From a virus (lineage: Duplodnaviria > Caudoviricetes), in IMG/VR virus record IMGVR_UViG_3300030372_003104, positions 1-63,359 of that record: a stretch of DNA of 63,359 bases; one strand, written 5' to 3'. How positions within the stretch are numbered: the first letter of the stretch is position 1; the number at the start of each line of letters is the position of its first letter. Shown one piece after another: positions 1 to 63,359 of this stretch. A program made the position numbers and the translations under genes. The notes under the pieces were generated by a model that saw only the letters and a program-made list of their open reading frames with translations, did no database searches and was not told where the DNA came from.

Positions 1-134
1 TAAATAACCTTACAGATAACCGTAAAGATTTATCCATTGATGGTGATGGTAAAGTTGGTATAGGAACTTCAACCCCAAGTAGCACATTACATGTTTATGA
101 TTCAGCAGGGCCGACTATAAAGTTTGAAAGAAGC
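1..134 (+). repeat. Terminal overlap of the contig (circularity), discordant by 237 bp
   Basis: Bases 1-77 = 62989-63065 and bases 70-134 = 63295-63359. Confidence 0.95.
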
Positions 135-3100
135 AGTAACTCCAATTTAGAGTTCCAGTTTGGAACTACCAATACCTCAATTTTAGGTGCAGGGGAAATT
201 CAGTTTAGGGCAAATGGTGCTACTTCTAATTCCTTTATTATTAACCACACTCAAATCCAATCAAACGCCAAGCTTCTCGTTAATACCAATTCAGGTATTG
301 ATGTTCACACAAGTGATACTGGAACCATTATCCAAAGTGGTAACTCATCTGCAACAAGTACACCCGATCAGTTTTTCATTAACCATAGCGCAGCTAATGT
401 TGATATGGGAAACAACAGGGGCAATATAAAGATCACCAAAGGGATTTTGAATCCTATGTTTAGTGATCAAGGTGGTGGATTGTCAACAGAAGCAATGAGG
501 TGGTCATATTATCCAGCTTCGTCTAGTTATTATTTATCATTAGCAACAGAAGTTCCAGCAAGTGGTGTGGTCAGCTACCACTGGAACATGAAGAATAATG
601 GTACTGCTTACGACGATGTAATGGTATTTGATAGGGGGAATGTAGGGATAGGTACGTCATCACCACAAAGGGCTTTAGAAATTTCAGCAGCAGGAACAAG
701 TGGGGGTGGTATTATGCGCCTTACATCAACAGGTGAAACAAGTGCTGGCGATGCTGTAGGTAAAATAGAGTTTTTCAATAGCGACACCACTGACTATACA
801 CAAGGTGTTATGGCATCTATTAAGGCTGTTGCAGGGCCATCAGGTGGTGAAGGTCATTTACAGTTCTTAACTGATATGCCCTCAGAAGGTGCAGAGGCTA
901 ATCAAGTTGCTTTGCATTTACACTCAAATGCTAATGTAGGAATAGCGAACACAAATCCATCCGCTTTACACACTGATGCTAGAAATCTTGTCGTAGGAAG
1001 TGGCTCAGGAAATCAAGGTATAACGATTTATGGCGGGAGTAGTAACAGTTCCAATTTGTACTTTGCTGACGGAACAACAGGAGATCAAGCCTACAGAGGA
1101 TATGTGGTTTATAACCATAGTTCAGAAAAACTATTTATAGGCGCAGGTGGTGGTACACACTTAACACTTACTAATGGAGCATTAGTAGGAATAGGTACTA
1201 CTAACCCAACAAGTAAACTTGAAGTATCATCGAACGGAGCGCATGGAATTAACATTTCTCAAGATACAACTGCTAGTACCTTATCGGGAAGATTGTTCTT
1301 GAGCAACGGCACAACCAACCAAGCGTGTACGTTATTTAACAGTGGTGGAACACTAAGGTTTGCGACAGGCGGTCATATAGGCAACAGCTCTGGTGACACT
1401 AGGATGACATTGCTTGCGGATGGTAGATTAGGGGTAGGTACTACTAGCCCTTCAGTTAAACTTGATGTTTATAATGGTTCTGGATGGGGCGGTATAGATA
1501 TAGATGGAACTTCTGGAGGTGAATTAAGATTCCAGAAAGGAGGCGCAACATATCTTGATATATATGCCTCTGACGCAGGTAGCACAGGCTCAATTATTAG
1601 AGCGCAATCAAGTTTACAATTAGGTTCTAATAACAGCACAAACGCTGATCGATCTATCTATCTAAACTCAAGTGGTAATGTAGGAATAGGAACTACAAGT
1701 CCAGATAGAAAAGTTGTAATTGATGCAGGTTCTGGATATCCTCTAAAAGTAAACTCTACGCAAGACTACATGATTGGTCTTTCTAGAAGTGGTACGGAGC
1801 AATGGTGGTTGAAGGCGTATAGTAACGGAGATTTTGCGATACATGAAAATGGTGTTGCTGATCAACTACATATCGAGGCAGGGGGTGCTGTAGGATTAGG
1901 CACTACTTCAGTAAATACTGGAGTAGGTATCCAAGTAGCAAATGGTGCTATTTATGCTACAAATGGAGATGCTTATTTAGATACTATAAATGCAGGTTAT
2001 TTTGCTTCTACTAGAAGTGCTGAAATAACATCAGGATCTGCTGGGACCGTTCGATTAAAAACATCAAGCAATGTTCAGTTAGAGGCTAGTAGTCAGGGAT
2101 TTGTTCAGTTATCTCATACTGGATCTACAAGTGGAGGAAAGTTCTTAACTAGAAGGTACAGTGGAGATGATTATCTTAGTGTCTTCAGTACAGAATATTC
2201 TAGTGGGTCATTAGTACTTGGATATGGAGTTGCTGGAAAATCTGGAGCAGCAGGTTTTGTATCTACATACGATAACTTCTCAGGACATAAGACACTCCTG
2301 AAGATTAATCATAATGGAATCAATGTCCTTACTACAGGAAGTGCTACTACAGACACAGTAGGTGCTGACCTTTCTATGGCTGAAAGGTTTAGAGTGCAGG
2401 TTGATAAGTCCTACTTTAACAACGGGCCAGTTGGTATTGGAACTATAAGTCCATCAACACCATTACACATAGATCATACTGGTGACAAAGCGATTACTAT
2501 CGAATCAGATGGAGATACAGATTCAAATTTCATCTTCATGAAAACTTCGGCTAGTACAGCTCAAGTTTATATTGGACATGAAACTGGTACTGCTGGAGCA
2601 AACTTCTCTGGAACTTTAGCAGGGTTTGCAGTTTTCGGAAATGTCAGCTCTGGTATGGGAACACAGTTCTTAACTGGTGGTGGGAACACCCATGTTAAGA
2701 TGACCATCAGACACAGTGGTCAAGTTGGTATAGGTGTGACTAACCCTAATGATTATTATTTCAGCAACCTTGTCGTAGGAGATACGACAAGTGGGGATCA
2801 TGGAATTACTATAAGATCCAGTAATGCAGCAAAAGGTGTACTAGCATTTGCAGATACTGATTCAGGAACTGGTAGGTATTCAGGTTATATCGCTTATAAC
2901 CACTCTACCAACGACATGGAGTTTTACACTCTTGCTGGCAACTTTGCCATGATGATTGATGATGCCCAGCAGGTAGGCATTGGTACTACAAGTCCAAACT
3001 ATTTGCTCGATGTTGAGAAGTCAGGGGCAGCAGTTCGCATCTACAACACAGATAATAATGGTAATACTGATCTGCGGATGATGACAGCAGGTACAACAAG

Positions 3101-3470
3101 TAATTGTAGAATCTTTTTTGGTGACACCGCTGACTCAAATGTCGGATCTATAATATATAGGCATAATGGAAACAGTTTAGCTTTTGAAACTAATGACGCA
3201 GAAGCTGTCAGAATAGATAGCTCTGGACAAGTCGGAATAGGTACTACATCTCCACAACAAGAGCTAGATGTCGATGGGGTTATTAAACAAAAGGTATATA
3301 CACTTAGCACTTTGCCTACTGCGGGCAGTTCAACAATAGGAGCTAGAGCGTTTATAAGTGACTCTGCTGTACAGTATAATAGTTCCAATATAGGACAACA
3401 GGCAGCTTATGGAGGGGGTTCTTATTTTGTCCCTGTTTATTCAGACGGAAGTTACTGGTATATAGGCTAA
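1..3470 (+). CDS. C-terminal half of a giant tail fibre/adhesin with GIGT repeats (continues from 60087..63359 across the circular junction; about 2202 aa with the variable module, 2123 aa without)
   Basis: The frame is open from base 3 into the 405..3470 ORF and is the same frame as the ORF starting at 60087 once the ends are overlapped. There are 10 xVGIGTTxP-type repeats in 405..3470. The C-terminus TLPTA..GARAF..GGG..VPVYSDG..W is a recurrent phage fibre end domain. Confidence 0.85.
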   Translation, partial: NNLTDNRKDLSIDGDGKVGIGTSTPSSTLHVYDSAGPTIKFERSSNSNLEFQFGTTNTSILGAGEIQFRANGATSNSFIINHTQIQSNAKLLVNTNSGIDVHTSDTGTIIQSGNSSATSTPDQFFINHSAANVDMGNNRGNIKITKGILNPMFSDQGGGLSTEAMRWSYYPASSSYYLSLATEVPASGVVSYHWNMKNNGTAYDDVMVFDRGNVGIGTSSPQRALEISAAGTSGGGIMRLTSTGETSAGDAVGKIEFFNSDTTDYTQGVMASIKAVAGPSGGEGHLQFLTDMPSEGAEANQVALHLHSNANVGIANTNPSALHTDARNLVVGSGSGNQGITIYGGSSNSSNLYFADGTTGDQAYRGYVVYNHSSEKLFIGAGGGTHLTLTNGALVGIGTTNPTSKLEVSSNGAHGINISQDTTASTLSGRLFLSNGTTNQACTLFNSGGTLRFATGGHIGNSSGDTRMTLLADGRLGVGTTSPSVKLDVYNGSGWGGIDIDGTSGGELRFQKGGATYLDIYASDAGSTGSIIRAQSSLQLGSNNSTNADRSIYLNSSGNVGIGTTSPDRKVVIDAGSGYPLKVNSTQDYMIGLSRSGTEQWWLKAYSNGDFAIHENGVADQLHIEAGGAVGLGTTSVNTGVGIQVANGAIYATNGDAYLDTINAGYFASTRSAEITSGSAGTVRLKTSSNVQLEASSQGFVQLSHTGSTSGGKFLTRRYSGDDYLSVFSTEYSSGSLVLGYGVAGKSGAAGFVSTYDNFSGHKTLLKINHNGINVLTTGSATTDTVGADLSMAERFRVQVDKSYFNNGPVGIGTISPSTPLHIDHTGDKAITIESDGDTDSNFIFMKTSASTAQVYIGHETGTAGANFSGTLAGFAVFGNVSSGMGTQFLTGGGNTHVKMTIRHSGQVGIGVTNPNDYYFSNLVVGDTTSGDHGITIRSSNAAKGVLAFADTDSGTGRYSGYIAYNHSTNDMEFYTLAGNFAMMIDDAQQVGIGTTSPNYLLDVEKSGAAVRIYNTDNNGNTDLRMMTAGTTSNCRIFFGDTADSNVGSIIYRHNGNSLAFETNDAEAVRIDSSGQVGIGTTSPQQELDVDGVIKQKVYTLSTLPTAGSSTIGARAFISDSAVQYNSSNIGQQAAYGGGSYFVPVYSDGSYWYIG

Positions 3471-3515
3471 TAAAACACTTGAATCTACGTATTTACTGCA
3501 TATCCTAACTATATT

Positions 3516-3719
3516 ATGGAAGAAGTTACACTTAAACTAAATAAGGATCTAATCCAAGTAAACATCCAAGCTATCGATATTGCTGTTAAAGCTGTCGGTT
3601 TGAACGGAGCTGAAGCTTTAGTCGTTTTAGCTAAGACAATATCTGAGCAAACAGGCGAGACTGTCGCTCCTCCAGAGCAACCAGTAGCTGAAGAGGTTCC
3701 AGCAGAAGTAGTAGAGTAA
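3516..3719 (+). CDS. Small acidic protein, possible tail fibre assembly chaperone
   Basis: 67-aa ORF directly after the fibre gene, TAATG-coupled to the next gene. Function inferred from position only. Confidence 0.6.
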   Translation: MEEVTLKLNKDLIQVNIQAIDIAVKAVGLNGAEALVVLAKTISEQTGETVAPPEQPVAEEVPAEVVE

Positions 3720-4330
3720 TGCGTTTTTATATAGAAATAGAAGATGATAATCATCTTGCTGGCATCACAAAAGCCAGAGAAGCGTACAACGCCTCCTTAC
3801 CTTGGATAGATAATCCTGATTATGTAGAGCCTTATCTCTTGAAGGAGATGGTTAATCCTGATTATGAAGAACCTATAGGTGATCCACTTATAGAAAATCC
3901 TGATTACGAACCAGCAACTGAAGAGTTTGGGGAGCCTTTAATTCCCAACCCTGATTTCGTAAAGGGGTCAGAAGCCGTTGGGGAACCGCAGATTCTAAAT
4001 CCTGATTACGATGAAGAGGACGAAGAGTCTGAGGAGTTCATAGATAATCCTGATTATGTTCCAGCAGTCGAGGAACAAGGGCCAGCAGTTATTGACAACC
4101 CTGATTATATAGAAGCTAAAGAAGCTGTAGGGGAGCCAATGATTGAAAACCCTGACTATGTTCCTGCTGTTGGAGAGCCTACAATACCCAATCCAGACTA
4201 CACAGAAGGCACTCCAGATCTTCCACAAACCATTCCACAGGAAGGCTTTACAGAAGATAAAGACTACATGAAGTGGGTTATTGAGAAAGCTGCTGAGAGC
4301 TACGCCAAGGAGTTTGGTATTATTGATTAA
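3719..4330 (+). CDS. Acidic protein with nine NPD[Y/F] repeats
   Basis: Repeats of the form GEPxIxNPDYxPA are visible in the translation. Confidence 0.75.
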   Translation: MRFYIEIEDDNHLAGITKAREAYNASLPWIDNPDYVEPYLLKEMVNPDYEEPIGDPLIENPDYEPATEEFGEPLIPNPDFVKGSEAVGEPQILNPDYDEEDEESEEFIDNPDYVPAVEEQGPAVIDNPDYIEAKEAVGEPMIENPDYVPAVGEPTIPNPDYTEGTPDLPQTIPQEGFTEDKDYMKWVIEKAAESYAKEFGIID

Positions 4331-4351
4331 TTGTGGTATATTGCTCACTTT

Positions 4352-4525
4352 ATGAGCAATAGCGAAATAGTAGCTAAAGGGGTTACAGGAGTGACTGGCT
4401 CTTTAATAGCAGTCACGATTCCGTATGCGGAAGTTATCCAATGGGGTATTCAAGTCGTTGGAGGACTCTTAGGTATCACTGTAGCTATAATTACTTTATA
4501 CAATTTAATTAAGAAAAAGAAATGA
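4352..4525 (+). CDS. Holin-like membrane protein
   Basis: Two hydrophobic segments, C-terminal KKKK, upstream of the endolysin. ATG at 4352 preferred to the TTG at 4331. Confidence 0.65.
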   Translation: MSNSEIVAKGVTGVTGSLIAVTIPYAEVIQWGIQVVGGLLGITVAIITLYNLIKKKK

Positions 4526-4686
4526 ACAAACAAGCAATATTAGGAATCATACGTCATATCCTTACTTTCGGTGGGGGTTTTATGACTCAGAATGGGTTAG
4601 CTTCTGGTGAGGAAGTAACTACTGGTGTGTCTGCTGCGGTTACTTTAGTAGGCGTTATTTGGTCTATACTATCTAAAAAGAAGTGA
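4522..4686 (+). CDS. Second holin-like protein (54 aa; not in the ORF track)
   Basis: MNKQAILGIIRHILTFGGGF...AAVTLVGVIWSILSKKK. ATGA overlap with the upstream gene and GTGA overlap with the downstream gene. The RH.LT.GG...WS pattern is typical of a small phage holin family. Confidence 0.75.
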   Translation: MNKQAILGIIRHILTFGGGFMTQNGLASGEEVTTGVSAAVTLVGVIWSILSKKK

Positions 4687-4877
4687 GGCACTTTTTCCGC
4701 ATAATTGTATTAGCGTTAGAAGCTTATGTGAACTACACTAAAGGCAAACAACGCAGATACCTTTATGACTTGGAAGATAAAATTGATAAGCTTGCTGCTG
4801 ATGGTAGCCCTGCTGCCAAGCTGCAACTTGAGCGACTTAGCGGGCGACTCCAGATTGAACGAAAGCGCAATATATGA
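4683..4877 (+). CDS. Putative i-spanin (Rz-like)
   Basis: N-terminal hydrophobic anchor followed by a coiled-coil-like helix. Overlaps a lipoprotein ORF in another frame. Confidence 0.5.
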   Translation: MRHFFRIIVLALEAYVNYTKGKQRRYLYDLEDKIDKLAADGSPAAKLQLERLSGRLQIERKRNI

Positions 4878-5034
4878 TCCCCCCACAATTAGCCTTATAA
4901 AAGGCTACGATTATCCCTTTGTAGAGGGTAATCTCATGGGTCGTGGTCAGAAGTTCCATAGTGATTTTTCGTACAGACGTGCTATAATTATAGGTAATGA
5001 TAGCAATCTGCGTGGGACACAGCCGACCAAATGA
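4765..5034 (+). CDS. Putative o-spanin lipoprotein (Rz1-like)
   Basis: Signal peptide MTWKIKLISLLLMVALLPS-C with a lipobox-like Cys. Starts inside the upstream ORF. Confidence 0.55.
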   Translation: MTWKIKLISLLLMVALLPSCNLSDLAGDSRLNESAIYDPPTISLIKGYDYPFVEGNLMGRGQKFHSDFSYRRAIIIGNDSNLRGTQPTK

Positions 5035-5551
5035 TTCAGGAGCAGCCTCTATAACTGGAGTCACTGAATGGGATTACAATTCTAAGTTAGCTGATATTAT
5101 TTCAGCTAATATGAATATACCCCATAAGATTTATTCGACATATAAAGGAAGTAATTACTGGAGTGCTATGAAGTGGTTAGCTAAAACACTTCGATCTGAT
5201 GGTGTTGATGCAGCTATAGAACTTCATTTTAACGCAGCGACTCCTTCAGCTACAGGACATGAGTGGTTGTACTGGAAAACATCAGAGAAAGGCAGATTGT
5301 TTGCCAGAGCTTTAAGAGATTCTTTTGAGGATTGTTTCCCGCAGCTACGTAGTAGAGGCATTAAAGAGAAAGGGAAAGGTAGTAGAGGGGCTGGTTTTCT
5401 AAGACTGACTCATTGCCCAGCCGTAATCGCAGAACCGTTTTTTGGCAGTAATGAGGAGGATTTTGATCTAGCTCTAAAGAGTATGGAAGGCATGGCAACT
5501 TCAATCGCTTCTGGTATAGAGCTTTACAAGGAGCTTTCAGAAAGGTGGTAA
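4997..5551 (+). CDS. Endolysin, N-acetylmuramoyl-L-alanine amidase (Amidase_3 type)
   Basis: GH..GA..E, ELHFNA, GHE and IAEPFF zinc-amidase motifs. Confidence 0.9.
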   Translation: MIAICVGHSRPNDSGAASITGVTEWDYNSKLADIISANMNIPHKIYSTYKGSNYWSAMKWLAKTLRSDGVDAAIELHFNAATPSATGHEWLYWKTSEKGRLFARALRDSFEDCFPQLRSRGIKEKGKGSRGAGFLRLTHCPAVIAEPFFGSNEEDFDLALKSMEGMATSIASGIELYKELSERW

Positions 5552-5552
5552 T

Positions 5553-5855
5553 GTGCAACTCCCTAAATCTATATCGATTGCAGGTCAAAGAGTTAAACTT
5601 GAGTTAGTTCCTTTTAATGGGGACAGCCCTGACTTCGGATTATACCTACACGATAAGAAGACTATTGAGATAAACAAAACCCTCAAAGGAAAAAATTTAA
5701 TTAACACCATCAGGCATGAAATGATGGAAGCTAGTTTATTAATAAGTGGTGTAGGCTGGCTTGAGAATTACGATCAAGAAGCTGTTGTTCGATGTATGGA
5801 AGAAATATTTTTTCCTGCATGGGAAACATTCCTTAAAAAAATAGATCATGAGTAA
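5553..5855 (+). CDS. Small zincin-like protein (HEMME, a degenerate HEXXH)
   Basis: G.Y...K.IEI..L......TIRHEMMEA...EAVV pattern typical of phage minimal metallopeptidase-like proteins. Confidence 0.55.
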   Translation: MQLPKSISIAGQRVKLELVPFNGDSPDFGLYLHDKKTIEINKTLKGKNLINTIRHEMMEASLLISGVGWLENYDQEAVVRCMEEIFFPAWETFLKKIDHE

Positions 5856-6366
5856 ATTCAGCGAAAGTGGGTCTTTTATTTTATATAAACCCACAAGCGA
5901 TGATATTTCTTTAGCTCACACAAGAGCTACAGCAATGGGTGTTTTACCTAATTCATTTACTAAAGGAATGGGTAGAATGACGGGATGTCTTGGTGAGATA
6001 GCTATTAATAAATTTATTAGTAAAAGTAAGTACGTAGGAGATAATCTATTTACGCACGATCTTGAACACAAAAAGAAAAGGATAGAAATAAAATCTAAAA
6101 CTTGTAGTTCTATACCTAAACCTGAATATATCGTTTCAGTCAATACTCCTAAGAGTAAGATCCCTGACAACGACATTCATTTTTTCACCCGTGTTAGAAA
6201 AGATTTAATGTTTGTATGGATACTTGGATGGTTACCTACAACTAAATATTTTAGTGTCGCTACCTTTATGAATAGAGGAGATAAAGATGAGCATGGGTTT
6301 ATGTACAAAGCTTCGGGATATCACACTGCGATATCTGAACTTAATCCTCCTAAAGAATATTCTTAG
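5848..6366 (+). CDS. Putative PD-(D/E)XK-fold nuclease
   Basis: GCLGE...HDL...IEIKSK motif. Confidence 0.55.
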   Translation: MSKFSESGSFILYKPTSDDISLAHTRATAMGVLPNSFTKGMGRMTGCLGEIAINKFISKSKYVGDNLFTHDLEHKKKRIEIKSKTCSSIPKPEYIVSVNTPKSKIPDNDIHFFTRVRKDLMFVWILGWLPTTKYFSVATFMNRGDKDEHGFMYKASGYHTAISELNPPKEYS

Positions 6367-6367
6367 G

Positions 6368-6652
6368 TTAAGAGTAAGGGCTTTCGTCTTTCTCGTTTAG
6401 GGGTGTGTATATAAACAAAGGAAACCCTTCACCACCAGCTCCTGCTACGTTATACCAGAAATATTCTGACGCTTGTTCTTTAGACATATCCTCAGATAGT
6501 ATTTTTATACATTTATCTATAGAGTATACAGCTCTAGGATTTTCGTCTTCTGAGTCAATACCTACGAATGCTTCATCCAAGTCATCAGCTAGGAAAACAC
6601 TGTGGTCAGGACACTGGAGTTCAATAAATTTTTCGATTTCTTGTCTATTCAT
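6368..6652 (-). CDS. Conserved hypothetical phage protein (paralogue of 15498..15764)
   Basis: DLDEAFVG..RAVYS..EYFWYN pattern. Overlaps the primase stop. Confidence 0.7.
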   Translation of the reverse strand: MNRQEIEKFIELQCPDHSVFLADDLDEAFVGIDSEDENPRAVYSIDKCIKILSEDMSKEQASEYFWYNVAGAGGEGFPLFIYTPLNEKDESPYS

Positions 6653-8795
6653 TATCTATTAGTTTATCTATATCGTACTTATCCGATAAGTCAATCTTCC
6701 AAAGCTTTCCTCCCCCTTTACCTAAAGACTTAACAGGTCTTATAAACTCATTAGTCTTACAAGCTTCTTCAATTATGAGTAAACCTCTTCTCACAAATTC
6801 TGGACTGTTACTATTACCGAACTTCCTACCTGAGTTAAATTCTTCTACTAAAGCTATAAATTCTCCTAAAGTACCTCTCCAAGTTTCAGTGCCTGATGGG
6901 AGATACTCTCTCCCTCTCTTAGCAAAGAACTCGACTATTTCAACAACACTACTTCTACTTGAGTTATCATAAGCAGCAGATGCAATCTTCTTATCAATAA
7001 AAGACTTAACTCCATAACGTGACCTACCTATTATTTCTTTTGGAGGGTTCCAATCTAGTAAGTATTTTGCATAAAAAGGTAACTCCTCTAAGATATTTGA
7101 CTCTAGTTCATCGTTTGGAGGGAATTTAGATAGAGCATCTTCACTGATTCTCACAGCCATAATTTTATCTCTATTACTTGAATCAAGAGCAGGAATAACA
7201 CTAAGTGAGTTCGCATCCATATTAAGAGTAAGAACAATACGACCGCTCCAAGGTATACTTATATCATCACAATATTTAGCCATATAAGATATGTCTGGGT
7301 TTGCAACTATCATCTTAAAATTCTCAGTAGCTTTTCTTTGTTCTTGATAGCTTGCAGCACTCTTCGTGTCATCAACGCACCAACAAGGAACTCTAGCTAG
7401 TTCTTTGTTGAAAGCAGTATGCCCCGACACATATTCAGAAGCGTCAGAGTACCCACCGACAAGTGCTCCTATAACCCTTCTTGCTAATAAAGTTTTACCC
7501 CTGCCTGTCGGCCCTACGATTATAAATCCTTGCCCTTGCATTGGAGTTCTATATAATACGGATTCATAGAATCTTTTCATCCATGCGTTAAAGTAACAGA
7601 TGGTCGGGATATCCTCATCTACAAAGAAGTTACTCAACCATTTATCGATGAACTTCCAGTTCTTTTTATCTCCGTTATCGGCAGGTTCGATAGGGTGTAT
7701 GTTTTGAGAGTTTAGAATTCTATTAGAGTTTGTCTGAACTACACGGTCTTTAGACCATATGATAGGTGCTATCTCGTCTATTCTATTCTCATTACATATA
7801 GATATGACGGCTGCTTCTACTTCTGATATTGGTTTCTTTTTTCTATCTACTGTAAAACCTAAGTTTCTTAGCTCTAAAACTAGCAACTCTTTCGGTATCG
7901 TTACAGCAGTGCCATGCAGTAGTTTAAAAAACTTAGTGCCATTGAACCAGTAGTTGTCTAGTATATCCCCTAACTTAGCTGTCTCGAAGTCCTTCACAAA
8001 CTTAGAGCCAAGTATTTCTTTCCAAGGAACAAAGTCTTTACCTGCTCTATCAGAGAAACAAAGCATACCATCCTTAGTAATCATACATCCTTCTCTTTCA
8101 ATACCGTCATCTATCCAGAACAATGGCCCTCTCTCACCCTCTACGAATTCACCTAACCATCTGTTGGGAAACTTCTCCATAACTTCCTTACCGACAACTT
8201 CCATAGGTATCGAAGTCTCGGAAGTTTGAGGCGGTTTAGACATAGCCGCTTTGATTATCGCTTTCTGTATTAATGCACTATCTAAAGGATCACCAATACG
8301 TACCCAATCTTCACCTAACTCAAAGTACTGATTAGCTTTAAGAGATGACCTATCGAAACCAGCAAAGATACGTTCTAGGCTTAATTCATTACACATAATA
8401 TTCATATAAGGAGCATACCTTTCTTTAGAGGTGGGGGTCTTTCCATGTTCCCAGACCAGTCTTATATACCCAGATTGTGTCTTACTCATCCAAGTGGGGA
8501 GATGATCTTTGCACTGAGTCTTAATTATCTTCATTGCTAGATCCCAATCAACAGGTGCATCATAGTCAGCTACTATTCCAAAAACAAAGTTAGGTGGGTT
8601 ATCTCCCTGCACTCGAAGGTTTGGATTATCGCCTTCGACCATACTATAGAATACATGATCAGTATCCTTATCAGCACACCATTCTCTATACTTCGCTTTG
8701 TTAGTAAACTTTGGTTTCTTCTTCTGTACTTGTAGCGGGTCTGTGAACTTATAAGCCTTTTGTTCTTTTAGATTTTTAAGGTATCGGTATTGCAT
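6645..8795 (-). CDS. Primase/helicase (N-terminal primase-like domain, C-terminal SF3-like P-loop NTPase)
   Basis: ADYD and S.SG..R motifs at the N-terminus. Walker A GPTGRGKT and Walker B-like CVDD. Adjacent to the DNA polymerase. Confidence 0.75.
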   Translation of the reverse strand: MQYRYLKNLKEQKAYKFTDPLQVQKKKPKFTNKAKYREWCADKDTDHVFYSMVEGDNPNLRVQGDNPPNFVFGIVADYDAPVDWDLAMKIIKTQCKDHLPTWMSKTQSGYIRLVWEHGKTPTSKERYAPYMNIMCNELSLERIFAGFDRSSLKANQYFELGEDWVRIGDPLDSALIQKAIIKAAMSKPPQTSETSIPMEVVGKEVMEKFPNRWLGEFVEGERGPLFWIDDGIEREGCMITKDGMLCFSDRAGKDFVPWKEILGSKFVKDFETAKLGDILDNYWFNGTKFFKLLHGTAVTIPKELLVLELRNLGFTVDRKKKPISEVEAAVISICNENRIDEIAPIIWSKDRVVQTNSNRILNSQNIHPIEPADNGDKKNWKFIDKWLSNFFVDEDIPTICYFNAWMKRFYESVLYRTPMQGQGFIIVGPTGRGKTLLARRVIGALVGGYSDASEYVSGHTAFNKELARVPCWCVDDTKSAASYQEQRKATENFKMIVANPDISYMAKYCDDISIPWSGRIVLTLNMDANSLSVIPALDSSNRDKIMAVRISEDALSKFPPNDELESNILEELPFYAKYLLDWNPPKEIIGRSRYGVKSFIDKKIASAAYDNSSRSSVVEIVEFFAKRGREYLPSGTETWRGTLGEFIALVEEFNSGRKFGNSNSPEFVRRGLLIIEEACKTNEFIRPVKSLGKGGGKLWKIDLSDKYDIDKLIDNE

Positions 8796-8796
8796 T

Positions 8797-10557
8797 TTAT
8801 TTCTCGTATCGTGTTAGTATTTTTCCTTCAGCTTCTAATGGGATGTCCTCAATCCAACTAGGAGGAGTACTCATTATAGATATTATCTTTTCAAGAGTCT
8901 CTTCTGCTTTGTCTTCATCTGTCTCCACGACAACTTCATCGTGTACGTGGAAAATTGTTTTAATACCTGCTTCATCTATTCTTAGAAGCATGTCTGAAAA
9001 CACATCTCTCGCTAATGCTTGAGAAGCATTCTCCGCTAATAAACCTCCCCAAAGTCTGACAGGTATCTTCTTAGCTCCTTTAGCTACTCTAGCTACGTAT
9101 GTTCTTCGGTTATTTTGTAAAGCTACCTCAACCCTACCATAATTTATAGATCGTCCAGAGGGCAGAGGGACTTCAAAATTATTCATTGTAGTGTATGCAA
9201 CGTGCATTCTTCGTTGTAAACCGTTCCATAATCCAACAACCTTATTCATTTTGTTTCTGTACATATTAACAGCTTGCTCGGCCTGTTCGAGAGGTATACC
9301 TGCTATCAATGCAAACTTATTAGCACTCGCTCCATAGCCACAACCTAAGACAATCGTTTTAACTAAGTGACGTAACTTAGGATCTTCGTCTTTTAGAACT
9401 CCTTTAGAAGAATCCCACCTATCAAACCTAATAGCAAAGGCTTCGTATATGTCATCACAAGACTCTATTTCTTGTAGAGTGTCTTTATCTTTCGCTAACC
9501 AACATAAAGTACGGACTTCAATTTGAGAGAGGTCAACCGCAATGAGCTTCTTATTTGGTTTTGAAGCTATGAGTTTACGGAGATCAACTCCAAACATCTC
9601 TCCTCTAGGTAAGTTTTGTAAGTTAAGGTTTCCACCCCCTCCTGAAAACCTGCCAGTAGACGCTCCCCAATACATAATATTACCGTAGTATCTTTCATCA
9701 GACATGGTGGCGTGATTGAAACTTTCTAGCTTTCTTTTAAGAGAGTTAATTCTTCGGTAGTCTCTTACTGCTCCGATCCACTTATACTTCTGGCCGTATA
9801 TTTTAATCCACTTATTAGCGTCTTCATCAGTCATAGCTAGACTGACAGGTGGCTCCAAGCCCATTTTACGGCATTCATTATTAAATGCTTTTCTTGATAA
9901 TGTAGGAGCGTCATTGATCCAAGGGATAGAGTTCTCCGCTTCAAACAAATTAGTATTAATGTTCTCTAACTGTCTACGAAGTTCTTCAGTATCTATTGGC
10001 AACCCTCTCTGCGATATGGTTCTGTTAAGACAACTGATGTTTCTTTCTGTCTCAGGCCACTTATCTTCTAGTGTTTGCCATATCTGCAAACAAAGTTCTG
10101 AGTCTTTCAATGCGTACTCAGAAACTTCTTTCTTAAATTCTTTAGTCATGTTCTCCCAACGCTTACCTAACATGTTATCCCTCGTCTCCTTAGAGACTTC
10201 TAGTTCGAACAGTTCAGAAGAAGCGTTCTTCAATGCTCTTGGTAAGCCGCAGTATGCAACTAAATCAGCAGTACATAACCACTCCGCATATTCTACAGGC
10301 TTCCACCACTCCATCTTAACGCCATGTAAGTAGAGGCTCTGATCAAATGGAGCATTATGACTTATCGCTCTCTGGCCTTTTATTATCTGCCAATCAAAAT
10401 CTCTAGGGTCACCTACAAAGCTAGTACCTTCATCACCAACGACAGATACCATATAGGCATCAAACAATGGGTGATTAAAGTAACCTACCGCTCCTAATGT
10501 TTTAATTGAACATTCTTTATCGTAATAAGTTTCAAAATCTATCGCAAAAGTATTCAT
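8797..10557 (-). CDS. polA: DNA polymerase family A with 3'-5' exonuclease
   Basis: ExoI DFETY, TGRFS..NLQNLPR, motif A DLSQIEVR, motif B R..VKTIVLGCGYG, motif C VHDE. ATG at 10557 preferred. Confidence 0.95.
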   Translation of the reverse strand: MNTFAIDFETYYDKECSIKTLGAVGYFNHPLFDAYMVSVVGDEGTSFVGDPRDFDWQIIKGQRAISHNAPFDQSLYLHGVKMEWWKPVEYAEWLCTADLVAYCGLPRALKNASSELFELEVSKETRDNMLGKRWENMTKEFKKEVSEYALKDSELCLQIWQTLEDKWPETERNISCLNRTISQRGLPIDTEELRRQLENINTNLFEAENSIPWINDAPTLSRKAFNNECRKMGLEPPVSLAMTDEDANKWIKIYGQKYKWIGAVRDYRRINSLKRKLESFNHATMSDERYYGNIMYWGASTGRFSGGGGNLNLQNLPRGEMFGVDLRKLIASKPNKKLIAVDLSQIEVRTLCWLAKDKDTLQEIESCDDIYEAFAIRFDRWDSSKGVLKDEDPKLRHLVKTIVLGCGYGASANKFALIAGIPLEQAEQAVNMYRNKMNKVVGLWNGLQRRMHVAYTTMNNFEVPLPSGRSINYGRVEVALQNNRRTYVARVAKGAKKIPVRLWGGLLAENASQALARDVFSDMLLRIDEAGIKTIFHVHDEVVVETDEDKAEETLEKIISIMSTPPSWIEDIPLEAEGKILTRYEK

Positions 10558-10580
10558 AGTATTCCTTTCTGTGTATGATA

Positions 10581-10630
10581 AACCCACCTGTACTCATACC
10601 CCCACGATATGATTATCGTACAGGTGGGTT
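10581..10630. promoter_or_regulatory. 13-bp stem-loop upstream of polA (terminator or attenuator-like)
   Basis: AACCCACCTGTAC ... GTACAGGTGGGTT perfect inverted repeat with an inner CGATA/TATCG hairpin. Confidence 0.6.
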
Positions 10631-10667
10631 CCCCTCACATGAGACAAAGCCAATGGATGCTTTGTCT

Positions 10668-10880
10668 TTATTCGATTTCCAGATCGATCTGTTGATCTGG
10701 AATATCAATTTTTTCTCCTTTTAGATAGGATAAATACCATCTAAATCCTTGAAGGAGTTCTTTACAGTGCTCTTGTTGATCAACAAGTTGCTCTGTTTTT
10801 TCACCTATATCTTTTATTAGGTTTTCTAATTGAGATATCTCGCTTGTAATATGACTGATTATTTTGTCTTTGTGGATCAT
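10668..10880 (-). CDS. Small coiled-coil hypothetical protein
   Basis: ATG 1 bp after the upstream stop. Heptad-like sequence. Confidence 0.65.
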   Translation of the reverse strand: MIHKDKIISHITSEISQLENLIKDIGEKTEQLVDQQEHCKELLQGFRWYLSYLKGEKIDIPDQQIDLEIE

Positions 10881-10881
10881 A

Positions 10882-11520
10882 TTAAGCGAGTCTAGCAGCG
10901 AATTTTTGGATTTCATCAGCAGTCCCTTCTGTGGTTGGAGTTATACTTGGAACAAACCAACTGTTCATCCCTCTTGTTAGAAGTTCAGTTTTAAACTTCC
11001 AGTACTTCACACATATAGGGGAGTCTGGGTTGAATGTTTGAAAAGTAGCTAACCTTTCAAACGTGTATTTGAACGCATCTTTAGCTACGTTTATTTTACC
11101 CATAGCGTAGAACTCATCTCCTATTGGGTAAGGGTAAACGTCTTCGTCTTCCTTTTCTCCTTTAGGAAATATGAATAAGATTTCCGCAAATTTAATTACG
11201 TTATGCTCTGATTCCTTAGATAGTTCTTTAGCTTCTTCCTCACTAAAGACTTGTCTCGGCATTTCTGGGTGACCGAAAGGAGTGTCTTCTCTCCAACCCT
11301 TTATCGCTTTGATAGGGACAGCTTTACACTCTTCCTCATGGAGAATAAGTGTGTGCATCTTATCAACTACAAGTGCGCCAGTTTCCCCAGCAATTTTTGA
11401 CTGCGCCTGTACGACATTAAGTCTAGGTGCGTTCAAGTCTTCTGCTGAGAACTCAAGCTTAGGTGCATCAGGTACTATCTGTATCTCTTCTTTTTTCTTT
11501 TTTTGTAATGTTGTACTCAT
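10882..11520 (-). CDS. Putative single-stranded DNA-binding protein
   Basis: PRLNVVQAQS..G motif and C-terminal N.W.VP. Lies between the nuclease and polA, as in many phage replication modules. Confidence 0.55.
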   Translation of the reverse strand: MSTTLQKKKKEEIQIVPDAPKLEFSAEDLNAPRLNVVQAQSKIAGETGALVVDKMHTLILHEEECKAVPIKAIKGWREDTPFGHPEMPRQVFSEEEAKELSKESEHNVIKFAEILFIFPKGEKEDEDVYPYPIGDEFYAMGKINVAKDAFKYTFERLATFQTFNPDSPICVKYWKFKTELLTRGMNSWFVPSITPTTEGTADEIQKFAARLA

Positions 11521-11550
11521 ATATGTTTATTTATTTTATATTTATTTGTT

Positions 11551-12669
11551 TTAGGACAGCGTATAACGCACGTCGGAACTGGCTACAATGTCGAGATCTT
11601 GAGCAGCGTCAAGAAATTCTTGAGTCTTCTGTCTTTTTTCACCTTCAGGTGCTGTATCTCCTACTGCTTTTGCAATCTTTGTGATTGGTATATTAACGAT
11701 ATTTAATAATTCGTCTTTGTCTAAATCGTACTCTTGGGCAAGTTTAGCAAACTTCATATTATCTTTACACTTCTTAGGAGCACCCATTGATTTAAGTCTG
11801 AGGGTAGGAAACTCAACACCTTCCTTTGCCATCTCCATTGCTTTAGATTTAATTCTATCTGCCCAAGCAGTAACAATCTTAGACACTACATATAAATGTT
11901 CTACAGCAGCAGGGTCATCAGGGTCAGATATATCCCCTTTAGGCAGTGCGTCGTCAGCAACTCGTGACGCAACCTCCACTGCCAATCCGCCCAAGGCAGG
12001 GCAAGTATCTTCATAGGCACAGAATCTACAGTTCACCGTAGGGTTAAGTTCATATAGATCGGGTGCGCCTCCGTCCCACTTAGGTCTTATCTTCTCACCT
12101 CTCTTAATTATTTTACTAAGCTTCTTAATAAGGGTAGGCACTTCATCTCTTGAGAATTTTCCCGTAAGCGTTTGATTCCTTACAGGTATGAAGAAAACAA
12201 AATCTATTTCATTTACTTCCGTGTGTGCTTGAAATGCTCCAATAGTGTAAGCTATAGCTTGCCAGTTATCTCTAGGCTCGTCGATCTGACTGATGCCAGT
12301 CTTATAATCAATCATAACTGCCTGATCATCTATCTTAACAAACTTATCACAAGTACCCCACGTAGCTGTACCATCTAATTGAATGTCTACTTGAATCTCG
12401 TTGTACTCTTTATATTGTTTACCATTAGCAAATGTATTAAGATATGCTTCTTCATCAGCTACAATAGCTTCATAAATTTCGTGTTCCCCTTCATCGTGTA
12501 GTGCAGAAGGATCTTTAATCTCAAGAGCTTCGTGAATACGAGTACCTTTTTCTGCTGCTGCGTTAGTGCCTGACCTACCTACGTATCCTGCACAACCTGC
12601 AACATACTTTAAACTTGATGGACTAAACTCTGCGTGTCCTCTGCTTCCGTGATCTGGTTGATTATCCAT
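11551..12669 (-). CDS. Cas4-like/PD-(D/E)XK exonuclease (DUF2800-like)
   Basis: HAEFSPSS..C.G, GTRIH, GTCD, IDYKTG, CRFC...CP. Confidence 0.85.
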   Translation of the reverse strand: MDNQPDHGSRGHAEFSPSSLKYVAGCAGYVGRSGTNAAAEKGTRIHEALEIKDPSALHDEGEHEIYEAIVADEEAYLNTFANGKQYKEYNEIQVDIQLDGTATWGTCDKFVKIDDQAVMIDYKTGISQIDEPRDNWQAIAYTIGAFQAHTEVNEIDFVFFIPVRNQTLTGKFSRDEVPTLIKKLSKIIKRGEKIRPKWDGGAPDLYELNPTVNCRFCAYEDTCPALGGLAVEVASRVADDALPKGDISDPDDPAAVEHLYVVSKIVTAWADRIKSKAMEMAKEGVEFPTLRLKSMGAPKKCKDNMKFAKLAQEYDLDKDELLNIVNIPITKIAKAVGDTAPEGEKRQKTQEFLDAAQDLDIVASSDVRYTLS

Positions 12670-13333
12670 GACATGCAAATTTACCAAATGTTTGCTCTCT
12701 AAAAGCTGTCGCTACTTTATTAGCGTGTTCTAGCCCTTCTTTAGTGTCAGGCCAACTTGCATGACCAAACTCATCTTTCACATAAATCGTTTTACCATCA
12801 AGTGTGAATACAACTCGAATACGGTTGTTCCCACTTCTAACTACATTTTTATATCCAGTTGTGTTATTGCTTGGTAATCTCGTATTACCGCTATTTTGTT
12901 TTGGAGTCGCATGCCTTAAATTACTTAGCTTATCATTCAATGTGTCATGGTCTATATGGTCAACTTGCTTAGTTACATCATCATAGCGGAACATCGCCAT
13001 TATAACTCGTGAAGCAAAAAACCTTTTACGCTTACCATTGACATACCACCAAATAACATTTCTAGCTGGATGCCAGCATTGTTTACTTTCACACCACTCC
13101 TTCGGTTTTACTATGGTCGCTTTATGTCCTTTTCTTTTGGTACGGTAAAGATGTCTATTCGTTCTTATGTCTTTCTTCCAGAAAATACCCCCGTTGTTAT
13201 AATACACAGACTCTATTAGATCTTCTGGTATTGGATTATATTTTAATTTTTTATCTTCGGTGTCTGATGTTTTGTGTTTAACCACAGGTTCGACATCTAT
13301 ATCTAATTTCAGTTGGGTTTGTGTATTATCCAT
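12662..13333 (-). CDS. HNH homing endonuclease with an AP2-like C-terminal DNA-binding domain
   Basis: VDHIDHDTLNDKLSNLR....QN..N, NNTTGYKNV, A...R...FGKFA. Confidence 0.9.
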   Translation of the reverse strand: MDNTQTQLKLDIDVEPVVKHKTSDTEDKKLKYNPIPEDLIESVYYNNGGIFWKKDIRTNRHLYRTKRKGHKATIVKPKEWCESKQCWHPARNVIWWYVNGKRKRFFASRVIMAMFRYDDVTKQVDHIDHDTLNDKLSNLRHATPKQNSGNTRLPSNNTTGYKNVVRSGNNRIRVVFTLDGKTIYVKDEFGHASWPDTKEGLEHANKVATAFREQTFGKFACHG

Positions 13334-14618
13334 GTAGTGCTTTCAGGTTTTGTAGTTTTCTATTAACAGCTTGTATCACATTTTCCTCAATGGTGTCTAC
13401 AGCGACTAATATTTTTTGCAGTGCATCTGACTTTGCACCATTCCTGTGAATGCGTCCTAACGTCTGTGCAAACTCTTTAGCAGAATACGATGGGCATATT
13501 AAACTAACTCTGGGTCTTTTGCCATTAATATCGTGTAATGAAAGTCCAGTTCCTCCTGCACTGATATTGACAACGAGCACATGTTCATTGTCATCTTGAA
13601 AATCATCAATGATTTGTTGACGTGCTTTTATGGTCTGACCGCCTTCTATTGAATTACATTTTAGTTGTGTGCATAGAGCTTTCACAGTGTCTTTAAAGTT
13701 AACAAAGATCACTACAGAGTTACCTTGATCAACTAAGTCCTCTGCCATAGAAGCAATATCAGGTACTTTCATAGCTTCTGTTAATTGTCTTGCACGTAAA
13801 ATGTTTACCAATACCCATTCACTATCACCTACAGTACCCTCTTCAATATAACGAGTTACTATTTCAGGTGTAATCTCAAGCTCTCTATAGACCTTCTGTA
13901 TCGCTTTTTTATCAGAGAACTCTACGCTCTCAGTGAATACCCTGTTGTTTCTAAAGCTATCAGGGAAGTCATCGACCTCTAGTTTATGTCCAGTAACGCC
14001 ATATATACTTTGGCGTAGTGGGTCTAGTTTTCTCCTGCTAATAAGCCTCCATTGCTTCCATTGATCAGGAGCACACCCATTGTCACTCATCCATCCGTAC
14101 CATGTTTTTAAATCACCATCTCTTTTATTCAAACTATGAAGACCTAACATATAACCTAACGCTCTCATTTCAGTAGGGTCTTCTGCTGCTGTTGCAGACA
14201 TGCCATGCACACGATAGCCTTGCTGTACTAGACTGATAAGAAGTTGAGCGTTCTGTGTGAAGGCTCCCTTACACTTATGTATCTCATCAATAAGAATTAA
14301 AGTATCTTTAGGAAGATGCCACTGCATTATCTTCTTACCTCTTTTACTCATAAACGGAGCACGGCCTCTTCTGATATTCTCATAGTTAAGAACAAACAAA
14401 GGCTTTAGCCCTGTCTCTTTTAACTCTCTTTCCCAAGAAGGGATGACTGCTTTAGGGCAGATGACAGCAACGTCACCACCTAAGTTTCTAGATAGGTGTG
14501 CAGCTACTACAGTTTTACCTGTGCCTACAGCACTACTGTCTATGGTGTTTATATTCTCTACTTGTCGTGATAAGAAAAAATCACACGCTTCTTTTTGTCG
14601 TTCGAATAAGGTCTTCAT
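13326..14618 (-). CDS. SF2 (SNF2-like) DNA helicase
   Basis: GTGKT, DEIH, SAT, GGTGLSL, QTLGRIHR. ATG at 14618 preferred because the longer start overlaps a stem-loop. Confidence 0.9.
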   Translation of the reverse strand: MKTLFERQKEACDFFLSRQVENINTIDSSAVGTGKTVVAAHLSRNLGGDVAVICPKAVIPSWERELKETGLKPLFVLNYENIRRGRAPFMSKRGKKIMQWHLPKDTLILIDEIHKCKGAFTQNAQLLISLVQQGYRVHGMSATAAEDPTEMRALGYMLGLHSLNKRDGDLKTWYGWMSDNGCAPDQWKQWRLISRRKLDPLRQSIYGVTGHKLEVDDFPDSFRNNRVFTESVEFSDKKAIQKVYRELEITPEIVTRYIEEGTVGDSEWVLVNILRARQLTEAMKVPDIASMAEDLVDQGNSVVIFVNFKDTVKALCTQLKCNSIEGGQTIKARQQIIDDFQDDNEHVLVVNISAGGTGLSLHDINGKRPRVSLICPSYSAKEFAQTLGRIHRNGAKSDALQKILVAVDTIEENVIQAVNRKLQNLKALHG

Positions 14619-14672
14619 TTCCTCCACCGATACATTACAGAACGATTCTTGTCTAGAGAAAAAAATTGAACA

Positions 14673-14710
14673 GGGAGTAAAGGTGGAAAAAAGCAAACAC
14701 CTTTACTCCC
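14673..14710. terminator. 13-bp stem-loop between the RuvC and helicase genes
   Basis: GGGAGTAAAGGTG-N12-CACCTTTACTCCC. Confidence 0.55.
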
Positions 14711-14767
14711 CTAGTTAGACAAAACCAAGTAAAAGCCTAACTTGGTTTAATATAATACATATTCGTT

Positions 14768-15265
14768 TTATGTACTAATCGATTTAGCTTTAATATATCT
14801 AGCAATAAGGAACGCATCAATCATGCCATCATGTGCTTTACTAGCCCTTTTACTCTTCTGCCAACATTCATCAGGTGCTAGACACTCTGCTTTCCATAAG
14901 GCAGCTTGTTTGGTTTGGCCTTTAGGCACATTACCTAACATAAACTTTTGCCACTTATGGACTGACACACAACAATGCTCCCACTGTCTACTCTCACAAA
15001 CCCCCATAATTTTCCCAAAAGATATACCCATTGATCGTACAGCTTGCGAAGATTTAGCATGTTTCAATGGTTCCTCGACAGCGACTAAGAAGTCATCTGC
15101 ACATTGTCCGAGATCCATTATCCACTCGTAAATTTTACGTGATTCAACTTCACGCTTACCTGCTCTATGAGTAGTAGGCATGATGGTTTTATCTATAACA
15201 TCTCCCGTATGCTTTGATATGGCTACAATGCCTCCGTCTAAACCATTGTCTATACCTATGATCAT
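14768..15265 (-). CDS. RuvC-like Holliday junction resolvase
   Basis: IIGIDNG, VEE, W.K, DGMIDAFLIA. Confidence 0.85.
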   Translation of the reverse strand: MIIGIDNGLDGGIVAISKHTGDVIDKTIMPTTHRAGKREVESRKIYEWIMDLGQCADDFLVAVEEPLKHAKSSQAVRSMGISFGKIMGVCESRQWEHCCVSVHKWQKFMLGNVPKGQTKQAALWKAECLAPDECWQKSKRASKAHDGMIDAFLIARYIKAKSIST

Positions 15266-15495
15266 ATACCTTGAAGAGCTTTACGGGTTATGATTAACCC
15301 GTCGCCTTCTGCGGGTATGAAAACATCTACATTTTTTATAAGTAGTTGTAGGTAGTAAACTTCTTTAGCTGTCTTAGGTATAACTAAGTAGTAAGTACCT
15401 ACTAGTAAGTCACTTATAAAAGTAAAGTCTTTAGGAGGAATCTCTTTCCTTATTATAATAGTGGGATGCTCAATAACTTCCCTATCGGGAAACAT
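15262..15495 (-). CDS. Hypothetical protein
   Basis: ORF with ATGA coupling to the RuvC gene. Confidence 0.6.
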   Translation of the reverse strand: MFPDREVIEHPTIIIRKEIPPKDFTFISDLLVGTYYLVIPKTAKEVYYLQLLIKNVDVFIPAEGDGLIITRKALQGI

Positions 15496-15497
15496 TT

Positions 15498-15764
15498 TTA
15501 TATCGCTCTGTCTTCGAGAAAACATGGAGTACCTTCGCCAAAATTGTTTTGTAAGTACTCATACTCTAACCTATCATTTGCTTCTTTGGTAGATAAATTA
15601 AACTGTTTTTTTAAAACTGAGATAGTAATCTCTTTCGAGTAACAAGCGATAGGTGGACTACCGTATCTATCAACAGTTCCTATAAAGGCATCTTCAAGTC
15701 CCGCATATAATAATAAAGTGGACTCTGCATCTTCTTCAGTCTTTGGTTTCTTCTGGTTCGACAT
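15498..15764 (-). CDS. Conserved hypothetical phage protein (paralogue of 6368..6652)
   Basis: GLEDAFIG...IACYS...EA...LEY..N..G.TP.F pattern. Confidence 0.65.
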   Translation of the reverse strand: MSNQKKPKTEEDAESTLLLYAGLEDAFIGTVDRYGSPPIACYSKEITISVLKKQFNLSTKEANDRLEYEYLQNNFGEGTPCFLEDRAI

Positions 15765-16395
15765 CAATTATATCATCTTGGTTTGTTTTAATAGCACCCT
15801 TGCCTTTATCAGCACGGGCATTATTTAAAATACTTATATCGATCTGCATCTTACCAACACCCCCGCCTCTCTTTTCGTTAAGTCCTAAGTTCCTCCTTAT
15901 CATTTGGTCTAATTGATCAAGCTCACGGATAGTTCTAGGCGGTCTTAGATTCTTCATAGAATCTCTAAGCAATCTCATACCTGCGGCAGCTACATATGTT
16001 TGATACTTTTCGGCAGGAGATGTCTGTGCTTCTGATATCTCAAGTATATCTTTCTCTTCTTCAGATCTTGCTTCTCTCTTTGCTATGTTAATTGCTTCTT
16101 TAGTTTTTTTATTAAGGTCATCATCCAATGTTTCCTGTATTGGATCTGCACTCTGCTCTTTTTTAGTCTCTGGATTTGATCCATATGAGTCGTTCTTAGG
16201 GCCGAACCCTGCTTTTCTTAACCATCTACGTAGCGTAGACGTGGATATTCCTAGTTCATCAGCTATATTAGTTAACTTATAGTCCTGTTTGTAGAGTTGT
16301 AATGCACGTTGTACATCTTCTCTATTTAGGAAATCTGAATTATTTTGTTTCTTAGGCAAAGCAATTAAAGATAATATTTTTACATAAAAATTCAA
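15736..16395 (-). CDS. HTH DNA-binding protein, possible terminase small subunit (start uncertain, perhaps TTG at 16359)
   Basis: ALQLY..YKLTNIADELGISTSTLRRW HTH, helical middle region, C-terminal IIDVEP. Head-to-head with TerL. Confidence 0.55.
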   Translation of the reverse strand: MNFYVKILSLIALPKKQNNSDFLNREDVQRALQLYKQDYKLTNIADELGISTSTLRRWLRKAGFGPKNDSYGSNPETKKEQSADPIQETLDDDLNKKTKEAINIAKREARSEEEKDILEISEAQTSPAEKYQTYVAAAGMRLLRDSMKNLRPPRTIRELDQLDQMIRRNLGLNEKRGGGVGKMQIDISILNNARADKGKGAIKTNQDDIIDVEPEETKD

Positions 16396-16400
16396 GTAAT

Positions 16401-18176
16401 ATGAGCAAGTCTGCTAAAGCATACGAACCACGTATAGATCCTAAAACAAAGAAGATGGATGTAGGTGGTATGATGATACCTCCTACTAATACAATCACTG
16501 CATTATTATATGGGTTAGGTAACCATGATTCACATAGAGCAAAGGAGTATTACTTCTGGCGGTTATGTGACGAGATATGGAACGGGCCAGATAGACCAGA
16601 GCCTATGATGGTAAAACATCCTTGGGCTGAAGAGATGATCAGAGCGGTTATCCGTAACAAGTACATAGCTATAGGCGGTGCAGCTAATAGTGGTAAGTCT
16701 CATACGTTAGCTGCTTGGGGGATACTAAACTGGTTAGCTGCTCCAAGAGATACACTGATACTGCTGACATCGACAACACTACGAGAAGCACGTAAACGAA
16801 TATGGGGTTCTGTTGTATCTTTGTTAATGGTGATAGAAGGAGCACCAATTAGAATACGAGATAGTATTGGTAATGCTGCATACGTTACGGAGAAAGGTAA
16901 CTTGATAGAAAGAGCAGGTCTTTCTTTGATTGCTGCTGAGAAATCAAAAACAAAAGAAGCGATAGGTAAGTTCATTGGTATAAAGCAGAAGAGAGTAATG
17001 CTAATTGCTGACGAGCTTTCAGAAATATCAGAGGCTATCGTACAAGCAGGTCTAAGTAACCTATCTAAAAACGAAAGGTTTGAGATGATAGGGTTGAGTA
17101 ACCCTAACTCTAGGTTTGATGCGTTCGGTGTATGGTCAACACCTAAAGATGGTTGGGATAGTGTAGATACAAACACAGATTATCAATGGAGAACTAAATG
17201 GGGCGGTGAGTATGTACGCTTTGATGCTGAACGAAGCCCTAACGTAATTGCTAATGAAGTGATTTACCCTTGGCTACCTACAGTAGATAAGCTCAATGAG
17301 GACAAAGCATTACTAGGGCAAGAGTCTCGTGGATACTATAGGATGTGTCGTGCTGTTTTCTTTGATGGTGATGAGGAAGATACTATCTACAATGAAGCAG
17401 AGCTATCACGTAGTGGTTCTATGAGTAAGATTGAGTGGAAGAATAAACCAATACCAATCGCAGGACTCGACCCTGCTTTTACTAATGGTGGTGACAGATG
17501 TATTCTATATACAGGTCATGTTGGCTACGCAACTACTGGTCAATTCGTATGTCAGCTTGATGAAGCTATACATCTCAATGACGATGCCACCAACAAAGCG
17601 GTTCCACGAACTTATCAGATTGTTCGTCAGGTGCGGAGCGAGTGCGAGAAGAGAGGCATAAAGCCAATGGATATCGCAGTAGACGCAACAGGGGCAGGTG
17701 CTCCATTTTGCGACGTACTCGCAGGAGAATGGAGTGATCAGATTCTTCGTGTTTCTTTTGGTGGTCGGGCATCGGATCGTAGAGTCTCTGCTAACTCTAA
17801 ATACACAGGGACTGAATTGTATGTAAACAGAGTAACAGAACTATGGTTCGTTGGCAAAGAACTTTGTAGGACTAAGCAGTTGTTTGGAGTTACTGGTGAG
17901 TTAGCGCAGGAGATCACAGGCAGAAATTACGAAATGATCAAGGGCGGTACGCTAAGAATGAAGATTGAAAGTAAGGTTGAGCACAAAGCTAGGCTTGGAA
18001 AATCCCCTGACTTAGCTGACGCAGCCTTCTTATGTTTAGATCTAGCCCGTCAGAGACATAGTTTGATGGCGGTTGAGCCTATAGAAACAGGGAATTCATT
18101 AGGTTATTCCAAACCAAGGAGGTCTATTAAGAGATTATCTAACATGTTAAGTACAGATACTCTGCACGGAACATAG
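16401..18176 (+). CDS. terL: Terminase large subunit
   Basis: Walker A GAANSGKS, Walker B LIADE, coupling motif SNP, nuclease motifs GLDPA, VDATG and SPDLADA. Confidence 0.92.
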   Translation: MSKSAKAYEPRIDPKTKKMDVGGMMIPPTNTITALLYGLGNHDSHRAKEYYFWRLCDEIWNGPDRPEPMMVKHPWAEEMIRAVIRNKYIAIGGAANSGKSHTLAAWGILNWLAAPRDTLILLTSTTLREARKRIWGSVVSLLMVIEGAPIRIRDSIGNAAYVTEKGNLIERAGLSLIAAEKSKTKEAIGKFIGIKQKRVMLIADELSEISEAIVQAGLSNLSKNERFEMIGLSNPNSRFDAFGVWSTPKDGWDSVDTNTDYQWRTKWGGEYVRFDAERSPNVIANEVIYPWLPTVDKLNEDKALLGQESRGYYRMCRAVFFDGDEEDTIYNEAELSRSGSMSKIEWKNKPIPIAGLDPAFTNGGDRCILYTGHVGYATTGQFVCQLDEAIHLNDDATNKAVPRTYQIVRQVRSECEKRGIKPMDIAVDATGAGAPFCDVLAGEWSDQILRVSFGGRASDRRVSANSKYTGTELYVNRVTELWFVGKELCRTKQLFGVTGELAQEITGRNYEMIKGGTLRMKIESKVEHKARLGKSPDLADAAFLCLDLARQRHSLMAVEPIETGNSLGYSKPRRSIKRLSNMLSTDTLHGT

Positions 18177-18181
18177 CCCTG

Positions 18182-18209
18182 TTGACTTTTCATATAAAAA
18201 AACTAAATT
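18182..18209 (+). promoter_or_regulatory. sigma70-like promoter for the ejection-protein operon
   Basis: TTGACT-N16-TAAATT in the intergenic gap. Confidence 0.45.
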
Positions 18210-18236
18210 TATAGGTAATATACAACACAAATAAGT

Positions 18237-19334
18237 ATGGCAGATAAGGACAAAAGTAAAATATCAGATGAGCAGTTAAAATCAATAGGGATGAGTAGAG
18301 CTAAGTGGGAGGATCTTACCTCTTACTACTCGAAGCTAATGGATAAAGCTCTTGATAAGCCCGAAACAGGATTATTAAAGCCAGCTAACTTCATGAAAAT
18401 CTATGACCCTAATACAGAGTTAGTAGACGACTTTTCTTCTTTTGTATCGGGACTTTCTAGTGATCCGCAGATTAAAAATTTATTTGTGGGGGATGTAGAT
18501 AAGAAATTCACCCCTCTCGGAAATGACTCAAAGATGGGTTTGAGAGAAACTTTCAAGAAAAACTATACAGGCGGTGCTGAAGACGAGGTAATGAATAAGT
18601 TTAGTTTTGCAGAAGATACCGTCTTTGGAGAGTCTGACGACGAAAAAAAGATAACATCCCAAGGTGGTGATGTAAATGCCCCTCGTTATCAAGGCTTCAA
18701 CCCTGAAACAAAAGAAGAGACTTTTACCCCACCGAAAGAGGGTGATCAGGATTTTGAAGGGCCGCCAAGACCTACGCCAAAAACAGGTACAGGTGGGTCA
18801 ACTTCTAACCCACAAAAAGTTAATGCACTACAAGCGGCTAGGAATAAACAAGTAAGACTTTCAGGAGCAGAAGGCCCATATGGGTATAAAGGTGGGTTCG
18901 ACCAGATGCAAAAAGATCAGTCTATATTAAAGGCTACTCGTTTAGGGCAGAGAGAATCTGATGGAGGGTTCCGATTACGTAGTGCTGCTGAAAGGCAAGC
19001 ACGTATTCGTGAAGGCCAATTCAATTTACAAGAACCTAAAAGAATCGTTATGGAAAACTTCCGTAACAGATATGGCGATGGGGCAGGAGGCAGCAGACTA
19101 GAACAGGAAAGAAAACAGTTTGAGAAAGATACTGGTATGGAAGCTGAAGCTACTGAGCGTATGACTCGTGCGGGAGAAAAAGCTGTTGCTTTACAAAGGC
19201 AGCGTCAACAAAGACAAAAAACTTTAGATAAATATAGAGTAAAAGAACCTGAACCAATGTCTGCGGAGGTTGCAAAAGGATTCGAAAATACGGAAGCAAA
19301 CAGAAAAAGAATGAAGAAAATTCTAGGAAGCTAG
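18237..19334 (+). CDS. Putative internal virion/ejection protein
   Basis: Charged, low-complexity protein. First of three tandem large ORFs ending in a 2.3-kaa protein. Confidence 0.5.
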   Translation: MADKDKSKISDEQLKSIGMSRAKWEDLTSYYSKLMDKALDKPETGLLKPANFMKIYDPNTELVDDFSSFVSGLSSDPQIKNLFVGDVDKKFTPLGNDSKMGLRETFKKNYTGGAEDEVMNKFSFAEDTVFGESDDEKKITSQGGDVNAPRYQGFNPETKEETFTPPKEGDQDFEGPPRPTPKTGTGGSTSNPQKVNALQAARNKQVRLSGAEGPYGYKGGFDQMQKDQSILKATRLGQRESDGGFRLRSAAERQARIREGQFNLQEPKRIVMENFRNRYGDGAGGSRLEQERKQFEKDTGMEAEATERMTRAGEKAVALQRQRQQRQKTLDKYRVKEPEPMSAEVAKGFENTEANRKRMKKILGS

Positions 19335-19335
19335 T

Positions 19336-20454
19336 ATGAAGTTCAGTTCGTTACCACAATATGAGTTAGGAGAAAGGTACTCGAAAGACCGTACCTCTTC
19401 TAAATATAAGAGAGCTGCTAGAAGACTTAGAAAAAAAGGATATAAGTCTGAGGCAGGTAGGATGGCTTTGCAAGCAGAGCTAGAGCGTATGAACGAACCT
19501 ACGATTATGCGCCCAGAGCATAGAGAGCTTGAGGCTAAACAACAGGAGAGGTTAGTCCAGTCTAGAGTACCTCAAACACCTACAAGTACATCTGCTATAG
19601 ATCCATCACAAGGTATGGCAGATTTAAGAGGTAACTTCTTTGGAGATATAGCAGCTTCTAATTTACCTGTATCGGAGCAAGCAATGTTTGCTAAACGCTT
19701 TGACTCTCAGGTTTCTGACATGGCTAAACAACAGAAAGCATATGTTGATTTACAAAATGCTCAGAGGAAAAACAGAGAAGACCAAAGGGTAGCACAGCTA
19801 ACACCTCAAGTTGCTACAAGAGTTAGAGAAATCATGGAGTCAAAAGGTACTGACTCTCAGAAACAAAAAGCTCTGACTAAAACAATGTTATCTCCACAGG
19901 TATCAACAGCTCTATCTAGTACATCAGTCAGTTCTATATTCACTTCAGCAGCCGATCAGCTAAAGATTAACAAAGCAGATAGAAGTAAAATAGATGCTCT
20001 CGTTAAAGAAAGAGTTGGTAAAGGTGATCTCTCTTTGATTGATCAAGCATCACCTGAAATGTCAGACATGTATAGAGCTATAGGAATAAGAGAAAGCTCT
20101 AAAGAAACTAGAACTGAGCAGCTTAAAGAACTAGAAGATATCGAGGGCATGTTAAGTAGTTTACGTCGTGGGAATATTGAAGACAGTGCTCTCCAAGCAT
20201 TGATACAAGCACAAGGCATACCCGAAACTGCAGACAATAAACAAATACTCGTCGAGTTAATTCTTTTATTAACATATAACCAAGACTCAGAAGAAGAGAG
20301 AAACAGGTTATCTGAGATGAGTGAAGCAGATTTATATATTGAGGCGTACAAAGATTTATTCTCCCAAAAAGGTGCTCTCTCCATGAGAGGTCAACAGCAA
20401 CAAGCTGCGGTTAACCCTGCTGCTAGTGCTGCTGCATCTAATTGGAGTACTTAA
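19336..20454 (+). CDS. Putative internal virion/ejection protein
   Basis: Helical Q/A/S-rich protein. Function inferred from position. Confidence 0.5.
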   Translation: MKFSSLPQYELGERYSKDRTSSKYKRAARRLRKKGYKSEAGRMALQAELERMNEPTIMRPEHRELEAKQQERLVQSRVPQTPTSTSAIDPSQGMADLRGNFFGDIAASNLPVSEQAMFAKRFDSQVSDMAKQQKAYVDLQNAQRKNREDQRVAQLTPQVATRVREIMESKGTDSQKQKALTKTMLSPQVSTALSSTSVSSIFTSAADQLKINKADRSKIDALVKERVGKGDLSLIDQASPEMSDMYRAIGIRESSKETRTEQLKELEDIEGMLSSLRRGNIEDSALQALIQAQGIPETADNKQILVELILLLTYNQDSEEERNRLSEMSEADLYIEAYKDLFSQKGALSMRGQQQQAAVNPAASAAASNWST

Positions 20455-23400
20455 CTATAACATATACAACCCAAATTCTGCTGTGTCAGACCTATATCCA
20501 ACCCTATCGTTGGGGGAACAAACCCCTGTGCCTAATGACCTTGATCAAAATATCATCGTCCCTCCTTTAAAATCATTTAGCCAATGGTCGGCTAGTTCAG
20601 GATCAGAGATCAATGATCCATTGCTCGGTGCTCAAGGTTATGCCGACTATCAACGTGGGCATTTCTTCCGTACTGGAGAATTAAATGATGAAGTAGAAGG
20701 CTCAATAACACAAGGCTTGGTAGGCAGTTTACTTAACAATGGATTAGTGACTGAAGAAGACGTACAGGCAGAAGGTTTTCTATCTACACTTAAACCCGAA
20801 AGCGATGTGCAGACAAAGACTAACCTTATCCGTATGGCTTATGGTGAGGAGGCAGGTTCTATCTATAACAATAATATACAAAGTGATTCTGCTAATACAG
20901 AAGAATTAGATAAGCAACTTAACAGAGCTAAGACATTACTTGTTGAATCAGGTAACCTACCTTTTGCCAGAATAACAGACGAGAAAGGTATAGATAGAAT
21001 TGTAGGAGGAGTAGGTATTGAAAACAGGGGGGAGTCTTTAGATACTGCCGTTCGTTTAGGTGGGCTAGATTATTCAGATGCTTATCGTGTTATGTCAGGT
21101 CTTGAAAAAAGATCTGGTGATACATCAACTGCCTTCGAAAACATAAGGCAAGCAACTCTGCTTCGTGAACTAAATGATATTCTTGGGTCAGAAGATCCTT
21201 CTGATGATGTAACTCAGAACGCATTAGATGCTATGCGTGAGCTTGTAAAACAAAAGGATATAAAGCCTGATCAAGACCAGTCATCAGCTATGAGTGCTGT
21301 GATAAGAGACTTCCGTAAAGGATTGTCATGGAACTACAGCCGTAAGAATGGGTTTGGGGAAAGAGCAGCCCTTAATAGATTTAGTGATAAAGAGATTAAA
21401 GATACCGTTGAATTACTCGCAGCCAATGAGGTCAATGAGAAAGGTGAGTTTAAATTATACGATGAGGATGCTAAGAACATCCGCATATTAGGGAGCGGTC
21501 ACGTACTTGCACACCCTGCATTGATGCAGCAGAAAGAGAGGTTTGAGAGAGCTATAAAGTCAGATAAAAGATTATCCCCTGCTCAAGCTACGTCGCTCAG
21601 AAATCAGCGTAAGTTGTACAGAGAGTTAACGTATGAACAGTACGATAAGTTCCTGTCTGAAACTGCAGCTACTAGTGATGACTGGATGGCAGCGAAACAA
21701 GCAGGTAGAGTTAAAGGATTAAAAGATACTGATGTCTTAGATAGTTTTGTAGCTGATAACCGTAATTACAGTTCTATAAAAAATAGATTAGGAGATATAG
21801 CAGCCACTATCCCTGATGCGGTGATAGGGATGTTTGCTTCATTAGGGGCTATCGTATTCAAAAGCGAAAGAGCTACGAATTACTTAGTTGAAAACCAAAT
21901 GGACAGGCAACGTCGTAGAGAAGTGGCCGCTATCTTCGGGGATGACTTTGGTTGGGGTATGGATCTATCCAATGTGGTAGCTCCTATGATTGTTGATGTG
22001 TCTGCGACAGCTTTCTTATCTGCAACAACTTTAGGTGCAGGTGGTGTAGCCTATGCTGCTACGAAAACAACTGCAACATCGGCAGCTAAACTAGCTATTA
22101 AAAAACTTACTTCGTCTTTTGTAAGGAAGCAGTTTGGTGATGCTGCTAGAACATCCGTTAAAGCTACAGCTTTAAGAAGAAGCCTTAACGAGTCAGGAGA
22201 TCTCGCATCTAAAAATGGTGTTCAAGCTGCTCTTAAAGAATATAACAAAGCGGTCGCTAACAGAATGTTTCGGAAGTCTGTAGCGTACCCTTCAATGTTT
22301 TTACCTGCAGCTAACAGGAGTGCGGGTAGTACATATGCTACTGTATATGCTGCACAGCCTGACAACATGACTCACGAAGAGAAGCACGACGCAGCTTTAG
22401 GGTACGCTATGATGGCGGGTACTGTGACAGGTCTAATAACAACTGCTTTCATGGGTTTGGGCAGAGGCGGTTTTGAGAAAGAGTTCCTTAATGGTTTATC
22501 AAGTAAAGGACTTAATGCGGGTCTACAAAAACTTACTAACTTAAACATCGTTGGTAGAGGAGCGGCCGAAATAAAGAAAGAGATTGCTGATGTAGTAAGT
22601 AAGAAGTTATCAACTTCTTTGAAAGATCGTATAGGATCAAACTTAAAAGCATTTGGAATACCTGCAAGAGACGAAGCTTTAGAGGAAGGTCTTGATGAGT
22701 TTGTACAGACATTCATTATGGACGCTGCTCTTAATGAAGATACTCCTATGGTGGAGAGAATGATGATAGGACTACATGCCGCATCTTTAGGAGGAGCAAT
22801 GGGAGCAGGTGTTGTTGGTGTTCGTCGGATGATTGATAGAGGTAGAGGATCTCAGTATGAGCAGTTCCAAGAACAGAATATTAATAATTTAATTAACGAA
22901 CTTGAAGCTACAGGATCTCCACTAACAAAACAGTTTATCGAAAGTAATAAACCTGACATACTAAGACAACTAAGAACTGCTTCAAGATCTAGAGAAGATT
23001 TAAATGTTTCATTCGACCCACAACAAGAACTAAATTTTGACGAAGGAGTTACAACAGCTCCCGAAAGGGATGAAGTATCTGTAGGAGAGGCTAGAAGAAG
23101 TGCGTCTTCTGCAGGAGTAGCTTCTCAACAATTAGATTTGTTTGACCAACCCGCTCAAGAAGGTCAGATGGATTTCATAGAAGATTTATTAGGAAACAAA
23201 GTAAGTAAGGAAAACGCAAGGCAGCAGATAGAAGATGCGTTGGCAAGTATAAACACAGACTTCGTAAGATCTGCTAGTGAGGAATTAGAATTCAGAGAAT
23301 CTCAAGCGGGTGGGATCGAAGGGTTAGAAAAAGAAAGACTAGATAAAGTTAGGCAGCAAAAGTTTGAGGATAGTTTTGGCAATCTTTGGATAGACAAAGA

Positions 23401-26400
23401 AGAATCAGAAGTCTTAGGACAAGGACTGTCTGCAAAAGAACATTACCAAAGGTTTGAGAAAGCTCGGATAGAAGCTGTTAAAGTAGCTGAGTTCTGGGGC
23501 ATGGAAACACGTATAGATTATAACGAGAACAATAAAGCTAGAGGAGCATTCAGAGCAGAGAGACTACAAGACGGAACTGGAATGCGTTTGGTTATGAATC
23601 CTTGGGGTATGTCACGCCTGACAATGGGGCTTAATGAAGGAAACGCACAGCACGTTAGCCGCTTTGAAGCTGCTCACGAAGTTATACACCATGCTGCTTG
23701 GAGAAGTCTAAGTAAAGCTGAGTTGGATGAAATATTTTCTGTGTTAACTCCAACACAAGTGAATGAAATAATAGACACATACTACGACAATGAAGAGAAG
23801 CGTGTTAATGCACGTAACTTACTAACTCCTGATGCAAGCCCATCAAGAAGGCGTAACATGCAACACATTATAGTCGATGAGTTTCTTCGTATGAAAGCAC
23901 AGAAGCTAACGAAAGGGTATACGTCTGAAGAAGAAATTGAATTCTATAAGAGTAACCCAAACTTTGTCCGTGTTTTCTTACGTTACTTAGGTTCTTACTT
24001 AAATAGATTCAAGGCTATAAGAGAAAGAGACGGAGAAAACCCTGTTGTTGCTGCAGCTACAAATAGATTGACTGGAGAAATGGCAGCTCTCAGAGGAGGT
24101 TACGCCATAACATCTACTGTTAAGTTTGATGTTAATGATCCAGAAGGTACGATAAGAATCCTTGCACAATATTTAGATGATAGACCATTCACTAATGACC
24201 CAAACGAAAGACTTAACTTTGGAGATCGTGAAACACAGGCGGGGGCAGTAAACAATAAAGGTGGACAAAGAGGAGGTCTTGAAAGCGGGGAGTTGGATAC
24301 TGAACTAGGGGGTATTGAATACGGTAGTTACGCCCCACTGTTTCAGATAGCTATGTACGAAGAAGGCCCATACAGAAAGAAGATGGATGGTATGTGGTCT
24401 TGGCTGAATGCTTTCAGAGGTGATGTAGACCCACGAGTTAAGAGAGTGCTACAACAAAGACAGCAGATAAGAGAAGCTGTTGCTAATGATGTGGAAAAGT
24501 TTTCTATTAATCTTAAAAAGATTGTTGAAGAAGACTTTAAAGGCAACCCTCCAGCGGAACTAATCAGAACAATTATTGGAGACAGGAATAATATTTCTCC
24601 TGAGACAGACAATGCTTTTATGAAGTCTATAGAGGGCAACACTCCCGCTCAAATAAAAGCTAAGAGAGAGGCTTATGTTGCAGACAAACAAAAAGAATTC
24701 AATGATAGAAAAGCTGCTGCTGTAAAAGAACTAGCTAAACTACAAAACGTAGACCCTAATCAGGGGAATGATACGAGACTAATGAAACACCTTAATTCTC
24801 TACGAGGATTAACAACGCAGTTATCAAAAGAGATAAGAAGGATTGTAAAAGAAGATAGTGAGATGGGGATAGCTATTGGGGACAACCTTGAAATTTATAT
24901 ACATAGAAAATACAGACTGTTTTCTGAAAAAGAATACAGAGATAATATAAGAAATCACCCTGACTACGAGTCAGTAAGGAATGATGCAGGTGATTATCTG
25001 TTTAAGGAATATGTAAGATTACATAAAGACTGGCAGAACAATGATCGAAATATCTCAGACAAGACGGAGTTTAAAAAACAACTAGTTAATGATTACCTCG
25101 ATGTATTTATTAAAGGGGAAAATAACACTAGTAAAAACAACCTGATTAATAATCTTAAAGGACATAGGAAAAGTATAATTACTTTAGATATAGGAGCTTT
25201 AAAGACGAGGAAGAATCCTCCTCAAGAATTAAGAGAACTATTAGGGGAAATAACTGATAGTGAAAAAGGTTACGGTGATCTTGTAAGAACATTCCAACAC
25301 CTTGGTTTAATCGCTTCACAACTAAACTTTATAAATAATCTAAAAGAGCTTGGTCTTAATAATGGCTTTATTAAAAGTGCGGGTAAGAAAATAGATACGA
25401 CTGCTGAAGGTAAAGATATATACGAGCGTGATGCAGAGTTCGAAGGATCAAAAGAATTTGAAGAACTTGTCATACAAAAAGGGGAAGACATTAACTTAAT
25501 TAACGCTGCTCCTTTTGCCGATGGTAAAAAGTATTACGTCTTGAAGGAGATGCAGTCTGCTTTGAGTGCTATGCTCAACCCACAGACACAGGTAGATCCT
25601 ACCGAAGCACAAAAAGCAAATGAGTTTTTGATTAAGATAGGAGCTAAGTTAACTGGTCTATCTTTAGGAGCGAAGACTCTAGGCTCTATTGGATTCTATG
25701 TGCGTAACGTGTTTTCTAATATGTTATTTTTCGGCCCCGCTCAAGGGTTCTGGAAATTAGGTATGATGTCTAAGTCTTTACAGCAAGAGTTCATACGAAA
25801 GAAATATTTATCTATGTCACCAGAAGAAGTGAGTGCTTTCCACAGGACTGTAGGAGGTATGCTTGGGTTCGGTCAAGATATCAACGCCAGACTCATACAA
25901 GATTTATTAGAGAATCCTCCAAGCGAAGCTCAACTACAGCAAGAACTATTAAATGTTGTAAACGAAATAGAAGAAGCCACTGGTGAAAAGCCTTCTCTTG
26001 ATATCGACGTGCTCTCTAAGAAAGTAGGAGACTCAAGGTTAGGTAAGCTGTATGCAAGACTACGTGATCTATCACAAACAGTTGATACTTTCTTTAGGAT
26101 ATCAGCTTTTATGTTTGAACTTGATTACCTACAGAAAGCTAGAAAGTACGATCAAGATAATCCACCAAGTAAAGACGTTAAATCTAGGAGCTATGCGAAC
26201 TACAGTGATTCGCAACTCATGCAAGAGGCAGCAGATGTAATCAAAAAGACACAACAAAATTATAGTGAAGCACCTCCCTTCGTACAAAAAATGCAAGGCA
26301 ACTGGTTCGGTGTAATGTTCGCCCCATTCATCCGATTCAAAGTAGAAGTCCCAAGGATTATGTTGAATACAATTCCTCAAATCAAAAAGGAAATGCAACA

Positions 26401-27433
26401 CCATAATCCAGTTATTAAAAAAAGAGGTAAGGAAAGACTCATAGGTATGACTACTGTTATTACGGCTTTCTCAGCAGGTATTGGAGGAATCTTAAATGCT
26501 ATAGCAGGTATTGGAGAAGAGGAAGATGAAGCTATTAGGGACTCAATGCCTGAGTACTTGAGGACACACTCGTTTATTTATTTTGGTAAGGGAGACAAAT
26601 TAAAATCAGTAGACCTTACTTATGTTAATCCTTTTGCAATGGTAGTTGACCCTTTCTTACGAGCATTTGAAAAGATATGGAGAGGGTCACCCGCAGAGGG
26701 TGGTGCTGCATTCTTCAAAACATTAGTAGCTGACCAGTACTTAGATCAACAGATCCTCGCAGGTGCAGTGACTAGTGCTCTTAATAACAGAGATCCAGAG
26801 ACAGGCAGACCAATAACCGAAGCTAATGATACAGCATGGGAAGCGTTTACTAAAAAGTTTCAATTCATGTTTAGTGAAGCGTACATGCCACGAACACCTG
26901 ATAACCTAATCGAGAATGGTATAAAGAAACTTAGCGAAGGCGATCCAGATGCTATTGATTTTGTGCTTACCCCTGCGGGGGCTTTAGCAATGGAGTTCCT
27001 TCCATTCAAATCACATGATGTGTCACTTGAAAAACAATTCGATAGGTTCTTATCTGAACGATCAGGAGAATATCGTCGGGCTGTCGCAACCAAGAACACA
27101 ATGTACACCGATAGAAATCTCCCAGAAGGTACAGTTAGAAAGTTAGCCGATAGTGAGATCGAAAGACGTAGAAGAATTAACGCACACTTACTCCGTACAA
27201 TGAGAGGGTTTGAAAGTTTAGGTCTGACTAAAGAACAGATATACTCACAAGCTACCGAACGTGGTTATGGTAAGCGGAGGATGGCACTTCTTCTGAATGG
27301 ATTAATGGAACGTCCTGCATTGCAAACACCTTTCATTAGGAACATGGCAGTGAAAGGTGATTTACATATAGAAAGATTAAGGACATTCCAGAATCAACTT
27401 GAGAACTACGATCGCTACATCCCTGTAGAATAA
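20426..27433 (+). CDS. Large polyvalent internal virion/ejection protein with a zincin-like HEXXH domain (likely start GTG 20483)
   Basis: Gly/Ala-rich hydrophobic helices, E..EE..Q motif, AAHEVIHHA, and C-terminal KT..S....RN..SN and PF..F..E..R patterns typical of podophage ejection proteins. Confidence 0.7.
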   Translation: MLLHLIGVLNYNIYNPNSAVSDLYPTLSLGEQTPVPNDLDQNIIVPPLKSFSQWSASSGSEINDPLLGAQGYADYQRGHFFRTGELNDEVEGSITQGLVGSLLNNGLVTEEDVQAEGFLSTLKPESDVQTKTNLIRMAYGEEAGSIYNNNIQSDSANTEELDKQLNRAKTLLVESGNLPFARITDEKGIDRIVGGVGIENRGESLDTAVRLGGLDYSDAYRVMSGLEKRSGDTSTAFENIRQATLLRELNDILGSEDPSDDVTQNALDAMRELVKQKDIKPDQDQSSAMSAVIRDFRKGLSWNYSRKNGFGERAALNRFSDKEIKDTVELLAANEVNEKGEFKLYDEDAKNIRILGSGHVLAHPALMQQKERFERAIKSDKRLSPAQATSLRNQRKLYRELTYEQYDKFLSETAATSDDWMAAKQAGRVKGLKDTDVLDSFVADNRNYSSIKNRLGDIAATIPDAVIGMFASLGAIVFKSERATNYLVENQMDRQRRREVAAIFGDDFGWGMDLSNVVAPMIVDVSATAFLSATTLGAGGVAYAATKTTATSAAKLAIKKLTSSFVRKQFGDAARTSVKATALRRSLNESGDLASKNGVQAALKEYNKAVANRMFRKSVAYPSMFLPAANRSAGSTYATVYAAQPDNMTHEEKHDAALGYAMMAGTVTGLITTAFMGLGRGGFEKEFLNGLSSKGLNAGLQKLTNLNIVGRGAAEIKKEIADVVSKKLSTSLKDRIGSNLKAFGIPARDEALEEGLDEFVQTFIMDAALNEDTPMVERMMIGLHAASLGGAMGAGVVGVRRMIDRGRGSQYEQFQEQNINNLINELEATGSPLTKQFIESNKPDILRQLRTASRSREDLNVSFDPQQELNFDEGVTTAPERDEVSVGEARRSASSAGVASQQLDLFDQPAQEGQMDFIEDLLGNKVSKENARQQIEDALASINTDFVRSASEELEFRESQAGGIEGLEKERLDKVRQQKFEDSFGNLWIDKEESEVLGQGLSAKEHYQRFEKARIEAVKVAEFWGMETRIDYNENNKARGAFRAERLQDGTGMRLVMNPWGMSRLTMGLNEGNAQHVSRFEAAHEVIHHAAWRSLSKAELDEIFSVLTPTQVNEIIDTYYDNEEKRVNARNLLTPDASPSRRRNMQHIIVDEFLRMKAQKLTKGYTSEEEIEFYKSNPNFVRVFLRYLGSYLNRFKAIRERDGENPVVAAATNRLTGEMAALRGGYAITSTVKFDVNDPEGTIRILAQYLDDRPFTNDPNERLNFGDRETQAGAVNNKGGQRGGLESGELDTELGGIEYGSYAPLFQIAMYEEGPYRKKMDGMWSWLNAFRGDVDPRVKRVLQQRQQIREAVANDVEKFSINLKKIVEEDFKGNPPAELIRTIIGDRNNISPETDNAFMKSIEGNTPAQIKAKREAYVADKQKEFNDRKAAAVKELAKLQNVDPNQGNDTRLMKHLNSLRGLTTQLSKEIRRIVKEDSEMGIAIGDNLEIYIHRKYRLFSEKEYRDNIRNHPDYESVRNDAGDYLFKEYVRLHKDWQNNDRNISDKTEFKKQLVNDYLDVFIKGENNTSKNNLINNLKGHRKSIITLDIGALKTRKNPPQELRELLGEITDSEKGYGDLVRTFQHLGLIASQLNFINNLKELGLNNGFIKSAGKKIDTTAEGKDIYERDAEFEGSKEFEELVIQKGEDINLINAAPFADGKKYYVLKEMQSALSAMLNPQTQVDPTEAQKANEFLIKIGAKLTGLSLGAKTLGSIGFYVRNVFSNMLFFGPAQGFWKLGMMSKSLQQEFIRKKYLSMSPEEVSAFHRTVGGMLGFGQDINARLIQDLLENPPSEAQLQQELLNVVNEIEEATGEKPSLDIDVLSKKVGDSRLGKLYARLRDLSQTVDTFFRISAFMFELDYLQKARKYDQDNPPSKDVKSRSYANYSDSQLMQEAADVIKKTQQNYSEAPPFVQKMQGNWFGVMFAPFIRFKVEVPRIMLNTIPQIKKEMQHHNPVIKKRGKERLIGMTTVITAFSAGIGGILNAIAGIGEEEDEAIRDSMPEYLRTHSFIYFGKGDKLKSVDLTYVNPFAMVVDPFLRAFEKIWRGSPAEGGAAFFKTLVADQYLDQQILAGAVTSALNNRDPETGRPITEANDTAWEAFTKKFQFMFSEAYMPRTPDNLIENGIKKLSEGDPDAIDFVLTPAGALAMEFLPFKSHDVSLEKQFDRFLSERSGEYRRAVATKNTMYTDRNLPEGTVRKLADSEIERRRRINAHLLRTMRGFESLGLTKEQIYSQATERGYGKRRMALLLNGLMERPALQTPFIRNMAVKGDLHIERLRTFQNQLENYDRYIPVE

Positions 27434-27496
27434 AAAGAAACCCGCCCCTACGAGAATAAAGATATAAGAAACTCGTAAGGACGGGGTCTTTGTTTT
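27434..27496. terminator. Probable bidirectional intrinsic terminator between convergent transcription units
   Basis: AAAGAAACCCGCCCCTACGAG...CTCGTAAGGACGGGGTCTTTGTTTT imperfect stem with A and T tails. Confidence 0.65.
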
Positions 27497-27594
27497 GGTA
27501 AAAAGACAATCAAGACAAAAGGGGAATACCTAGAAACCTTTCATCTATCATGTCAGTGTATCGACGAGGCATTGGTGGGTCGAATTGTTCTTCA

Positions 27595-27810
27595 TTAAAA
27601 TGTAGCCCTCATATGATACATATACCGATCCATTAATGAATCATATATAGCTTCTGCCTCTGCACGATTCTTACCCCAATACAATGTGGTCGGACTTTGT
27701 TTGTCACGCTCACCATACACATGGTAGTTTGGAATCGGTGCGTCTGATTGCGTCATTAGTATTCTCGCAAATGGAGGGCGGTCGGGCTTACAATATTTTT
27801 TAATAAACAT
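27595..27810 (-). CDS. Hypothetical protein
   Basis: ORF tightly packed in the minus-strand operon. Confidence 0.55.
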   Translation of the reverse strand: MFIKKYCKPDRPPFARILMTQSDAPIPNYHVYGERDKQSPTTLYWGKNRAEAEAIYDSLMDRYMYHMRATF

Positions 27811-27811
27811 T

Positions 27812-28117
27812 TTACTCTTTCTGTATGTTCTCTATCTTATCTTTTATTTTATCAATAGCACTGCTCACTTCGTCATGCTTGAGTAAAGATTTAACTTTGC
27901 GTTCCGCAGATGAGACAGTACTAAAATGTCTGCCAAACATCTCACCGATTGTCTTCAGTGGTATACCATACTCTTTGGAAACATACATTCCTAAGTGTCT
28001 CCAATCGGCAACGGTTCCGCCTGATACATCAGAGGATAAGTCCTCTGCTGTAAATCCTGAGATATCTGTTATTGCTTTTAGCACTTGTTGTGGTTCTACT
28101 TTTTTAACTAGTTTCAT
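27812..28117 (-). CDS. Stand-alone DnaA domain IV-like HTH protein
   Basis: RHLGMYVSKE.GIPLKTIGEMFGRHFSTVSSAERKV aligns by eye with the DnaA C-terminal consensus RQIAMYL..E....L..IG..FG.RDHTTV..A.RKI. Confidence 0.75.
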   Translation of the reverse strand: MKLVKKVEPQQVLKAITDISGFTAEDLSSDVSGGTVADWRHLGMYVSKEYGIPLKTIGEMFGRHFSTVSSAERKVKSLLKHDEVSSAIDKIKDKIENIQKE

Positions 28118-28337
28118 CTTGGTTGTTATTTGGAAAGAAGAAGTTTGCTTGTTCTTCTGCTCGGTTTTTTGCGTGGTCTTTAAAATTGAAAGGCAAACCC
28201 TCCCCGATACGAGGAGGGTCTGATGGGATAATCGGGAAGATCCTCACTGTATCCTTGATGATATTACCTTCATCATCCGTCTGAGCATCTATGATAATAG
28301 GTGCTCCTTTTGGTTGAATCTGTCTTATTATATTCAT
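28104..28337 (-). CDS. Hypothetical protein
   Basis: ATG at 28337 (MNIIRQ) preferred over the start that overlaps the upstream gene. Confidence 0.55.
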   Translation of the reverse strand: MNIIRQIQPKGAPIIIDAQTDDEGNIIKDTVRIFPIIPSDPPRIGEGLPFNFKDHAKNRAEEQANFFFPNNNQDETS

Positions 28338-28390
28338 CTTGGATACAGGAGTATAGTTGATATAATTATATGGGTCAAGACTAAATATGA

Positions 28391-28762
28391 TTAAACTGTT
28401 TGATCCATTATGGCACTGTCTGGTTCGTTCTCGTTGGCACTCCACTCAGCTAGTCGAGTGATGTCATCGATAGCTTCTATCGCAGCGACCTTTTCTTTAT
28501 ATCCACAGTCCGATATCGCTATCTTAGTTTTGATCTGAGCTGCGGTCATGTACACCTCACTGATGTTCTTGTAGTTGATAGGTTCCTTTCGGTTAACCTC
28601 TTCTCTTATCAATGTATTAAGCGGGATATATTTACCAACGCCTCTTGTTCCTTTCTCACGAAAAGTTATTGATGGTTCTGGGTCAGGTGTCAGTGATACA
28701 TGGTACGTTGTTCCATCGATCTCTGCTACTCTTGTTATTTGTTTCTCTAGTTTAGTTGCCAT
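28391..28762 (-). CDS. Hypothetical protein
   Basis: 123-aa ORF in the operon. Confidence 0.7.
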   Translation of the reverse strand: MATKLEKQITRVAEIDGTTYHVSLTPDPEPSITFREKGTRGVGKYIPLNTLIREEVNRKEPINYKNISEVYMTAAQIKTKIAISDCGYKEKVAAIEAIDDITRLAEWSANENEPDSAIMDQTV

Positions 28763-29096
28763 TTTCTTTATTATGTTTTTTAGTTTTTAGTTTATCCCAC
28801 ATCGACTGCTCTGTTAAATGCGTGATGTTAGTTGCGGGGTGGATGTTGTCAGCCTCTTCTTCTTGTAACCATTTCAGTGCGTGTTCTACTCCTGCTCTGT
28901 ACGAGGAGCATCGCATACGCATCTTGATTAAGTCCAACTGAAGTTCTTTATACATCCCTTCCCAATCTGTTTCAATGTTCGTGTTTAGTTTTTTCTCGTC
29001 TGCTCTGGATGTTTCAGATGCCGCAGCGAAGAACTTCAATACGATTACTATTAAGAATAACCATATGATTACTCCTGCTATTATTGTTGTTGTCAT
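28752..29096 (-). CDS. Hypothetical membrane-anchored protein
   Basis: N-terminal hydrophobic helix IIAGVIIWLFLIVIVLKFF. Confidence 0.65.
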   Translation of the reverse strand: MTTTIIAGVIIWLFLIVIVLKFFAAASETSRADEKKLNTNIETDWEGMYKELQLDLIKMRMRCSSYRAGVEHALKWLQEEEADNIHPATNITHLTEQSMWDKLKTKKHNKENGN

Positions 29097-29467
29097 TTTG
29101 TTATCTCCTCATACTCCCATTCTATATCTTTAATATTATCTCTTATGTAATCCTCAACACAATCTTCTAACTCTTCTTCCTTACACTTAAAATGTAAGTA
29201 ACTGTTATTGTGTTTGAACTCTACAGAAAAGATCTTCTCATCCTCCTCTTCATGCGTAACCACATAGTGTTGGTCGAACGTAATGTCCTCTTTACAGATG
29301 GGACACATACCATCTTTAGCAAAGAATGAAACTACCTTTTCTTCATGCTCAGTTGTCCAATGAAACAAATCTAAATCGACTTCGTTGTCAGCGAACACCA
29401 TATACTTTGGTTTATCATAACACCTACAAGGGCTGAAGTTTGTCTCTACAATAAATCCTCTGTTCAT
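29093..29467 (-). CDS. Hypothetical protein with a possible Zn ribbon (CRC...CPIC)
   Basis: ATGA coupling on both sides when started at 29467. Confidence 0.65.
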   Translation of the reverse strand: MNRGFIVETNFSPCRCYDKPKYMVFADNEVDLDLFHWTTEHEEKVVSFFAKDGMCPICKEDITFDQHYVVTHEEEDEKIFSVEFKHNNSYLHFKCKEEELEDCVEDYIRDNIKDIEWEYEEITK

Positions 29468-29652
29468 TTTGTTTCCTCCTTTATATAAGTATTCCATTCT
29501 GATGTCTCTTCAAACTTATAAATTAAATCATCAATAACATCTCCGATGGTAAAGCCAGAGCCGTCATTATCTTTTGGTTCATCTATTAACTTACGTAGTT
29601 CTAAGAATTGTTTGATGTCGTTTAAATCGCACAGCGTTTCTGATATATTCAT
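29464..29652 (-). CDS. Hypothetical protein
   Basis: ATGA-coupled 62-aa ORF. Confidence 0.6.
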   Translation of the reverse strand: MNISETLCDLNDIKQFLELRKLIDEPKDNDGSGFTIGDVIDDLIYKFEETSEWNTYIKEETK

Positions 29653-29939
29653 ACTGATGCCCCCAATCTATTAGATGGATCATATGTAAGTTCATCAAAA
29701 GACATAAACTCTACAGGAGAATCTGATACTGTCATCCCTTCGACTTCATATGATGTATTTGTGTCAGGTATCTTTCCTTCTACTTGACTCCAACAAGCGT
29801 TCTTCTCACGTCGTTGTTTTAAGTATAGATCGAAAACATCTTTCGAGTTTAAGTTTTCATCAGCCTCATACCATGCGACTATCCTTTCACAATGATAATC
29901 ACTCTCTTCTGTTACGAATATTGTGTAGTATTTTTTCAT
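29649..29939 (-). CDS. Hypothetical protein
   Basis: ATGA-coupled 96-aa ORF. Confidence 0.65.
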   Translation of the reverse strand: MKKYYTIFVTEESDYHCERIVAWYEADENLNSKDVFDLYLKQRREKNACWSQVEGKIPDTNTSYEVEGMTVSDSPVEFMSFDELTYDPSNRLGASV

Positions 29940-29943
29940 TTTG

Positions 29944-30459
29944 TTATTTGGTTTTTATATTATTGGTTTTAATTGTTCTTTGTTTAGCCTTACCGAAAGG
30001 TTTATCGGTGACTAGTCTTTCCTTATAACCGAAGTTGAATTTGAAAGACGGATCTCTGACAACCCATATGTGATACTGGTTTGCTGAATCTACTAGCCGA
30101 CTTTCTGCGGGGTACAATTCAACGCCCTCATTCTCTTCCCCGACTAACTGATTCTTAATCTCTTGAAAGTCTCGCCAGTCTTTCATGACTCCACGATCAT
30201 GCCTCTTGATTGAGAGGTGGATGACATCCGATGAGGGATCATCAGTAACAGCGACTTGATACTTATCGTTAGTATATATTTTCTGACTGTCCACTATGTC
30301 CTTAACCCACTCTCTCACTTTGTACTCAACGAGGTGTCTTTCTGAAGCGCAGAATAGTTTAACGTAATACTCGTCACCATTATCATAAGCATCGAGATGT
30401 TGATTAACTAAACTATCAACTTCGCTTTGTTGTATGTATTGTTGTATTAGCTTTTTCAT
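29944..30459 (-). CDS. Conserved phage protein (HLSI.R.D...W...Q.IKN..G.E.EA.E.YP....LVD.AN.YH.W family)
   Basis: Recognisable conserved phage motif in the C-terminal 100 aa. Function unknown. Confidence 0.7.
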   Translation of the reverse strand: MKKLIQQYIQQSEVDSLVNQHLDAYDNGDEYYVKLFCASERHLVEYKVREWVKDIVDSQKIYTNDKYQVAVTDDPSSDVIHLSIKRHDRGVMKDWRDFQEIKNQLVGEENEGVELYPAESRLVDSANQYHIWVVRDPSFKFNFGYKERLVTDKPFGKAKQRTIKTNNIKTK

Positions 30460-30486
30460 ATCTTCTTTATCTAGTTTTTATATTTG

Positions 30487-32034
30487 TTATGCAGCGATAC
30501 CTGCGTTGCTTGGTGGTGCATCGATTGCCTCACCGATTGGGAAGTGCTTGGACTCTAGCCCGTATGACACCCACAACACTGGATAAGGTTGCTCTTGTAA
30601 GTTTCTTACATCATTACTATAACCATCGGTTAAGTACACTAGCCCGTCGCAGAATGGTTCGTTCTCTTTGACCCACTCGAATGCGGGATGGAATCTTGTA
30701 CCACCACCAACGATGATCTTGCTTGGCGCAGTGTCACCTGCATACAACTCATACACGTCTCGCACCTGAGATGATACGGATAGGATGACCATCTTCTCAG
30801 GTCGCATATTATCAAGGAACTCTTGTGCAAGTATCAAGAGATCAGATGTCAGTTGCTCATCCATAGACCAACTACTGTCGATGACGTAGACGATTGTACC
30901 ACAGCCGTCACGACCACGACCCGCAGTGCATAGCCCATTGGTTGCGTTGAAGATCGGTGCATTGAATGGTCGTGTCCATCCGTCTGCAATACGAGCGGTG
31001 TTCCACTCCATCACGTACTTCTTCCAATCCATGTATGATCGTTGTGACTTCTGATCCTTCACACTTCTCAATGTGTTACTCAATCCCATGTCACTTGATG
31101 CTGAGGCTAACTCAGATTGTTTAAGCACTTGGTCTGAGATCTGTTCAATCTCTTCAAGTACCTCCTCAAGTGTCTCGCCCTCCTCAAGATGTGGCTCGTC
31201 AGGTAAATCATCAGCACCCTGCCCGACCCAATCATCACCTAAGATTTCTTTGTCAGTCGGTTTAGGTGTTCCTCCTGTAGCATCACCCTCTTGATCACTG
31301 CCGCCATCACCTTCTTCATCAGTGCTGTCGCCATCACTATCTGATTCACTTGTGTCTTGATTAGTGTCAGCATCCTCATCGCATGGCTCGTCACCTTCAT
31401 CAGATGGTTGTGGATTATCATCACCATCCTGCTCACCCTCCTGTTGATCATCGTCCTCTGCTCCCTGCTCATCGTCCATCTTGGATTGTCCATTGTTCTC
31501 CTCCTTGGCAAGCTCGATGACAATATTCTCCGTACTCATATTGTCGAACCTGATGTCACAGCATGACCCTTCAATCATAGGGAGCAGCTTCGGATTCTGC
31601 TTGAGTATGAGTAGATTATCTGCATGGTCAGCAGCGATGTTCACTCGACGCTTACGCTTCATGAACTCATTTAGAACATGAGCAGCAGCATCATCATCTG
31701 GTATAACACCCATCAGTTTGAAGAGTCTGGATATACCTAACATCACATGACCTCCTTCATGAGCTAGTAGGAATGCAAGGTATCCAACTGGATCACTTGT
31801 CTGTTCTATCTTCTCCATCACACCATGCGGATTGAGACGTAGGTATCTACCATCCGTCTGTCCGTATGGGGTGTTGAATGTCCACCTCCACTTGAGTAGT
31901 GACAGTGCATTGTAGTAAGGGTACAACTCTTCAGTTGTCTCCAGTCTCCTGTACGCTTTCGCTAGTGTGCTGTCTCCGTAGTGATCGAACACAATCGGAT
32001 CGCCTTCTTGTATGTCGTATATATTATGTATCAT
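30487..32034 (-). CDS. VWA-domain protein with an N-terminal HEXXH metallopeptidase-like domain (DUF2201-like)
   Basis: LAHEGGH, acidic linker, MIDAS DSSWS, GGGT.F, LTDG. Confidence 0.85.
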   Translation of the reverse strand: MIHNIYDIQEGDPIVFDHYGDSTLAKAYRRLETTEELYPYYNALSLLKWRWTFNTPYGQTDGRYLRLNPHGVMEKIEQTSDPVGYLAFLLAHEGGHVMLGISRLFKLMGVIPDDDAAAHVLNEFMKRKRRVNIAADHADNLLILKQNPKLLPMIEGSCCDIRFDNMSTENIVIELAKEENNGQSKMDDEQGAEDDDQQEGEQDGDDNPQPSDEGDEPCDEDADTNQDTSESDSDGDSTDEEGDGGSDQEGDATGGTPKPTDKEILGDDWVGQGADDLPDEPHLEEGETLEEVLEEIEQISDQVLKQSELASASSDMGLSNTLRSVKDQKSQRSYMDWKKYVMEWNTARIADGWTRPFNAPIFNATNGLCTAGRGRDGCGTIVYVIDSSWSMDEQLTSDLLILAQEFLDNMRPEKMVILSVSSQVRDVYELYAGDTAPSKIIVGGGTRFHPAFEWVKENEPFCDGLVYLTDGYSNDVRNLQEQPYPVLWVSYGLESKHFPIGEAIDAPPSNAGIAA

Positions 32035-32078
32035 GGTATTCTATTTCTTAGTTAATGGTTTAGTTAACAACTCAGTTG

Positions 32079-32339
32079 TTAAAGTCCTTTCAGCTCGTGG
32101 TTTTTGGGGTGTTCGTTAAGTGGAATGTCCACGTTGATTGCTGCATGGTATCCTGCTCTACCAATCTCTTTGGTAGCGGGGAGTAAAAGATTCTCGACGA
32201 ACCAATCTACATCACCTGCAGCTACAGCCGTTCCTCTGTCCCTGCCTCGTTGTTCAGCCTGAGTTAGTTCAATGTCCATGATCCGTAGTGCAGCATGAAT
32301 CATCTTGAACTGATCAGTAGGTTTATGTGACAACTTCAT
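32079..32339 (-). CDS. Probable detached C-terminal part of the AAA+ ATPase
   Basis: This frame stays open upstream to 32402 (SGLLDDLDAVRKGT-MKL), overlapping the ATPase 3' end. Confidence 0.5.
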   Translation of the reverse strand: MKLSHKPTDQFKMIHAALRIMDIELTQAEQRGRDRGTAVAAGDVDWFVENLLLPATKEIGRAGYHAAINVDIPLNEHPKNHELKGL

Positions 32340-33226
32340 AGTACCCTTACGTACAGCATCAAGGTCATCAAGTAATCCTGATGAGCTGTAGTGTCTCCAA
32401 CCTTAGACTGCAGTGTCAGCTTGAGATGCTTGTTGAACTCAGACTTACTAAGCTCAAGGTTGTTCTCGATGTAGTTGATCTGTCTAGCAGCACTAGCCCA
32501 TGACCTTGGAGTTGGATGCGGTGACCCATCCCAAGGCTGTGGTATTGGTGGAGCGAAGTGATTACCGCTCTCCAACTTAGCGTTGAACTGTAGGTACTCA
32601 ACGACTGGTGAGAACTTACTCCACGCAAACTCAGATGCCCAACTCAACCATGAGTTGATATCTGCTTTTAATATAAACTGATTACCACGATTCACTATCG
32701 GGGCATCTAGTACTGCAGAGCGTGACCCATCCTCACGTCGGTTACCTGTCACGAGTATCTTGACATTCTCGCCAAGCCTATGCGAGCCAATCTTAGACTC
32801 ACCATCTGGATCGACAGTACTACGTACCAACGATCTTGTATCCGCTGCCCACTCTGGCATCTCATCGAAGACGAGCAAGCATGGAGTGTCTTCCATGCCG
32901 AGCCTCTCAAGAAGTGCTGCCGTCGGTATACCCTCTGGCTCTGAGAATGACATGAGATCCTCACCATTCGCACCCTTCTTCAAGACCCCATAACCTGTGA
33001 TCTCAAGTGGTGATGCACCAGTGTAGTTACACTTGTACACCTTTACAGTTTCATCGGTAACTCCGTAGAGTTTAGCGATAGCCTTAGTTACTGAGGCATT
33101 AGCAAGAGCTGTCTTGCCTGTACCTCCCGCCCCCAAGAGAATCATCACTGAATCTCCTGATGAGTATACGATCTCAGCTTGTGTTTGTACGTCGCTGAAT
33201 TTAATTTCTGGTGTTTCGGTATTCAT
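32336..33226 (-). CDS. MoxR/CbbQ-like AAA+ ATPase (apparently frameshifted near its 3' end)
   Basis: Walker A GAGGTGKT, Walker B LVFDE, sensor TGNR, NR arginine finger, PTPRSW. Confidence 0.85.
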   Translation of the reverse strand: MNTETPEIKFSDVQTQAEIVYSSGDSVMILLGAGGTGKTALANASVTKAIAKLYGVTDETVKVYKCNYTGASPLEITGYGVLKKGANGEDLMSFSEPEGIPTAALLERLGMEDTPCLLVFDEMPEWAADTRSLVRSTVDPDGESKIGSHRLGENVKILVTGNRREDGSRSAVLDAPIVNRGNQFILKADINSWLSWASEFAWSKFSPVVEYLQFNAKLESGNHFAPPIPQPWDGSPHPTPRSWASAARQINYIENNLELSKSEFNKHLKLTLQSKVGDTTAHQDYLMTLMLYVRVL

Positions 33227-33282
33227 TGTATTTTATTTGGTTTGTTAGTTTATTGGTTTAGTTAACAACTCAGTTGTTAAGA

Positions 33283-34230
33283 TTAGAGTCCACATACAGC
33301 GAGCCTACTAGCTGTACGTTCTGCTTGGTTGTACACGTCCTCGATTGCAGTAGCAGCGAGCTTTCTTGTCGCTGATCCTGTCTTACCTAAGTGATCACGT
33401 TGGATGCTGCCGACCTCTTGAAGATCCCTGACAATATCATTGATGACATCGAACTCGAACCAGTTCAATTCCTTCAACTCTGCAGAGGCTTCTTTCAATT
33501 CATCGAATGTCTTCTGATGGAGACGCTCGCCCTTAGTCACTTTCTTAATAGCTTCTTTAAGTTTCTTCATAGCAGGTTCCAATACTTTGGAATGGTTCCT
33601 CGCCATGACATCGATGCGTGTCTTCTCAGATTGAGCAATCACTTTGTTGGCTACCTCCTCAGTCATACCATCGAAGATAGTACCCTTCTTAATTGCCATC
33701 GGTGCAGCCGACCACGATACAGCGATCTTGAATTCTGATAAGAACTCCTCACCATTCTGTGGCACGTTGACCTCATGGATGTTATCGCCCAAGCCTTCGA
33801 TTGAATCGGCACGTATGGTATCCCATTCTCTCAAAGCCTCCACTCGTAGGTCATCGAGTTGCTTAGACATCTCATCGACCATTGCTTGTATCTCAGCAAC
33901 CCTATCAGTGGATACGATACGCACTCCACGCACATCACTTGGATGAGTACCCACTTTGTATTTCATCTGAGCCTGTTGCACTACACTGAGCATCTTGCCG
34001 AGAGCATTGTTACGAGTCTCAAGAACTGTAGCTGAAGCTCTCACTCTCCCCTTCTTGGCATTGGTATCCTTAACCACTTCTTTAGTCTTCCCTTTAAGGG
34101 TAGCACTGAAGCCTGTCGGTTTGCTACCTACCCAAGTAACTTGGACAGTGTTGTTTAGTACTGCAAGGATCTCGCTTTCTTCAAGACCTGCTTTGATTTC
34201 TTTGTCATTGTATTGGTTCATTGTATTCAT
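33283..34230 (-). CDS. Helical protein of the type usually found upstream of phage AAA+/VWA pairs (DUF3150-like)
   Basis: THP...GVRIV, coiled-coil, and L..LN...D patterns, plus gene context. Confidence 0.55.
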   Translation of the reverse strand: MNTMNQYNDKEIKAGLEESEILAVLNNTVQVTWVGSKPTGFSATLKGKTKEVVKDTNAKKGRVRASATVLETRNNALGKMLSVVQQAQMKYKVGTHPSDVRGVRIVSTDRVAEIQAMVDEMSKQLDDLRVEALREWDTIRADSIEGLGDNIHEVNVPQNGEEFLSEFKIAVSWSAAPMAIKKGTIFDGMTEEVANKVIAQSEKTRIDVMARNHSKVLEPAMKKLKEAIKKVTKGERLHQKTFDELKEASAELKELNWFEFDVINDIVRDLQEVGSIQRDHLGKTGSATRKLAATAIEDVYNQAERTASRLAVCGL

Positions 34231-34260
34231 TGGTTTAGTTTATTTGGTTTGTTATTGTAC

Positions 34261-34288
34261 ATTATAATCTATTATTATATTAATGCAA
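34261..34288 (-). promoter_or_regulatory. sigma70-like early promoter
   Basis: The minus strand reads TTGCAT-N16-TATAAT, 30 nt upstream of the ATG at 34230. Confidence 0.65.
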
Positions 34289-34340
34289 GTATTATTTTCT
34301 TTTATATGTTTATGGTTTAGTTAACAACTCAGTTGTTAAA

Positions 34341-34490
34341 TTATTTTAGTTTATCTTGTATGTAATCTCTGATCTCAATAAAGAAATCATCAGACAAATC
34401 CATCTGCTCACACAGGTCTTCTGGTATTGAAGCACAAGCTATTCTAGCCATCTCCAATATCTTAATAGCGTATAGTTCTTCTGCACTCAT
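34341..34490 (-). CDS. Small hypothetical protein (49 aa; not in the ORF track)
   Basis: MSAEELYAIKILEMARIAC...QDKLK. ATGA-coupled to the upstream gene, with its stop 1 bp from a palindrome. Confidence 0.6.
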   Translation of the reverse strand: MSAEELYAIKILEMARIACASIPEDLCEQMDLSDDFFIEIRDYIQDKLK

Positions 34491-34732
34491 ACTCTTATCT
34501 TCTTTACTCCTGTTATTTCGTTCTCATGTGATGAGTCTGGATGACTGGCGATCAGACTGTAGAAATATCTCGCTGCTTCTTTGTATGAATCGCAGCTCCA
34601 TCCGTCCACAAAGACAGCTTCAACTGTCTCGCCCTTCTCATCTATAGTATCGAGTCTCCAATCTACATCGAAGACTCCGTATCCATCACCCTCTCGTAGA
34701 GTGATCCAATGGTGTAGTTTATTTTTTGTCAT
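34487..34732 (-). CDS. Hypothetical early protein
   Basis: 81-aa ORF starting 29 nt after a palindrome. Confidence 0.65.
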   Translation of the reverse strand: MTKNKLHHWITLREGDGYGVFDVDWRLDTIDEKGETVEAVFVDGWSCDSYKEAARYFYSLIASHPDSSHENEITGVKKIRV

Positions 34733-34776
34733 AGGTATTATTTAGTTTGTATGTTAATAAGTTAACAACTCAGTTG

Positions 34777-35238
34777 TTAAAGTTTTGTTCTGTATGGTTT
34801 GGTTAATATGTGTAAGGCTGCTAAGTATTTAGGTACAAGCTGCCCCTCTGGAAAGGTTGAGAAGTTATCCATCAGGTCAGCGATCTTCACTTCCCTTGCG
34901 ATGTTACCTGCCTCACCTTCTGCACTGTGAATCCTCATGATGTAGTTGTGATAGAGTTCATCCTCCCCTTGCGTCAGTAGATCGACCGCCTCAATGGTAT
35001 CTTGCCTGATTTCTTTTACATAGGCGAGTTCATGTGATGACATGACTGTGTCCTCCAGAATATCATGCAGTGCTGCAGCAGCTCTGGATCTATAGCTCAC
35101 CGCATTGGTTACTCGTAGAATATGAGTGTCGAAGTACGGCTTACCCATATCTGTGCCGACGGCACGTAGTTGCCCGTCATGGTATTCCTTCGCAAGTTGC
35201 AAAGCTATCTTAGTTTCTTTTATATATGTTGGCTTCAT
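34777..35238 (-). CDS. HD-domain hydrolase, RelA/SpoT small alarmone hydrolase (Mesh1-like) type
   Basis: A..YH.GQ.R...G.PY..H...V, AALHDILEDT, LLT, KIADL.DN. Confidence 0.8.
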   Translation of the reverse strand: MKPTYIKETKIALQLAKEYHDGQLRAVGTDMGKPYFDTHILRVTNAVSYRSRAAAALHDILEDTVMSSHELAYVKEIRQDTIEAVDLLTQGEDELYHNYIMRIHSAEGEAGNIAREVKIADLMDNFSTFPEGQLVPKYLAALHILTKPYRTKL

Positions 35239-35256
35239 TACTTAGTTTGTTTGTAA

Positions 35257-35428
35257 GTTGGATAGGGATGAGTGTGCCATGCACCTCTTAACAACTCAGT
35301 TGTTAACCCTGCTTTCCCCTCTACCGCAGTGATCCACTCCGCATTGCGAAATGACTGCGAGTCTTACAGCAAGGTTAACAACTCAGTTGTTAAGGGTACA
35401 CAGCACACTGCTCACCTAACAATCCAAC
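35257..35428 (-). ncRNA. Candidate structured RNA or ssDNA element built from two palindromes
   Basis: Nested inverted repeats: GTTGGAT/ATCCAAC, GTGTGC/GCACAC, the two palindromes with complementary flanks, CGCAGT/ACTGCG. Two plus-strand C-A mismatches become G-U pairs on the minus strand. Confidence 0.55.
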
Positions 35429-35440
35429 CATTAGTTGAAA

Positions 35441-35641
35441 TTAATTGACCACTCTTATTAGGTCATTGATATCTATCCACGCTCGTGTTCGCTTGCCCTT
35501 GTACAATATGACTAGCTCGACCTCATTGTTTTCGAAACAAGTATCGTAAACTATTCCTTTGTCTTTCTCTCCGTATCCATTCCTCCAATAGACTCGTGAT
35601 CCATTGCCTAGCATATTGTATTCATCTTTTGATATTCTCAT
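35441..35641 (-). CDS. Small SH3-like beta-barrel hypothetical protein
   Basis: G.RVYW...G.V......V.L......W...DL pattern. Confidence 0.6.
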   Translation of the reverse strand: MRISKDEYNMLGNGSRVYWRNGYGEKDKGIVYDTCFENNEVELVILYKGKRTRAWIDINDLIRVVN

Positions 35642-35690
35642 GATGGTATTCCTTTCTTGTTTGTATGTTAATAAGTTAACAACTCAGTTG

Positions 35691-35858
35691 TTAAAACATC
35701 CGATTCCTTGGTAAGAAATTAGTATCGGATACTGCTCGGAGTTTATATGCTAATTCCTTTTCATCCAATTCACATAAGATTTCAATAGCCTGAAATAGTT
35801 TAGCTATCTTTTCAATACGTGCCTTGCGTTCTTCTTTTGTTTCTTTTTTCTTTCTCAT
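35691..35858 (-). CDS. Small hypothetical protein (55 aa; not in the ORF track)
   Basis: MRKKKETKEERKARIEKIAKLF...RNRMF. The stop TAA lies inside a palindrome and the start is 18 nt after another. Confidence 0.6.
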   Translation of the reverse strand: MRKKKETKEERKARIEKIAKLFQAIEILCELDEKELAYKLRAVSDTNFLPRNRMF

Positions 35859-35891
35859 GATTTGTATATTAATAAGTTAACAACTCAGTTG

Positions 35892-36185
35892 TTATTCTGC
35901 TCCGTTCTCATTCTTAATTGAGTAGATAGCCCTCAACTCTCCGCTCGATATCAGTAACCAGTTGACCTGATACCCGATATCACAGCCCGAAAACTCTACG
36001 TGTATGTGGTTAGCACGTCGGAGGACAGTGCCATCTTTAAAGTTTATTTCTCGGAGCATACCTTTTTTATCGGTATAGATCTCTTCGATGTCATCGACGT
36101 TTTCTTTTCTGGAATCTAAGCAGAGTCCATTTGAGTTGAGATCTACGAATAGATCTAATGCTTGTTGCAATGTATTTCTTTTCAT
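35892..36185 (-). CDS. Hypothetical early protein
   Basis: 97-aa ORF bounded by palindromes. Confidence 0.65.
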   Translation of the reverse strand: MKRNTLQQALDLFVDLNSNGLCLDSRKENVDDIEEIYTDKKGMLREINFKDGTVLRRANHIHVEFSGCDIGYQVNWLLISSGELRAIYSIKNENGAE

Positions 36186-36264
36186 TTAATTACTTGGTTT
36201 ATTTGTTATTAATTTAACAACTCAGTTGTTAACAACTCAGTTGTTAAGGATTGAAATTTTAAAT

Positions 36265-36444
36265 CTATGCCTTTACCCCCGTCCATCGGATTACCTGATC
36301 AAAGGATTCATATCCTAAAGCTGCATATAGAATGCTTTCCAATGTCTCAAAAGTATATCCGTTTATACTCGTAACAATTTGTAAGGTCTCCTCACTTATC
36401 CCTAATTCTCTTAGAGTATCCCATGCTTTTTTCTTATCTCTCAT
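36265..36444 (-). CDS. Small hypothetical protein (59 aa; not in the ORF track)
   Basis: MRDKKKAWDTLRELGISEETLQIVTSINGYTFETLESILYAALGYESFDQ..., bounded by palindromes. Confidence 0.65.
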   Translation of the reverse strand: MRDKKKAWDTLRELGISEETLQIVTSINGYTFETLESILYAALGYESFDQVIRWTGVKA

Positions 36445-36606
36445 ATTACTATTTTATGTTTATTATTTTTATATGTTATTAGTTTAACAACTCAGTTGTT
36501 AAGTCGATCAATTAAGGATCGAACTATGCACCACTGGCAAGGGTTATTTGTCAGTGGTGCAATGTTCAATGCTCACTTGTTAAGTGGTAGGTTAACAACT
36601 CAGTTG

Positions 36607-37146
36607 TTAACTTTGCTCAGTCTCTTTGTTGATCTCATTGATCAACTGTACCGCTTTGGCTTGTTCCTCAAGTGATGCCGCTTTGTAGAGCTTGGCAATT
36701 TGTTCTGCAGTTATCGCCTTCTTTTCGTTGTCACTATCCTTCTTATTTACTAGGACTTTCTTAACTGTGGACTCAGCTATTTTGATATAGCCGACAGATA
36801 CCTTGTTAAGAGTCTTCGTAATACCCGCATCTTTTCTAGTATTTCTCTGCTTGTGACCTCTAGAGTTTAGAATTTTAGCAATATTTTGCTGAGTAGTTTT
36901 ACCATTCTTAACCAATGGAGCAGTTACGTTCTTGATAGTCTTATAGATTACAGGACTAGGAATATTTGCCTTTTCCATTATCTCAATCTTTTCGACTAGT
37001 ACTTCTTTAAGTGTGAGAGTCGCTTTATAAACTGCCTCAATAAATTCGTCTCTTGCTGTTAACAACTCAGTTGTTACATTTTCAAGAACTGTTTTCTGAT
37101 CTGCAGTTAATACGATTTCATTTTTCTTATTTGCTTTTTTAGTCAT
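36607..37146 (-). CDS. First early gene, a Lys-rich helical protein (possible DNA-binding protein)
   Basis: 179 aa and basic. The stop lies in a palindrome and another palindrome lies inside the CDS. Confidence 0.7.
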   Translation of the reverse strand: MTKKANKKNEIVLTADQKTVLENVTTELLTARDEFIEAVYKATLTLKEVLVEKIEIMEKANIPSPVIYKTIKNVTAPLVKNGKTTQQNIAKILNSRGHKQRNTRKDAGITKTLNKVSVGYIKIAESTVKKVLVNKKDSDNEKKAITAEQIAKLYKAASLEEQAKAVQLINEINKETEQS

Positions 37147-37186
37147 TTTCTTTTTTCTAATTTAGTTGTTTATATTGTTAGATTTA

Positions 37187-37391
37187 ATCCATTGTTTTCA
37201 ATGGTCAGAATCTTAACAACTGAATTGTTAAGACTCAGACCATTGCACTATTGGCGGTATTCTTGCCAATAGTGCAATGGATAAATGCCAAGCTAATAAC
37301 CTCATAAATTATTAACTGTGATACCACAGTATAGTTCAATCCGTTGCAGTTAATTGAAGCTGTAAATTGCTTTTAAGCCATAATTTACAGC
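37187..37391 (-). promoter_or_regulatory. Structured leader of the early operon (overlapping hairpins)
   Basis: Hairpins at 37199-37245, 37240-37280 (16-bp perfect stem) and 37359-37391. Confidence 0.55.
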
Positions 37392-37689
37392 CAATATAAA
37401 ATGATCATATGAGCTAAATAACTTTGAACTGTGATCAAGGTATATCCGAAAAATCGGTTTAACTGGCGTGAATACTTAGGGACGAAAAGATTTGCTAAAT
37501 CATATCCGCTTTTTTTGCACCCTCCAAAATGTTCAATCTCTACTTTAGGCATTCAACAGGTGCTGGAATTTTCAACTCTGGTTATGGCGTTGTCGCTCGC
37601 AAAATCTAGTTGGATTGGTCACCTACCAACAGGCTATAATGTCAAAAATCAAACTCTCTACTGTCACTAGAGCTGAGGTAATTTTTCCC

Positions 37690-38320
37690 TCACTTTCTTA
37701 ACCAATAAATTAAAAAAAGATATAGTGCAAGCTAATATTTCATTATTTCTCATAATTAATCATAACAATTTAGTTGTTAGTTGTAAGTTGTTAATGGTTA
37801 ATGAGTTATGAGAACATTAAAAATAATGATGATCTATTATAAATCATCATAATGATCTAAAAATTAGACTAGCAGAACAACAAAATATCCTAACAACTTT
37901 CCAAGATATTTTTGAAAAGTGTTATATCGTCGTAATGCATCAAGGCTATAATAGTGCCATATCAACCTCAAACGCCATATGAGCCATTTATGAAGCATTA
38001 TGAGGATATTGTAGTGAGTATATATATTTATGGTAATTGTATAACTGACAATGGATAGTTTATAATTACCATAGAGCAATGGTAACAACTCAGTTGTTAA
38101 TTGTCCACTGTACATGATCATCATCACCGCTTGATTATTAACAGAGGTTAACCATCCATAACCGATCATTGTTAACAGATCTGAATAGTTAACAGGGGTT
38201 AATTATCAACTGTTCATGATCAACCACGCCACCCCCTACCCCCCGATTTTTTGTGTGCCGCCCCCCTATGTATATGTGTGTACAAGAAAAAATTTGACTA
38301 TATATCAACCACCCATATAG
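37690..38320. other. AT-rich non-coding divergence region with C-tracts; candidate genome end/packaging site or origin
   Basis: Separates leftward early genes from rightward structural genes. Contains CCACGCCACCCCCTACCCCCCG...CCGCCCCCC at 38224-38266. Confidence 0.45.
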
Positions 38321-38326
38321 GTACCC

Positions 38327-38599
38327 ATGCCCAACATAAAAAAACAAGAATACTATAGGAAAAACAAGGAGAAACGTCTAGAATACCAACGAGAATACTA
38401 TGAGCAAAATAAAGAGCGTATAAGAAAAAATCGCACAACTAGAATGGCTAAAGAACCAGAGCGCATCGAAAAAGAAAAGCGGTATAACAAAGAATACTAC
38501 GAGAAACACAAACACGATATTTTGGAGCGTCGTAAGCGGAAAAGAGCGAAAGGAAAGCCGCCCACTAAACACCGCCCATTATACAAAGATGAGCGGTAG
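38327..38599 (+). CDS. Basic protein with YY.KNKE-type repeats
   Basis: EYYRKNKE, EYYEQNKE and EYYEKHKH repeats. TTGACT-N16-TATAGG lies just upstream (38294-38321). Confidence 0.6.
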   Translation: MPNIKKQEYYRKNKEKRLEYQREYYEQNKERIRKNRTTRMAKEPERIEKEKRYNKEYYEKHKHDILERRKRKRAKGKPPTKHRPLYKDER

Positions 38600-38786
38600 A
38601 ATGAGCGATATCGGAGTCTTCAAAAGAAACCAAAAGAGTTAATAAATATACAGTTACATTCAAGTTGAAAACTATTTTTAAAAGGTGTATACAGTTTCAT
38701 GCAAATGCAGGAAACTGAGAACAATATATAGAAAAGTATTTATATATATATATGTATAGTCAATTTTTTTCTAACTAAGTAAAACT

Positions 38787-39242
38787 ATGATAAAAGAAAC
38801 ATTAAAAAGACCTGTCCCTAAAGCATCTAACTATGAAGTAGACGAGCATGGGTTCATCTACAGAGGTAGACAAAGGATATCCCAACGCTATCGAAGTGGT
38901 CGGTGGTATTCCCAAATTAGAGGTGATGACGGACGTAATTATACAATCGAAGGCATTAAACTCGCTGAACATGTATTTGGAGAAGACCTCCAACTTAGTC
39001 GGAACGATATACTCAATTCGCTAAAGGCTAAGATTATCGAAGAGTTCCCTCGATACGCTATCACGAGTTATGGAGCTGTTTACTGTATCCAACCTCCCCG
39101 AAGAGGCCCGAAAGCAGGGCAGCGATTCTTAGTAAGTGAAAAAGAGCAGCATGGAAAGAAGTACGTGACACTCTATCACATCGACGGGAGACGGAGGACG
39201 GTACAAGTTAATAAGCTAGTCCAAGCTTCGTGGGGATATTAA
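38787..39242 (+). CDS. Tandem NUMOD4-like domain protein without a recognisable HNH core
   Basis: PVPKASNYEVDEHGFIY and IIEEFPRYAITSYGAVY...YVTL...G.RRT..V.KLV. Confidence 0.55.
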   Translation: MIKETLKRPVPKASNYEVDEHGFIYRGRQRISQRYRSGRWYSQIRGDDGRNYTIEGIKLAEHVFGEDLQLSRNDILNSLKAKIIEEFPRYAITSYGAVYCIQPPRRGPKAGQRFLVSEKEQHGKKYVTLYHIDGRRRTVQVNKLVQASWGY

Positions 39243-39281
39243 GAGGTTGTTTTTCAAGTAAAAAGATTTAATTTATTAAGG

Positions 39282-41501
39282 ATGTACGAAGCTACTGCAA
39301 GTTTAAACGCCTTGGAAGAACTAGGCAGCCTTGATGAAAAAGGTAACCCTGTTGAATCACGACTAAAAGATGTCAAAAGTGCTCTTAGCATTTTCGAGAA
39401 CTTACGTCGTGCAGATGAACAGTCCTCGATCAATCGGGCAAGAGTCGATGCTATGTTTGACGGAGCCAATCCGTATAATCAAAGTGCTCTTGCTTCTAGT
39501 GGTCAGGGTCTTAAAACAAATTTAAATTTTGGGGAGGCTCAACGTCTACTGGATATTTCTTTATCTGCTTACGTTGACTTATACTCTTCACTTGAAAAAC
39601 TAGTAGAGGTAAAATCTACTCAAGGTAACGCAACTGAAGTTGGGCGGTTCGAAGATATCGTATCTGAAGAGATCACTCAGTTACTTCGATGCTGGCCTGA
39701 GTTCCACTCGTTATACTTACGGCTTTGTACTACTTTCATAAAACACGGTGTCGCTGTTACATACTTCGATACTCCAGATGATTGGAAGTTTAGAGTAGGC
39801 GGTTTTGCAGATATGCTTATACCACGCCAGACTCCAGCTTCTGAAGCTATGATCGATATTGCTATCGGTCGTAGAGAGTATCACCTACATGAGTTGTTCG
39901 CTTTTATCAAAAACGAAAAAGCCGCTGCCAGAGTAGGTTGGAATGTTGACGAAGTAAAACGAGTCATAATGAAATGTGCATCGACTAATGGACGCAAGCG
40001 CAATGTGAATTATGAGAGTTGGGAAACCTTACAACAAGAATTCAAGAACAACGATATACACGAAGGGCATAACAACCCTACGGTATCTGTGTTACATCAT
40101 TGGGTTCGTGAAATGGATGGCTCTATCTCTCATTACATCTGTAGTGAAAAAGACGCTAAAGACTTTTTATACAAAAAGATTTCTCGTTATGATAAGCCAG
40201 AACATGCATATGTTATGTTTACTTATGGTGTCGGTTCGAATGGGACGTACCACTCCATTCGGGGTTTGGGCCATCGGATCTTCAACCATATTCAAACGAG
40301 CAATCGCTTGAGGTGTCAGATGATCGATGGTGCAATGTTAGGGTCAGCAGTGATGATCCAACCAGAGAACCAGAGGGCGTTAGATGAATTAGGGTTCACT
40401 TACTACGGAGCTTACGCTGTACTCTCCCCGAATGTGAATATAATAGAAAAAGCAGTACCGAATCTAAGTACTGCAGTTAAACCAGCTCTTGAAGATATAT
40501 CCAATCAGTTAGCACTAAACACTGATACGGTGAGCACTTACGGCCCTCAACAGAGTTCACCGTACAAAAATCAGATGCAGGTCGTAGCTGACATGGATGT
40601 ACAAACTAGATTGTCAGGTGCATCATTGAATCTGTTCTACGCATCATGGAATCGTTTACTACGAGAAGTTGTCAGACGAATTGTAACAACGAAGAAGTCT
40701 GATCCGATGTTAAAAGATTTCTATGAGCGATGTGCAATGAGAGGTGTACCAGAGAACTTTATCCGTTCACTCGATACGATGAGAACTAAAGCAGTTCGTT
40801 CTATTGGTAATGGTTCATATGCAAATAGATTAGTAGCACTGAAAGAGTTGCAAGCGATCAGTGGTTCATTTGATGAGACAGGTCGTAGGAACTTAACTCG
40901 TGACATTGTATCAACTAGAGTTGGTCATGATTTAGCTGACAGGTATACACCGCAACAGTCAGAGCCTAGACCGACTATTGATTCTAAGATTGCGTATCTT
41001 GAGAACCAAGAGTTGATGGCTGGTGAGGCAGTGCCAGTTGTTGATGCAGAGATGCACGGTGCTCATTTGAATGTGCATCTACCTGAGTTAAACCAACTTA
41101 TTGAAGAATTGAATCAGGGAGCTGCAGATCCTGTCCAGTCATTACCTGCACTACAAGCTTTCTACCAACACATATCTGAGACTGTTCAGTTTATTGCGTC
41201 AGACCCAACTCAACAGGGAATGGTAGGAGCAGCTAAACAAGTCTTGAATTTTGCTGAAGAGATGATTAATAATACATCTAAGCAAGTTCAGAAGATGCAA
41301 CGTGATCAGATGGAACAACAAGGAGGATCACCTGAAGGTGCTGAACAGAATGCTTTATCAATGAAGATGCAAGAGCATCAAATGAAATTAGATATGGCGA
41401 GACAGAAAGCAGAACTGGACATGGAGTTAAAACAAGCTAAGTTCAGACAAGAGCAAGCTATAGAAGATGCAAAGACAGTAGCGAAGCTCCGTGAAAACTA
41501 A
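39282..41501 (+). CDS. Portal protein
   Basis: 739-aa helical protein with a Q/M-rich C-terminal coiled-coil barrel typical of podophage portals. Upstream of the scaffold and capsid genes. Confidence 0.75.
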   Translation: MYEATASLNALEELGSLDEKGNPVESRLKDVKSALSIFENLRRADEQSSINRARVDAMFDGANPYNQSALASSGQGLKTNLNFGEAQRLLDISLSAYVDLYSSLEKLVEVKSTQGNATEVGRFEDIVSEEITQLLRCWPEFHSLYLRLCTTFIKHGVAVTYFDTPDDWKFRVGGFADMLIPRQTPASEAMIDIAIGRREYHLHELFAFIKNEKAAARVGWNVDEVKRVIMKCASTNGRKRNVNYESWETLQQEFKNNDIHEGHNNPTVSVLHHWVREMDGSISHYICSEKDAKDFLYKKISRYDKPEHAYVMFTYGVGSNGTYHSIRGLGHRIFNHIQTSNRLRCQMIDGAMLGSAVMIQPENQRALDELGFTYYGAYAVLSPNVNIIEKAVPNLSTAVKPALEDISNQLALNTDTVSTYGPQQSSPYKNQMQVVADMDVQTRLSGASLNLFYASWNRLLREVVRRIVTTKKSDPMLKDFYERCAMRGVPENFIRSLDTMRTKAVRSIGNGSYANRLVALKELQAISGSFDETGRRNLTRDIVSTRVGHDLADRYTPQQSEPRPTIDSKIAYLENQELMAGEAVPVVDAEMHGAHLNVHLPELNQLIEELNQGAADPVQSLPALQAFYQHISETVQFIASDPTQQGMVGAAKQVLNFAEEMINNTSKQVQKMQRDQMEQQGGSPEGAEQNALSMKMQEHQMKLDMARQKAELDMELKQAKFRQEQAIEDAKTVAKLREN

Positions 41502-41506
41502 TAAAC

Positions 41507-41800
41507 ATGCCGAGAAAACAATATGTTCCTATCCCTGTTGATAGGTTCCGAAAAGATGTCAAAAGAGTTACAACATTGCGAAATCTCGTGGAAGATCCGA
41601 TACATGAAGAAGCAGCAGCGACGCTTAAAGAGGCAGCCGCCCCTTCTTTCGGCAGCGTTACCACCGATGGTACTCTCAACGGAACAAGGCTCGCCTACTA
41701 TGCTGGGTATTGTGATGCTTTTAGAGATTTACACAAACTAACTAAAATAGAACCAGATAAACCAACAACACCTGAAGAATGGAATCACATACAGCCGTAG
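41507..41800 (+). CDS. Small head-morphogenesis-region protein
   Basis: Lies between portal and scaffold. Contains YYAGY.DAF..L..L. Confidence 0.6.
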   Translation: MPRKQYVPIPVDRFRKDVKRVTTLRNLVEDPIHEEAAATLKEAAAPSFGSVTTDGTLNGTRLAYYAGYCDAFRDLHKLTKIEPDKPTTPEEWNHIQP

Positions 41801-42981
41801 AAGAAGCACCTACACAAGAATCAACCGACATTGCTCCAGATAACGCTTTAGAGAATCTACCACCAGTAGATCCCCCAGAGGAGTCTATGAGCTTCACAGA
41901 CGCATTAGAAGCGGCTCTAAACCCACTTAAAGAAGAACCTGTTGAAGAAACTGCAGAGGAGTCTACTGAAGAGCCAACTGAGCAACCTGCAGAGGAGTCT
42001 ACTTCAGAGACAACTGAACAGGAATCTACCGAGAACACAGAGTCTAGTGAGCCTATTGAAGACCTATCGGAAGATGTTGGAGATAACTGGACTCCAAAAG
42101 CAGCAAATAGATTTAAGAAACTTAAAGAAGAGTTAAAAAGTAATCAGTCAGAGACAGACCAACTAAGACAACAACTTGAAGATCAAGAACAAAAAATTAA
42201 AGAGATGTCAGGTCTTGTCGAAAATCGAGACATTGACCAGTTGCAAGAAAAGGTTAGTTCATATGAGAGAGATAAAGTCATAAGCGATCTCGAAAGTACA
42301 GAAGCTTATGCAGAAGCTGTTAGCCAACCTTTACAAAAAATAATTAGCCAAGCAGAAGAGATTGCAGATAAGTATGATGTAGATCCTGATGCTTTGATTG
42401 ATGCGATTTCTCTCGATGAAGCGGAGAAACAAGACGAAGCACTTTTGAAATTGTTACCTAATGCTTCAGATAGGGACAAAGCTAAACTATATAACATCAT
42501 CGATCAGATTGACCCTGTGCTCGAAAGGCGTAACCATTTGATGGAAAACGCACAAGAGGCATTAGAAGAAGCTCAAGCGATAGAAGAACAACGTCGTAAC
42601 GAAGAAATTGCTGAAGACGCTAGGATTCGTAAAGTAGTTACTAAGAATGTTGCACAAAGAGTTACTGAAAAACTTCCGTTCTTGGGAGGAGTAGAAGGTT
42701 TTGATATGTCTTCGATACAAGAAGATGTTTCCGAACTTAATCCAGAGACACTACATCCAGTTGATTTCGCTTATAACGCTGTCGCTTCGAAGCTATTACC
42801 TGTTATTGTTAAAGAATATTTACAAGCACGTAGAGAAGCAGAGTCACTTACTGATCAGTTAGCGACTTACGAAGATGCAGAGCCTACAATGTCTGGCACA
42901 CCTAAAGGGGATAGTACTAAGCCTGTAGCTAGTGATTTAAGTTTTGAGGATGCTATTGAACATGCGTTAGGCGGGCGTTAA
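41779..42981 (+). CDS. Capsid scaffolding protein
   Basis: Acidic disordered N-terminus, RFKKL..E coiled coil, short C-terminal helix, and position. Confidence 0.7.
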   Translation: MESHTAVEEAPTQESTDIAPDNALENLPPVDPPEESMSFTDALEAALNPLKEEPVEETAEESTEEPTEQPAEESTSETTEQESTENTESSEPIEDLSEDVGDNWTPKAANRFKKLKEELKSNQSETDQLRQQLEDQEQKIKEMSGLVENRDIDQLQEKVSSYERDKVISDLESTEAYAEAVSQPLQKIISQAEEIADKYDVDPDALIDAISLDEAEKQDEALLKLLPNASDRDKAKLYNIIDQIDPVLERRNHLMENAQEALEEAQAIEEQRRNEEIAEDARIRKVVTKNVAQRVTEKLPFLGGVEGFDMSSIQEDVSELNPETLHPVDFAYNAVASKLLPVIVKEYLQARREAESLTDQLATYEDAEPTMSGTPKGDSTKPVASDLSFEDAIEHALGGR

Positions 42982-43346
42982 GCTCCCCACATAACACGAA
43001 CTCTAAACATTTCGGATCTGATCCAATCGTAGATCTTACCATTGGAATCTTTGTACTGTAGTCTAAACGAAATATACTCGTTAAAGTTACTACGAATCGG
43101 TACAAATGGTCTGTGCCAAAGGAACTCTGGATCTATTATTCCGTCTTGATCTACTTGTTTTACCTCTACAATATACCAGATAGGTCGATCAAACGTAGAG
43201 TCTGATACCCAACCAAGAGTTACCCACCCACTATAGATGTCATGTTCTATAGTTATTTCAGGTACTGGAGGTACGGTTCCCCAATGATCATCTGCTTGAA
43301 GTAATGGGGCTATACTACAAAACAGGGCTGTTAACAGCCATCTCAC
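42978..43346 (-). CDS. Hypothetical exported protein
   Basis: Signal-peptide-like MRWLLTALFCSIAPLLQA followed by a beta-rich domain. Confidence 0.55.
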   Translation of the reverse strand: MRWLLTALFCSIAPLLQADDHWGTVPPVPEITIEHDIYSGWVTLGWVSDSTFDRPIWYIVEVKQVDQDGIIDPEFLWHRPFVPIRSNFNEYISFRLQYKDSNGKIYDWIRSEMFRVRVMWGA

Positions 43347-43347
43347 A

Positions 43348-43641
43348 TTAATGCTCCTTTGGTACTCCGTTATATAATTTAGACATTACCTTATCCATAT
43401 CCATTTCTAGCATTCCAATTTTTAAATCCTGTCTTACGTCTGATGGTAAAGACCCAGAACCCCACTTACCTGCGGGCCAAAGTTTAACAAACTCTGAGTT
43501 CTCGCTTACATCTTTAGCGATCATCTGTATTTGAAAATCGTTGTGTTGAACATCTGACTGCAATTTAGATGCCCACCACACAATGCCAGCAGCCTGTACT
43601 ACAAGACCTATTCCTAAAGATAATAAAGTTTTAGTGTCCAT
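43348..43641 (-). CDS. Hypothetical membrane-anchored protein
   Basis: N-terminal TM helix ending IVWWASKL. Confidence 0.65.
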   Translation of the reverse strand: MDTKTLLSLGIGLVVQAAGIVWWASKLQSDVQHNDFQIQMIAKDVSENSEFVKLWPAGKWGSGSLPSDVRQDLKIGMLEMDMDKVMSKLYNGVPKEH

Positions 43642-43644
43642 TAA

Positions 43645-43899
43645 CTATTTATCCTTCATTCTTTTCTCGACCGCATCCATAAAAGAAATAACAACGGCTG
43701 TGCCTTTTTCGCCTTTTGGTTTTTCTTCTTTAGACTTAGCAGCTTTCTTCTGAGCCTCTTCACTTAGATCATCAAAGTGAAAAAGTTTTTCACTAGACTT
43801 ATTGTGTGTTTTACCTGTATGGATTTCTCCGTTAGGCATCTTGTGTGATTCTCCTTTATAGAGAGTTCCGTCTTTTAGATAGTGTGCAACACCTTTCAT
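43645..43899 (-). CDS. Small His-rich protein (H.MP.G..HTG.TH) with a C-terminal SFMDAVE motif
   Basis: From the translation. ATGA-coupled. Confidence 0.65.
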   Translation of the reverse strand: MKGVAHYLKDGTLYKGESHKMPNGEIHTGKTHNKSSEKLFHFDDLSEEAQKKAAKSKEEKPKGEKGTAVVISFMDAVEKRMKDK

Positions 43900-44177
43900 T
43901 TTTTGTTCTTTCTTTTATATTTGAATTGTCCAGTAGCTCTGGTAGCTCTTAGGAAAGCTTTTCGTTCTGCCTCAGTGTATTTAGCTCTCTGCTCTCCTTT
44001 AGCAGTAGCTTTTCTTTTTCTACGTGTACCCGCTGCGTATTTAGCTGATGATAAAGACTTTATAGCTCTTGCAGGTAAGTAACGCTCACCTGTTTCAGCA
44101 GAAGGTTTACCTGATTTAGTACGCCACTTTTGTTTAGTCCACGCTTTCAAACTTTTCTGTGATTTACGTAAAGGCAT
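43896..44177 (-). CDS. Highly basic protein (DUF5872-like, C-terminal half)
   Basis: QKSLKAWTKQKWRTKSGK...GERYLP. Confidence 0.65.
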   Translation of the reverse strand: MPLRKSQKSLKAWTKQKWRTKSGKPSAETGERYLPARAIKSLSSAKYAAGTRRKRKATAKGEQRAKYTEAERKAFLRATRATGQFKYKRKNKK

Positions 44178-44380
44178 TATGTATAACCTCCCCCACGTTT
44201 TTTGTATTCAGAAGCTAGTAGCTGTGCTTTTCTAGCAGACCATTGGCCTGATCTACCTCCTTTTGACCCACGCATAATTTTCCTAAAGAGGTTTTTACGC
44301 ATAGTAGGTTTAGTATAATTACCAGCTTCGTTGACTCTGGATTTACCTTTTACAAATTTTCCTCTTCCTTTTCGTTTCAT
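44177..44380 (-). CDS. Highly basic protein (DUF5872-like, N-terminal half)
   Basis: YTKP..R..L...GSKGG..GQWSARKAQLL..EYKKRGGGY. Confidence 0.65.
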   Translation of the reverse strand: MKRKGRGKFVKGKSRVNEAGNYTKPTMRKNLFRKIMRGSKGGRSGQWSARKAQLLASEYKKRGGGYT

Positions 44381-44673
44381 TACCAAAGTTTTCTACATGC
44401 CCAATAACGAGCGGTTGTTTTATCTTTTGCAGTAGCACAGTTATGTCTGGCTCTGAAGTTCTTACGTCTTTTAGGGTTCTTATGTTGTCTAAAATCTTGG
44501 TAATCTCTATGTCCAAAACCTACCTTTTTAATCTTATCTCCTTGTTTTCCAAGTACAACAAACTTCTTTTTACTACCAGCAGGAGCTTTTTTAGGTTTAT
44601 TAAACCCTGCAAATATCTCACCGTGGTACTTAATTTTACCTGATGGGAGTCTTGTAAACCTACCTTTAGCCAT
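44380..44673 (-). CDS. Highly basic protein (DUF5754-like)
   Basis: KKF.V...K.V.FG..DY.DF..HK.PKRR..FRARH.C...K....YW. Confidence 0.65.
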   Translation of the reverse strand: MAKGRFTRLPSGKIKYHGEIFAGFNKPKKAPAGSKKKFVVLGKQGDKIKKVGFGHRDYQDFRQHKNPKRRKNFRARHNCATAKDKTTARYWACRKLW

Positions 44674-44723
44674 TTGTTAAAATTTTTTCTGGTTATTTAA
44701 ATTATCTTGTGCATATTAAGGTC

Positions 44724-44918
44724 ATGAAACTTAAACAGTTACTATGTGCCTTGTTCTTAGCGTTTGCCGCTTTCTGTAATATATCATGTGAAACTACAGA
44801 TGCAAAGGTAGGACTGCCTATACCATTCACTGATCCAGCTACTAGAGTTGCTGTAGATGTGAAGGCTGCGGTATTACCACCTAAATTCTGTATCGGTCTT
44901 GATATCCAACAAGACTAA
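44724..44918 (+). CDS. Small putative lipoprotein
   Basis: MKLKQLLCALFLAFAAFCNIS-C signal peptide and lipobox-like Cys. Confidence 0.5.
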   Translation: MKLKQLLCALFLAFAAFCNISCETTDAKVGLPIPFTDPATRVAVDVKAAVLPPKFCIGLDIQQD

Positions 44919-44972
44919 CAGCTATTTGCTTTATATTTTTCTTAGTGTATTATTATGTAAATAATACACACT

Positions 44973-45428
44973 ATGGCATATAAATTTAAACTCAAAGCGA
45001 AGCCACGGAGCAAAAGATCACGCTTCGGTGGTTCAGGTAGTCCTTCTAAAAGAACTAGAGGAGGCTCAATGAGCCGTCTTAAAAAGAAAACTGACAAAGG
45101 ATCTAAAGGAGCCGAAGGTAAAAAAGGGTCTAAACCTTTAACAGATAGGCAGAAAAGCTATGTGAAGAAAGGATATGGTAAGTCAGGTATAGTAGAAGGA
45201 AAAGGCGGGTTCGGGTTACCAGCCCCTAAAAATTTTAAGTCTAAAGAAGAGAAGACAAAAGCAGAAAAAGAAGCAGAAGCTAATGTTAATAAACGATTAG
45301 CTAACAGGGCTAAAGATAAAGAAGCCCAAAGAAAGTATTTCCAAAGGCAGAAAGATAAGGAAAAGAATAAAAACGGGCAGGGAAAGAATAGGAATACATA
45401 TAAGGGTATGCCAATGATCAATAAATAA
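44973..45428 (+). CDS. Very basic K/R/G/S-rich protein, possible DNA-condensing core protein
   Basis: Amino-acid composition. Directly upstream of the capsid gene. Confidence 0.6.
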   Translation: MAYKFKLKAKPRSKRSRFGGSGSPSKRTRGGSMSRLKKKTDKGSKGAEGKKGSKPLTDRQKSYVKKGYGKSGIVEGKGGFGLPAPKNFKSKEEKTKAEKEAEANVNKRLANRAKDKEAQRKYFQRQKDKEKNKNGQGKNRNTYKGMPMINK

Positions 45429-45435
45429 TTCCTTA

Positions 45436-45647
45436 TTGACTTTCCATAAGAATAAATTTATTTTTACCTATCGCATTTAGATAGGTTGCTCTAGCCATAT
45501 AATTAGTTCAGTCTGCTTGTGATCAGAGCTACGTCTCTTGGACATAAATCTTGTAAGGTTGCTCTAGCCTTAACTAGTTCTATTTAATCAAGGTTTATAA
45601 TAACTAATTAACTAGATCGCTTACCCGCCTGAAAGGGGAGTGGTCTG
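45436..45647 (+). promoter_or_regulatory. Capsid promoter and structured 5' leader with a duplicated motif
   Basis: TTGACT-N17-TATTTT at 45436. AGGTTGCTCTAGCC...TAGTTC at 45483 and 45556. G-U-rich hairpin at 45613-45647. Confidence 0.55.
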
Positions 45648-45681
45648 CACTAATATACAACTTAACTAATTATTTAATAAA

Positions 45682-47025
45682 ATGTCTACATTTTCACAAG
45701 CGAATGGTGCGACTAACATCGACAACATTCTCGCTCAAGAAGCGAACCGTATTGGAGCAGATATTCATAAGAATACTGTACATACATCTCCTTGGATGGA
45801 TCTCGTCAAGAAATCCACATTCCCAGATCAGATGGGTTATCAACTAACCACGTTGATCTACTCTTCTTCACTCCCAACTACTACTACTACTGGCGACGTA
45901 CTTGCTGGTACAGCTATTTGGGGTGATATGGGAGCACTCAATAATGGTGCAAACGTATTTACTCCTACAGGATCTGCTGGTTCCGATCAGCCTTTGAAAG
46001 ATACTGCTGAGTCTATTCTTGGGCCTAACGAGTCAAATAAAGGATCTATCAACTTTGGTAAAGAACTAAAGAAGTACAACTTGAAACGTGCTGTCATTGA
46101 GTCACCACGAATCAATGTTGAAGATCTTCGTTTTGCTGCACATCGTCAGGATCAGCTTCGTGCTATCCTTGATGTGATGACCGAATCAACCCGTTACACA
46201 TGGGAAGAGCGTTATCGTGATGAGTTTGACTTACTTGCTGACAACTTTGTTGCATGTAAGAAGACTTCTGAAAACTCCAAAATGACCACTGGTCGTGAAG
46301 GAACTGCTTCGTCAAGTATCTTAGATAACATTGACGCTGATACTCACGCTGATTCTGGCTACGACGCTGCCCAAACCAACGACCAGCTTCCAGAAGCTAA
46401 CATATCCAACGCATTGCTCGACGATCTGTATTTCAGATTAGTTCGTTCTGGTGCTGGTAATAATGCTTATGGCCGTGAGAATGGAAGACCTGTATTTGGT
46501 CTTGTATGTTCTTCAGAGGCTTCAAGACAGCTTCAGATTGAGTCTGAGTTCAGAGATGACATCAGATACAATCAGGCAAGAGTCAGTGAGCTTGTTGCTC
46601 CATTAGGAGTTGAGAAGTCATTCCGTGGTTACTACCACTTGATTGATGATCTTGCACCTAGATATGATCTCGGTGCTGACGACTTCTTAAATAGAATTCC
46701 ACCATACACAGTGAGTGGCGGAATTATTTCACCTAACGCTGCATATGAGTCAGCTCCAGTTGAGCTTGCTTATATCATTCACCCAGACGTGTATGAATCA
46801 CAGATCCCAGCTCCTTTGAGTGGGTCTAATGGTCTTACATTTGATCCTCTTACATATAAGGGAGACTTCAAATGGACTAACATTCCTGATGCTACTATCA
46901 ACCCAGATGGTTCAATCGGATTCTTCCGTGGAGTTCTTGCTTCTGCTTCTAAGCCGATCAAGACTAAGTTTGGTTATGTTATTGCTATCGCAAGGAAATC
47001 AGCAGATGCCGCTTTAGGACTCTAA
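45682..47025 (+). CDS. Major capsid protein
   Basis: 447 aa, strongly biased codons (CGT, GCT, AAC), long dedicated leader and a terminator. Lies after portal and scaffold. Confidence 0.8.
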   Translation: MSTFSQANGATNIDNILAQEANRIGADIHKNTVHTSPWMDLVKKSTFPDQMGYQLTTLIYSSSLPTTTTTGDVLAGTAIWGDMGALNNGANVFTPTGSAGSDQPLKDTAESILGPNESNKGSINFGKELKKYNLKRAVIESPRINVEDLRFAAHRQDQLRAILDVMTESTRYTWEERYRDEFDLLADNFVACKKTSENSKMTTGREGTASSSILDNIDADTHADSGYDAAQTNDQLPEANISNALLDDLYFRLVRSGAGNNAYGRENGRPVFGLVCSSEASRQLQIESEFRDDIRYNQARVSELVAPLGVEKSFRGYYHLIDDLAPRYDLGADDFLNRIPPYTVSGGIISPNAAYESAPVELAYIIHPDVYESQIPAPLSGSNGLTFDPLTYKGDFKWTNIPDATINPDGSIGFFRGVLASASKPIKTKFGYVIAIARKSADAALGL

Positions 47026-47046
47026 TCTATTAGAGTTACCAATCAC

Positions 47047-47097
47047 AAGATTCCCCGATCTCCTTGACAAATAGAGGGGATCGGGGATCTTTATTTA
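47047..47097 (+). terminator. Intrinsic terminator after the capsid gene
   Basis: AAGATTCCCCGATCTCCT...AGGGGATCGGGGATCTT followed by TATTT. Confidence 0.75.
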
Positions 47098-47115
47098 TAC
47101 ACAAACTACTTAGCA

Positions 47116-47448
47116 ATGGCTGAAGAAGAAACACAAACCAACGAACCACAAAACGCTGAAGAGTCTTTTGTAGATGCTATAGAGCAAGCTATGGAGACTC
47201 CTCCAGAAGAACCTAAACAAGAACCTAAAGAAGAAGTTACTGAGGAGCCTGAAGAAGAGGTTGCTGAAGATACTACCTTACAAGATTCTTTATTCATGGA
47301 GATATTCGGCATGGAATTCAACGAAGAGGATGAAGAGCATCAAGAGCAAATGGAGTTGATCAACCTCATTATAGAGAGTAACCCAAACGCAACTCCTGCA
47401 GAGATAGTCACTCAATATGTACGTGATAATGTAGTGCTTGCTGATTAG
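47116..47448 (+). CDS. Acidic protein with a scaffold-like SFVDAIE motif
   Basis: E-rich 110-aa ORF after the capsid gene. Confidence 0.65.
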   Translation: MAEEETQTNEPQNAEESFVDAIEQAMETPPEEPKQEPKEEVTEEPEEEVAEDTTLQDSLFMEIFGMEFNEEDEEHQEQMELINLIIESNPNATPAEIVTQYVRDNVVLAD

Positions 47449-47458
47449 ATAATATTAT

Positions 47459-47983
47459 ATGGCACAGACCCTAACAAACTTAAATTTAGAACAAACTATA
47501 TCAGCTACTGTTGATTCTGGAGTGGAGGTTGGTTTGAATACTACACATACTGTAGGTGGCACTAACACTATCCCTTTAACAACGACTGATGCTGATATCA
47601 TATACACATTTAAAATTACGTTTGATAGCAGTGATGACGTAGTTACTTGGCAATTAAATAGTGGGGCTGTAACACAAACGACAGGAACAGGAGCTGCTAT
47701 AAAAGGAGCGGGGGCTACTACATTTGATGTTTTAGGAGACGCACTACCAACAATGACAAACGTAGTCGCTATATATTATGAGACTCCCGATGCCCCTAAT
47801 GCTAACGCTCAATGGGTTAGAGCTAATGGTTCAACTGATGAGCTTGGAGACATAAAATTACTATCTGGCTATAGTAGATCTGCTATGTTTTATTTTAAAA
47901 GTTTCAATGTTGGCAGTAACAATGTTGTGTTTTCTTGCGGTGGAGCAGCTACTATCACAGTTGTTTGTTTAGCGAAGGATTAA
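47459..47983 (+). CDS. Virion structural protein (beta-rich)
   Basis: T/G/A-rich protein in the structural operon. Confidence 0.6.
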   Translation: MAQTLTNLNLEQTISATVDSGVEVGLNTTHTVGGTNTIPLTTTDADIIYTFKITFDSSDDVVTWQLNSGAVTQTTGTGAAIKGAGATTFDVLGDALPTMTNVVAIYYETPDAPNANAQWVRANGSTDELGDIKLLSGYSRSAMFYFKSFNVGSNNVVFSCGGAATITVVCLAKD

Positions 47984-47984
47984 T

Positions 47985-49352
47985 ATGGCAGTTTCCTCTA
48001 ACAGAAGGCAAAGGGTTATAGATTTCACAACACCCAAAGTCGCTGATTTAGTTGTTGTAGAGGTAAACGACGCTAGTAAAAATACGAAGTCTGCCGATGC
48101 TGCTGACAACACAGAGTATGGGACACTACACCCAGACAAAAATAACTTCCCTAACTTCAGACTAGCATTAATAAAAAATGCAGATAACAATCAAGGCCAG
48201 TTTCAGTTTTGGTATTATGTTAAAGATAGGGACAACCAAGATGATTATAATTGGGAGTACCAAGCTGCTGGAGGTTCAAGTCCTTTGTATGATACAGTAG
48301 TTAGAACTTATGTTATAAGAAGGAGCACATACGACGAGTCTAGTCCTGTTTTAAATTCATACTTACCGACGGTTACCGCTGATCCTTTTACGGATGCGGG
48401 TGGTGATAATGCTGGTTTTGACATTGACTATAGACTCTTCGATAAGAGACAAGTCCGTTCAGGAGATGAAACATTAGATTCTTTATATATAACTGAACAA
48501 AGAGTTTACGTAAAGAAAGTTCCTATAAGGAGGATCGATATTGATAGAGAGTTCGATGTACCATTACGAACCAAAGAAACAATTTTTTATAAAAGTGAAG
48601 TACCTAAGAAGACGGTATTGTTTAGCACAACAGACACAACGGTTTCTGAAAGTAATAACTTAACGACGGCTCAGACCTTTGCTGCTGGCGAAAGTGCTGT
48701 AGTCACTAACACTGTACCTAACCCAGATGTACCTAATGTTCCTTTTTGGGGGACGGGTAAGTTTCCTGTATCAACAGGATCTTCTAATAACTTTGGTATA
48801 CTTTGTTCTGGCAGACAGTTAACAGATAATTTCTACGCAATAAGAGAGGAAGAGGTTGTAAAGACAAGCTCAACTAATTTAGTAAAGAGTTATAACACTT
48901 ATCAATCATACTATTGGCCTCCAGTTCTGGACTTTATGAAAACGGAAAACTGGAAGTTAAGAGATGGAGGACACGACCCTTCTATTTATCCAGTTTACAA
49001 AAAAAGTGGTTATAGAGGGCCAACAAAAGTTCTAGTTGAGTTGTTCTGGAAAGATGAACCTTGGGCTTCTGGTGAGCTGACAACAGTAATACCGATGTTC
49101 CCAGAGCCTTTAGTTTTTAATACTCCGTTAGGAAATGTAACTGTCCCAGAATGTTTACATAAAAGAATTATATTAAAAGCTACTACGGGAACAAATCATC
49201 ACACATACGATTATATAGGCACTACGTGGGATTTCTTAGCGACTAACCACACTGATTGGCCCGACACTATAGTTATTTCAGATTCACAAAAACCATTTAG
49301 AGGCGGTTATATGAGAGAAAAAATAACGGCTTCTAAACCAGTAGCTAGTTAA
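47985..49352 (+). CDS. Tail structural protein
   Basis: Beta-rich 455-aa protein. Function inferred from position. Confidence 0.55.
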   Translation: MAVSSNRRQRVIDFTTPKVADLVVVEVNDASKNTKSADAADNTEYGTLHPDKNNFPNFRLALIKNADNNQGQFQFWYYVKDRDNQDDYNWEYQAAGGSSPLYDTVVRTYVIRRSTYDESSPVLNSYLPTVTADPFTDAGGDNAGFDIDYRLFDKRQVRSGDETLDSLYITEQRVYVKKVPIRRIDIDREFDVPLRTKETIFYKSEVPKKTVLFSTTDTTVSESNNLTTAQTFAAGESAVVTNTVPNPDVPNVPFWGTGKFPVSTGSSNNFGILCSGRQLTDNFYAIREEEVVKTSSTNLVKSYNTYQSYYWPPVLDFMKTENWKLRDGGHDPSIYPVYKKSGYRGPTKVLVELFWKDEPWASGELTTVIPMFPEPLVFNTPLGNVTVPECLHKRIILKATTGTNHHTYDYIGTTWDFLATNHTDWPDTIVISDSQKPFRGGYMREKITASKPVAS

Positions 49353-49353
49353 A

Positions 49354-50772
49354 ATGGAAGAAGTACCACCGTCCACAGAATCAACTGCAGATTTACCAAG
49401 ATCCCAAGATGGAGACATGCCTTTCACTTCTGGAGAGCGTGAAGGTTCTTTTATTGGGGATGGAGCTATCCCTCCTGAGTATGGGCCAACTCCTTCAGTA
49501 AGTTCTATACCGCCCTCAATAACTCCATCGGCTAGTTCCGATGTACATCCTTTTAAGTTGGAGAGGTATGTAGATAACAAAGGTAATACTAGAACGAGAG
49601 TTTATTTAGGTAGACTACGTTATCTTATTAATAACTTTGATGTATTAATTCAATCGGACACACGGAGCACAGCTAGTTATAGTGGCTCTATGGGGACAGG
49701 GTCATCTGAAATAACTGGCCCTGAATCTGGACACACTCATTCAGGAACATCTACTGTAACAATACCTGACCACGAGCACGAAAATGGTTCAACTGAGTCA
49801 CATGGCGGTTTAACTATTCCAGAGCACAAGCATGTAGCTAGGGACTCTACTGAAGATGGGTTGCTTATGCCTAACCATGAGCATGATGCAGGTACAGATT
49901 CAGATAATTTAAAGATACCACAACATCAACATGAGATAGGAATAAGTGGACAAACTGCGTCAGCAAGTGCTGGAGGATACAATCACTACCACGACATATA
50001 TATTAACCAACAAACTAATAATATTGTTTCAAGTAATAATCTTTCGGTAACGGGGAAAACAGATGAAGTTACAGACTATGATAGCTCTTCTAGTAATGTA
50101 GTTAAGAAAGTAACAGGGAAGACAGGGGGTATTTTTGAGAAAAACGACAATGATAATGTCGAAGGAAGGACAGGAGGCATCTATGGGTCTTTATCACCTA
50201 TTAGTGTTACTACAGGATCAAGTTCTGGTCATACTCATCCGTTACCTGTATTATCAAATAACACAGTAACAGTAGATAGTTTCATTTGTGTAAAGAACCA
50301 GAGCCAAGGAGCTGGGTTTATTAATGAAATTGAGCCTGATGGATTCACGGCTATAAAAGATTCTAACGATAAAGATACCGTTCTGAAAGCGAAAGACATG
50401 CCTATCAATCAAACATATGGTTCGTTTTTCCTAAAGTGGTCAATAATTCTACCTACAGGATCTGCTTCAGGAGCTACTATAGCGGCCAACAGTATTACTA
50501 TCCATAGAGATTCAGACCCTACTAAAACAGCAGAGCAACTACAGAATGACTTTGGAGCAATGACTGCGCTGACAGCTAACAGTGAGACAGCAGCAATGGG
50601 TTCTTTTAAAAGAGGGAATCATTCCGAAGCAGATAGAACGGCTACTTATTACGTAAAACTCGGAGTTTCTTATGATCCGAATGCAGCAGGGACAAACTCG
50701 AAAAGCATTGAACAAATCACTTATGAGAATGTTTATTGGTGTCCTTTATTCATATCTAGCATCCCTTCTTAG
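49354..50772 (+). CDS. Tail protein with seven HxH motifs (needle/fibre-tip-like)
   Basis: GHTH, DHEH, EHKH, NHEH, QHQH, NHYH, GHTH, plus TG[KR]T repeats. Confidence 0.65.
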   Translation: MEEVPPSTESTADLPRSQDGDMPFTSGEREGSFIGDGAIPPEYGPTPSVSSIPPSITPSASSDVHPFKLERYVDNKGNTRTRVYLGRLRYLINNFDVLIQSDTRSTASYSGSMGTGSSEITGPESGHTHSGTSTVTIPDHEHENGSTESHGGLTIPEHKHVARDSTEDGLLMPNHEHDAGTDSDNLKIPQHQHEIGISGQTASASAGGYNHYHDIYINQQTNNIVSSNNLSVTGKTDEVTDYDSSSSNVVKKVTGKTGGIFEKNDNDNVEGRTGGIYGSLSPISVTTGSSSGHTHPLPVLSNNTVTVDSFICVKNQSQGAGFINEIEPDGFTAIKDSNDKDTVLKAKDMPINQTYGSFFLKWSIILPTGSASGATIAANSITIHRDSDPTKTAEQLQNDFGAMTALTANSETAAMGSFKRGNHSEADRTATYYVKLGVSYDPNAAGTNSKSIEQITYENVYWCPLFISSIPS

Positions 50773-50812
50773 GCAGTTGAATTAGAGGCATATTCCTATA
50801 TATTTAAGGATC

Positions 50813-51856
50813 GTGCCAGCTTTAACTACAATTCAATTATTTGACACTCATTCTCAGTATCTTGATACTACATCTTCTAATAAAGAAGTAGCTTTTAGAC
50901 ACGCTTTAAATGAGATTATGCCTCGTATATACAAAATGGGGTATTGGAGGGAAATGCTTATGGAGCATTCTCAAGATGCTTCTAAGGGTTATGTATCATT
51001 ACCACAAGAAACAGACTCTATTGTTGCAGCTTTAATAGATAAAAATCCAGTTCCTACTCGTTCTTTATGGCACGACTACAAATTATTTGGAACTAATGAT
51101 GATGATAAGACGCAGGTGAACGCTTTTGTAGATGACGGGTATGCTCCTATCTATAGAGACCTTGTTGCTGGTAGTCAGTATAAAATCCAAGTCACTACGT
51201 TAAAAGCTCCTTTTAATCTTGGATCAGGTACAGGTGTTGTGACTGCTCGGTATAGAAGACACTCAGACGCTACTACGGGAGCTACAGCTTTAACAGGAAC
51301 AGATACCGTATTAAAAAGTGATTCGTATACAGAGTCCCCTGTCGATTTAGTTGGTGATGGTGCAACGCTACCTCTTGGTGATGGGCATACGGACATAACA
51401 GAAATACTTTCGGTAAGGTGGACGAACGTAGAAGCAGATCATCCTTTACGTGTTCAAGGTATATACCAAGGAACTGCAGGAGGATCTATTTCAGCAGACT
51501 CTACAAAAGATTTGATCTTAACAGATATTAACACTTCTAATGGGGTAGCTCGCTACAGGAGGTTTAGAGTCGGTAACGTAGACAGCGATTCAGTAGCTCA
51601 CATGTTACTTAAAAGAAGATGGGTTGATTGCGATAGTAACTCTGACTTAGTGCATATACCGTCTAACGCTATACTAAAACATGCGTTGTTAGGTAAGCTG
51701 TCAGAAGATAACGCTGACGCACAACGAGCAGTGTACCATTGGGGTGTGGTCAAAGAACTTTTAGAAGCAGACACTGATTCTTATAGAGGTGCTGCTAAAC
51801 CAACATTACATATCGCACCTAACGGAATTGGTGGCGGTATGTCAGGAATGTATTAA
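50813..51856 (+). CDS. Head-tail adaptor/tail tubular-like protein
   Basis: Helical N- and C-termini (ALNE...IY..G.W; A..HW...K..L) flanking a beta core, as in adaptor proteins. Confidence 0.5.
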   Translation: MPALTTIQLFDTHSQYLDTTSSNKEVAFRHALNEIMPRIYKMGYWREMLMEHSQDASKGYVSLPQETDSIVAALIDKNPVPTRSLWHDYKLFGTNDDDKTQVNAFVDDGYAPIYRDLVAGSQYKIQVTTLKAPFNLGSGTGVVTARYRRHSDATTGATALTGTDTVLKSDSYTESPVDLVGDGATLPLGDGHTDITEILSVRWTNVEADHPLRVQGIYQGTAGGSISADSTKDLILTDINTSNGVARYRRFRVGNVDSDSVAHMLLKRRWVDCDSNSDLVHIPSNAILKHALLGKLSEDNADAQRAVYHWGVVKELLEADTDSYRGAAKPTLHIAPNGIGGGMSGMY

Positions 51857-51858
51857 TT

Positions 51859-52242
51859 ATGGCTAATATAGAATTAAAGAGAGGGCAAAAAGCCCAAGTA
51901 GATATTACGTTTAAAGAGTCTGGTCAGACCAACGCAAAAAACTTTTCATCAGGTCATTCAGCTACATTAGCTATTCGAAAAAAATCTTCAAGTGGTTCTG
52001 TTGAGGGAGACGAAGTAGATTTTTTAAGTTCTGCTGGTAGTGGTGCTGGAGCCAACAGGATTACATTTACATATAATTCTGCTGGGCCTAACATTCAGTT
52101 AAAGTGGTCAACGGCTCAAGCTAATGCTTTACCTAACGAAACACTTACAATATTCGGGGATTTAAAAATAAAACAATCAAGTGACAACGAAATAGTACAT
52201 TCGTTCAGACTTACTTTTGATGTAATACCAGAGATTATCTAA
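51859..52242 (+). CDS. BppU-like Ig-fold fibre attachment protein
   Basis: I.LKRG...DITF....NFS..A.L.IR...I.L..S..Q...L......GDL.I...F.V.PEI pattern. Confidence 0.55.
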   Translation: MANIELKRGQKAQVDITFKESGQTNAKNFSSGHSATLAIRKKSSSGSVEGDEVDFLSSAGSGAGANRITFTYNSAGPNIQLKWSTAQANALPNETLTIFGDLKIKQSSDNEIVHSFRLTFDVIPEII

Positions 52243-53210
52243 TGGCAAATGACACAGCTACTGTTACACAGACAGTTAATTCAGTCACTGTCGATCCACC
52301 ATCCCAAAGTTCTTTAACAGTAACATCAACTTCGGGAGGTGCTTTAACACTTTCTGAGAGTACAGCTAGTTTAACGGCTGTTACTGTATCTCCTTTATCA
52401 GCGAGCCTAACGATTGAAAGTAATTTCGCTCCTAAAGAGAGTCCTAATTTTACAGGGATACCGACAGCACCAACAGCTTCTGCGGGAACTAATACAACTC
52501 AGATAGCGACTACTGCGTTTGTTAATAGTGCAATTACGCTAGAGAATACTCTAGCTGAGATGGATGATGCTAACTTCACGTCTCTGGGTAATAATGAGAT
52601 TTTACAATATGATACCTCTTCCTCTAAATGGTTAAACCAAACATTGTCTGAAGCAGGTATTGCTTCAACATCATCTTTATCTGCACACACCAGTGCAACG
52701 AATAATCCTCATAGTGTTACGGCTACTCAAGTCAATTTAGGGAATGTTACTAATGAGTCTAAGGGTACGATGTTTACTACCCCCACCTTTACTGGTCAAA
52801 TTACACATTCAGGAGTTATACTCACAGCAGGAACAAGCATAGACCAAGTTAAAACTTCTGTAGTTTCTATGACGGTTACTCCAACTTTTCAAGACACTAA
52901 CATAACTCAATCAGGAGCTATGCCTACTGGAACTTATGTTATGTTATTACATGTAAATGATGCAGCAGGGGGAGGTTCAGCAGAAGCTTACTACTCAGCT
53001 ATTATAAATATTTATGGTGGTACGACTAGTGCGGATGATTTTTCTAGTGAGGTAGACTTACATAGATCTGGAGGATCTGATAATGGTAAAATGATTTTTA
53101 TAAGAACTCGTTCTGAAGCTGATACAAACAATGTGCGTATTGAGATGGCAGCTAATTTTACGGCTTCAAATACAAGTAATTATACATTTAAATTTAGAAG
53201 ACTTATTTAA
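52242..53210 (+). CDS. Short tail fibre protein
   Basis: APK.SP.FTG.PTAPTA..GTNTTQIATTAFV and NNPH.VT..QV.LGNV.N fibre repeats. Confidence 0.75.
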   Translation: MANDTATVTQTVNSVTVDPPSQSSLTVTSTSGGALTLSESTASLTAVTVSPLSASLTIESNFAPKESPNFTGIPTAPTASAGTNTTQIATTAFVNSAITLENTLAEMDDANFTSLGNNEILQYDTSSSKWLNQTLSEAGIASTSSLSAHTSATNNPHSVTATQVNLGNVTNESKGTMFTTPTFTGQITHSGVILTAGTSIDQVKTSVVSMTVTPTFQDTNITQSGAMPTGTYVMLLHVNDAAGGGSAEAYYSAIINIYGGTTSADDFSSEVDLHRSGGSDNGKMIFIRTRSEADTNNVRIEMAANFTASNTSNYTFKFRRLI

Positions 53211-56200
53211 TGGCTTCAGAAGGAAAATATTTTAAAGGAGATATCCACACATTAGGGAATGTAGGTATTGGTAATTTATCTGCTTCATATAAACTTGATG
53301 TTACTGGAGCGGCCAACATTTCAGGTAATTTAAGTGTTGGGGGTATTCCCACTGCCCCGACAGCTTCCGCTGGAACTGACACGACTCAGTTAGCAACCAC
53401 TGCGTTTGTAAGAACTGAGGTAGCTAATCTGGTGGATTCCAGCCCCGACACGCTCAACACACTCAATGAGCTTGCGGCTGCATTGAATGACGATGCGAAC
53501 TTCGCTGGAACTATAACCACATCGATAGCGACCAAGCTTCCTTTGGCTGGTGGAACCTTAACTGGAGTTTTAACCATACCTGATGGCAGTGCTAGCGCAC
53601 CGAGTCTTAGGTTTGCATCACATAACACAGGTTTATTCGCAACTTCTGGAACAATACAGTTCTCTGTTGATGGGGCGCAAAAGGCTTATATAAGCACAGC
53701 AGGAGTATTATCTTCGGCAAATCTTTATACTTCAAATACAGGTGAGTTCCGAAACTATGGTGGAACATGGAAAGCCACAACTGGATTAACAGGTAATGGT
53801 TTCCAGTTCATCAACTCAGTAGATGGCACAGCAATGACGTTATCGTCTGCTGGAGTTTTAAATGTAACTGGTAACATTACATTAGGAGGAACCGTAGATG
53901 GAAGGGACGTAGCTGCTGATGGATCAAAGCTAGATGGTATTGATGCTGGAGCTAAAGACGATCAAACAGCAGCGGAGATTCTTGGACTTCTTACATCTGT
54001 TGATGGAGCTGGTTCTGGTTTAGATGCTGACACACTCGATGGGATAAATGGTGCAAGTTTCCTTCGCTCAGATACTAACGATGATTTCTCAGGCACATTA
54101 AATTACACCCCTGACACTGGGACTATTCTTTCTGTCGATGGTCAAGCTATCCTTCAGAGGATGACCGCCAATGGTGCTATCACGATTGGTCACGATGATG
54201 CCGTTATCATTGCTGCTGGCGAGACATCAGGAGTTCTGAACTCCAACATCGCTAATAATGTAGAGCGTGTTATTGTGGGAGCAGAAGGAGGTTTTTATGC
54301 TTACGCCTTCCCTAGTAATGATACATCTTGGAGTAATAGAAAAACATTAAAATGGGATGGAACTGATCTTTCTGTTTTAGGTTATAATGTTTGGCATGAG
54401 AATAATGATGGATCTGGTTCTGGGCTAGATGCAGATACCTTAGATGGTAGTCATGCTTCAACATTTGCTGCTGCTTCTGATTTAAGTACGCACGTTGCTG
54501 CTACTAACCCACATAATATTACAGCGAGTACAGTAAGTTTAGGGAACGTAACGAACGAGTCCAAAGCGACTATGTTCACAAGTGCAGCTCTTACTGGCAC
54601 ACCAACTGCGCCTACAGCTAGTGCAGGTACTAATACCACTCAGATAGCAACGACAGCTTTTGTAAATGCTGCGGTAGCGTTAGAGAACACTTTAGCTGAG
54701 ATGGATGACGTTGTTATTTCATCTTTAGCTAATGGGGAATTACTTCAATATAATAGTGGATTAGCTAGGTGGATTAACGCAACTCCAACCGAAGCAGGAA
54801 TCCTTCCCCTCGCAGGTGGGACGATGACTGGTAACATCGTATTATTAGACGGAACAGTAAGTAGCCCTTCGTTGACTTTCACTAGTGGAACTAATACAGG
54901 AATTTATTGGAGTAATTATACAACTTCTCCACAAAAGGATCAGTTAAACTTTGCTGTAGATGGTGCGACAAAAGGATGGGTTAACGAAGCAGGTGTATTT
55001 AGTAACGCTAATGTCTATGTTGCTAACGGACATTCAGTCAGAACTTTCCAAGAGTGGCAAGCCACAACAGGTGGGTCAGGGTATGGGTTTAAGTTTAGGA
55101 ATACAGCGGATGCTATTGATAGCATGACTATAAGTTATGCAGGAAATGCGGTGACTAATGGTTCTATTACAAGTACAGAAGGATATTTTAATAGTAGTAC
55201 TTTAAGCTTGCACGGCACAAGTTCTGTAAATTACCTATCATCTCAGTCTGCTTCTAGAGATCTTCAAATAAGAAATACGGGAGCTAATAAGGACATTGTA
55301 TTTAAAACTAAAGATTCATCAGGAGAGAATGAAACTCTTAGATTTAGAGGATCAGTAAATCATATAGTCGCAAGTGGTGACATAGAGGCAAGATTTGGCA
55401 CAAACTCTAGAACTTTTAATCTGTATGAAACCTATACTGACTCCTCTAATTATGAGAGATCTTTCTTCAAGCATGCTTCTAGCTTCTTAGAGATAGGAAC
55501 TGAGGCGTTAGGCACAGGCACAGCGAGTGGATTAAAACTCAAGACAGGAGGGAATGCTGCTATAACAATAGGGACTGATCAAAAAGTAAAAGTTGGGGGT
55601 GGAACAAATACTCCATCTTTGGGAGGAGGAACAGTCTTTAGAGTGGACATGACTCAAGGTGCTGGCAACTATGCGAGCATCGCTATCTTGGGAGGCAACA
55701 CAGGAAGATCTAGTTTGTTCTTTGGCGATCTTCACGCAGAGCAAAGAGGTGCTTTGGATTACAGGCATGGGGATGACTCTCTGTCTATAAGCACAGCAGC
55801 AGGAGAAAGAATGCGTATTCTTTCTGATGGTAAGGTAGGGATAGGTACAACATCTCCTAACTACTTACTCGATGTCGAAGGGTCGGGAGCAAATATGCGT
55901 GTACGTAATACGGCAACCGATGCTGTTACGCAAATTGTGATGAGGTCAGGAGGATCATCAGGGGAGAATCAAATTATATTTGGCGATGATGATGATGATA
56001 ATAGGGGAATGATTCGGTACAGACACAATGGCGATAGTCTAGCCTTTGATGTAGCTGATGCAGAGAGGATGCGTATTCTTTCTACTGGTAACGTAGGTAT
56101 TGGCACGACTACGGCTCCTCATTTGCTTTCAGTAAAAGGAACAATTTCAAGACTCAATAGTTCTGGAATACAGGTTATAAACCTTGGAACAACAAGTGAT

Positions 56201-59200
56201 CATGGTCAGTTGCTACTTAATCAGTCAGGAGGTGTAACCAGAATTGCCCTCAACACTGGTGGAGCAGACAGTTATATCAATGCAGGTAAATTTGGTATAG
56301 GAACCACAACACCTGATGTATTACTCACTGTAAAGGCTAATAACACAACAGGCCCGACAATAGGTTTACATAATTCCGAATACCAAGCGTGGATAAATTC
56401 TTGGGGTTCTACAGCATCATCAGGACGGCAATCACGGTTTGAAATCAATGCTAGTAATACAGACTTTGCTGTTGCTGGAAATACCATAAGATTCCAAATA
56501 GCAACTGTAGGAGATGCTTATGAGAAGATGCGGATACACTCTGATGGCAAAGTAGGTATTGGGACTGGTAGCCCTGCAAGAAAACTTTCAGTCAATTCAG
56601 GTGAGATAATTACTGCAATGTTTGAAAGTACCTCAAATCAATCGAGAGTATCTTTCAACGACTCTGGCACTTCGGGTAATAATTATGTAGGTGCTGGTTC
56701 TTCTGGTGATAACTTAACATTGTTTGCAGGGGCAGCAGAAAAGGCAAGGCTAACCTCTGGAGGTAAATTAGGAATAGGTACTACTAACCCTGCTGAATTA
56801 CTCCATGTGGAGGGTAGCAATGCAACTATTAATGTTCGAGAAAGCGGTGCTGCTACGGTTAAAATGCGAGCAGGATCTGTTGGTAGAATAGGAACATATT
56901 CAGATAATGATTTCTCTATTGTTAGCAATAGCACGGATCAAGTTCGTATTAAAAGTGACGGCAAGGTTGGTATAGGGTATACAACCCCTGCCCAAAAGCT
57001 GCATGTTGCTGGAACTATAAGAACACACACTAATGCTACTACAAAATACATAGATTTATTTGGAGGTAACTCTGGAAATTTTATAGATACTTATGGGAAC
57101 AGTTTATTCATAAGGTATGGGGGAGACACTAGTAAAAGTATTGTTCTAAATGGCTCTGGTAACGTAGGTATTGGTGCAACGCCACAATCAAAATTTCATG
57201 TTACTGGTGGAGATATTAGAATAGATAACAACCAACAGTATTTGGCAGAGACTGCTGGTGGTGGGGTGATAGGTGTTGCTAAGATGGATGGTTCAGACAA
57301 CCTCTTGATTGGTGATGGTAACCTGAAGATTGATGTAACTGGCACTACGGCAAGATTGATCATTGATTCTAGTGGAAACACAACTCTAGCAGGTGACCTC
57401 ACAGTACAGGGAGACATCTCTACTACAGGATCATTTACAATTGTAGACACTGATGTAAGTACAACAGAACAACTTTCAATTACTAATAACGGAACTGGCC
57501 CTGCACTGATTGTAAATCAGACTGGAGTGCAGCCAATAGTAGACTTTAAGGATGACGGCACATCTGTATTCTACATAAAGGACGGGGGTAATGTAGGTAT
57601 AGGAGTTACAAATCCAATATCCACACTCCATTTAGAAGGGCATGGAAGTACAGGGGGTTTACGTATTGATAACGGAAGTGGTGGTAGTGATAGTGTTAAT
57701 TTTTACCACGTTGATGGTGGTAATGATTCTGATTTTTTTATTACATATTCAGGTACTGGAGGAGCTGAGATTACTCTAAAGGCTGATGGTGATACTATTC
57801 TTAATGGCTCTAATGGAGATAATGTAGGTATAGGTGAATCTAGCCCTGACGAAAAATTAGAAGTTGCAGGAAATATTTTAGCAAAAGATTCTGGAGTTCT
57901 AGCTGGAGTAAATGGTGCAAAAGATGGGTTTATATTCCATGATCTTTACACAAGTGGAGGCAATTATTATGGCTATAAAGGATTCACTAGCCCAGCAAGA
58001 CTTTCAACAGTAACAGATGGAGTAGAAAGATTAACTGTTGATGCTAATGGCAAGGTAGGTATAGCAACGACCTCTCCTGCTACGAAATTACAAATTGATG
58101 AGTACACAGTAGGGTCTAATGGAAGTCAGTCTGTAACTGGCACTGCGTCTATATTTACGAATAGCGGTAGTGATGGTTTATATCTAGGTGTTAAGAATGC
58201 CAGTTACCCAAATAGGGGTTATGCCTTCAAAGTCACTAGCAACGGTGTTAACTCTGACTTTACGATTAAAGAGCATGGTTTATCTGGTGATAGGTTTAAG
58301 ATTTTTACAGGGGGTAAGATTGAGCAGAACTATATAAGCTATACAGATTCATCAAACTATGAAGCTTTGCAGATAAGTGGTGAGTCTGATCATATTAGGT
58401 TTACTACTAAGTCCATTGGTTCTTTTGTGAGTAATAATAGAAACTTTAAGTTTTATGTAGGTTCAAATCTAAGAGCTGAAATTAGTCCGAACGGAATATT
58501 TGCATATAGTAATTTTTACACTTCAAGTGGTGGAGCATTTAGGGCGCATGGACACGATAGTATTATTTCAACAGGTGGGGGCGATTATGACATAAAATTT
58601 AATCTTAATGATCAAGAGAAGGTTAGATTCAAAGCTAATGGCAACGTAGGCATAGGGAACACCGACCCAACACAGGCAAAACTTCAAGTAAGTGGAGGCT
58701 CTGTTTTAATTGATGCTTACAATGCAACTGGCACTCATGGCTTATTCTTTAGATCTGGGTTCGTAACTTCAAATCAATACAATTTATCAATCACTTGTCA
58801 TAATGATGGTGATGGAAGTCCAGATGCTCTAGATATAAATGCTTATGATGGCATCTATTTCAATACAGGGGCTAACACTCGTGACACTCAAGCTTCAATA
58901 AATTCAGCAGGTAAGTTCTGCATTAACCAAGGGGATACTAGTTCTGACTTTTTACAAGTAACAGGAGCAAATGGTCTTTACGCAGCTAGATTTAATGGTT
59001 CTGCTACAGGTGGTAATAGTTATGGATTAAGGGTCAGGGCAGGAACAAATGAGAATGATATAAGTTTCCTAGCTGAAAACACTTCTGGAGTTGATTTATT
59101 TAGGGTAAGTGGAAATGGAAATGTCGCTATTGGAAACGTAACTCCAACAAGTAAGCTTTATGTTCATTCAGGTGCTTTCTCTAGTGGAGAGGGCGAAATT

Positions 59201-60085
59201 AGAAATGATGCTAGAGTTAACAGGAATTACAAGTTAGCACTAGGTACAACGACCAAGTACATTGGTACAGTCCAAATGAATGGCAATGGTGACTCTTCAG
59301 GTTTCCATGTGCGGATATATGATGGGCATAGTAAAGTTTGGAGAGAGGTAAATGTAGTTGTACAAAATTCAGGTGGTACAAATAATACCAAGGTAATTGT
59401 CGAGGGAGGTGGAGATGATGTAAACATTAACGTAGAGTTTGCCTATGTAAATAGATCAGGGGCAGCTCAAAAGACTGACTTCTATTTAGTCCCAACATCA
59501 AACAAAGCTTATACACAATTAATTTTTGTTGATGGATTTATTGAAAGAGACACAGGTCATAGTAGTACAAGCTCGACTAATATAAATTTAGATACTGCGG
59601 TTGGGATATATAAAGCAGCTACGGACGATTCAAGCAGAATTGGAATTGGAACTAATAATCCTTCCGAAAAGTTACACGTTCTTGGAAATGCAAGGATAGG
59701 TAACAATACAACTAATGGACATCTAATAGGCAGAAAAGATTATTCATTAGATCACAATTTCTCTACAGGGTTAACAGTCGAATTAGGTAACCACAAAGCT
59801 TGTCATGTAAAAGTATTCATATCAGGTGATTGGAGCAACCATAGTTCGATTGCTTATGTTGGTGAGTTTTTTATACAGAACACTGGCGATATAGGATCGT
59901 ACAATGAACCAGGAATTATCCTAACAGAACACGATAATTTACCAAGTGATCAAATAGAATCTAAAATTGTAGATGGAACTTCAGACTCATTTGAGATTCA
60001 ATTTAAAACTTCAACACAAGTAAGTAGCACAATAGGAGCAAGACTTTGTTACCACGTAATGGGAGACGCAACATCAGTATCATAA
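53210..60085 (+). CDS. Giant tail fibre/adhesin (2291 aa) with 14 GIGT-type repeats
   Basis: PTAPTA..TTQ.ATTAFV, SP.TLNTL.ELAAAL.DD.NFA, GSGLDAD.LDG and xVGIGxxxP repeats. Confidence 0.85.
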   Translation: MASEGKYFKGDIHTLGNVGIGNLSASYKLDVTGAANISGNLSVGGIPTAPTASAGTDTTQLATTAFVRTEVANLVDSSPDTLNTLNELAAALNDDANFAGTITTSIATKLPLAGGTLTGVLTIPDGSASAPSLRFASHNTGLFATSGTIQFSVDGAQKAYISTAGVLSSANLYTSNTGEFRNYGGTWKATTGLTGNGFQFINSVDGTAMTLSSAGVLNVTGNITLGGTVDGRDVAADGSKLDGIDAGAKDDQTAAEILGLLTSVDGAGSGLDADTLDGINGASFLRSDTNDDFSGTLNYTPDTGTILSVDGQAILQRMTANGAITIGHDDAVIIAAGETSGVLNSNIANNVERVIVGAEGGFYAYAFPSNDTSWSNRKTLKWDGTDLSVLGYNVWHENNDGSGSGLDADTLDGSHASTFAAASDLSTHVAATNPHNITASTVSLGNVTNESKATMFTSAALTGTPTAPTASAGTNTTQIATTAFVNAAVALENTLAEMDDVVISSLANGELLQYNSGLARWINATPTEAGILPLAGGTMTGNIVLLDGTVSSPSLTFTSGTNTGIYWSNYTTSPQKDQLNFAVDGATKGWVNEAGVFSNANVYVANGHSVRTFQEWQATTGGSGYGFKFRNTADAIDSMTISYAGNAVTNGSITSTEGYFNSSTLSLHGTSSVNYLSSQSASRDLQIRNTGANKDIVFKTKDSSGENETLRFRGSVNHIVASGDIEARFGTNSRTFNLYETYTDSSNYERSFFKHASSFLEIGTEALGTGTASGLKLKTGGNAAITIGTDQKVKVGGGTNTPSLGGGTVFRVDMTQGAGNYASIAILGGNTGRSSLFFGDLHAEQRGALDYRHGDDSLSISTAAGERMRILSDGKVGIGTTSPNYLLDVEGSGANMRVRNTATDAVTQIVMRSGGSSGENQIIFGDDDDDNRGMIRYRHNGDSLAFDVADAERMRILSTGNVGIGTTTAPHLLSVKGTISRLNSSGIQVINLGTTSDHGQLLLNQSGGVTRIALNTGGADSYINAGKFGIGTTTPDVLLTVKANNTTGPTIGLHNSEYQAWINSWGSTASSGRQSRFEINASNTDFAVAGNTIRFQIATVGDAYEKMRIHSDGKVGIGTGSPARKLSVNSGEIITAMFESTSNQSRVSFNDSGTSGNNYVGAGSSGDNLTLFAGAAEKARLTSGGKLGIGTTNPAELLHVEGSNATINVRESGAATVKMRAGSVGRIGTYSDNDFSIVSNSTDQVRIKSDGKVGIGYTTPAQKLHVAGTIRTHTNATTKYIDLFGGNSGNFIDTYGNSLFIRYGGDTSKSIVLNGSGNVGIGATPQSKFHVTGGDIRIDNNQQYLAETAGGGVIGVAKMDGSDNLLIGDGNLKIDVTGTTARLIIDSSGNTTLAGDLTVQGDISTTGSFTIVDTDVSTTEQLSITNNGTGPALIVNQTGVQPIVDFKDDGTSVFYIKDGGNVGIGVTNPISTLHLEGHGSTGGLRIDNGSGGSDSVNFYHVDGGNDSDFFITYSGTGGAEITLKADGDTILNGSNGDNVGIGESSPDEKLEVAGNILAKDSGVLAGVNGAKDGFIFHDLYTSGGNYYGYKGFTSPARLSTVTDGVERLTVDANGKVGIATTSPATKLQIDEYTVGSNGSQSVTGTASIFTNSGSDGLYLGVKNASYPNRGYAFKVTSNGVNSDFTIKEHGLSGDRFKIFTGGKIEQNYISYTDSSNYEALQISGESDHIRFTTKSIGSFVSNNRNFKFYVGSNLRAEISPNGIFAYSNFYTSSGGAFRAHGHDSIISTGGGDYDIKFNLNDQEKVRFKANGNVGIGNTDPTQAKLQVSGGSVLIDAYNATGTHGLFFRSGFVTSNQYNLSITCHNDGDGSPDALDINAYDGIYFNTGANTRDTQASINSAGKFCINQGDTSSDFLQVTGANGLYAARFNGSATGGNSYGLRVRAGTNENDISFLAENTSGVDLFRVSGNGNVAIGNVTPTSKLYVHSGAFSSGEGEIRNDARVNRNYKLALGTTTKYIGTVQMNGNGDSSGFHVRIYDGHSKVWREVNVVVQNSGGTNNTKVIVEGGGDDVNINVEFAYVNRSGAAQKTDFYLVPTSNKAYTQLIFVDGFIERDTGHSSTSSTNINLDTAVGIYKAATDDSSRIGIGTNNPSEKLHVLGNARIGNNTTNGHLIGRKDYSLDHNFSTGLTVELGNHKACHVKVFISGDWSNHSSIAYVGEFFIQNTGDIGSYNEPGIILTEHDNLPSDQIESKIVDGTSDSFEIQFKTSTQVSSTIGARLCYHVMGDATSVS

Positions 60086-60086
60086 A

Positions 60087-63000
60087 ATGGCAGACCAAAC
60101 TATACCATCAATAAAGAATTTAAGAGGCAATATCGGAATCGGGATTGCGATCCCTACGAAAAAGCTAGAAGTAAGTAGTAGTGGAGCAGATGTTACTACA
60201 ATTAAAGCATCATACAATTCTACAAATTATTTAGAGTTAGCACATAATAGAATAAATGCAGTTTCTTCTGGTGGAAACGATTCTATTCTTTTGCAAACGG
60301 CAGGTACGACTCGTGCCACAATCAACCAAGTTGGAAACGTAGGTATAGGAACTACAAGCCCCGTATCTAAATTAACAGTTGAAAGCAGTGCTAACGCATT
60401 AGCTGATGTCGATGAGCCAGAAAACCATCACTTGCTTTTAAGAAATCCTGCAAACGATACCACTGAAGGTGTTGGTATGGGCTTTTTAGTTTCTGAACTT
60501 ACTAATGATGTTGGTGCTTCTATAGTATGTAAAAGAGTTGGTAATAATGCACAAAGTGAACTTCAATTTTGGAATAAACAAAACACAACTAGTGATGGAG
60601 TTATAACTCAATCAATGACTATTGCTGAGGATGGTAATGTAGGTATAGGCGAATCAAACCCTGAACAAAAGCTTCACATTAAAGGGGATCGGTTAAGGAT
60701 AGAGGAAAGCGTAAACGCTAGACATTTAGATATCATACCTGCCGTTAGTGGGCAGCCCCATAAGTTTACAAGCACAACTACTGGTTCTGGATATCAGTTT
60801 GAAAATAGTTCTGGCACTATCGCAATACTAGACGCAAATGGTTCAGCTTTTTATCAAGACCTAACAATATCCGCATCAAATTTAAAACTTAGCTCTGCCC
60901 ATTATGTGCAGTTTGGTAGTGCTAATGCTAGAATCCAAGGAAGTAATGGTTCTAACTATTTAAAGTTTTATACGGGTGGTACAGAAAGATTAGCTATAAC
61001 TAATACAGAAGCTACTTTCAGTGGTGACCTTGTAGTTACAGGCGGTCTAACCATCAATGGCACGACCACAACGCTGAACAGCACGACTCTTCAGGTTGAT
61101 GACAAGAACATTGAGCTAGGAACTGTAGCTACTCCATCTGACACAACTGCTGATGGGGGTGGTATTACTCTCAAAGGTGCTAGTGATTATACAATCAACT
61201 GGACTAATTCAACTAACTCATGGCACTTTAACCAAGGGATTACAGTTGGGGAGAATGGAACAGGACATGATGTGGTTTTCTATGGCGATACCTCAGATCG
61301 TTATATGACATGGGATCAGTCTGCTGATAAGTTGCACCTTAGAGATAGTGTTCAGTTGACTCTTGGAACGCACAATGATTTACAACTGTCCCATGATGGA
61401 GTTCATGGGCATGTCTTATATGGAGGCCCGAATAATTTTCAAATTTCAGGAAATTCTGTCATTTTAATAGGGTATAATGATGGCAGTACTTATGGTGAAA
61501 CTGCGATGACCATGACAAAAAATGGAGCGGTATCAATTAGGCACGATAATTCGCAGAAATTCACTACAGATGCAGGTGGCATCACTGTCACTGGAAAGAT
61601 GACCTCTGACTCAATTACCACAGCGTTAAGCTTGGAGATGTTTGCATCTAGTGGGCATAATTACATCTCCTCACAATCTTCAGGTAGTAATTTATACATA
61701 AGAAACACAGGAGGAGGTCAGATTCTTATAAGACCTAAAACGGGCGAAGACGGGATAAAACTCATACCTGATGGAGCAGTAGAGTTATACCACGATAATG
61801 CTCTCAAACTAACCACTACAGCAGGGGGAGCTGATATAGCGGGTACATTCGGTACAGGTCATATAAATTTAGATGGCGAGCTAAACTTCACAACGAATGG
61901 TAGCAAGTACATAGATGTTAACACTCTAGCTAACAGCAACACCTTTAATATTAGACACCACAACCCAAGTGGAAATTTATATGAAATGGCTTTCCAGTCA
62001 GCAGCTAATGGAGCCACAACTCTCTATTATGATGGAGCAGTTAAATTCGCCACCACGACTGATGGAATCCAGTTACATGGGAATGGTTACTTGGATATGC
62101 CTGACAATGGGCGTATTCGGATGGGGACTAGCCAAGATTTTGCAATCTACCATAATTCATCTGATAATAAGTCAGTCATAGAGGAGATAGGTTCTGGTAA
62201 TTTATCCATAAGAGGAACTAACATTGAGTTGAACAATGCTGCTAATAATAAAACTTATTTATTAGCTACTGATGGAGGTTCAGTACAGCTCAGGCATAAT
62301 GATTCCACTAAGCTAGAGACTACCTCAACAGGTGTCGCTGTAACAGGTAACTTATCTGCTTCAAGCTTAACAGTAGATGGCAGCCCACAAGCAGGAGAGG
62401 TAAGATTTAGTGCTACTGGAATAAACAACTCTACATATACAACGCTTTGTACTGTAGTTGGAAACAACCTTGCATCGATCATTGATATGACGATCACGGG
62501 AACTAGTAATAATGTTGTTCTAAACTCTTCTTTTGAAATACTAGTAAACCATTCTCAAGACATCCATGTTAAATCTGTAAGTGGTGACTATAAAGAAGTC
62601 ACACTTAGGATAACCAGTGACAATAATGAAGATTTTTCTATTGAGGCTAAACACAATGGTAGTACGACTACAACGATAGAAGTTTGTATTTTCCCACGAG
62701 CAGGTGAAACGATTACACCTACATCCACAGATCCTAATTACACAGGTACTGAATATGTACACACAGCTACTGAAGGTTTTAGATTTGGCGGAACTGATGG
62801 AACTACTGAGTCTTCTAACTTGATAGTTGACGGTAAAATTGGTATAGGTACTACGAGTCCAGCAGAAAAGCTCCATGTGGAGGAAGGTTATATACTTGCT
62901 GATGGAGCGTCTACAAGTCACGGATTTGAATTAAGAAGAGATTCTTCTGACACTTTCCAAATAAGACATTTAGGCGGTAATTTTACTATAAATAACCTTA

Positions 63001-63359
63001 CAGATAACCGTAAAGATTTATCCATTGATGGTGATGGTAAAGTTGGTATAGGAACTTCAACCCCATCATCGTTATTAAATTTAAGTGATGCCTCAAACAA
63101 CCTTTCTCATCAGATAGGATTCTCCTATGTAAGCGGAGGAACTGAGACAGATGCTTTTACTATTGGTAGAAATAATTCTACAGGAAATCTAGAGTTTCAT
63201 TCTGATATAAACAATCATGGTTTCGAGTTCAAGCACAACGCTGCTGGTACTCAAGAGTTCAACATTCTAAACATGAATGTTGGTATAGGAACCACAACCC
63301 CAAGTAGCACATTACATGTTTATGATTCAGCAGGGCCGACTATAAAGTTTGAAAGAAGC
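60087..63359 (+). CDS. N-terminal half of the second giant tail fibre (runs off the window end and joins 1..3470)
   Basis: ATG 1 bp after the previous stop (MADQTIPSIKNLRGNIGIGIAIP...). Contains GIGT repeats and is in frame with the start-of-window ORF. Frame spot-checked at both ends rather than codon by codon. Confidence 0.85.
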   Translation, partial: MADQTIPSIKNLRGNIGIGIAIPTKKLEVSSSGADVTTIKASYNSTNYLELAHNRINAVSSGGNDSILLQTAGTTRATINQVGNVGIGTTSPVSKLTVESSANALADVDEPENHHLLLRNPANDTTEGVGMGFLVSELTNDVGASIVCKRVGNNAQSELQFWNKQNTTSDGVITQSMTIAEDGNVGIGESNPEQKLHIKGDRLRIEESVNARHLDIIPAVSGQPHKFTSTTTGSGYQFENSSGTIAILDANGSAFYQDLTISASNLKLSSAHYVQFGSANARIQGSNGSNYLKFYTGGTERLAITNTEATFSGDLVVTGGLTINGTTTTLNSTTLQVDDKNIELGTVATPSDTTADGGGITLKGASDYTINWTNSTNSWHFNQGITVGENGTGHDVVFYGDTSDRYMTWDQSADKLHLRDSVQLTLGTHNDLQLSHDGVHGHVLYGGPNNFQISGNSVILIGYNDGSTYGETAMTMTKNGAVSIRHDNSQKFTTDAGGITVTGKMTSDSITTALSLEMFASSGHNYISSQSSGSNLYIRNTGGGQILIRPKTGEDGIKLIPDGAVELYHDNALKLTTTAGGADIAGTFGTGHINLDGELNFTTNGSKYIDVNTLANSNTFNIRHHNPSGNLYEMAFQSAANGATTLYYDGAVKFATTTDGIQLHGNGYLDMPDNGRIRMGTSQDFAIYHNSSDNKSVIEEIGSGNLSIRGTNIELNNAANNKTYLLATDGGSVQLRHNDSTKLETTSTGVAVTGNLSASSLTVDGSPQAGEVRFSATGINNSTYTTLCTVVGNNLASIIDMTITGTSNNVVLNSSFEILVNHSQDIHVKSVSGDYKEVTLRITSDNNEDFSIEAKHNGSTTTTIEVCIFPRAGETITPTSTDPNYTGTEYVHTATEGFRFGGTDGTTESSNLIVDGKIGIGTTSPAEKLHVEEGYILADGASTSHGFELRRDSSDTFQIRHLGGNFTINNLTDNRKDLSIDGDGKVGIGTSTPSSLLNLSDASNNLSHQIGFSYVSGGTETDAFTIGRNNSTGNLEFHSDINNHGFEFKHNAAGTQEFNILNMNVGIGTTTPSSTLHVYDSAGPTIKFERS

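Follow-up and report, generated by a model that had tools for sequence, protein, structure and literature searches.

A 19-bp palindrome, TTAACAACT-N-AGTTGTTAA, is repeated along the early operon of an uncultured marine phage; in the window (the whole stretch of DNA analysed, 63,359 nt), which is an entire 63-kb phage contig, 15 sites with ≤2 mismatches were located, all within 32064–38100. The same array was found in eight related IMG/VR contigs, and a second allele of the motif occupies the same junctions in contig 3300032087_004010 (L020). With slightly less than even confidence, the array is read as a set of double-stranded DNA sites for a dimeric 179-aa early protein, serving as operator plus roadblocks; the protein binding, the recognition as DNA rather than RNA and the repressive effect are what we infer.

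Motif copies and their positions

Motif search: The query TTAACAACTCAGTTGTTAA was scanned over both strands of the window with ≤3 mismatches allowed, and 100 shuffles served as control. The 31 matches obtained comprise the 15 sites, each counted on + and − because the motif is palindromic, and one 3-mismatch site at 24809; the chance expectation was 0.05 matches (mean of 100 shuffles), and 31 was reached in 0 shuffles. Exact copies with C as centre on the + strand: n = 11; one-mismatch copies with an outer base changed: 35877, 37059 and 38082 (n = 3); the copy at 37213 has a flipped centre (G on +) and one arm mismatch, and a degenerate 16th copy (4 mismatches) lies at 37762–37780. For this window, the earlier note was correct both in counting about 16 copies within 6 kb and none elsewhere and in giving 14 near-exact copies the same + strand centre base.

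Operon positions: The genes of the motif region are encoded on the minus strand, which is the coding strand of the leftward early operon. In the stretch from the 179-aa gene to the 515-aa gene, the motif was found at 9/10 boundaries, the sole motif-free one being the overlapping junction 34487–34490, and at none of the boundaries farther downstream in the operon (30459 to 27595). As had been claimed, it supplies the TAA stop of five genes (ORFs ending at 32079, 34777, 35691, 35892 and 36607) and lies 1–2 bp past two other stops (ORF end 33283, 2 bp before the motif; 34341, 1 bp before). The two leader sub-families described previously, CTAAACCA.. and CTTATTAA[C/T]ATACAAA, were recovered together with a third, A[C/T]TAATAACA... 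The features, from upstream to downstream, are as follows.

38082..38100, minus strand: motif copy farthest upstream (1 mismatch); it lies in the divergent control region and overlaps a promoter-like match
37755..37800, minus strand: clustered direct repeats of the type-1 half-site (TTAACAACT, TACAACT, AACAACT), together with the degenerate copy
37199..37245, minus strand: 5' leader hairpin of the 179-aa gene, with the motif copy 37213–37231 (centre flipped, C8>T) at its apex
36607..37146, minus strand: first early gene, encoding the 179-aa basic protein, candidate motif binder
37059–37077, minus strand: motif copy inside the 179-aa coding sequence
36592..36610, minus strand: motif copy forming the stop codon of the 179-aa gene
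36503..36591, minus strand: element C, 89 nt of conserved non-coding sequence with a motif copy on either side
36484..36502, minus strand: motif copy followed after 39 nt by the 59-aa gene
36214..36247, minus strand: motif doublet, overlapping by TTAA, upstream of the 97-aa gene; also a doublet in relatives
35877..35895, minus strand: motif copy with the 97-aa gene's stop; the 55-aa gene follows after 18 nt
35676..35694, minus strand: motif copy with the 55-aa gene's stop; the 66-aa gene follows after 34 nt
35288..35393, minus strand: two motif copies (35375–35393 and 35288–35306) around the 68-nt structured element K
34762..34780, minus strand: motif copy forming the stop of the 153-aa HD-phosphohydrolase gene
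34321..34339, minus strand: motif copy 1 nt past the 49-aa gene; the 315-aa gene follows after a 90-nt leader
33262..33280, minus strand: motif copy 2 nt past the 315-aa gene, 35 nt upstream of the ATPase gene
32064..32082, minus strand: last motif copy, forming the stop of an 86-aa ORF, 29 nt upstream of the 515-aa VWA-like gene
27812..28117, minus strand: helix-turn-helix protein of 101 aa, DnaA domain IV-like, encoded distally in the operon; second candidate binder

Symmetry, motif alleles and the first early protein

Type-2 motif: L020 carries a symmetric variant, TTTAACAAG-CT-CTTGTTAAA (type 2), in at least 15 copies at the same junctions; the copies in its cassette region (6482–9617) and at the 315-aa/ATPase junction are all type 2, and the exceptions in this contig are two perfect type-1 copies (9906 and 12185). 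L019 carries one type-2 copy (12163), its counterpart of the site 32064..32082 being type 2; type 2 is known from one contig and a single copy in another. The core TTAACAA is common to both types, the core-to-core spacing differing by 1 bp.

Centre base and half-sites: The arms are invariant in all exact copies, up to a free centre. In the relatives the coding-strand centre was G in 68, C in 14, A in 2 and T in 0 of 84 exact-arm copies (the total leaves out the rows for L017 and L021), and it is G or C between genomes at orthologous sites, e.g., the site 33262..33280; the idea that a constant centre base makes the sites oriented fails because of these flips. A weak strand preference may exist, the centre still being 81% G on the coding strand. 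The symmetry includes positions at which hairpin pairing is impossible (type 1, T9/A11; type 2, G8/C11). Judged by its arrangement, the half-site behaves as the recognition unit: direct repeats of the own-type half-site are present in the control region of both the window and L020; the cluster 37755..37800 is conserved in L016, L018 and L019, and the equivalent place in L020 has type-2 half-sites in direct repeat. Within the 179-aa gene, the window, L007 and L015 have a full palindrome as internal site, and in L018 and L019 this site consists of two direct TAACAACTG half-sites from which no hairpin is possible; the L020 counterpart gene contains 3 type-2 half-sites, and tandem arrays of 4 and 3 copies were found in L020 non-coding DNA.

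179-aa protein: The protein is basic (pI 9.6); its tblastn homologues (76–95% identity) were found in 5/5 type-1 relatives covering the region and none in L020. The first early protein of L020, encoded at the same place, has 130 aa and 26% identity to the 179-aa protein (hhalign probability 94%, E 1.2e-7), and the genes neighbouring it are 85–97% identical. Sequence comparison shows the motif allele changing together with the allele of the first early protein. The co-variation is based on one switch only. A symmetric homodimer was predicted for the 179-aa protein (score 0.59 versus 0.00 for the best of 3 controls; the 0.59 mark was reached by 20/30 proteins solved as pairs and 1/23 solved as single chains; at least 81% of contacts in common between runs, partner pLDDT at least 69); the predicted dimer supports binding and is no demonstration of it. 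Pfam gave no match above threshold, Foldseek nothing at E ≤ 0.001, and the best VIA Z-score (5.9) was within noise for helical proteins; a DNA-binding fold was assigned by none of the three.

Proposed mechanism: The palindrome would be a double-stranded DNA recognition site for a two-fold symmetric phage protein, most likely the 179-aa product of the first early gene, which would be produced first. On accumulation, the dimer would bind the arm pairs in the control region, in its own leader and coding sequence and at every cistron boundary, and would shut down or gate the early operon by means of a promoter operator and stoperator-like roadblocks. Operators for a dimeric phage protein, one of three options offered previously, are the best supported by the invariant arms, the free centre, the half-site repeats, the co-variation and the predicted homodimer, binding being the step that we infer. 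Further points in favour are the basic pI, the promoter-like match overlapped by the upstream-most copy in the window and in L016, and the negative result for a phage RNA polymerase. Counting against this mechanism are the unassigned fold, the single switch behind the co-variation, the mixed motif types in L020 and L019, the 1-bp difference in core spacing, the covarying hairpin at 37213–37231, the distance of most copies from a recognisable promoter and the bias of the centre towards G.

It is unlikely, in our estimate, that the binder is instead the 101-aa DnaA domain IV-like protein, with one monomer per 9-bp arm and a late shut-off of early genes. This protein has a genuine sequence-specific DNA-binding domain (Bac_DnaA_C 8.8e-11; PDB 2z4r, DnaA, 4.2e-5), is kept in all relatives, and could read the TTAACAA core of both types, which would account for genomes with mixed types; its base-contacting signature is changed (GRDHTTV → GRHFSTV), and therefore a non-canonical box is expected. 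Each 9-mer arm matches the canonical DnaA box at 6/9 positions and misses the conserved T4 position, a partial resemblance. However, variation in the protein does not follow the motif type, since L020 and a type-1 genome have identical copies of it, and the shared operon is its sole link to the early region.

Comparison with repressor sites: Stoperators are oriented sites of 13 bp. They are asymmetric, monomer-bound, orientation-dependent and serve lysogenic immunity, whereas the phage described here has a perfect palindrome and a candidate binder predicted to be a dimer, and neither a lysogeny module nor an integrase was seen in it. According to the excerpted sources, the stoperators of Cluster A mycobacteriophages (L5/Bxb1-type repressor sites) are many copies of a short protein-binding site at intergenic operon positions, act as promoter operators and elongation blocks, and co-evolve with the repressor allele (PMC9283540, PMC6550527).

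The closest published analogue is found in Cluster O mycobacteriophages, whose 17-bp palindrome, 5'-TGTTCGGNNNCCGAACA, in the excerpted text, is present in >30 copies per genome, is missing from host genomes and is ascribed by its authors to a proposed dimeric regulatory protein (PMC4351075). Common to both systems, as far as that text describes them, are invariant inverted arms with a variable centre lacking a clear orientation, enrichment of copies in the short intergenic regions of one long operon with some copies within genes, and indels between relatives explained by recombination between copies (PMC4351075). The sequences are unrelated, as are host and phage lineage, and the arms are 7+3+7 there versus 9+1+9 here; the >30 copies there are spread genome-wide, 11/34 clearly in genes, whereas the about 15 copies here lie within ~6 kb, at 9/10 cistron boundaries, and often form the stop codon; an allelic motif/protein pair, found here, is not reported in the excerpted text (PMC4351075). 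The description of the array as an undescribed system was too strong, because the Cluster O literature already documents palindromic repeats whose arms are invariant and whose centre is free; in function, stoperators and PeSLs come close.

Possible structure at the RNA level

Hairpins: A lone motif copy folds with −5.3 kcal/mol (z −1.4; 20/200 shuffles fold equally well), and its hairpin is far too short for RNase III. The hairpin 37199..37245 has 21 pairs (−29.8 kcal/mol, z −6.8); across 6 genomes 99.2% of cells are paired and 3 pairs have compensatory changes, the covariation score being reached by 0/500 shuffles; G.U pairs occur on the coding strand only, one of them invariant, and the C8>T change of the copy 37213–37231 preserves a U.G pair. 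RNA-level structure at 37213–37231 is indicated because of the compensatory changes and the coding-strand-only G.U pairs. Element C folds into a 26-pair imperfect hairpin in which 3 pairs are compensatory and the coding strand has G.U pairs (with the flanking motif copies: −50.9 kcal/mol, z about −9.5) and is present in 6/6 type-1 genomes with the region covered. Element K, with its two motif copies paired to each other, gives −61.7 kcal/mol (z −9.8) and is limited to the window, L004/L015 and L009/L019.

A hairpin in the early transcript (8-bp stem and 3-nt loop at cistron 3' ends) is a serious rival, given that a covarying hairpin with G.U pairs is capped by one copy, although we consider this reading doubtful. 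Its role might be stabilisation, insulation or processing, or it might be the RNA site of the 179-aa protein, cf. lambda N/boxB; neighbouring copies could also pair into a 19-bp duplex around small structured RNAs, giving an RNase III-like processing stalk. All copies lie in or just upstream of the leftward transcription unit, adjoining the upstream stop codon; elements C and K are conserved structured RNAs between two copies; the preponderance of G at the coding-strand centre is in line with a transcript-level role, and co-varying protein and hairpin alleles would also suit an N/boxB-type pair. The weak fold of the lone copy argues against it, as do the conserved symmetry of positions unable to pair, the loop base that is not conserved, and the half-sites in direct repeat, including the internal site of L018 and L019, that form no hairpin. 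No compensatory stem variants were found among ~100 copies of one type, and an extended stem (coding-strand run of at least 5 pairs) was found at one site only, in the 6 orthologous copies of the 37213 site, and additionally in the L020 copy 8012, among 108 copies examined. An RNA-library contig of a relative runs uncut across the site 32064–32082, DNA carry-over being possible. The processing or stabilising hairpin put forward earlier stays in contention on account of the copy that caps the covarying hairpin and is weakened by the −5.3 kcal/mol of the lone copy.

In lambda-type N/boxB (nut) systems the first early gene encodes a small basic protein and is preceded by a leader hairpin, with different alleles of both protein and hairpin among otherwise mosaic relatives; the basic first early protein, the leader hairpin and the differing alleles among mosaic relatives are alike here. 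Lambda has two nut sites per genome, and the boxB loop is the recognised part, whereas here there are ~15 sites with a variable loop base and an invariant stem, and no boxA-like element was identified.

Promoters, cassettes and recombination

Promoter-like elements: TGGACA-17-TACCAT with TG (38107..38079) overlaps the upstream-most motif copy; the L016 homologue of this copy overlaps TTATCA-17-TATAAT, and no promoter-like match was found there in L019. The 90-nt leader of the 315-aa gene has a promoter-like TTGCAT-16-TATAAT, kept in relatives, which was read by eye and is under the −35 threshold of the sigma-70 scan. Most motif copies are far from a recognisable promoter. The sigma-70 scan of the motif region was at chance level (39 matches versus 34.5 ± 5.8 expected) and included TTAACA-18-TAACAT at three motif copies; the putative "−10" varies across leader families (TAACAT, AAACAT, AAACAA), with a spacer of 18 nt.

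N4 promoters, located upstream of early genes, are stems closed by a 3-nt loop. Promoters of this type, read as DNA hairpins by an injected virion RNA polymerase, are barely credible here: the geometry is similar and a 2335-aa virion-module protein of unknown function is present, but a phage RNA polymerase was looked for without success, neither the 2335-aa nor the 739-aa protein gave an RNA polymerase signal, and the former resembles polyvalent-protein clusters (LPD38/LPD39/MuF_C, 0.97); the loop base is variable, one gene has a copy in its interior, and the motif also takes the form of direct half-sites.

A PeSL-like composite cassette, i.e., a host sigma-70 early promoter with an overlapping stem-loop attenuator for each early gene, is quite unlikely. 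The layout fits (stop codon, stem-loop, A/T-rich leader, SD-like AAGAAAGGA in one leader family, start codon), as far as the excerpted source describes PeSLs (PMC2839356), three copies give the promoter-like match, and cassettes are shuffled between motif copies; on the other hand, such matches are at chance, the "−10" is not conserved and follows an 18-nt spacer, the real-looking promoters differ in sequence (TATAAT upstream of the 315-aa gene), and the motif hairpin is A/T-rich, weak and without a U-tract. T4-type PeSLs are likewise, in the excerpted text, short regulatory repeats from the stop of a small early gene to the next start, with a stem-loop and with recombination between copies that shuffles ORFan cassettes; they consist of a consensus sigma-70 promoter and a G/C-rich terminator stem-loop (PMC2839356, PMC4122927), whereas here there is no consistent promoter, the A/T-rich stem is weak, and what is conserved is strictly a palindrome of sequence.

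Cassettes: In relatives, cassette content and order differ at motifs (e.g., I-Y versus Y-I), 25/34 homology-block starts in the motif-bearing part lying within 11 nt of a motif; the motif-free distal operon is equally mosaic at gene boundaries. The same mosaicism speaks against a crossover site of dedicated site-specific or hairpin-dependent cassette recombination, like integron attC, a very unlikely explanation that would be favoured by the varying cassettes and block starts, by the TTAA common to the overlapping doublets and by the G/C centre flips, which resemble palindrome inversion. The proteins scanned (a subset of ORFs) included no integrase, transposase or HUH enzyme, and the Logan contigs had no motif-to-motif joints; the phage encodes a PD-(D/E)XK nuclease, which is consistent with general short-homology recombination. 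Recombination joints, the third option proposed before, are not supported as a dedicated system (no recombinase found, motif-free part mosaic) and are supported as an evolutionary consequence: comparison of the related genomes supports early-gene shuffling between phages by way of the repeats, the 19 bp and similar leader, repeated ~15 times, would double as short homology, and the early genes would therefore be swappable cassettes.

Motif array in the window and in related contigs

Search of the window with the 19-bp palindrome (up to 3 mismatches) gave 15 sites, every one in 32064-38100, in or just upstream of the leftward early operon; an additional 3-mismatch site was found outside the array, at 24809; the chance expectation from shuffled sequence was 0.05 matches. 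Eleven copies were exact, 3 had a difference in an outer base, and the copy at 37213 carried a flipped centre and one arm change; a degenerate 16th copy was located at 37762. The genes lie on the minus strand, so that the coding-strand motif reads TTAACAACTGAGTTGTTAA, with C usually next. As the earlier note had claimed, five genes take their TAA stop from the motif, and two stop 1-2 bp before it. The motif was present at 9 of the 10 boundaries from the gene of the 179-aa protein through the 515-aa gene; the tightly packed distal genes (30459 to 27595) had 0 copies. The following features are referred to in this section.

36607-37146, minus strand: gene of the 179-aa protein, first of the early operon
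32336-33226, minus strand: 296-aa ORF, one piece of the split ATPase gene
32079-32339, minus strand: 86-aa ORF, the other piece of the ATPase gene
60087-63359 and 3-3470, plus strand: tail-fibre-like ORF, open at both contig ends

The overlap at 32336-32339 looks like a motif-free boundary and was rejected as one: in relatives and in two metagenome runs the sequence is longer by 28 bases at 32387 and encodes one 391-aa ORF. The extra bases were present in contigs of runs X3 and X4; the split of the ATPase gene in the window reflects a genuine frameshifting deletion or else a fault of assembly.

The window is a single 63,359-bp contig, on record as a whole genome, and is probably circularly permuted, since the tail-fibre-like ORF runs off both ends; its two end pieces suggest one giant protein of roughly 2,250 aa in the complete genome. 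Encoded are a family A DNA polymerase, a helicase, a PD-(D/E)XK nuclease, the large terminase and giant tail-fibre proteins; tRNAs were not found. No close relative was present among 50,697 phage-database records; megablast of 30000-38400 and tblastn of the 2335-aa and 739-aa proteins against that database gave no match. Sequencing runs that contain it are labelled marine metagenome, and the lineage, which is uncultured, was seen in runs of 7 named studies. Rfam scan of 31000-39500 (E <= 1) returned a chance miRNA match only; no prior description of the motif or of the phage group was found in the literature searched. A host REP-like element was rejected: 596 Gb of bacterial genomes held 3 single matches to the motif form of the window (type 1), about the chance level (estimate roughly 4).

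The exact motif was found in 14 stretches of 8 IMG/VR contigs, with many copies in most; whole early regions of 7 of the 8 contigs were obtained by fetching around the conserved 315-aa gene, and loci of the relatives are designated by L numbers. In the relatives the motif occupies the same kinds of junction, and G-poor leaders drawn from a small set come after it. No phage group other than this one turned up in searches with the ATPase, the 315-aa protein or the DnaA-like protein. The centre base on the coding strand, in 84 copies with exact arms (L017 and L021 omitted; some loci share one contig), was G in 68, C in 14, A in 2 and T in 0. At the orthologous site after the 315-aa gene it was G in the window, L005 and L011, and C in L004 and L008. 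The proposal that the sites are oriented, made from the constant centre in the window, was thus not borne out. Changes to the complement were far commoner than transitions, and the pattern of flips resembles palindrome inversion more than point mutation. Two loci of one IMG/VR contig (L007, 99-117; L002, 14880-14898) have the end of the 81-aa gene and the motif in common and diverge on the other side; a duplication, a recombinant junction or a chimeric assembly at the repeat could each account for it.

Second motif form and the first early protein

In one relative (contig 3300032087_004010; loci L020 and L014) the HD hydrolase, 81-aa, 315-aa, ATPase and 515-aa genes are 85-97% identical to those of the window, and the motif at the same junctions, ahead of the same leaders, is TTTAACAAG-CT-CTTGTTAAA (type 2). 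At least 15 type-2 copies were counted in L020, some of them in non-coding DNA as tandem arrays, one of four and one of three. The outer TTAACAA/TTGTTAA is common to both types, the inner part is altered symmetrically, and the spacing between cores is 5 in type 1 and 4 in type 2. The 179-aa protein (tblastn) was found with 76-95% identity in all five type-1 relatives covering the region; tblastn gave no match to it in L020, where the same position is held by a 130-aa homologue of 26% identity (profile comparison: probability 94%, E 1.2e-7). By sequence comparison, the two motif alleles accompany two alleles of the first early protein, in a single switch. This co-variation is not replicated, because the type-2 motif in IMG/VR consists of that contig plus one single copy, the latter in a type-1 genome. 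Within the conserved distal block, two junctions show a mixture of the types. Genomes of the distant 179-aa family members P0003, P0004 and P0006 were not found in viral contigs, nor those of P0003 and P0004 in metagenome contigs.

With a pI of 9.6, the 179-aa protein is basic. A symmetric homodimer through long N-terminal helices was predicted with a score of 0.59 vs 0.00 for the best of 3 controls; 20 of 30 known homodimers score this high, as does 1 of 23 monomers, and the runs had at least 81% of contacts in common, with pLDDT of at least 69. The dimer model fits, and in that degree supports, motif binding. A fold model built on 6 close sequences could not be used (pLDDT 48); that built on 12 had pLDDT 73. 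Foldseek with the model gave no match at E <= 0.001; VIA gave a best Z-score of 5.9, to a designed protein; the atlas returned unnamed viral clusters only; Pfam gave weak HTH_Tnp_Tc3_2 (7e-4) and HTH_33 matches, each in 1 of 12 family members; the PDB profile search returned designed repeat proteins only, plus RpoN-C at E 0.55. No weight was given to any of these fold results.

DNA site or RNA signal

The motif is quite possibly, if still tentatively, an array of DNA sites bound by the 179-aa family. Within a type the arms are invariant and the centre is free, and the symmetry reaches bases that are unable to pair in a hairpin (T9/A11 in type 1, G8/C11 in type 2); these properties favour a two-fold symmetric protein that recognises duplex DNA. 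The same reading is favoured by half-sites of the own type that recur as direct repeats: in the control region of the window (37755-37800, kept in three relatives) and of L020 (about six CCTAACAAG-type repeats at 6520-6660), and inside the first early gene, where three genomes have the palindrome within the 179-aa gene, L018 and L019 have two direct TAACAACTG half-sites, and L020 has three type-2 half-sites. The basic character and the predicted symmetric homodimer of the 179-aa protein point the same way.

The features that bear on the other readings are as follows.

37213-37231: motif copy in the leader of the 179-aa gene
36503-36591, minus strand: element C, 89 nt, non-coding, after the 179-aa gene
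35307-35374, minus strand: element K, 68 nt
27812-28117, minus strand: gene of the DnaA domain IV-like 101-aa protein

A signal acting at the RNA level is unlikely, though three observations favour it. The copy at 37213 forms the apex of a 21-pair hairpin, in which 99.2% of cells are paired across six genomes, with three compensatory pairs and G.U pairs on the coding strand only; element C is a covarying 26-pair hairpin between two motif copies, and the two copies that flank element K are able to pair with each other. Against this, a lone copy is weak (-5.3 kcal/mol, z -1.4), and an extended coding-strand stem (run of at least 5 pairs) was seen beyond the six orthologous 37213 copies only at L020 8012; in two copies a run of this length was confined to the opposite strand. 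RNase III processing sites of the T7 early type span about two turns of double-stranded RNA. A lone copy, with 8 pairs, falls short of this length, which is reached only by the 37213 copy and by the copy-to-copy pairing around C and K.

Element C was kept in all six type-1 genomes whose DNA covers the region; its imperfect fold shows compensatory changes at 3 pairs as well as coding-strand G.U pairs, and a role as processing site, attenuator or small RNA is possible. Element K, by its look a non-coding cassette, was present in the window and two relatives and missing from that junction in others.

That the same DNA array is bound by the 101-aa protein instead is very improbable. This protein has a true DNA-binding fold, with the contact signature GRDHTTV changed to GRHFSTV, and occurs in all relatives, but it shows no co-variation with motif type. 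The DnaA box is a 9-mer with a TTATCCACA-like consensus; the arm TTAACAACT has 6 of 9 positions in common with it (by eye) and is not itself such a box, though a derived one is possible in view of the altered signature of the homologue.

Quite improbable as well is an address system in which palindrome and first early protein would be a matched, allelic pair: the protein would read its own motif type, on DNA or on the nascent transcript, at every cassette boundary, and so control and physically delimit single-gene units by processing or gated read-through. If true, any gene placed between two motifs would gain correct early expression automatically, and the operon would be a phage-borne plug-and-play cassette platform with switchable specificity (type 1 vs type 2), like an immunity type.

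Cassettes, transcription and published repeats

Six genomes were split at the motifs and the pieces were clustered. Both array ends were conserved, and the middle was variable and re-ordered; the cassette strings (capitals denote pieces between motifs) were H N I J K L in the window, X N I Y J Z in one relative and Y I S K Z in another. The expectation that gene content varies between motif copies held in the relatives, content and order both differing among the six genomes. In the motif-bearing part 25 of 34 homology-block starts were <=11 nt from a motif (such windows make up ~10% of that DNA); the blocks mostly end at the next start codon, past the common leader. The motif-free distal genes equally show mosaicism at gene boundaries, and motifs and gene boundaries coincide, inseparable as block borders. 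Motif-to-motif joints were not seen in Logan contigs; these contigs break at motif-plus-leader repeats (e.g., X3 pieces ending at 34774 and 35688), which is read as an assembly effect. In integron attC and other site-specific cassette systems a cognate integrase or recombinase is encoded close by; none was found among the 49 window proteins scanned (Pfam or PHROGs; smaller ORFs and the structural module in part only). Shuffling is treated as a consequence of the repeats and not their purpose, because the distal genes are mosaic too, no recombinase was found and the contigs hold no joints.

Sigma-70 scan of the region gave 39 matches vs 34.5 +/- 5.8 in shuffles, i.e., the chance level; the best recurrent match, TTAACA-18-TAACAT, occurred in 3 copies only, and the putative -10 was not conserved across leader families. 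In the window and L016, but not in L019, a promoter-like match was seen to overlap the upstream-most motif copy, and the remaining copies do not sit at promoters; a conserved TATAAT element lies upstream of the 315-aa gene (by eye). None of 10 terminator-like matches in the region was at a motif, and the lone motif hairpin has no U-tract. N4-type hairpin promoters are served by a phage-encoded (virion) RNA polymerase. No family or solved relative that would indicate a phage RNA polymerase was found for the 2335-aa or the 739-aa protein; for this reason the host polymerase is presumably used, with most early genes co-transcribed. RNA-library contigs of run X20 cover few parts of the region: one spans the 32064-32082 site, and a second stops at 34249, close to the promoter-like TATAAT; DNA carry-over is possible, and such contigs are unable to show RNA ends.

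On the DNA-site reading, the protein of the first cistron would bind the promoter, its own leader and gene, and each boundary, and this binding would lead to autoregulated shut-off through occlusion and roadblock; the same logic is given for stoperators in the available part of PMC9283540. Stoperators are asymmetric sites oriented with transcription, unlike the perfect palindrome with flipping centre found here; binding by a repressor that also halts elongation, as at stoperators, would have indirect backing from the co-variation with the first early protein and from the predicted dimer.

The closest published case, going by the accessible portion of its description (PMC4351075), is the repeat of Cluster O mycobacteriophages: a 17-bp palindrome with invariant arms, a free centre and an intergenic bias in one operon, for which that portion reports indels between copies, suggests a dimeric regulator and leaves the function unknown. 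The present array likewise has many copies, invariant inverted arms and a variable centre without consistent orientation; it differs from the Cluster O sequence 5'-TGTTCGGNNNCCGAACA, as printed in the same portion (PMC4351075), in sequence and arm length, so that the two are alike in kind and not by homology. Unlike the Cluster O repeat, it punctuates the cistron boundaries of the window phage almost completely, is restricted to the early operon, where it overlaps stop codons, and, most important, has a second allele that changes together with the candidate binder. PeSL (promoter-early stem-loop) cassettes carry a stable stem-loop for termination or attenuation, and each repeat has a sigma-70 consensus -35/-10 promoter, which the copies of the motif array do not have; shuffling of ORFan cassettes by recombination between copies, as the consulted part of PMC2839356 has it for PeSLs, applies here too, and the cassette pattern matches what the available parts describe for PeSLs (PMC2839356) and Cluster O repeats (PMC4351075).

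No part of a phage genome varies more, or is less well understood, than the early 'host-takeover' region. The allele pair provides a concrete protein-site candidate for a class of repeats whose function, as far as the available text of PMC4351075 goes, has been unknown since the Cluster O description. If true, the pair would explain both how shut-off of a long early operon can be achieved in a lytic phage with few promoters and why early genes move as cassettes, and it would constitute a compact orthogonal operator/repressor pair.

Three further features were recorded in and around the region.

20426-27433, plus strand: 2335-aa ORF, adjoining the packaging genes
37385-37700, minus strand: non-coding stretch upstream of the first early gene
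38327-38599, plus strand: divergent gene of a 90-aa repeat-like protein

The 2335-aa protein had no Pfam, PHROG, PDB or phage-database match; its language-model look-alikes were clusters with LPD38/LPD39/MuF_C, polyvalent-protein domains, and it looks like a polyvalent protein. The equivalent of the non-coding stretch in L020 (7620-7760) sits after the first early gene (by eye), and the 55-aa ORF called at 37385-37700 may not be a real gene. The 90-aa protein belongs to no Pfam family, is very basic (pI 10.2) and is kept in L020; its gene is preceded by promoter-like TTGACT-16-TATAGG (by eye).

Follow-up and report, generated by a model that had tools for sequence, protein, structure and literature searches.

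Two versions of a giant tail-fibre gene, here called gene B, are recorded at the two ends of a single viral contig and differ by exactly one motif-to-motif module of 79 amino acids, module B05. The contig is the whole stretch of DNA analysed here (the window, 63,359 nt) and constitutes a complete IMG/VR record. Our preferred reading, to which as a whole we assign a probability of about 0.8, is that the contig represents the circularly closed assembly of a roughly 63-kb uncultured marine phage, that the two versions of gene B coexist within one phage population, and that fibre cassettes bounded by a conserved motif are exchanged without a dedicated enzyme. All features described below lie on the plus strand.

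Self-comparison of the window reveals that bases 1–77 are identical to 62989–63065, with identity ending at exactly 77 nt, and that bases 70–134 are identical to 63295–63359 when the match is extended backwards over 65 nt from the contig end. Exact matches of 77 and 65 nt within a 63-kb sequence are not attributable to chance. The junction string at 60–90 occurs once in the window, while the first 40 and last 40 bases each occur twice. The start copy of the terminal overlap (1–134, in which the 31-mers starting at 48–69 are unique to the allele) is a short allele without 237 nt that the long allele of the end copy (62989–63359) contains. The absent segment is 63066–63302, or one of the same length whose ends slide by up to 8 nt inside the shared CAACCCCA. 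Closing the contig on itself yields a circle of 63,225 nt with the long allele or 62,988 nt with the short allele, and CheckV completeness is 100%. With 134 nt at one end and 371 nt at the other, the overlap is not an exact direct terminal repeat, and we attribute the IMG/VR class 'linear' to this indel. A practical warning follows for viral databases, as a polymorphism of this kind at the ends of a complete circular contig can lead to the label 'linear'. An account of both contig ends by an assembly graph with K=77 was rejected; it fits the 5′ end but predicts a 3′ end at 63371, where the actual end is 63359.

The indel is flanked by two 24-nt motif repeats identified by sequence comparison. 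The left repeat (63042–63065) encodes VGIGTSTP and begins module B05, and the right repeat (63279–63302) encodes VGIGTTTP and begins module B06. The geometry of the end overlap defines the 237 nt (79 codons) found only in the long allele as the body of B05 plus the right repeat. The two repeats are identical at 22 of 24 positions, with a longest shared run of at most 14 bases, which makes them the best of the 26 adjacent motif pairs (the next best scores 19) and tied best among all 351 motif pairs. At the deletion junction of the short allele lies a hybrid repeat (54–77), again encoding VGIGTSTP, which has the TT of the left repeat followed by the downstream flank of the right repeat and so places the crossover within the shared 8-nt CAACCCCA. 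Once the contig is closed, gene B forms a single open frame in either version, of 6609 nt (2202 aa) in the long allele and 6372 nt (2123 aa) in the short. B05 occupies residues 986–1064 of the 2202, in the middle of the protein and away from the tip. The exact end matches, the 79 missing codons, the imperfect 24-bp repeat at the crossover and the open frame of both alleles had all been claimed in a preliminary description, and each is borne out here.

Both alleles are recovered in an independent re-assembly. Logan contigs, assembled at k=31, were compared with the window over 53210–63359. Runs X1 and X2 may derive from the window's own source sample and so test the assembler rather than the sample. 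At this k the short allele is expected as a 52-nt unitig (starts 48–99) and the long allele as a 289-nt unitig (63036–63324). Run X2 contains both. Its record 15 is the 52-nt short-junction unitig at a depth of 7.2, with 46 letters on 63279–63324 and 2 other letters as predicted, and its record 14 is the 289-nt long path at 63036–63324, with a depth of 9.5. The flanking contigs break at the corresponding points, record 13 stopping at 63065 (depth 11.4) and record 16 beginning at 63295 (depth 10.8), and the summed depth of 27.5 at 63319 equals 9.5+7.2+10.8. With flank depth close to the genome-wide depth of 11.2 (record 9, 14,310 nt), each flank is present in one copy and the junctions are alternatives to one another. 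The path depths sum to 16.7, above the flank depth of about 11, an excess for which noise is one possible explanation, as only 22 k-mers are involved, and a contribution of 31-mers common to other phages another. Run X1 shows the same branch points, with record 7 stopping at 63065 (depth 15.1) and record 8 forming the 289-nt unitig (depth 10.1). The 52-nt short-junction contig is not among the matches listed for X1, where the depth of 31.2 at 63319 includes 21.1 from contigs beyond those listed, and for run X3 no contig over 62300–63359 is among the matches listed. As the evidence for the alleles consists of contigs and not of counted raw reads, allele frequencies derived from these depths are rough. 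An exact search of viral contigs for either junction, the window's own record left out, returned 0 stretches, and a metagenome contig scan returned 5 loci, none near-identical, with no independent contig across the junction.

The deletion junction had originally been open to refutation as an assembly chimera or as a site with only one real allele. The presence of both paths among the X2 contigs supports the conclusion that the short junction is not an assembler chimera and that both alleles exist outside the original assembly. We consider it very improbable that the junction arose as a library-preparation or assembly chimera at the 24-nt repeat with the long allele alone natural. Repeats do invite template switching, and the start copy runs for exactly 77 nt up to the branch, the length expected of a de Bruijn assembler at K=77; 77 is a common assembler k. 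Against this, a second assembler working at k=31 recovers the junction at a depth of 7.2 versus 9.5 for the long path, far above chimera rates, and a run of no more than 14 identical bases is too short to collapse a graph at either k=31 or k=77. Equally improbable is a larger duplication in the real genome, with both junctions on one molecule and a contig that is not a closed circle. The repetitive nature of the fibre genes and the IMG/VR class would fit such an arrangement, but a duplication would double the depth of the flanks, which in X2 is 11.4 and 10.8 for a genome-wide value of 11.2 and in X1 is 15.1 for a genome-wide 12–15, and the CheckV completeness also speaks against it.

Gene B and its neighbour gene A encode proteins of giant size. 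The 5′ part of gene B (60087–63359) extends past the contig end, and the gene resumes at base 135 with its 3′ part (135–3470), which reaches the stop codon. Gene A (53210–60085) is a second giant fibre gene of 2291 aa with 12 GIGT motifs. Both proteins match generic 'tail fiber protein' families of PHROG, including phrog_18345 and phrog_9942 for the 3′ part of gene B, and neither matched a family in a Pfam search. Over genes A and B there are 27 GIGT-type motif sites with the consensus G-x-V-G-I-G-T-x-x-P-x-x-K/L-L, spaced mostly 66–100 aa apart. The 5′ part of gene B matches the PDB entries 8I4M, 8OND and 8OJN. With phmmer, a 220-aa query matched 8OND (Bdellovibrio Bd2133) at E 4e-7 and 8OJN (Bdellovibrio Bd3182) at E 0.015; two further searches gave 2.2e-9 and 3.3e-7 for 8OND. 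These alignments place the window motifs opposite RVGVGTTAPTSALH-type stretches of Bd2133 and Bd3182, the window's KVGIGTSTPSSLL and KIGIGTTSPAEKL aligning to stretches of Bd3182 and Bd2133. By length and end residues, and with a deduced numbering offset, the Bdellovibrio stretches fit loops R656–H669 and F752–H765, which are named as capping loops of the Bdellovibrio fibres (Caulton et al. 2024, PMC10769870). Judged by homology, the window fibre would have a trimeric β-helix fold and the GIGT motif appears to match the capping loop that delimits the segments of such fibres. The piece missing from the short allele would then be one loop-to-loop module. As the 3′ part of gene B has no Pfam match to a C-terminal S74 chaperone/protease domain, its fibre would be of a non-S74 type.

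Comparison with related phages supports exchange among them by whole GIGT-bounded modules. B05 recurs as a cassette of exactly 79 aa at 97.4% amino-acid identity (90–92% at the nucleotide level) in 2 of the 7 loci examined (L006 and L007), from phages whose DNA polymerases are just 59–62% identical to that of the window; polymerase identity is 59–66% in the four of five related records that have the gene. The preceding module, B04 (62838–63041, 68 aa), is itself a cassette in other phages. Three of the 7 loci (L009, L010 and L015) have it at a length of exactly 68 aa and with 88–91% amino-acid identity, and it is an isolated homology island in these and in L020. For loci chosen with a query from 62700–63359, 38 of 79 HSP ends fall within ±30 nt of a motif versus 12% expected, a count equalled by a shifted-site null in 2 of 5000 trials, although the ends are not independent, as L016 duplicates the coordinates of L007 and L020 those of L015. 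The preliminary description had proposed a search for further GIGT-to-GIGT indels. Two motif-to-motif joints are seen in run X7, which belongs to another study. In contig 27, gene A at 56966 is joined to gene B at 62839, motif-to-motif and in frame (side 148), which places B04 after module A06 of gene A. In contig 29, 62863–63275 is skipped, again motif-to-motif (side 81). This 62862→63276 joint skips 413 positions, a length not divisible by 3, and may mark a replacement, with other letters in between, instead of a deletion. Other motif-site joints, with a short side of 21–27 letters (among them 55852→62838, 56790→60332, 60358→63035 and 63055→63276), were rejected as motif-only matches from other organisms.

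Our results suggest a model for how the contig and its two alleles came about. The imperfect overlap of the ends would reflect a sampled population that holds two versions of gene B, the assembler having taken one arm of the bubble at the contig start and the other arm at the contig end. The short allele most likely derives from the long allele by a single recombination or replication-slippage event between the flanking 24-nt repeats, with crossover in the shared 8 nt. Loss of one loop-to-loop unit would leave a hybrid loop and an uninterrupted frame. On a wider scale, motif-bounded cassettes would move among distantly related phages and between genes A and B, and no dedicated enzyme would take part. 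The earlier proposal that fibre variants are generated by recombination between GIGT repeats stands in part. The two alleles are present in the X2 contigs, while their origin by recombination between the repeats is deduced from two features, the exact hybrid at the junction and the status of the repeats as the most similar adjacent pair. The companion proposal that neither an invertase nor a reverse transcriptase is needed agrees with the gene content, as the whole record has 0 matches to RVT_1 (PF00078), Resolvase (PF00239) and Phage_integrase (PF00589), that is, no reverse transcriptase and no serine or tyrosine recombinase. Controls for these three families were positive in 3, 12 and 14 of 14 genomes, respectively. 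No Erf-, RecT- or Rad52-type recombinase was seen in 20 non-fibre ORFs and a calreticulin-like ORF, among which the sole recombination-relevant match was a DUF2800/PD-(D/E)XK nuclease.

The direction of the change is the point on which a different history has most weight. If the short allele were ancestral, B05 would have been inserted by a double crossover at capping-loop motifs with a co-infecting phage, a course of events that we regard as a real but clearly minor possibility. Such a gain would fit the precise B05 cassette at 97% amino-acid identity in phages with polymerases only about 60% identical, and would also fit L007 and L016, in which the module is accompanied by the 3′ half of the left motif (TCAACCCCA followed by TCATCG). 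However, gain requires two crossovers and a donor, and no identical donor was found, the best reaching 92% nucleotide identity. Moreover, a single intramolecular deletion would be expected to fall at the most similar adjacent pair and to join the long allele's two repeats into an exact hybrid, and the short junction shows both. It is also unlikely, and more so than gain, that the alleles come from distinct strains or species that occur together and share this part of the fibre gene, rather than from variants of one population. Metagenomes mix strains, X3 and X7 contain related phages whose modules are arranged differently, and since Logan pops SNP bubbles, identical k=31 flanks are no proof of clonality. 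Nevertheless, the X2 flank contigs are common to both paths over 982 nt upstream and 4277 nt downstream, have 0 other letters relative to the window, and are at single-copy depth. Deletion within one population is retained as the most probable explanation.

Programmed fibre variation is known from diversity-generating retroelements (BPP-1 Mtd) and invertase switches (Mu Gin, P1 Cin). These systems share with the present phage a population with more than one fibre version, but here the change is a module indel and not targeted mutagenesis or inversion, and the corresponding enzymes were not found in the genome. Closer in kind are the long tail fibre and adhesin genes gp37/gp38 of T-even phages, which undergo motif-mediated recombination (Tetart et al. 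1996, 1998, cited in Trojet et al. 2011, PMC3157838) and in which duplication of a small fibre domain can alter host range (PMC3157838). In both cases short conserved motifs lie between variable segments and, as far as that source describes the T-even case, no dedicated enzyme is needed. The window's similarity to its relatives tends to end at the motifs, as expected of such a process. The motif and fold differ, being here a β-helix capping loop with no Pfam match to T4 fibre families, and the modules are 66–100 aa units within two proteins of roughly 2,200 aa from an uncultured marine phage. The T-even evidence in that account comes from crosses, whereas a standing presence/absence polymorphism in a metagenome is seen here. 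Judged by sequence, variation of the window's fibre appears to work like the T-even case and not to be homologous to T4 gp37/gp38. The Bdellovibrio MAT and S74-type trimeric β-helix fibres show direct sequence similarity to the window fibre and a similar capping-loop spacing (about 96 aa in Bd3182), and the family is reported to be mosaic, its members having exchanged their C-termini (PMC10769870). They are, however, proteins of a predatory bacterium and not of a phage, the S74 chaperone domain was not found here, and the exchange outlined in that source concerns tip domains rather than internal loop-to-loop cassettes. Structural variants in marine viral populations have been detected with long reads (PMC12379486), apparently with no motif-level mechanism or module anatomy given.

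The codons of the motif vary less than codon usage across the genes as a whole (summed homozygosity 2.69 versus 1.99, reached in 0 of 5000 resamplings). Together with the polymorphism falling at the most similar adjacent pair and with B04 placed after A06 in X7, this uniformity hints at a more speculative idea, which we hold to be doubtful, that capping-loop codons are kept alike in DNA beyond their structural role as a 'linker code' enabling high-frequency loss, gain and movement of cassettes. Such a code would reach, equally doubtfully, from one population to both giant fibre genes and on to marine phages with about 60% identical core genes, and if true would amount to an enzyme-free combinatorial system varying the surface and length of the fibre. 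A literature search for the motif letter strings found, among the papers covered, none treating them as fibre recombination sites, which does not prove absence; those retrieved dealt with unrelated subjects such as microcin J25 and flagellin. That phage fibres recombine at conserved motifs has been known for decades, and our finding is confirming rather than surprising. It nevertheless offers a clear case, from nature, of two in-frame fibre versions exactly one structural module apart within a phage population. It also ties a motif of solved Bdellovibrio and phage β-helix fibres to the points that delimit exchangeable cassettes in the giant fibres of marine phages. This would provide a rule for dividing such fibres into modules, of use in annotation, in engineering the fibres of laboratory phages and in reading the 'hypervariable regions' of viromes.

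The two ends of the contig hold alternative versions of a single tail-fibre gene. The window is an entire IMG/VR virus record, 63,359 nt long and of marine metagenomic origin, classed there as 'linear' and with a CheckV completeness of 100%. Direct comparison confirms the preliminary description, in which bases 1-77 are identical to 62989-63065, with identity ending at 77, and bases 70-134 are identical to 63295-63359, so that 237 nt (63066-63302) are absent from the start copy. The junction string at 60-90 has a single occurrence in the window. The open frame of gene B, the giant tail-fibre gene spanning the contig ends, begins at 60087, continues past the 3' end of the contig, resumes at base 3 and stops at 3470. 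Closure via the end copy (the long allele) yields 6609 nt and 2202 aa and closure via the start copy (the short allele) yields 6372 nt and 2123 aa, each with a lone terminal stop. As originally described, 24-nt repeats at 63042-63065 and 63279-63302, both coding for VGIGT[S/T]TP, share 22 of their 24 bases. The short allele carries the TT of the left repeat and the crossover therefore lies within the shared CAACCCCA.

In a k=31 graph holding both alleles, three elements are required: a 52-nt unitig (start coordinates 48-99) exclusive to the short junction, a 289-nt unitig (63036-63324) exclusive to the long path, and shared sequence that stops at 63065 and resumes at 63295. Logan contigs from four sequencing runs were placed on 53210-63359, with depths referring to contigs rather than read counts, and run X2 contains exactly these pieces. 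They comprise a 982-nt contig ending at 63065 (record 13, depth 11.4), a 289-nt contig at 63036-63324 (record 14, depth 9.5), a 52-nt contig with 46 letters on 63279-63324 and 2 other letters (record 15, depth 7.2), and a 4277-nt contig starting at 63295 (record 16, depth 10.8). Both the placement and the mismatches of record 15 are as predicted for the short-junction unitig, and the summed depth at 63319 of 27.5 equals 9.5+7.2+10.8. In run X1 a contig likewise stops at 63065 (record 7, depth 15.1), and the 289-nt contig is again present (record 8, depth 10.1). The summed depth at 63319 is 31.2 in this run; contigs other than these two account for 21.1 of it, which would be consistent with the main contig together with one of about 6 for the short path. 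Flank depth approximates genome-wide depth (11.2 in X2, from a 14,310-nt contig, and 12-15 in X1), which indicates that the flanks are single copy and that the junctions are alternatives rather than two sites on one molecule. In X2 the path depths of 9.5 and 7.2 together exceed the flank depth of about 11. The possibility that the short junction is an assembler chimera is dispelled by the k=31 contigs of X2, which carry both paths. Given that X1 and X2 are possible sources of the window itself, they exclude such a chimera but do not represent an independent sample, and since Logan pops SNP bubbles, two close strains would be indistinguishable from one population. The start-copy length of exactly 77 nt matches a K=77 graph edge, but K=77 would put the 3' end at 63371 and not 63359. 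Elsewhere in gene B, a 34-nt X2 contig of depth 98.8 lies at 61216-61249 and contigs of both X2 and run X3 break at 61220-61249, a short stretch that appears to be common to far more abundant sequences.

Pfam gives no match in the protein of either gene B or gene A, the second giant fibre gene (53210-60085, 2291 aa), while PHROGs assigns several 'tail fiber protein' families to both. Distant relatives in cultured phages (23-33% identity) are annotated as Synechococcus phage tail fibres and Pelagibacter phage hypothetical proteins. Among PDB sequences, the best counterpart of the centre of gene B is gp28, a fibre protein of cyanophage P-SCSP1u (8I4M, E 2e-17), whereas the GIGT-rich parts of the gene match Bdellovibrio Bd2133 (8OND, E 4e-7 for a 220-aa query that includes the indel) and Bd3182 (8OJN, E 0.015). 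Excerpts of Caulton et al. 2024 (PMC10769870) describe the Bdellovibrio fibres as intertwined trimeric β-helices or prisms, and give a consensus motif for capping loops that border a surface cleft resembling the ligand-binding clefts of phage T5 and K1F fibres. Our alignments place the window's KIGIGTTSPAEKLHV and KVGIGTSTPSSLLNL opposite stretches such as RVGVGTTAPTSALH, which, judged by length and end residues and with an inferred numbering offset, would be these capping loops. Because of this correspondence the GIGT motif is a predicted capping loop, and a GIGT-to-GIGT segment a predicted loop-to-loop unit of the fibre shaft. Genes A and B together carry 27 GIGT motifs, mostly 66-100 aa apart, and the indel is exactly one unit, module B05 (aa 986-1064 of 2202), with a hybrid loop remaining. 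Just downstream of gene B, a 203-aa ORF (3719-4330, + strand) matches Pfam Calreticulin (PF00262, E 2.9e-11, aa 68-136), which is unusual in a phage, and its product may be a lectin-like or fibre-assembly protein. A 2335-aa ORF (20426-27433, + strand) is the third giant gene in the 63-kb genome and has no Pfam match.

Scans of IMG/VR and metagenomes recovered 15 related loci, of which L018 was dropped as a duplicate of L008. When the loci were searched by blastn with the circularised fibre region, 44 HSPs reached E<=1e-10, and removal of L018 rows and HSPs <100 nt left 40 HSPs with 79 untruncated ends. A motif is found within ±30 nt of 38 of the 79 ends versus 12% expected (reached by a sliding-site null in 2/5000 trials) and within ±15 nt of 25 of the 79 versus 6% expected (4/5000), in a test that is biased to the region used for finding loci and has non-independent endpoints. 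B05 forms an isolated island of homology (63024/63032 to 63292; 86-92% nt identity) in L006, L007, L016, L017 and L019; including a copy in L014 cut by the contig end and one in L008 at 74% identity, its homology extends to 7 of 14 loci. Module B04 forms a similar island (62841/62864 to 63055; 90-92%) in L009, L010, L015 and L020, and the alignments show homology stopping inside motifs. At the protein level, among seven loci compared, L006 and L007 carry B05 at 97.4% identity and a motif-to-motif length of exactly 79 aa, with unrelated neighbours and at a different position along the gene, and L009, L010 and L015 carry B04 at 88-91% identity and a length of exactly 68 aa. The family-A DNA polymerases, matched in four of five of these records, are by contrast only 59-66% identical to that of the window, which indicates that modules moved horizontally between distant phages. 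The 53.8-kb viral contig of L014 terminates within its B05 copy (4001-4197), and these modules seem to be recurrent break points when phages of this group are assembled. The record of L006 (G001, 72.7 kb) has DNA-polymerase matches near both ends (1050-2843 and 66886-68700; 62% and 60% identical to the window's) and may be an over-extended or two-strain assembly.

Run X7, from a different study, holds a relative diverged by a few per cent. Its contig 27 (341 nt) links position 56966 of gene A with 62839 of gene B, motif-to-motif, the two sides matching well over 148 and 193 letters, such that B04 directly follows gene A module A06 in a joint that is in frame by arithmetic. Modules thus also move between the two fibre genes. 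Contig 29 runs motif-to-motif from 62862 to 63276, with intervening letters possible. In the motif-free centre of gene B, 312 nt (62027-62340) are swapped in X7 for 1119 other letters, an exchange not at GIGT.

The motif pair flanking B05 is the most similar of 26 adjacent pairs (22/24; next 19) and ties for best among all 351 pairs, and the short junction corresponds exactly to a hybrid of the 24-nt repeats. The simplest reading would be one deletion between short direct repeats by recombination, annealing or slippage, a process well known in phages. Among the genome's products are a helicase, a family-A polymerase and a DUF2800/PD-(D/E)XK nuclease; neither a reverse transcriptase nor a serine or tyrosine recombinase was found in it, in keeping with the earlier proposal of a route to fibre variation requiring neither invertase nor reverse transcriptase. 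The main alternative is that the B05 cassette was gained through a double exchange at the motifs flanking it, of a kind that the comparative data show to occur. Conserved motif residues favour particular codons (V=GTA 15/21, I=ATA 17/25, T=ACT 13/18), and across the 27 GIGT sites of 53210-63359 and 135-3470 codon usage is somewhat more uniform than gene-wide (summed homozygosity 2.69 versus 1.99, reached in 0/5000 resamplings). Common descent or gene conversion could account for this uniformity, as could selection for likeness at the DNA level, which we do not claim.

Among known processes the nearest is that of T-even phages, whose fibre and adhesin genes recombine at conserved motifs and in which duplication of a small fibre domain widened host range (Tetart et al. 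1996, 1998, as cited in Trojet et al. 2011, PMC3157838). The present case is similar in its working but not homologous and, unlike in T-even phages, the motif is a putative capping loop of MAT/S74-type β-helix fibres. Structural variants concentrated in tail fibres have already been reported from long reads of marine viral populations (PMC12379486, in excerpt). What is new is the motif-to-cassette rule for giant marine fibres, and the capture, in the two ends of one contig, of a standing polymorphism of a single module. The earlier proposal that such variants alter receptor binding is a hypothesis, and B05 is positioned mid-shaft and not at the distal tip. Given that the cleft between two capping loops in related solved fibres is likened to ligand-binding clefts (PMC10769870, in part), gain or loss of a loop-to-loop module could by analogy create or abolish a lateral binding site, or could simply alter fibre length.
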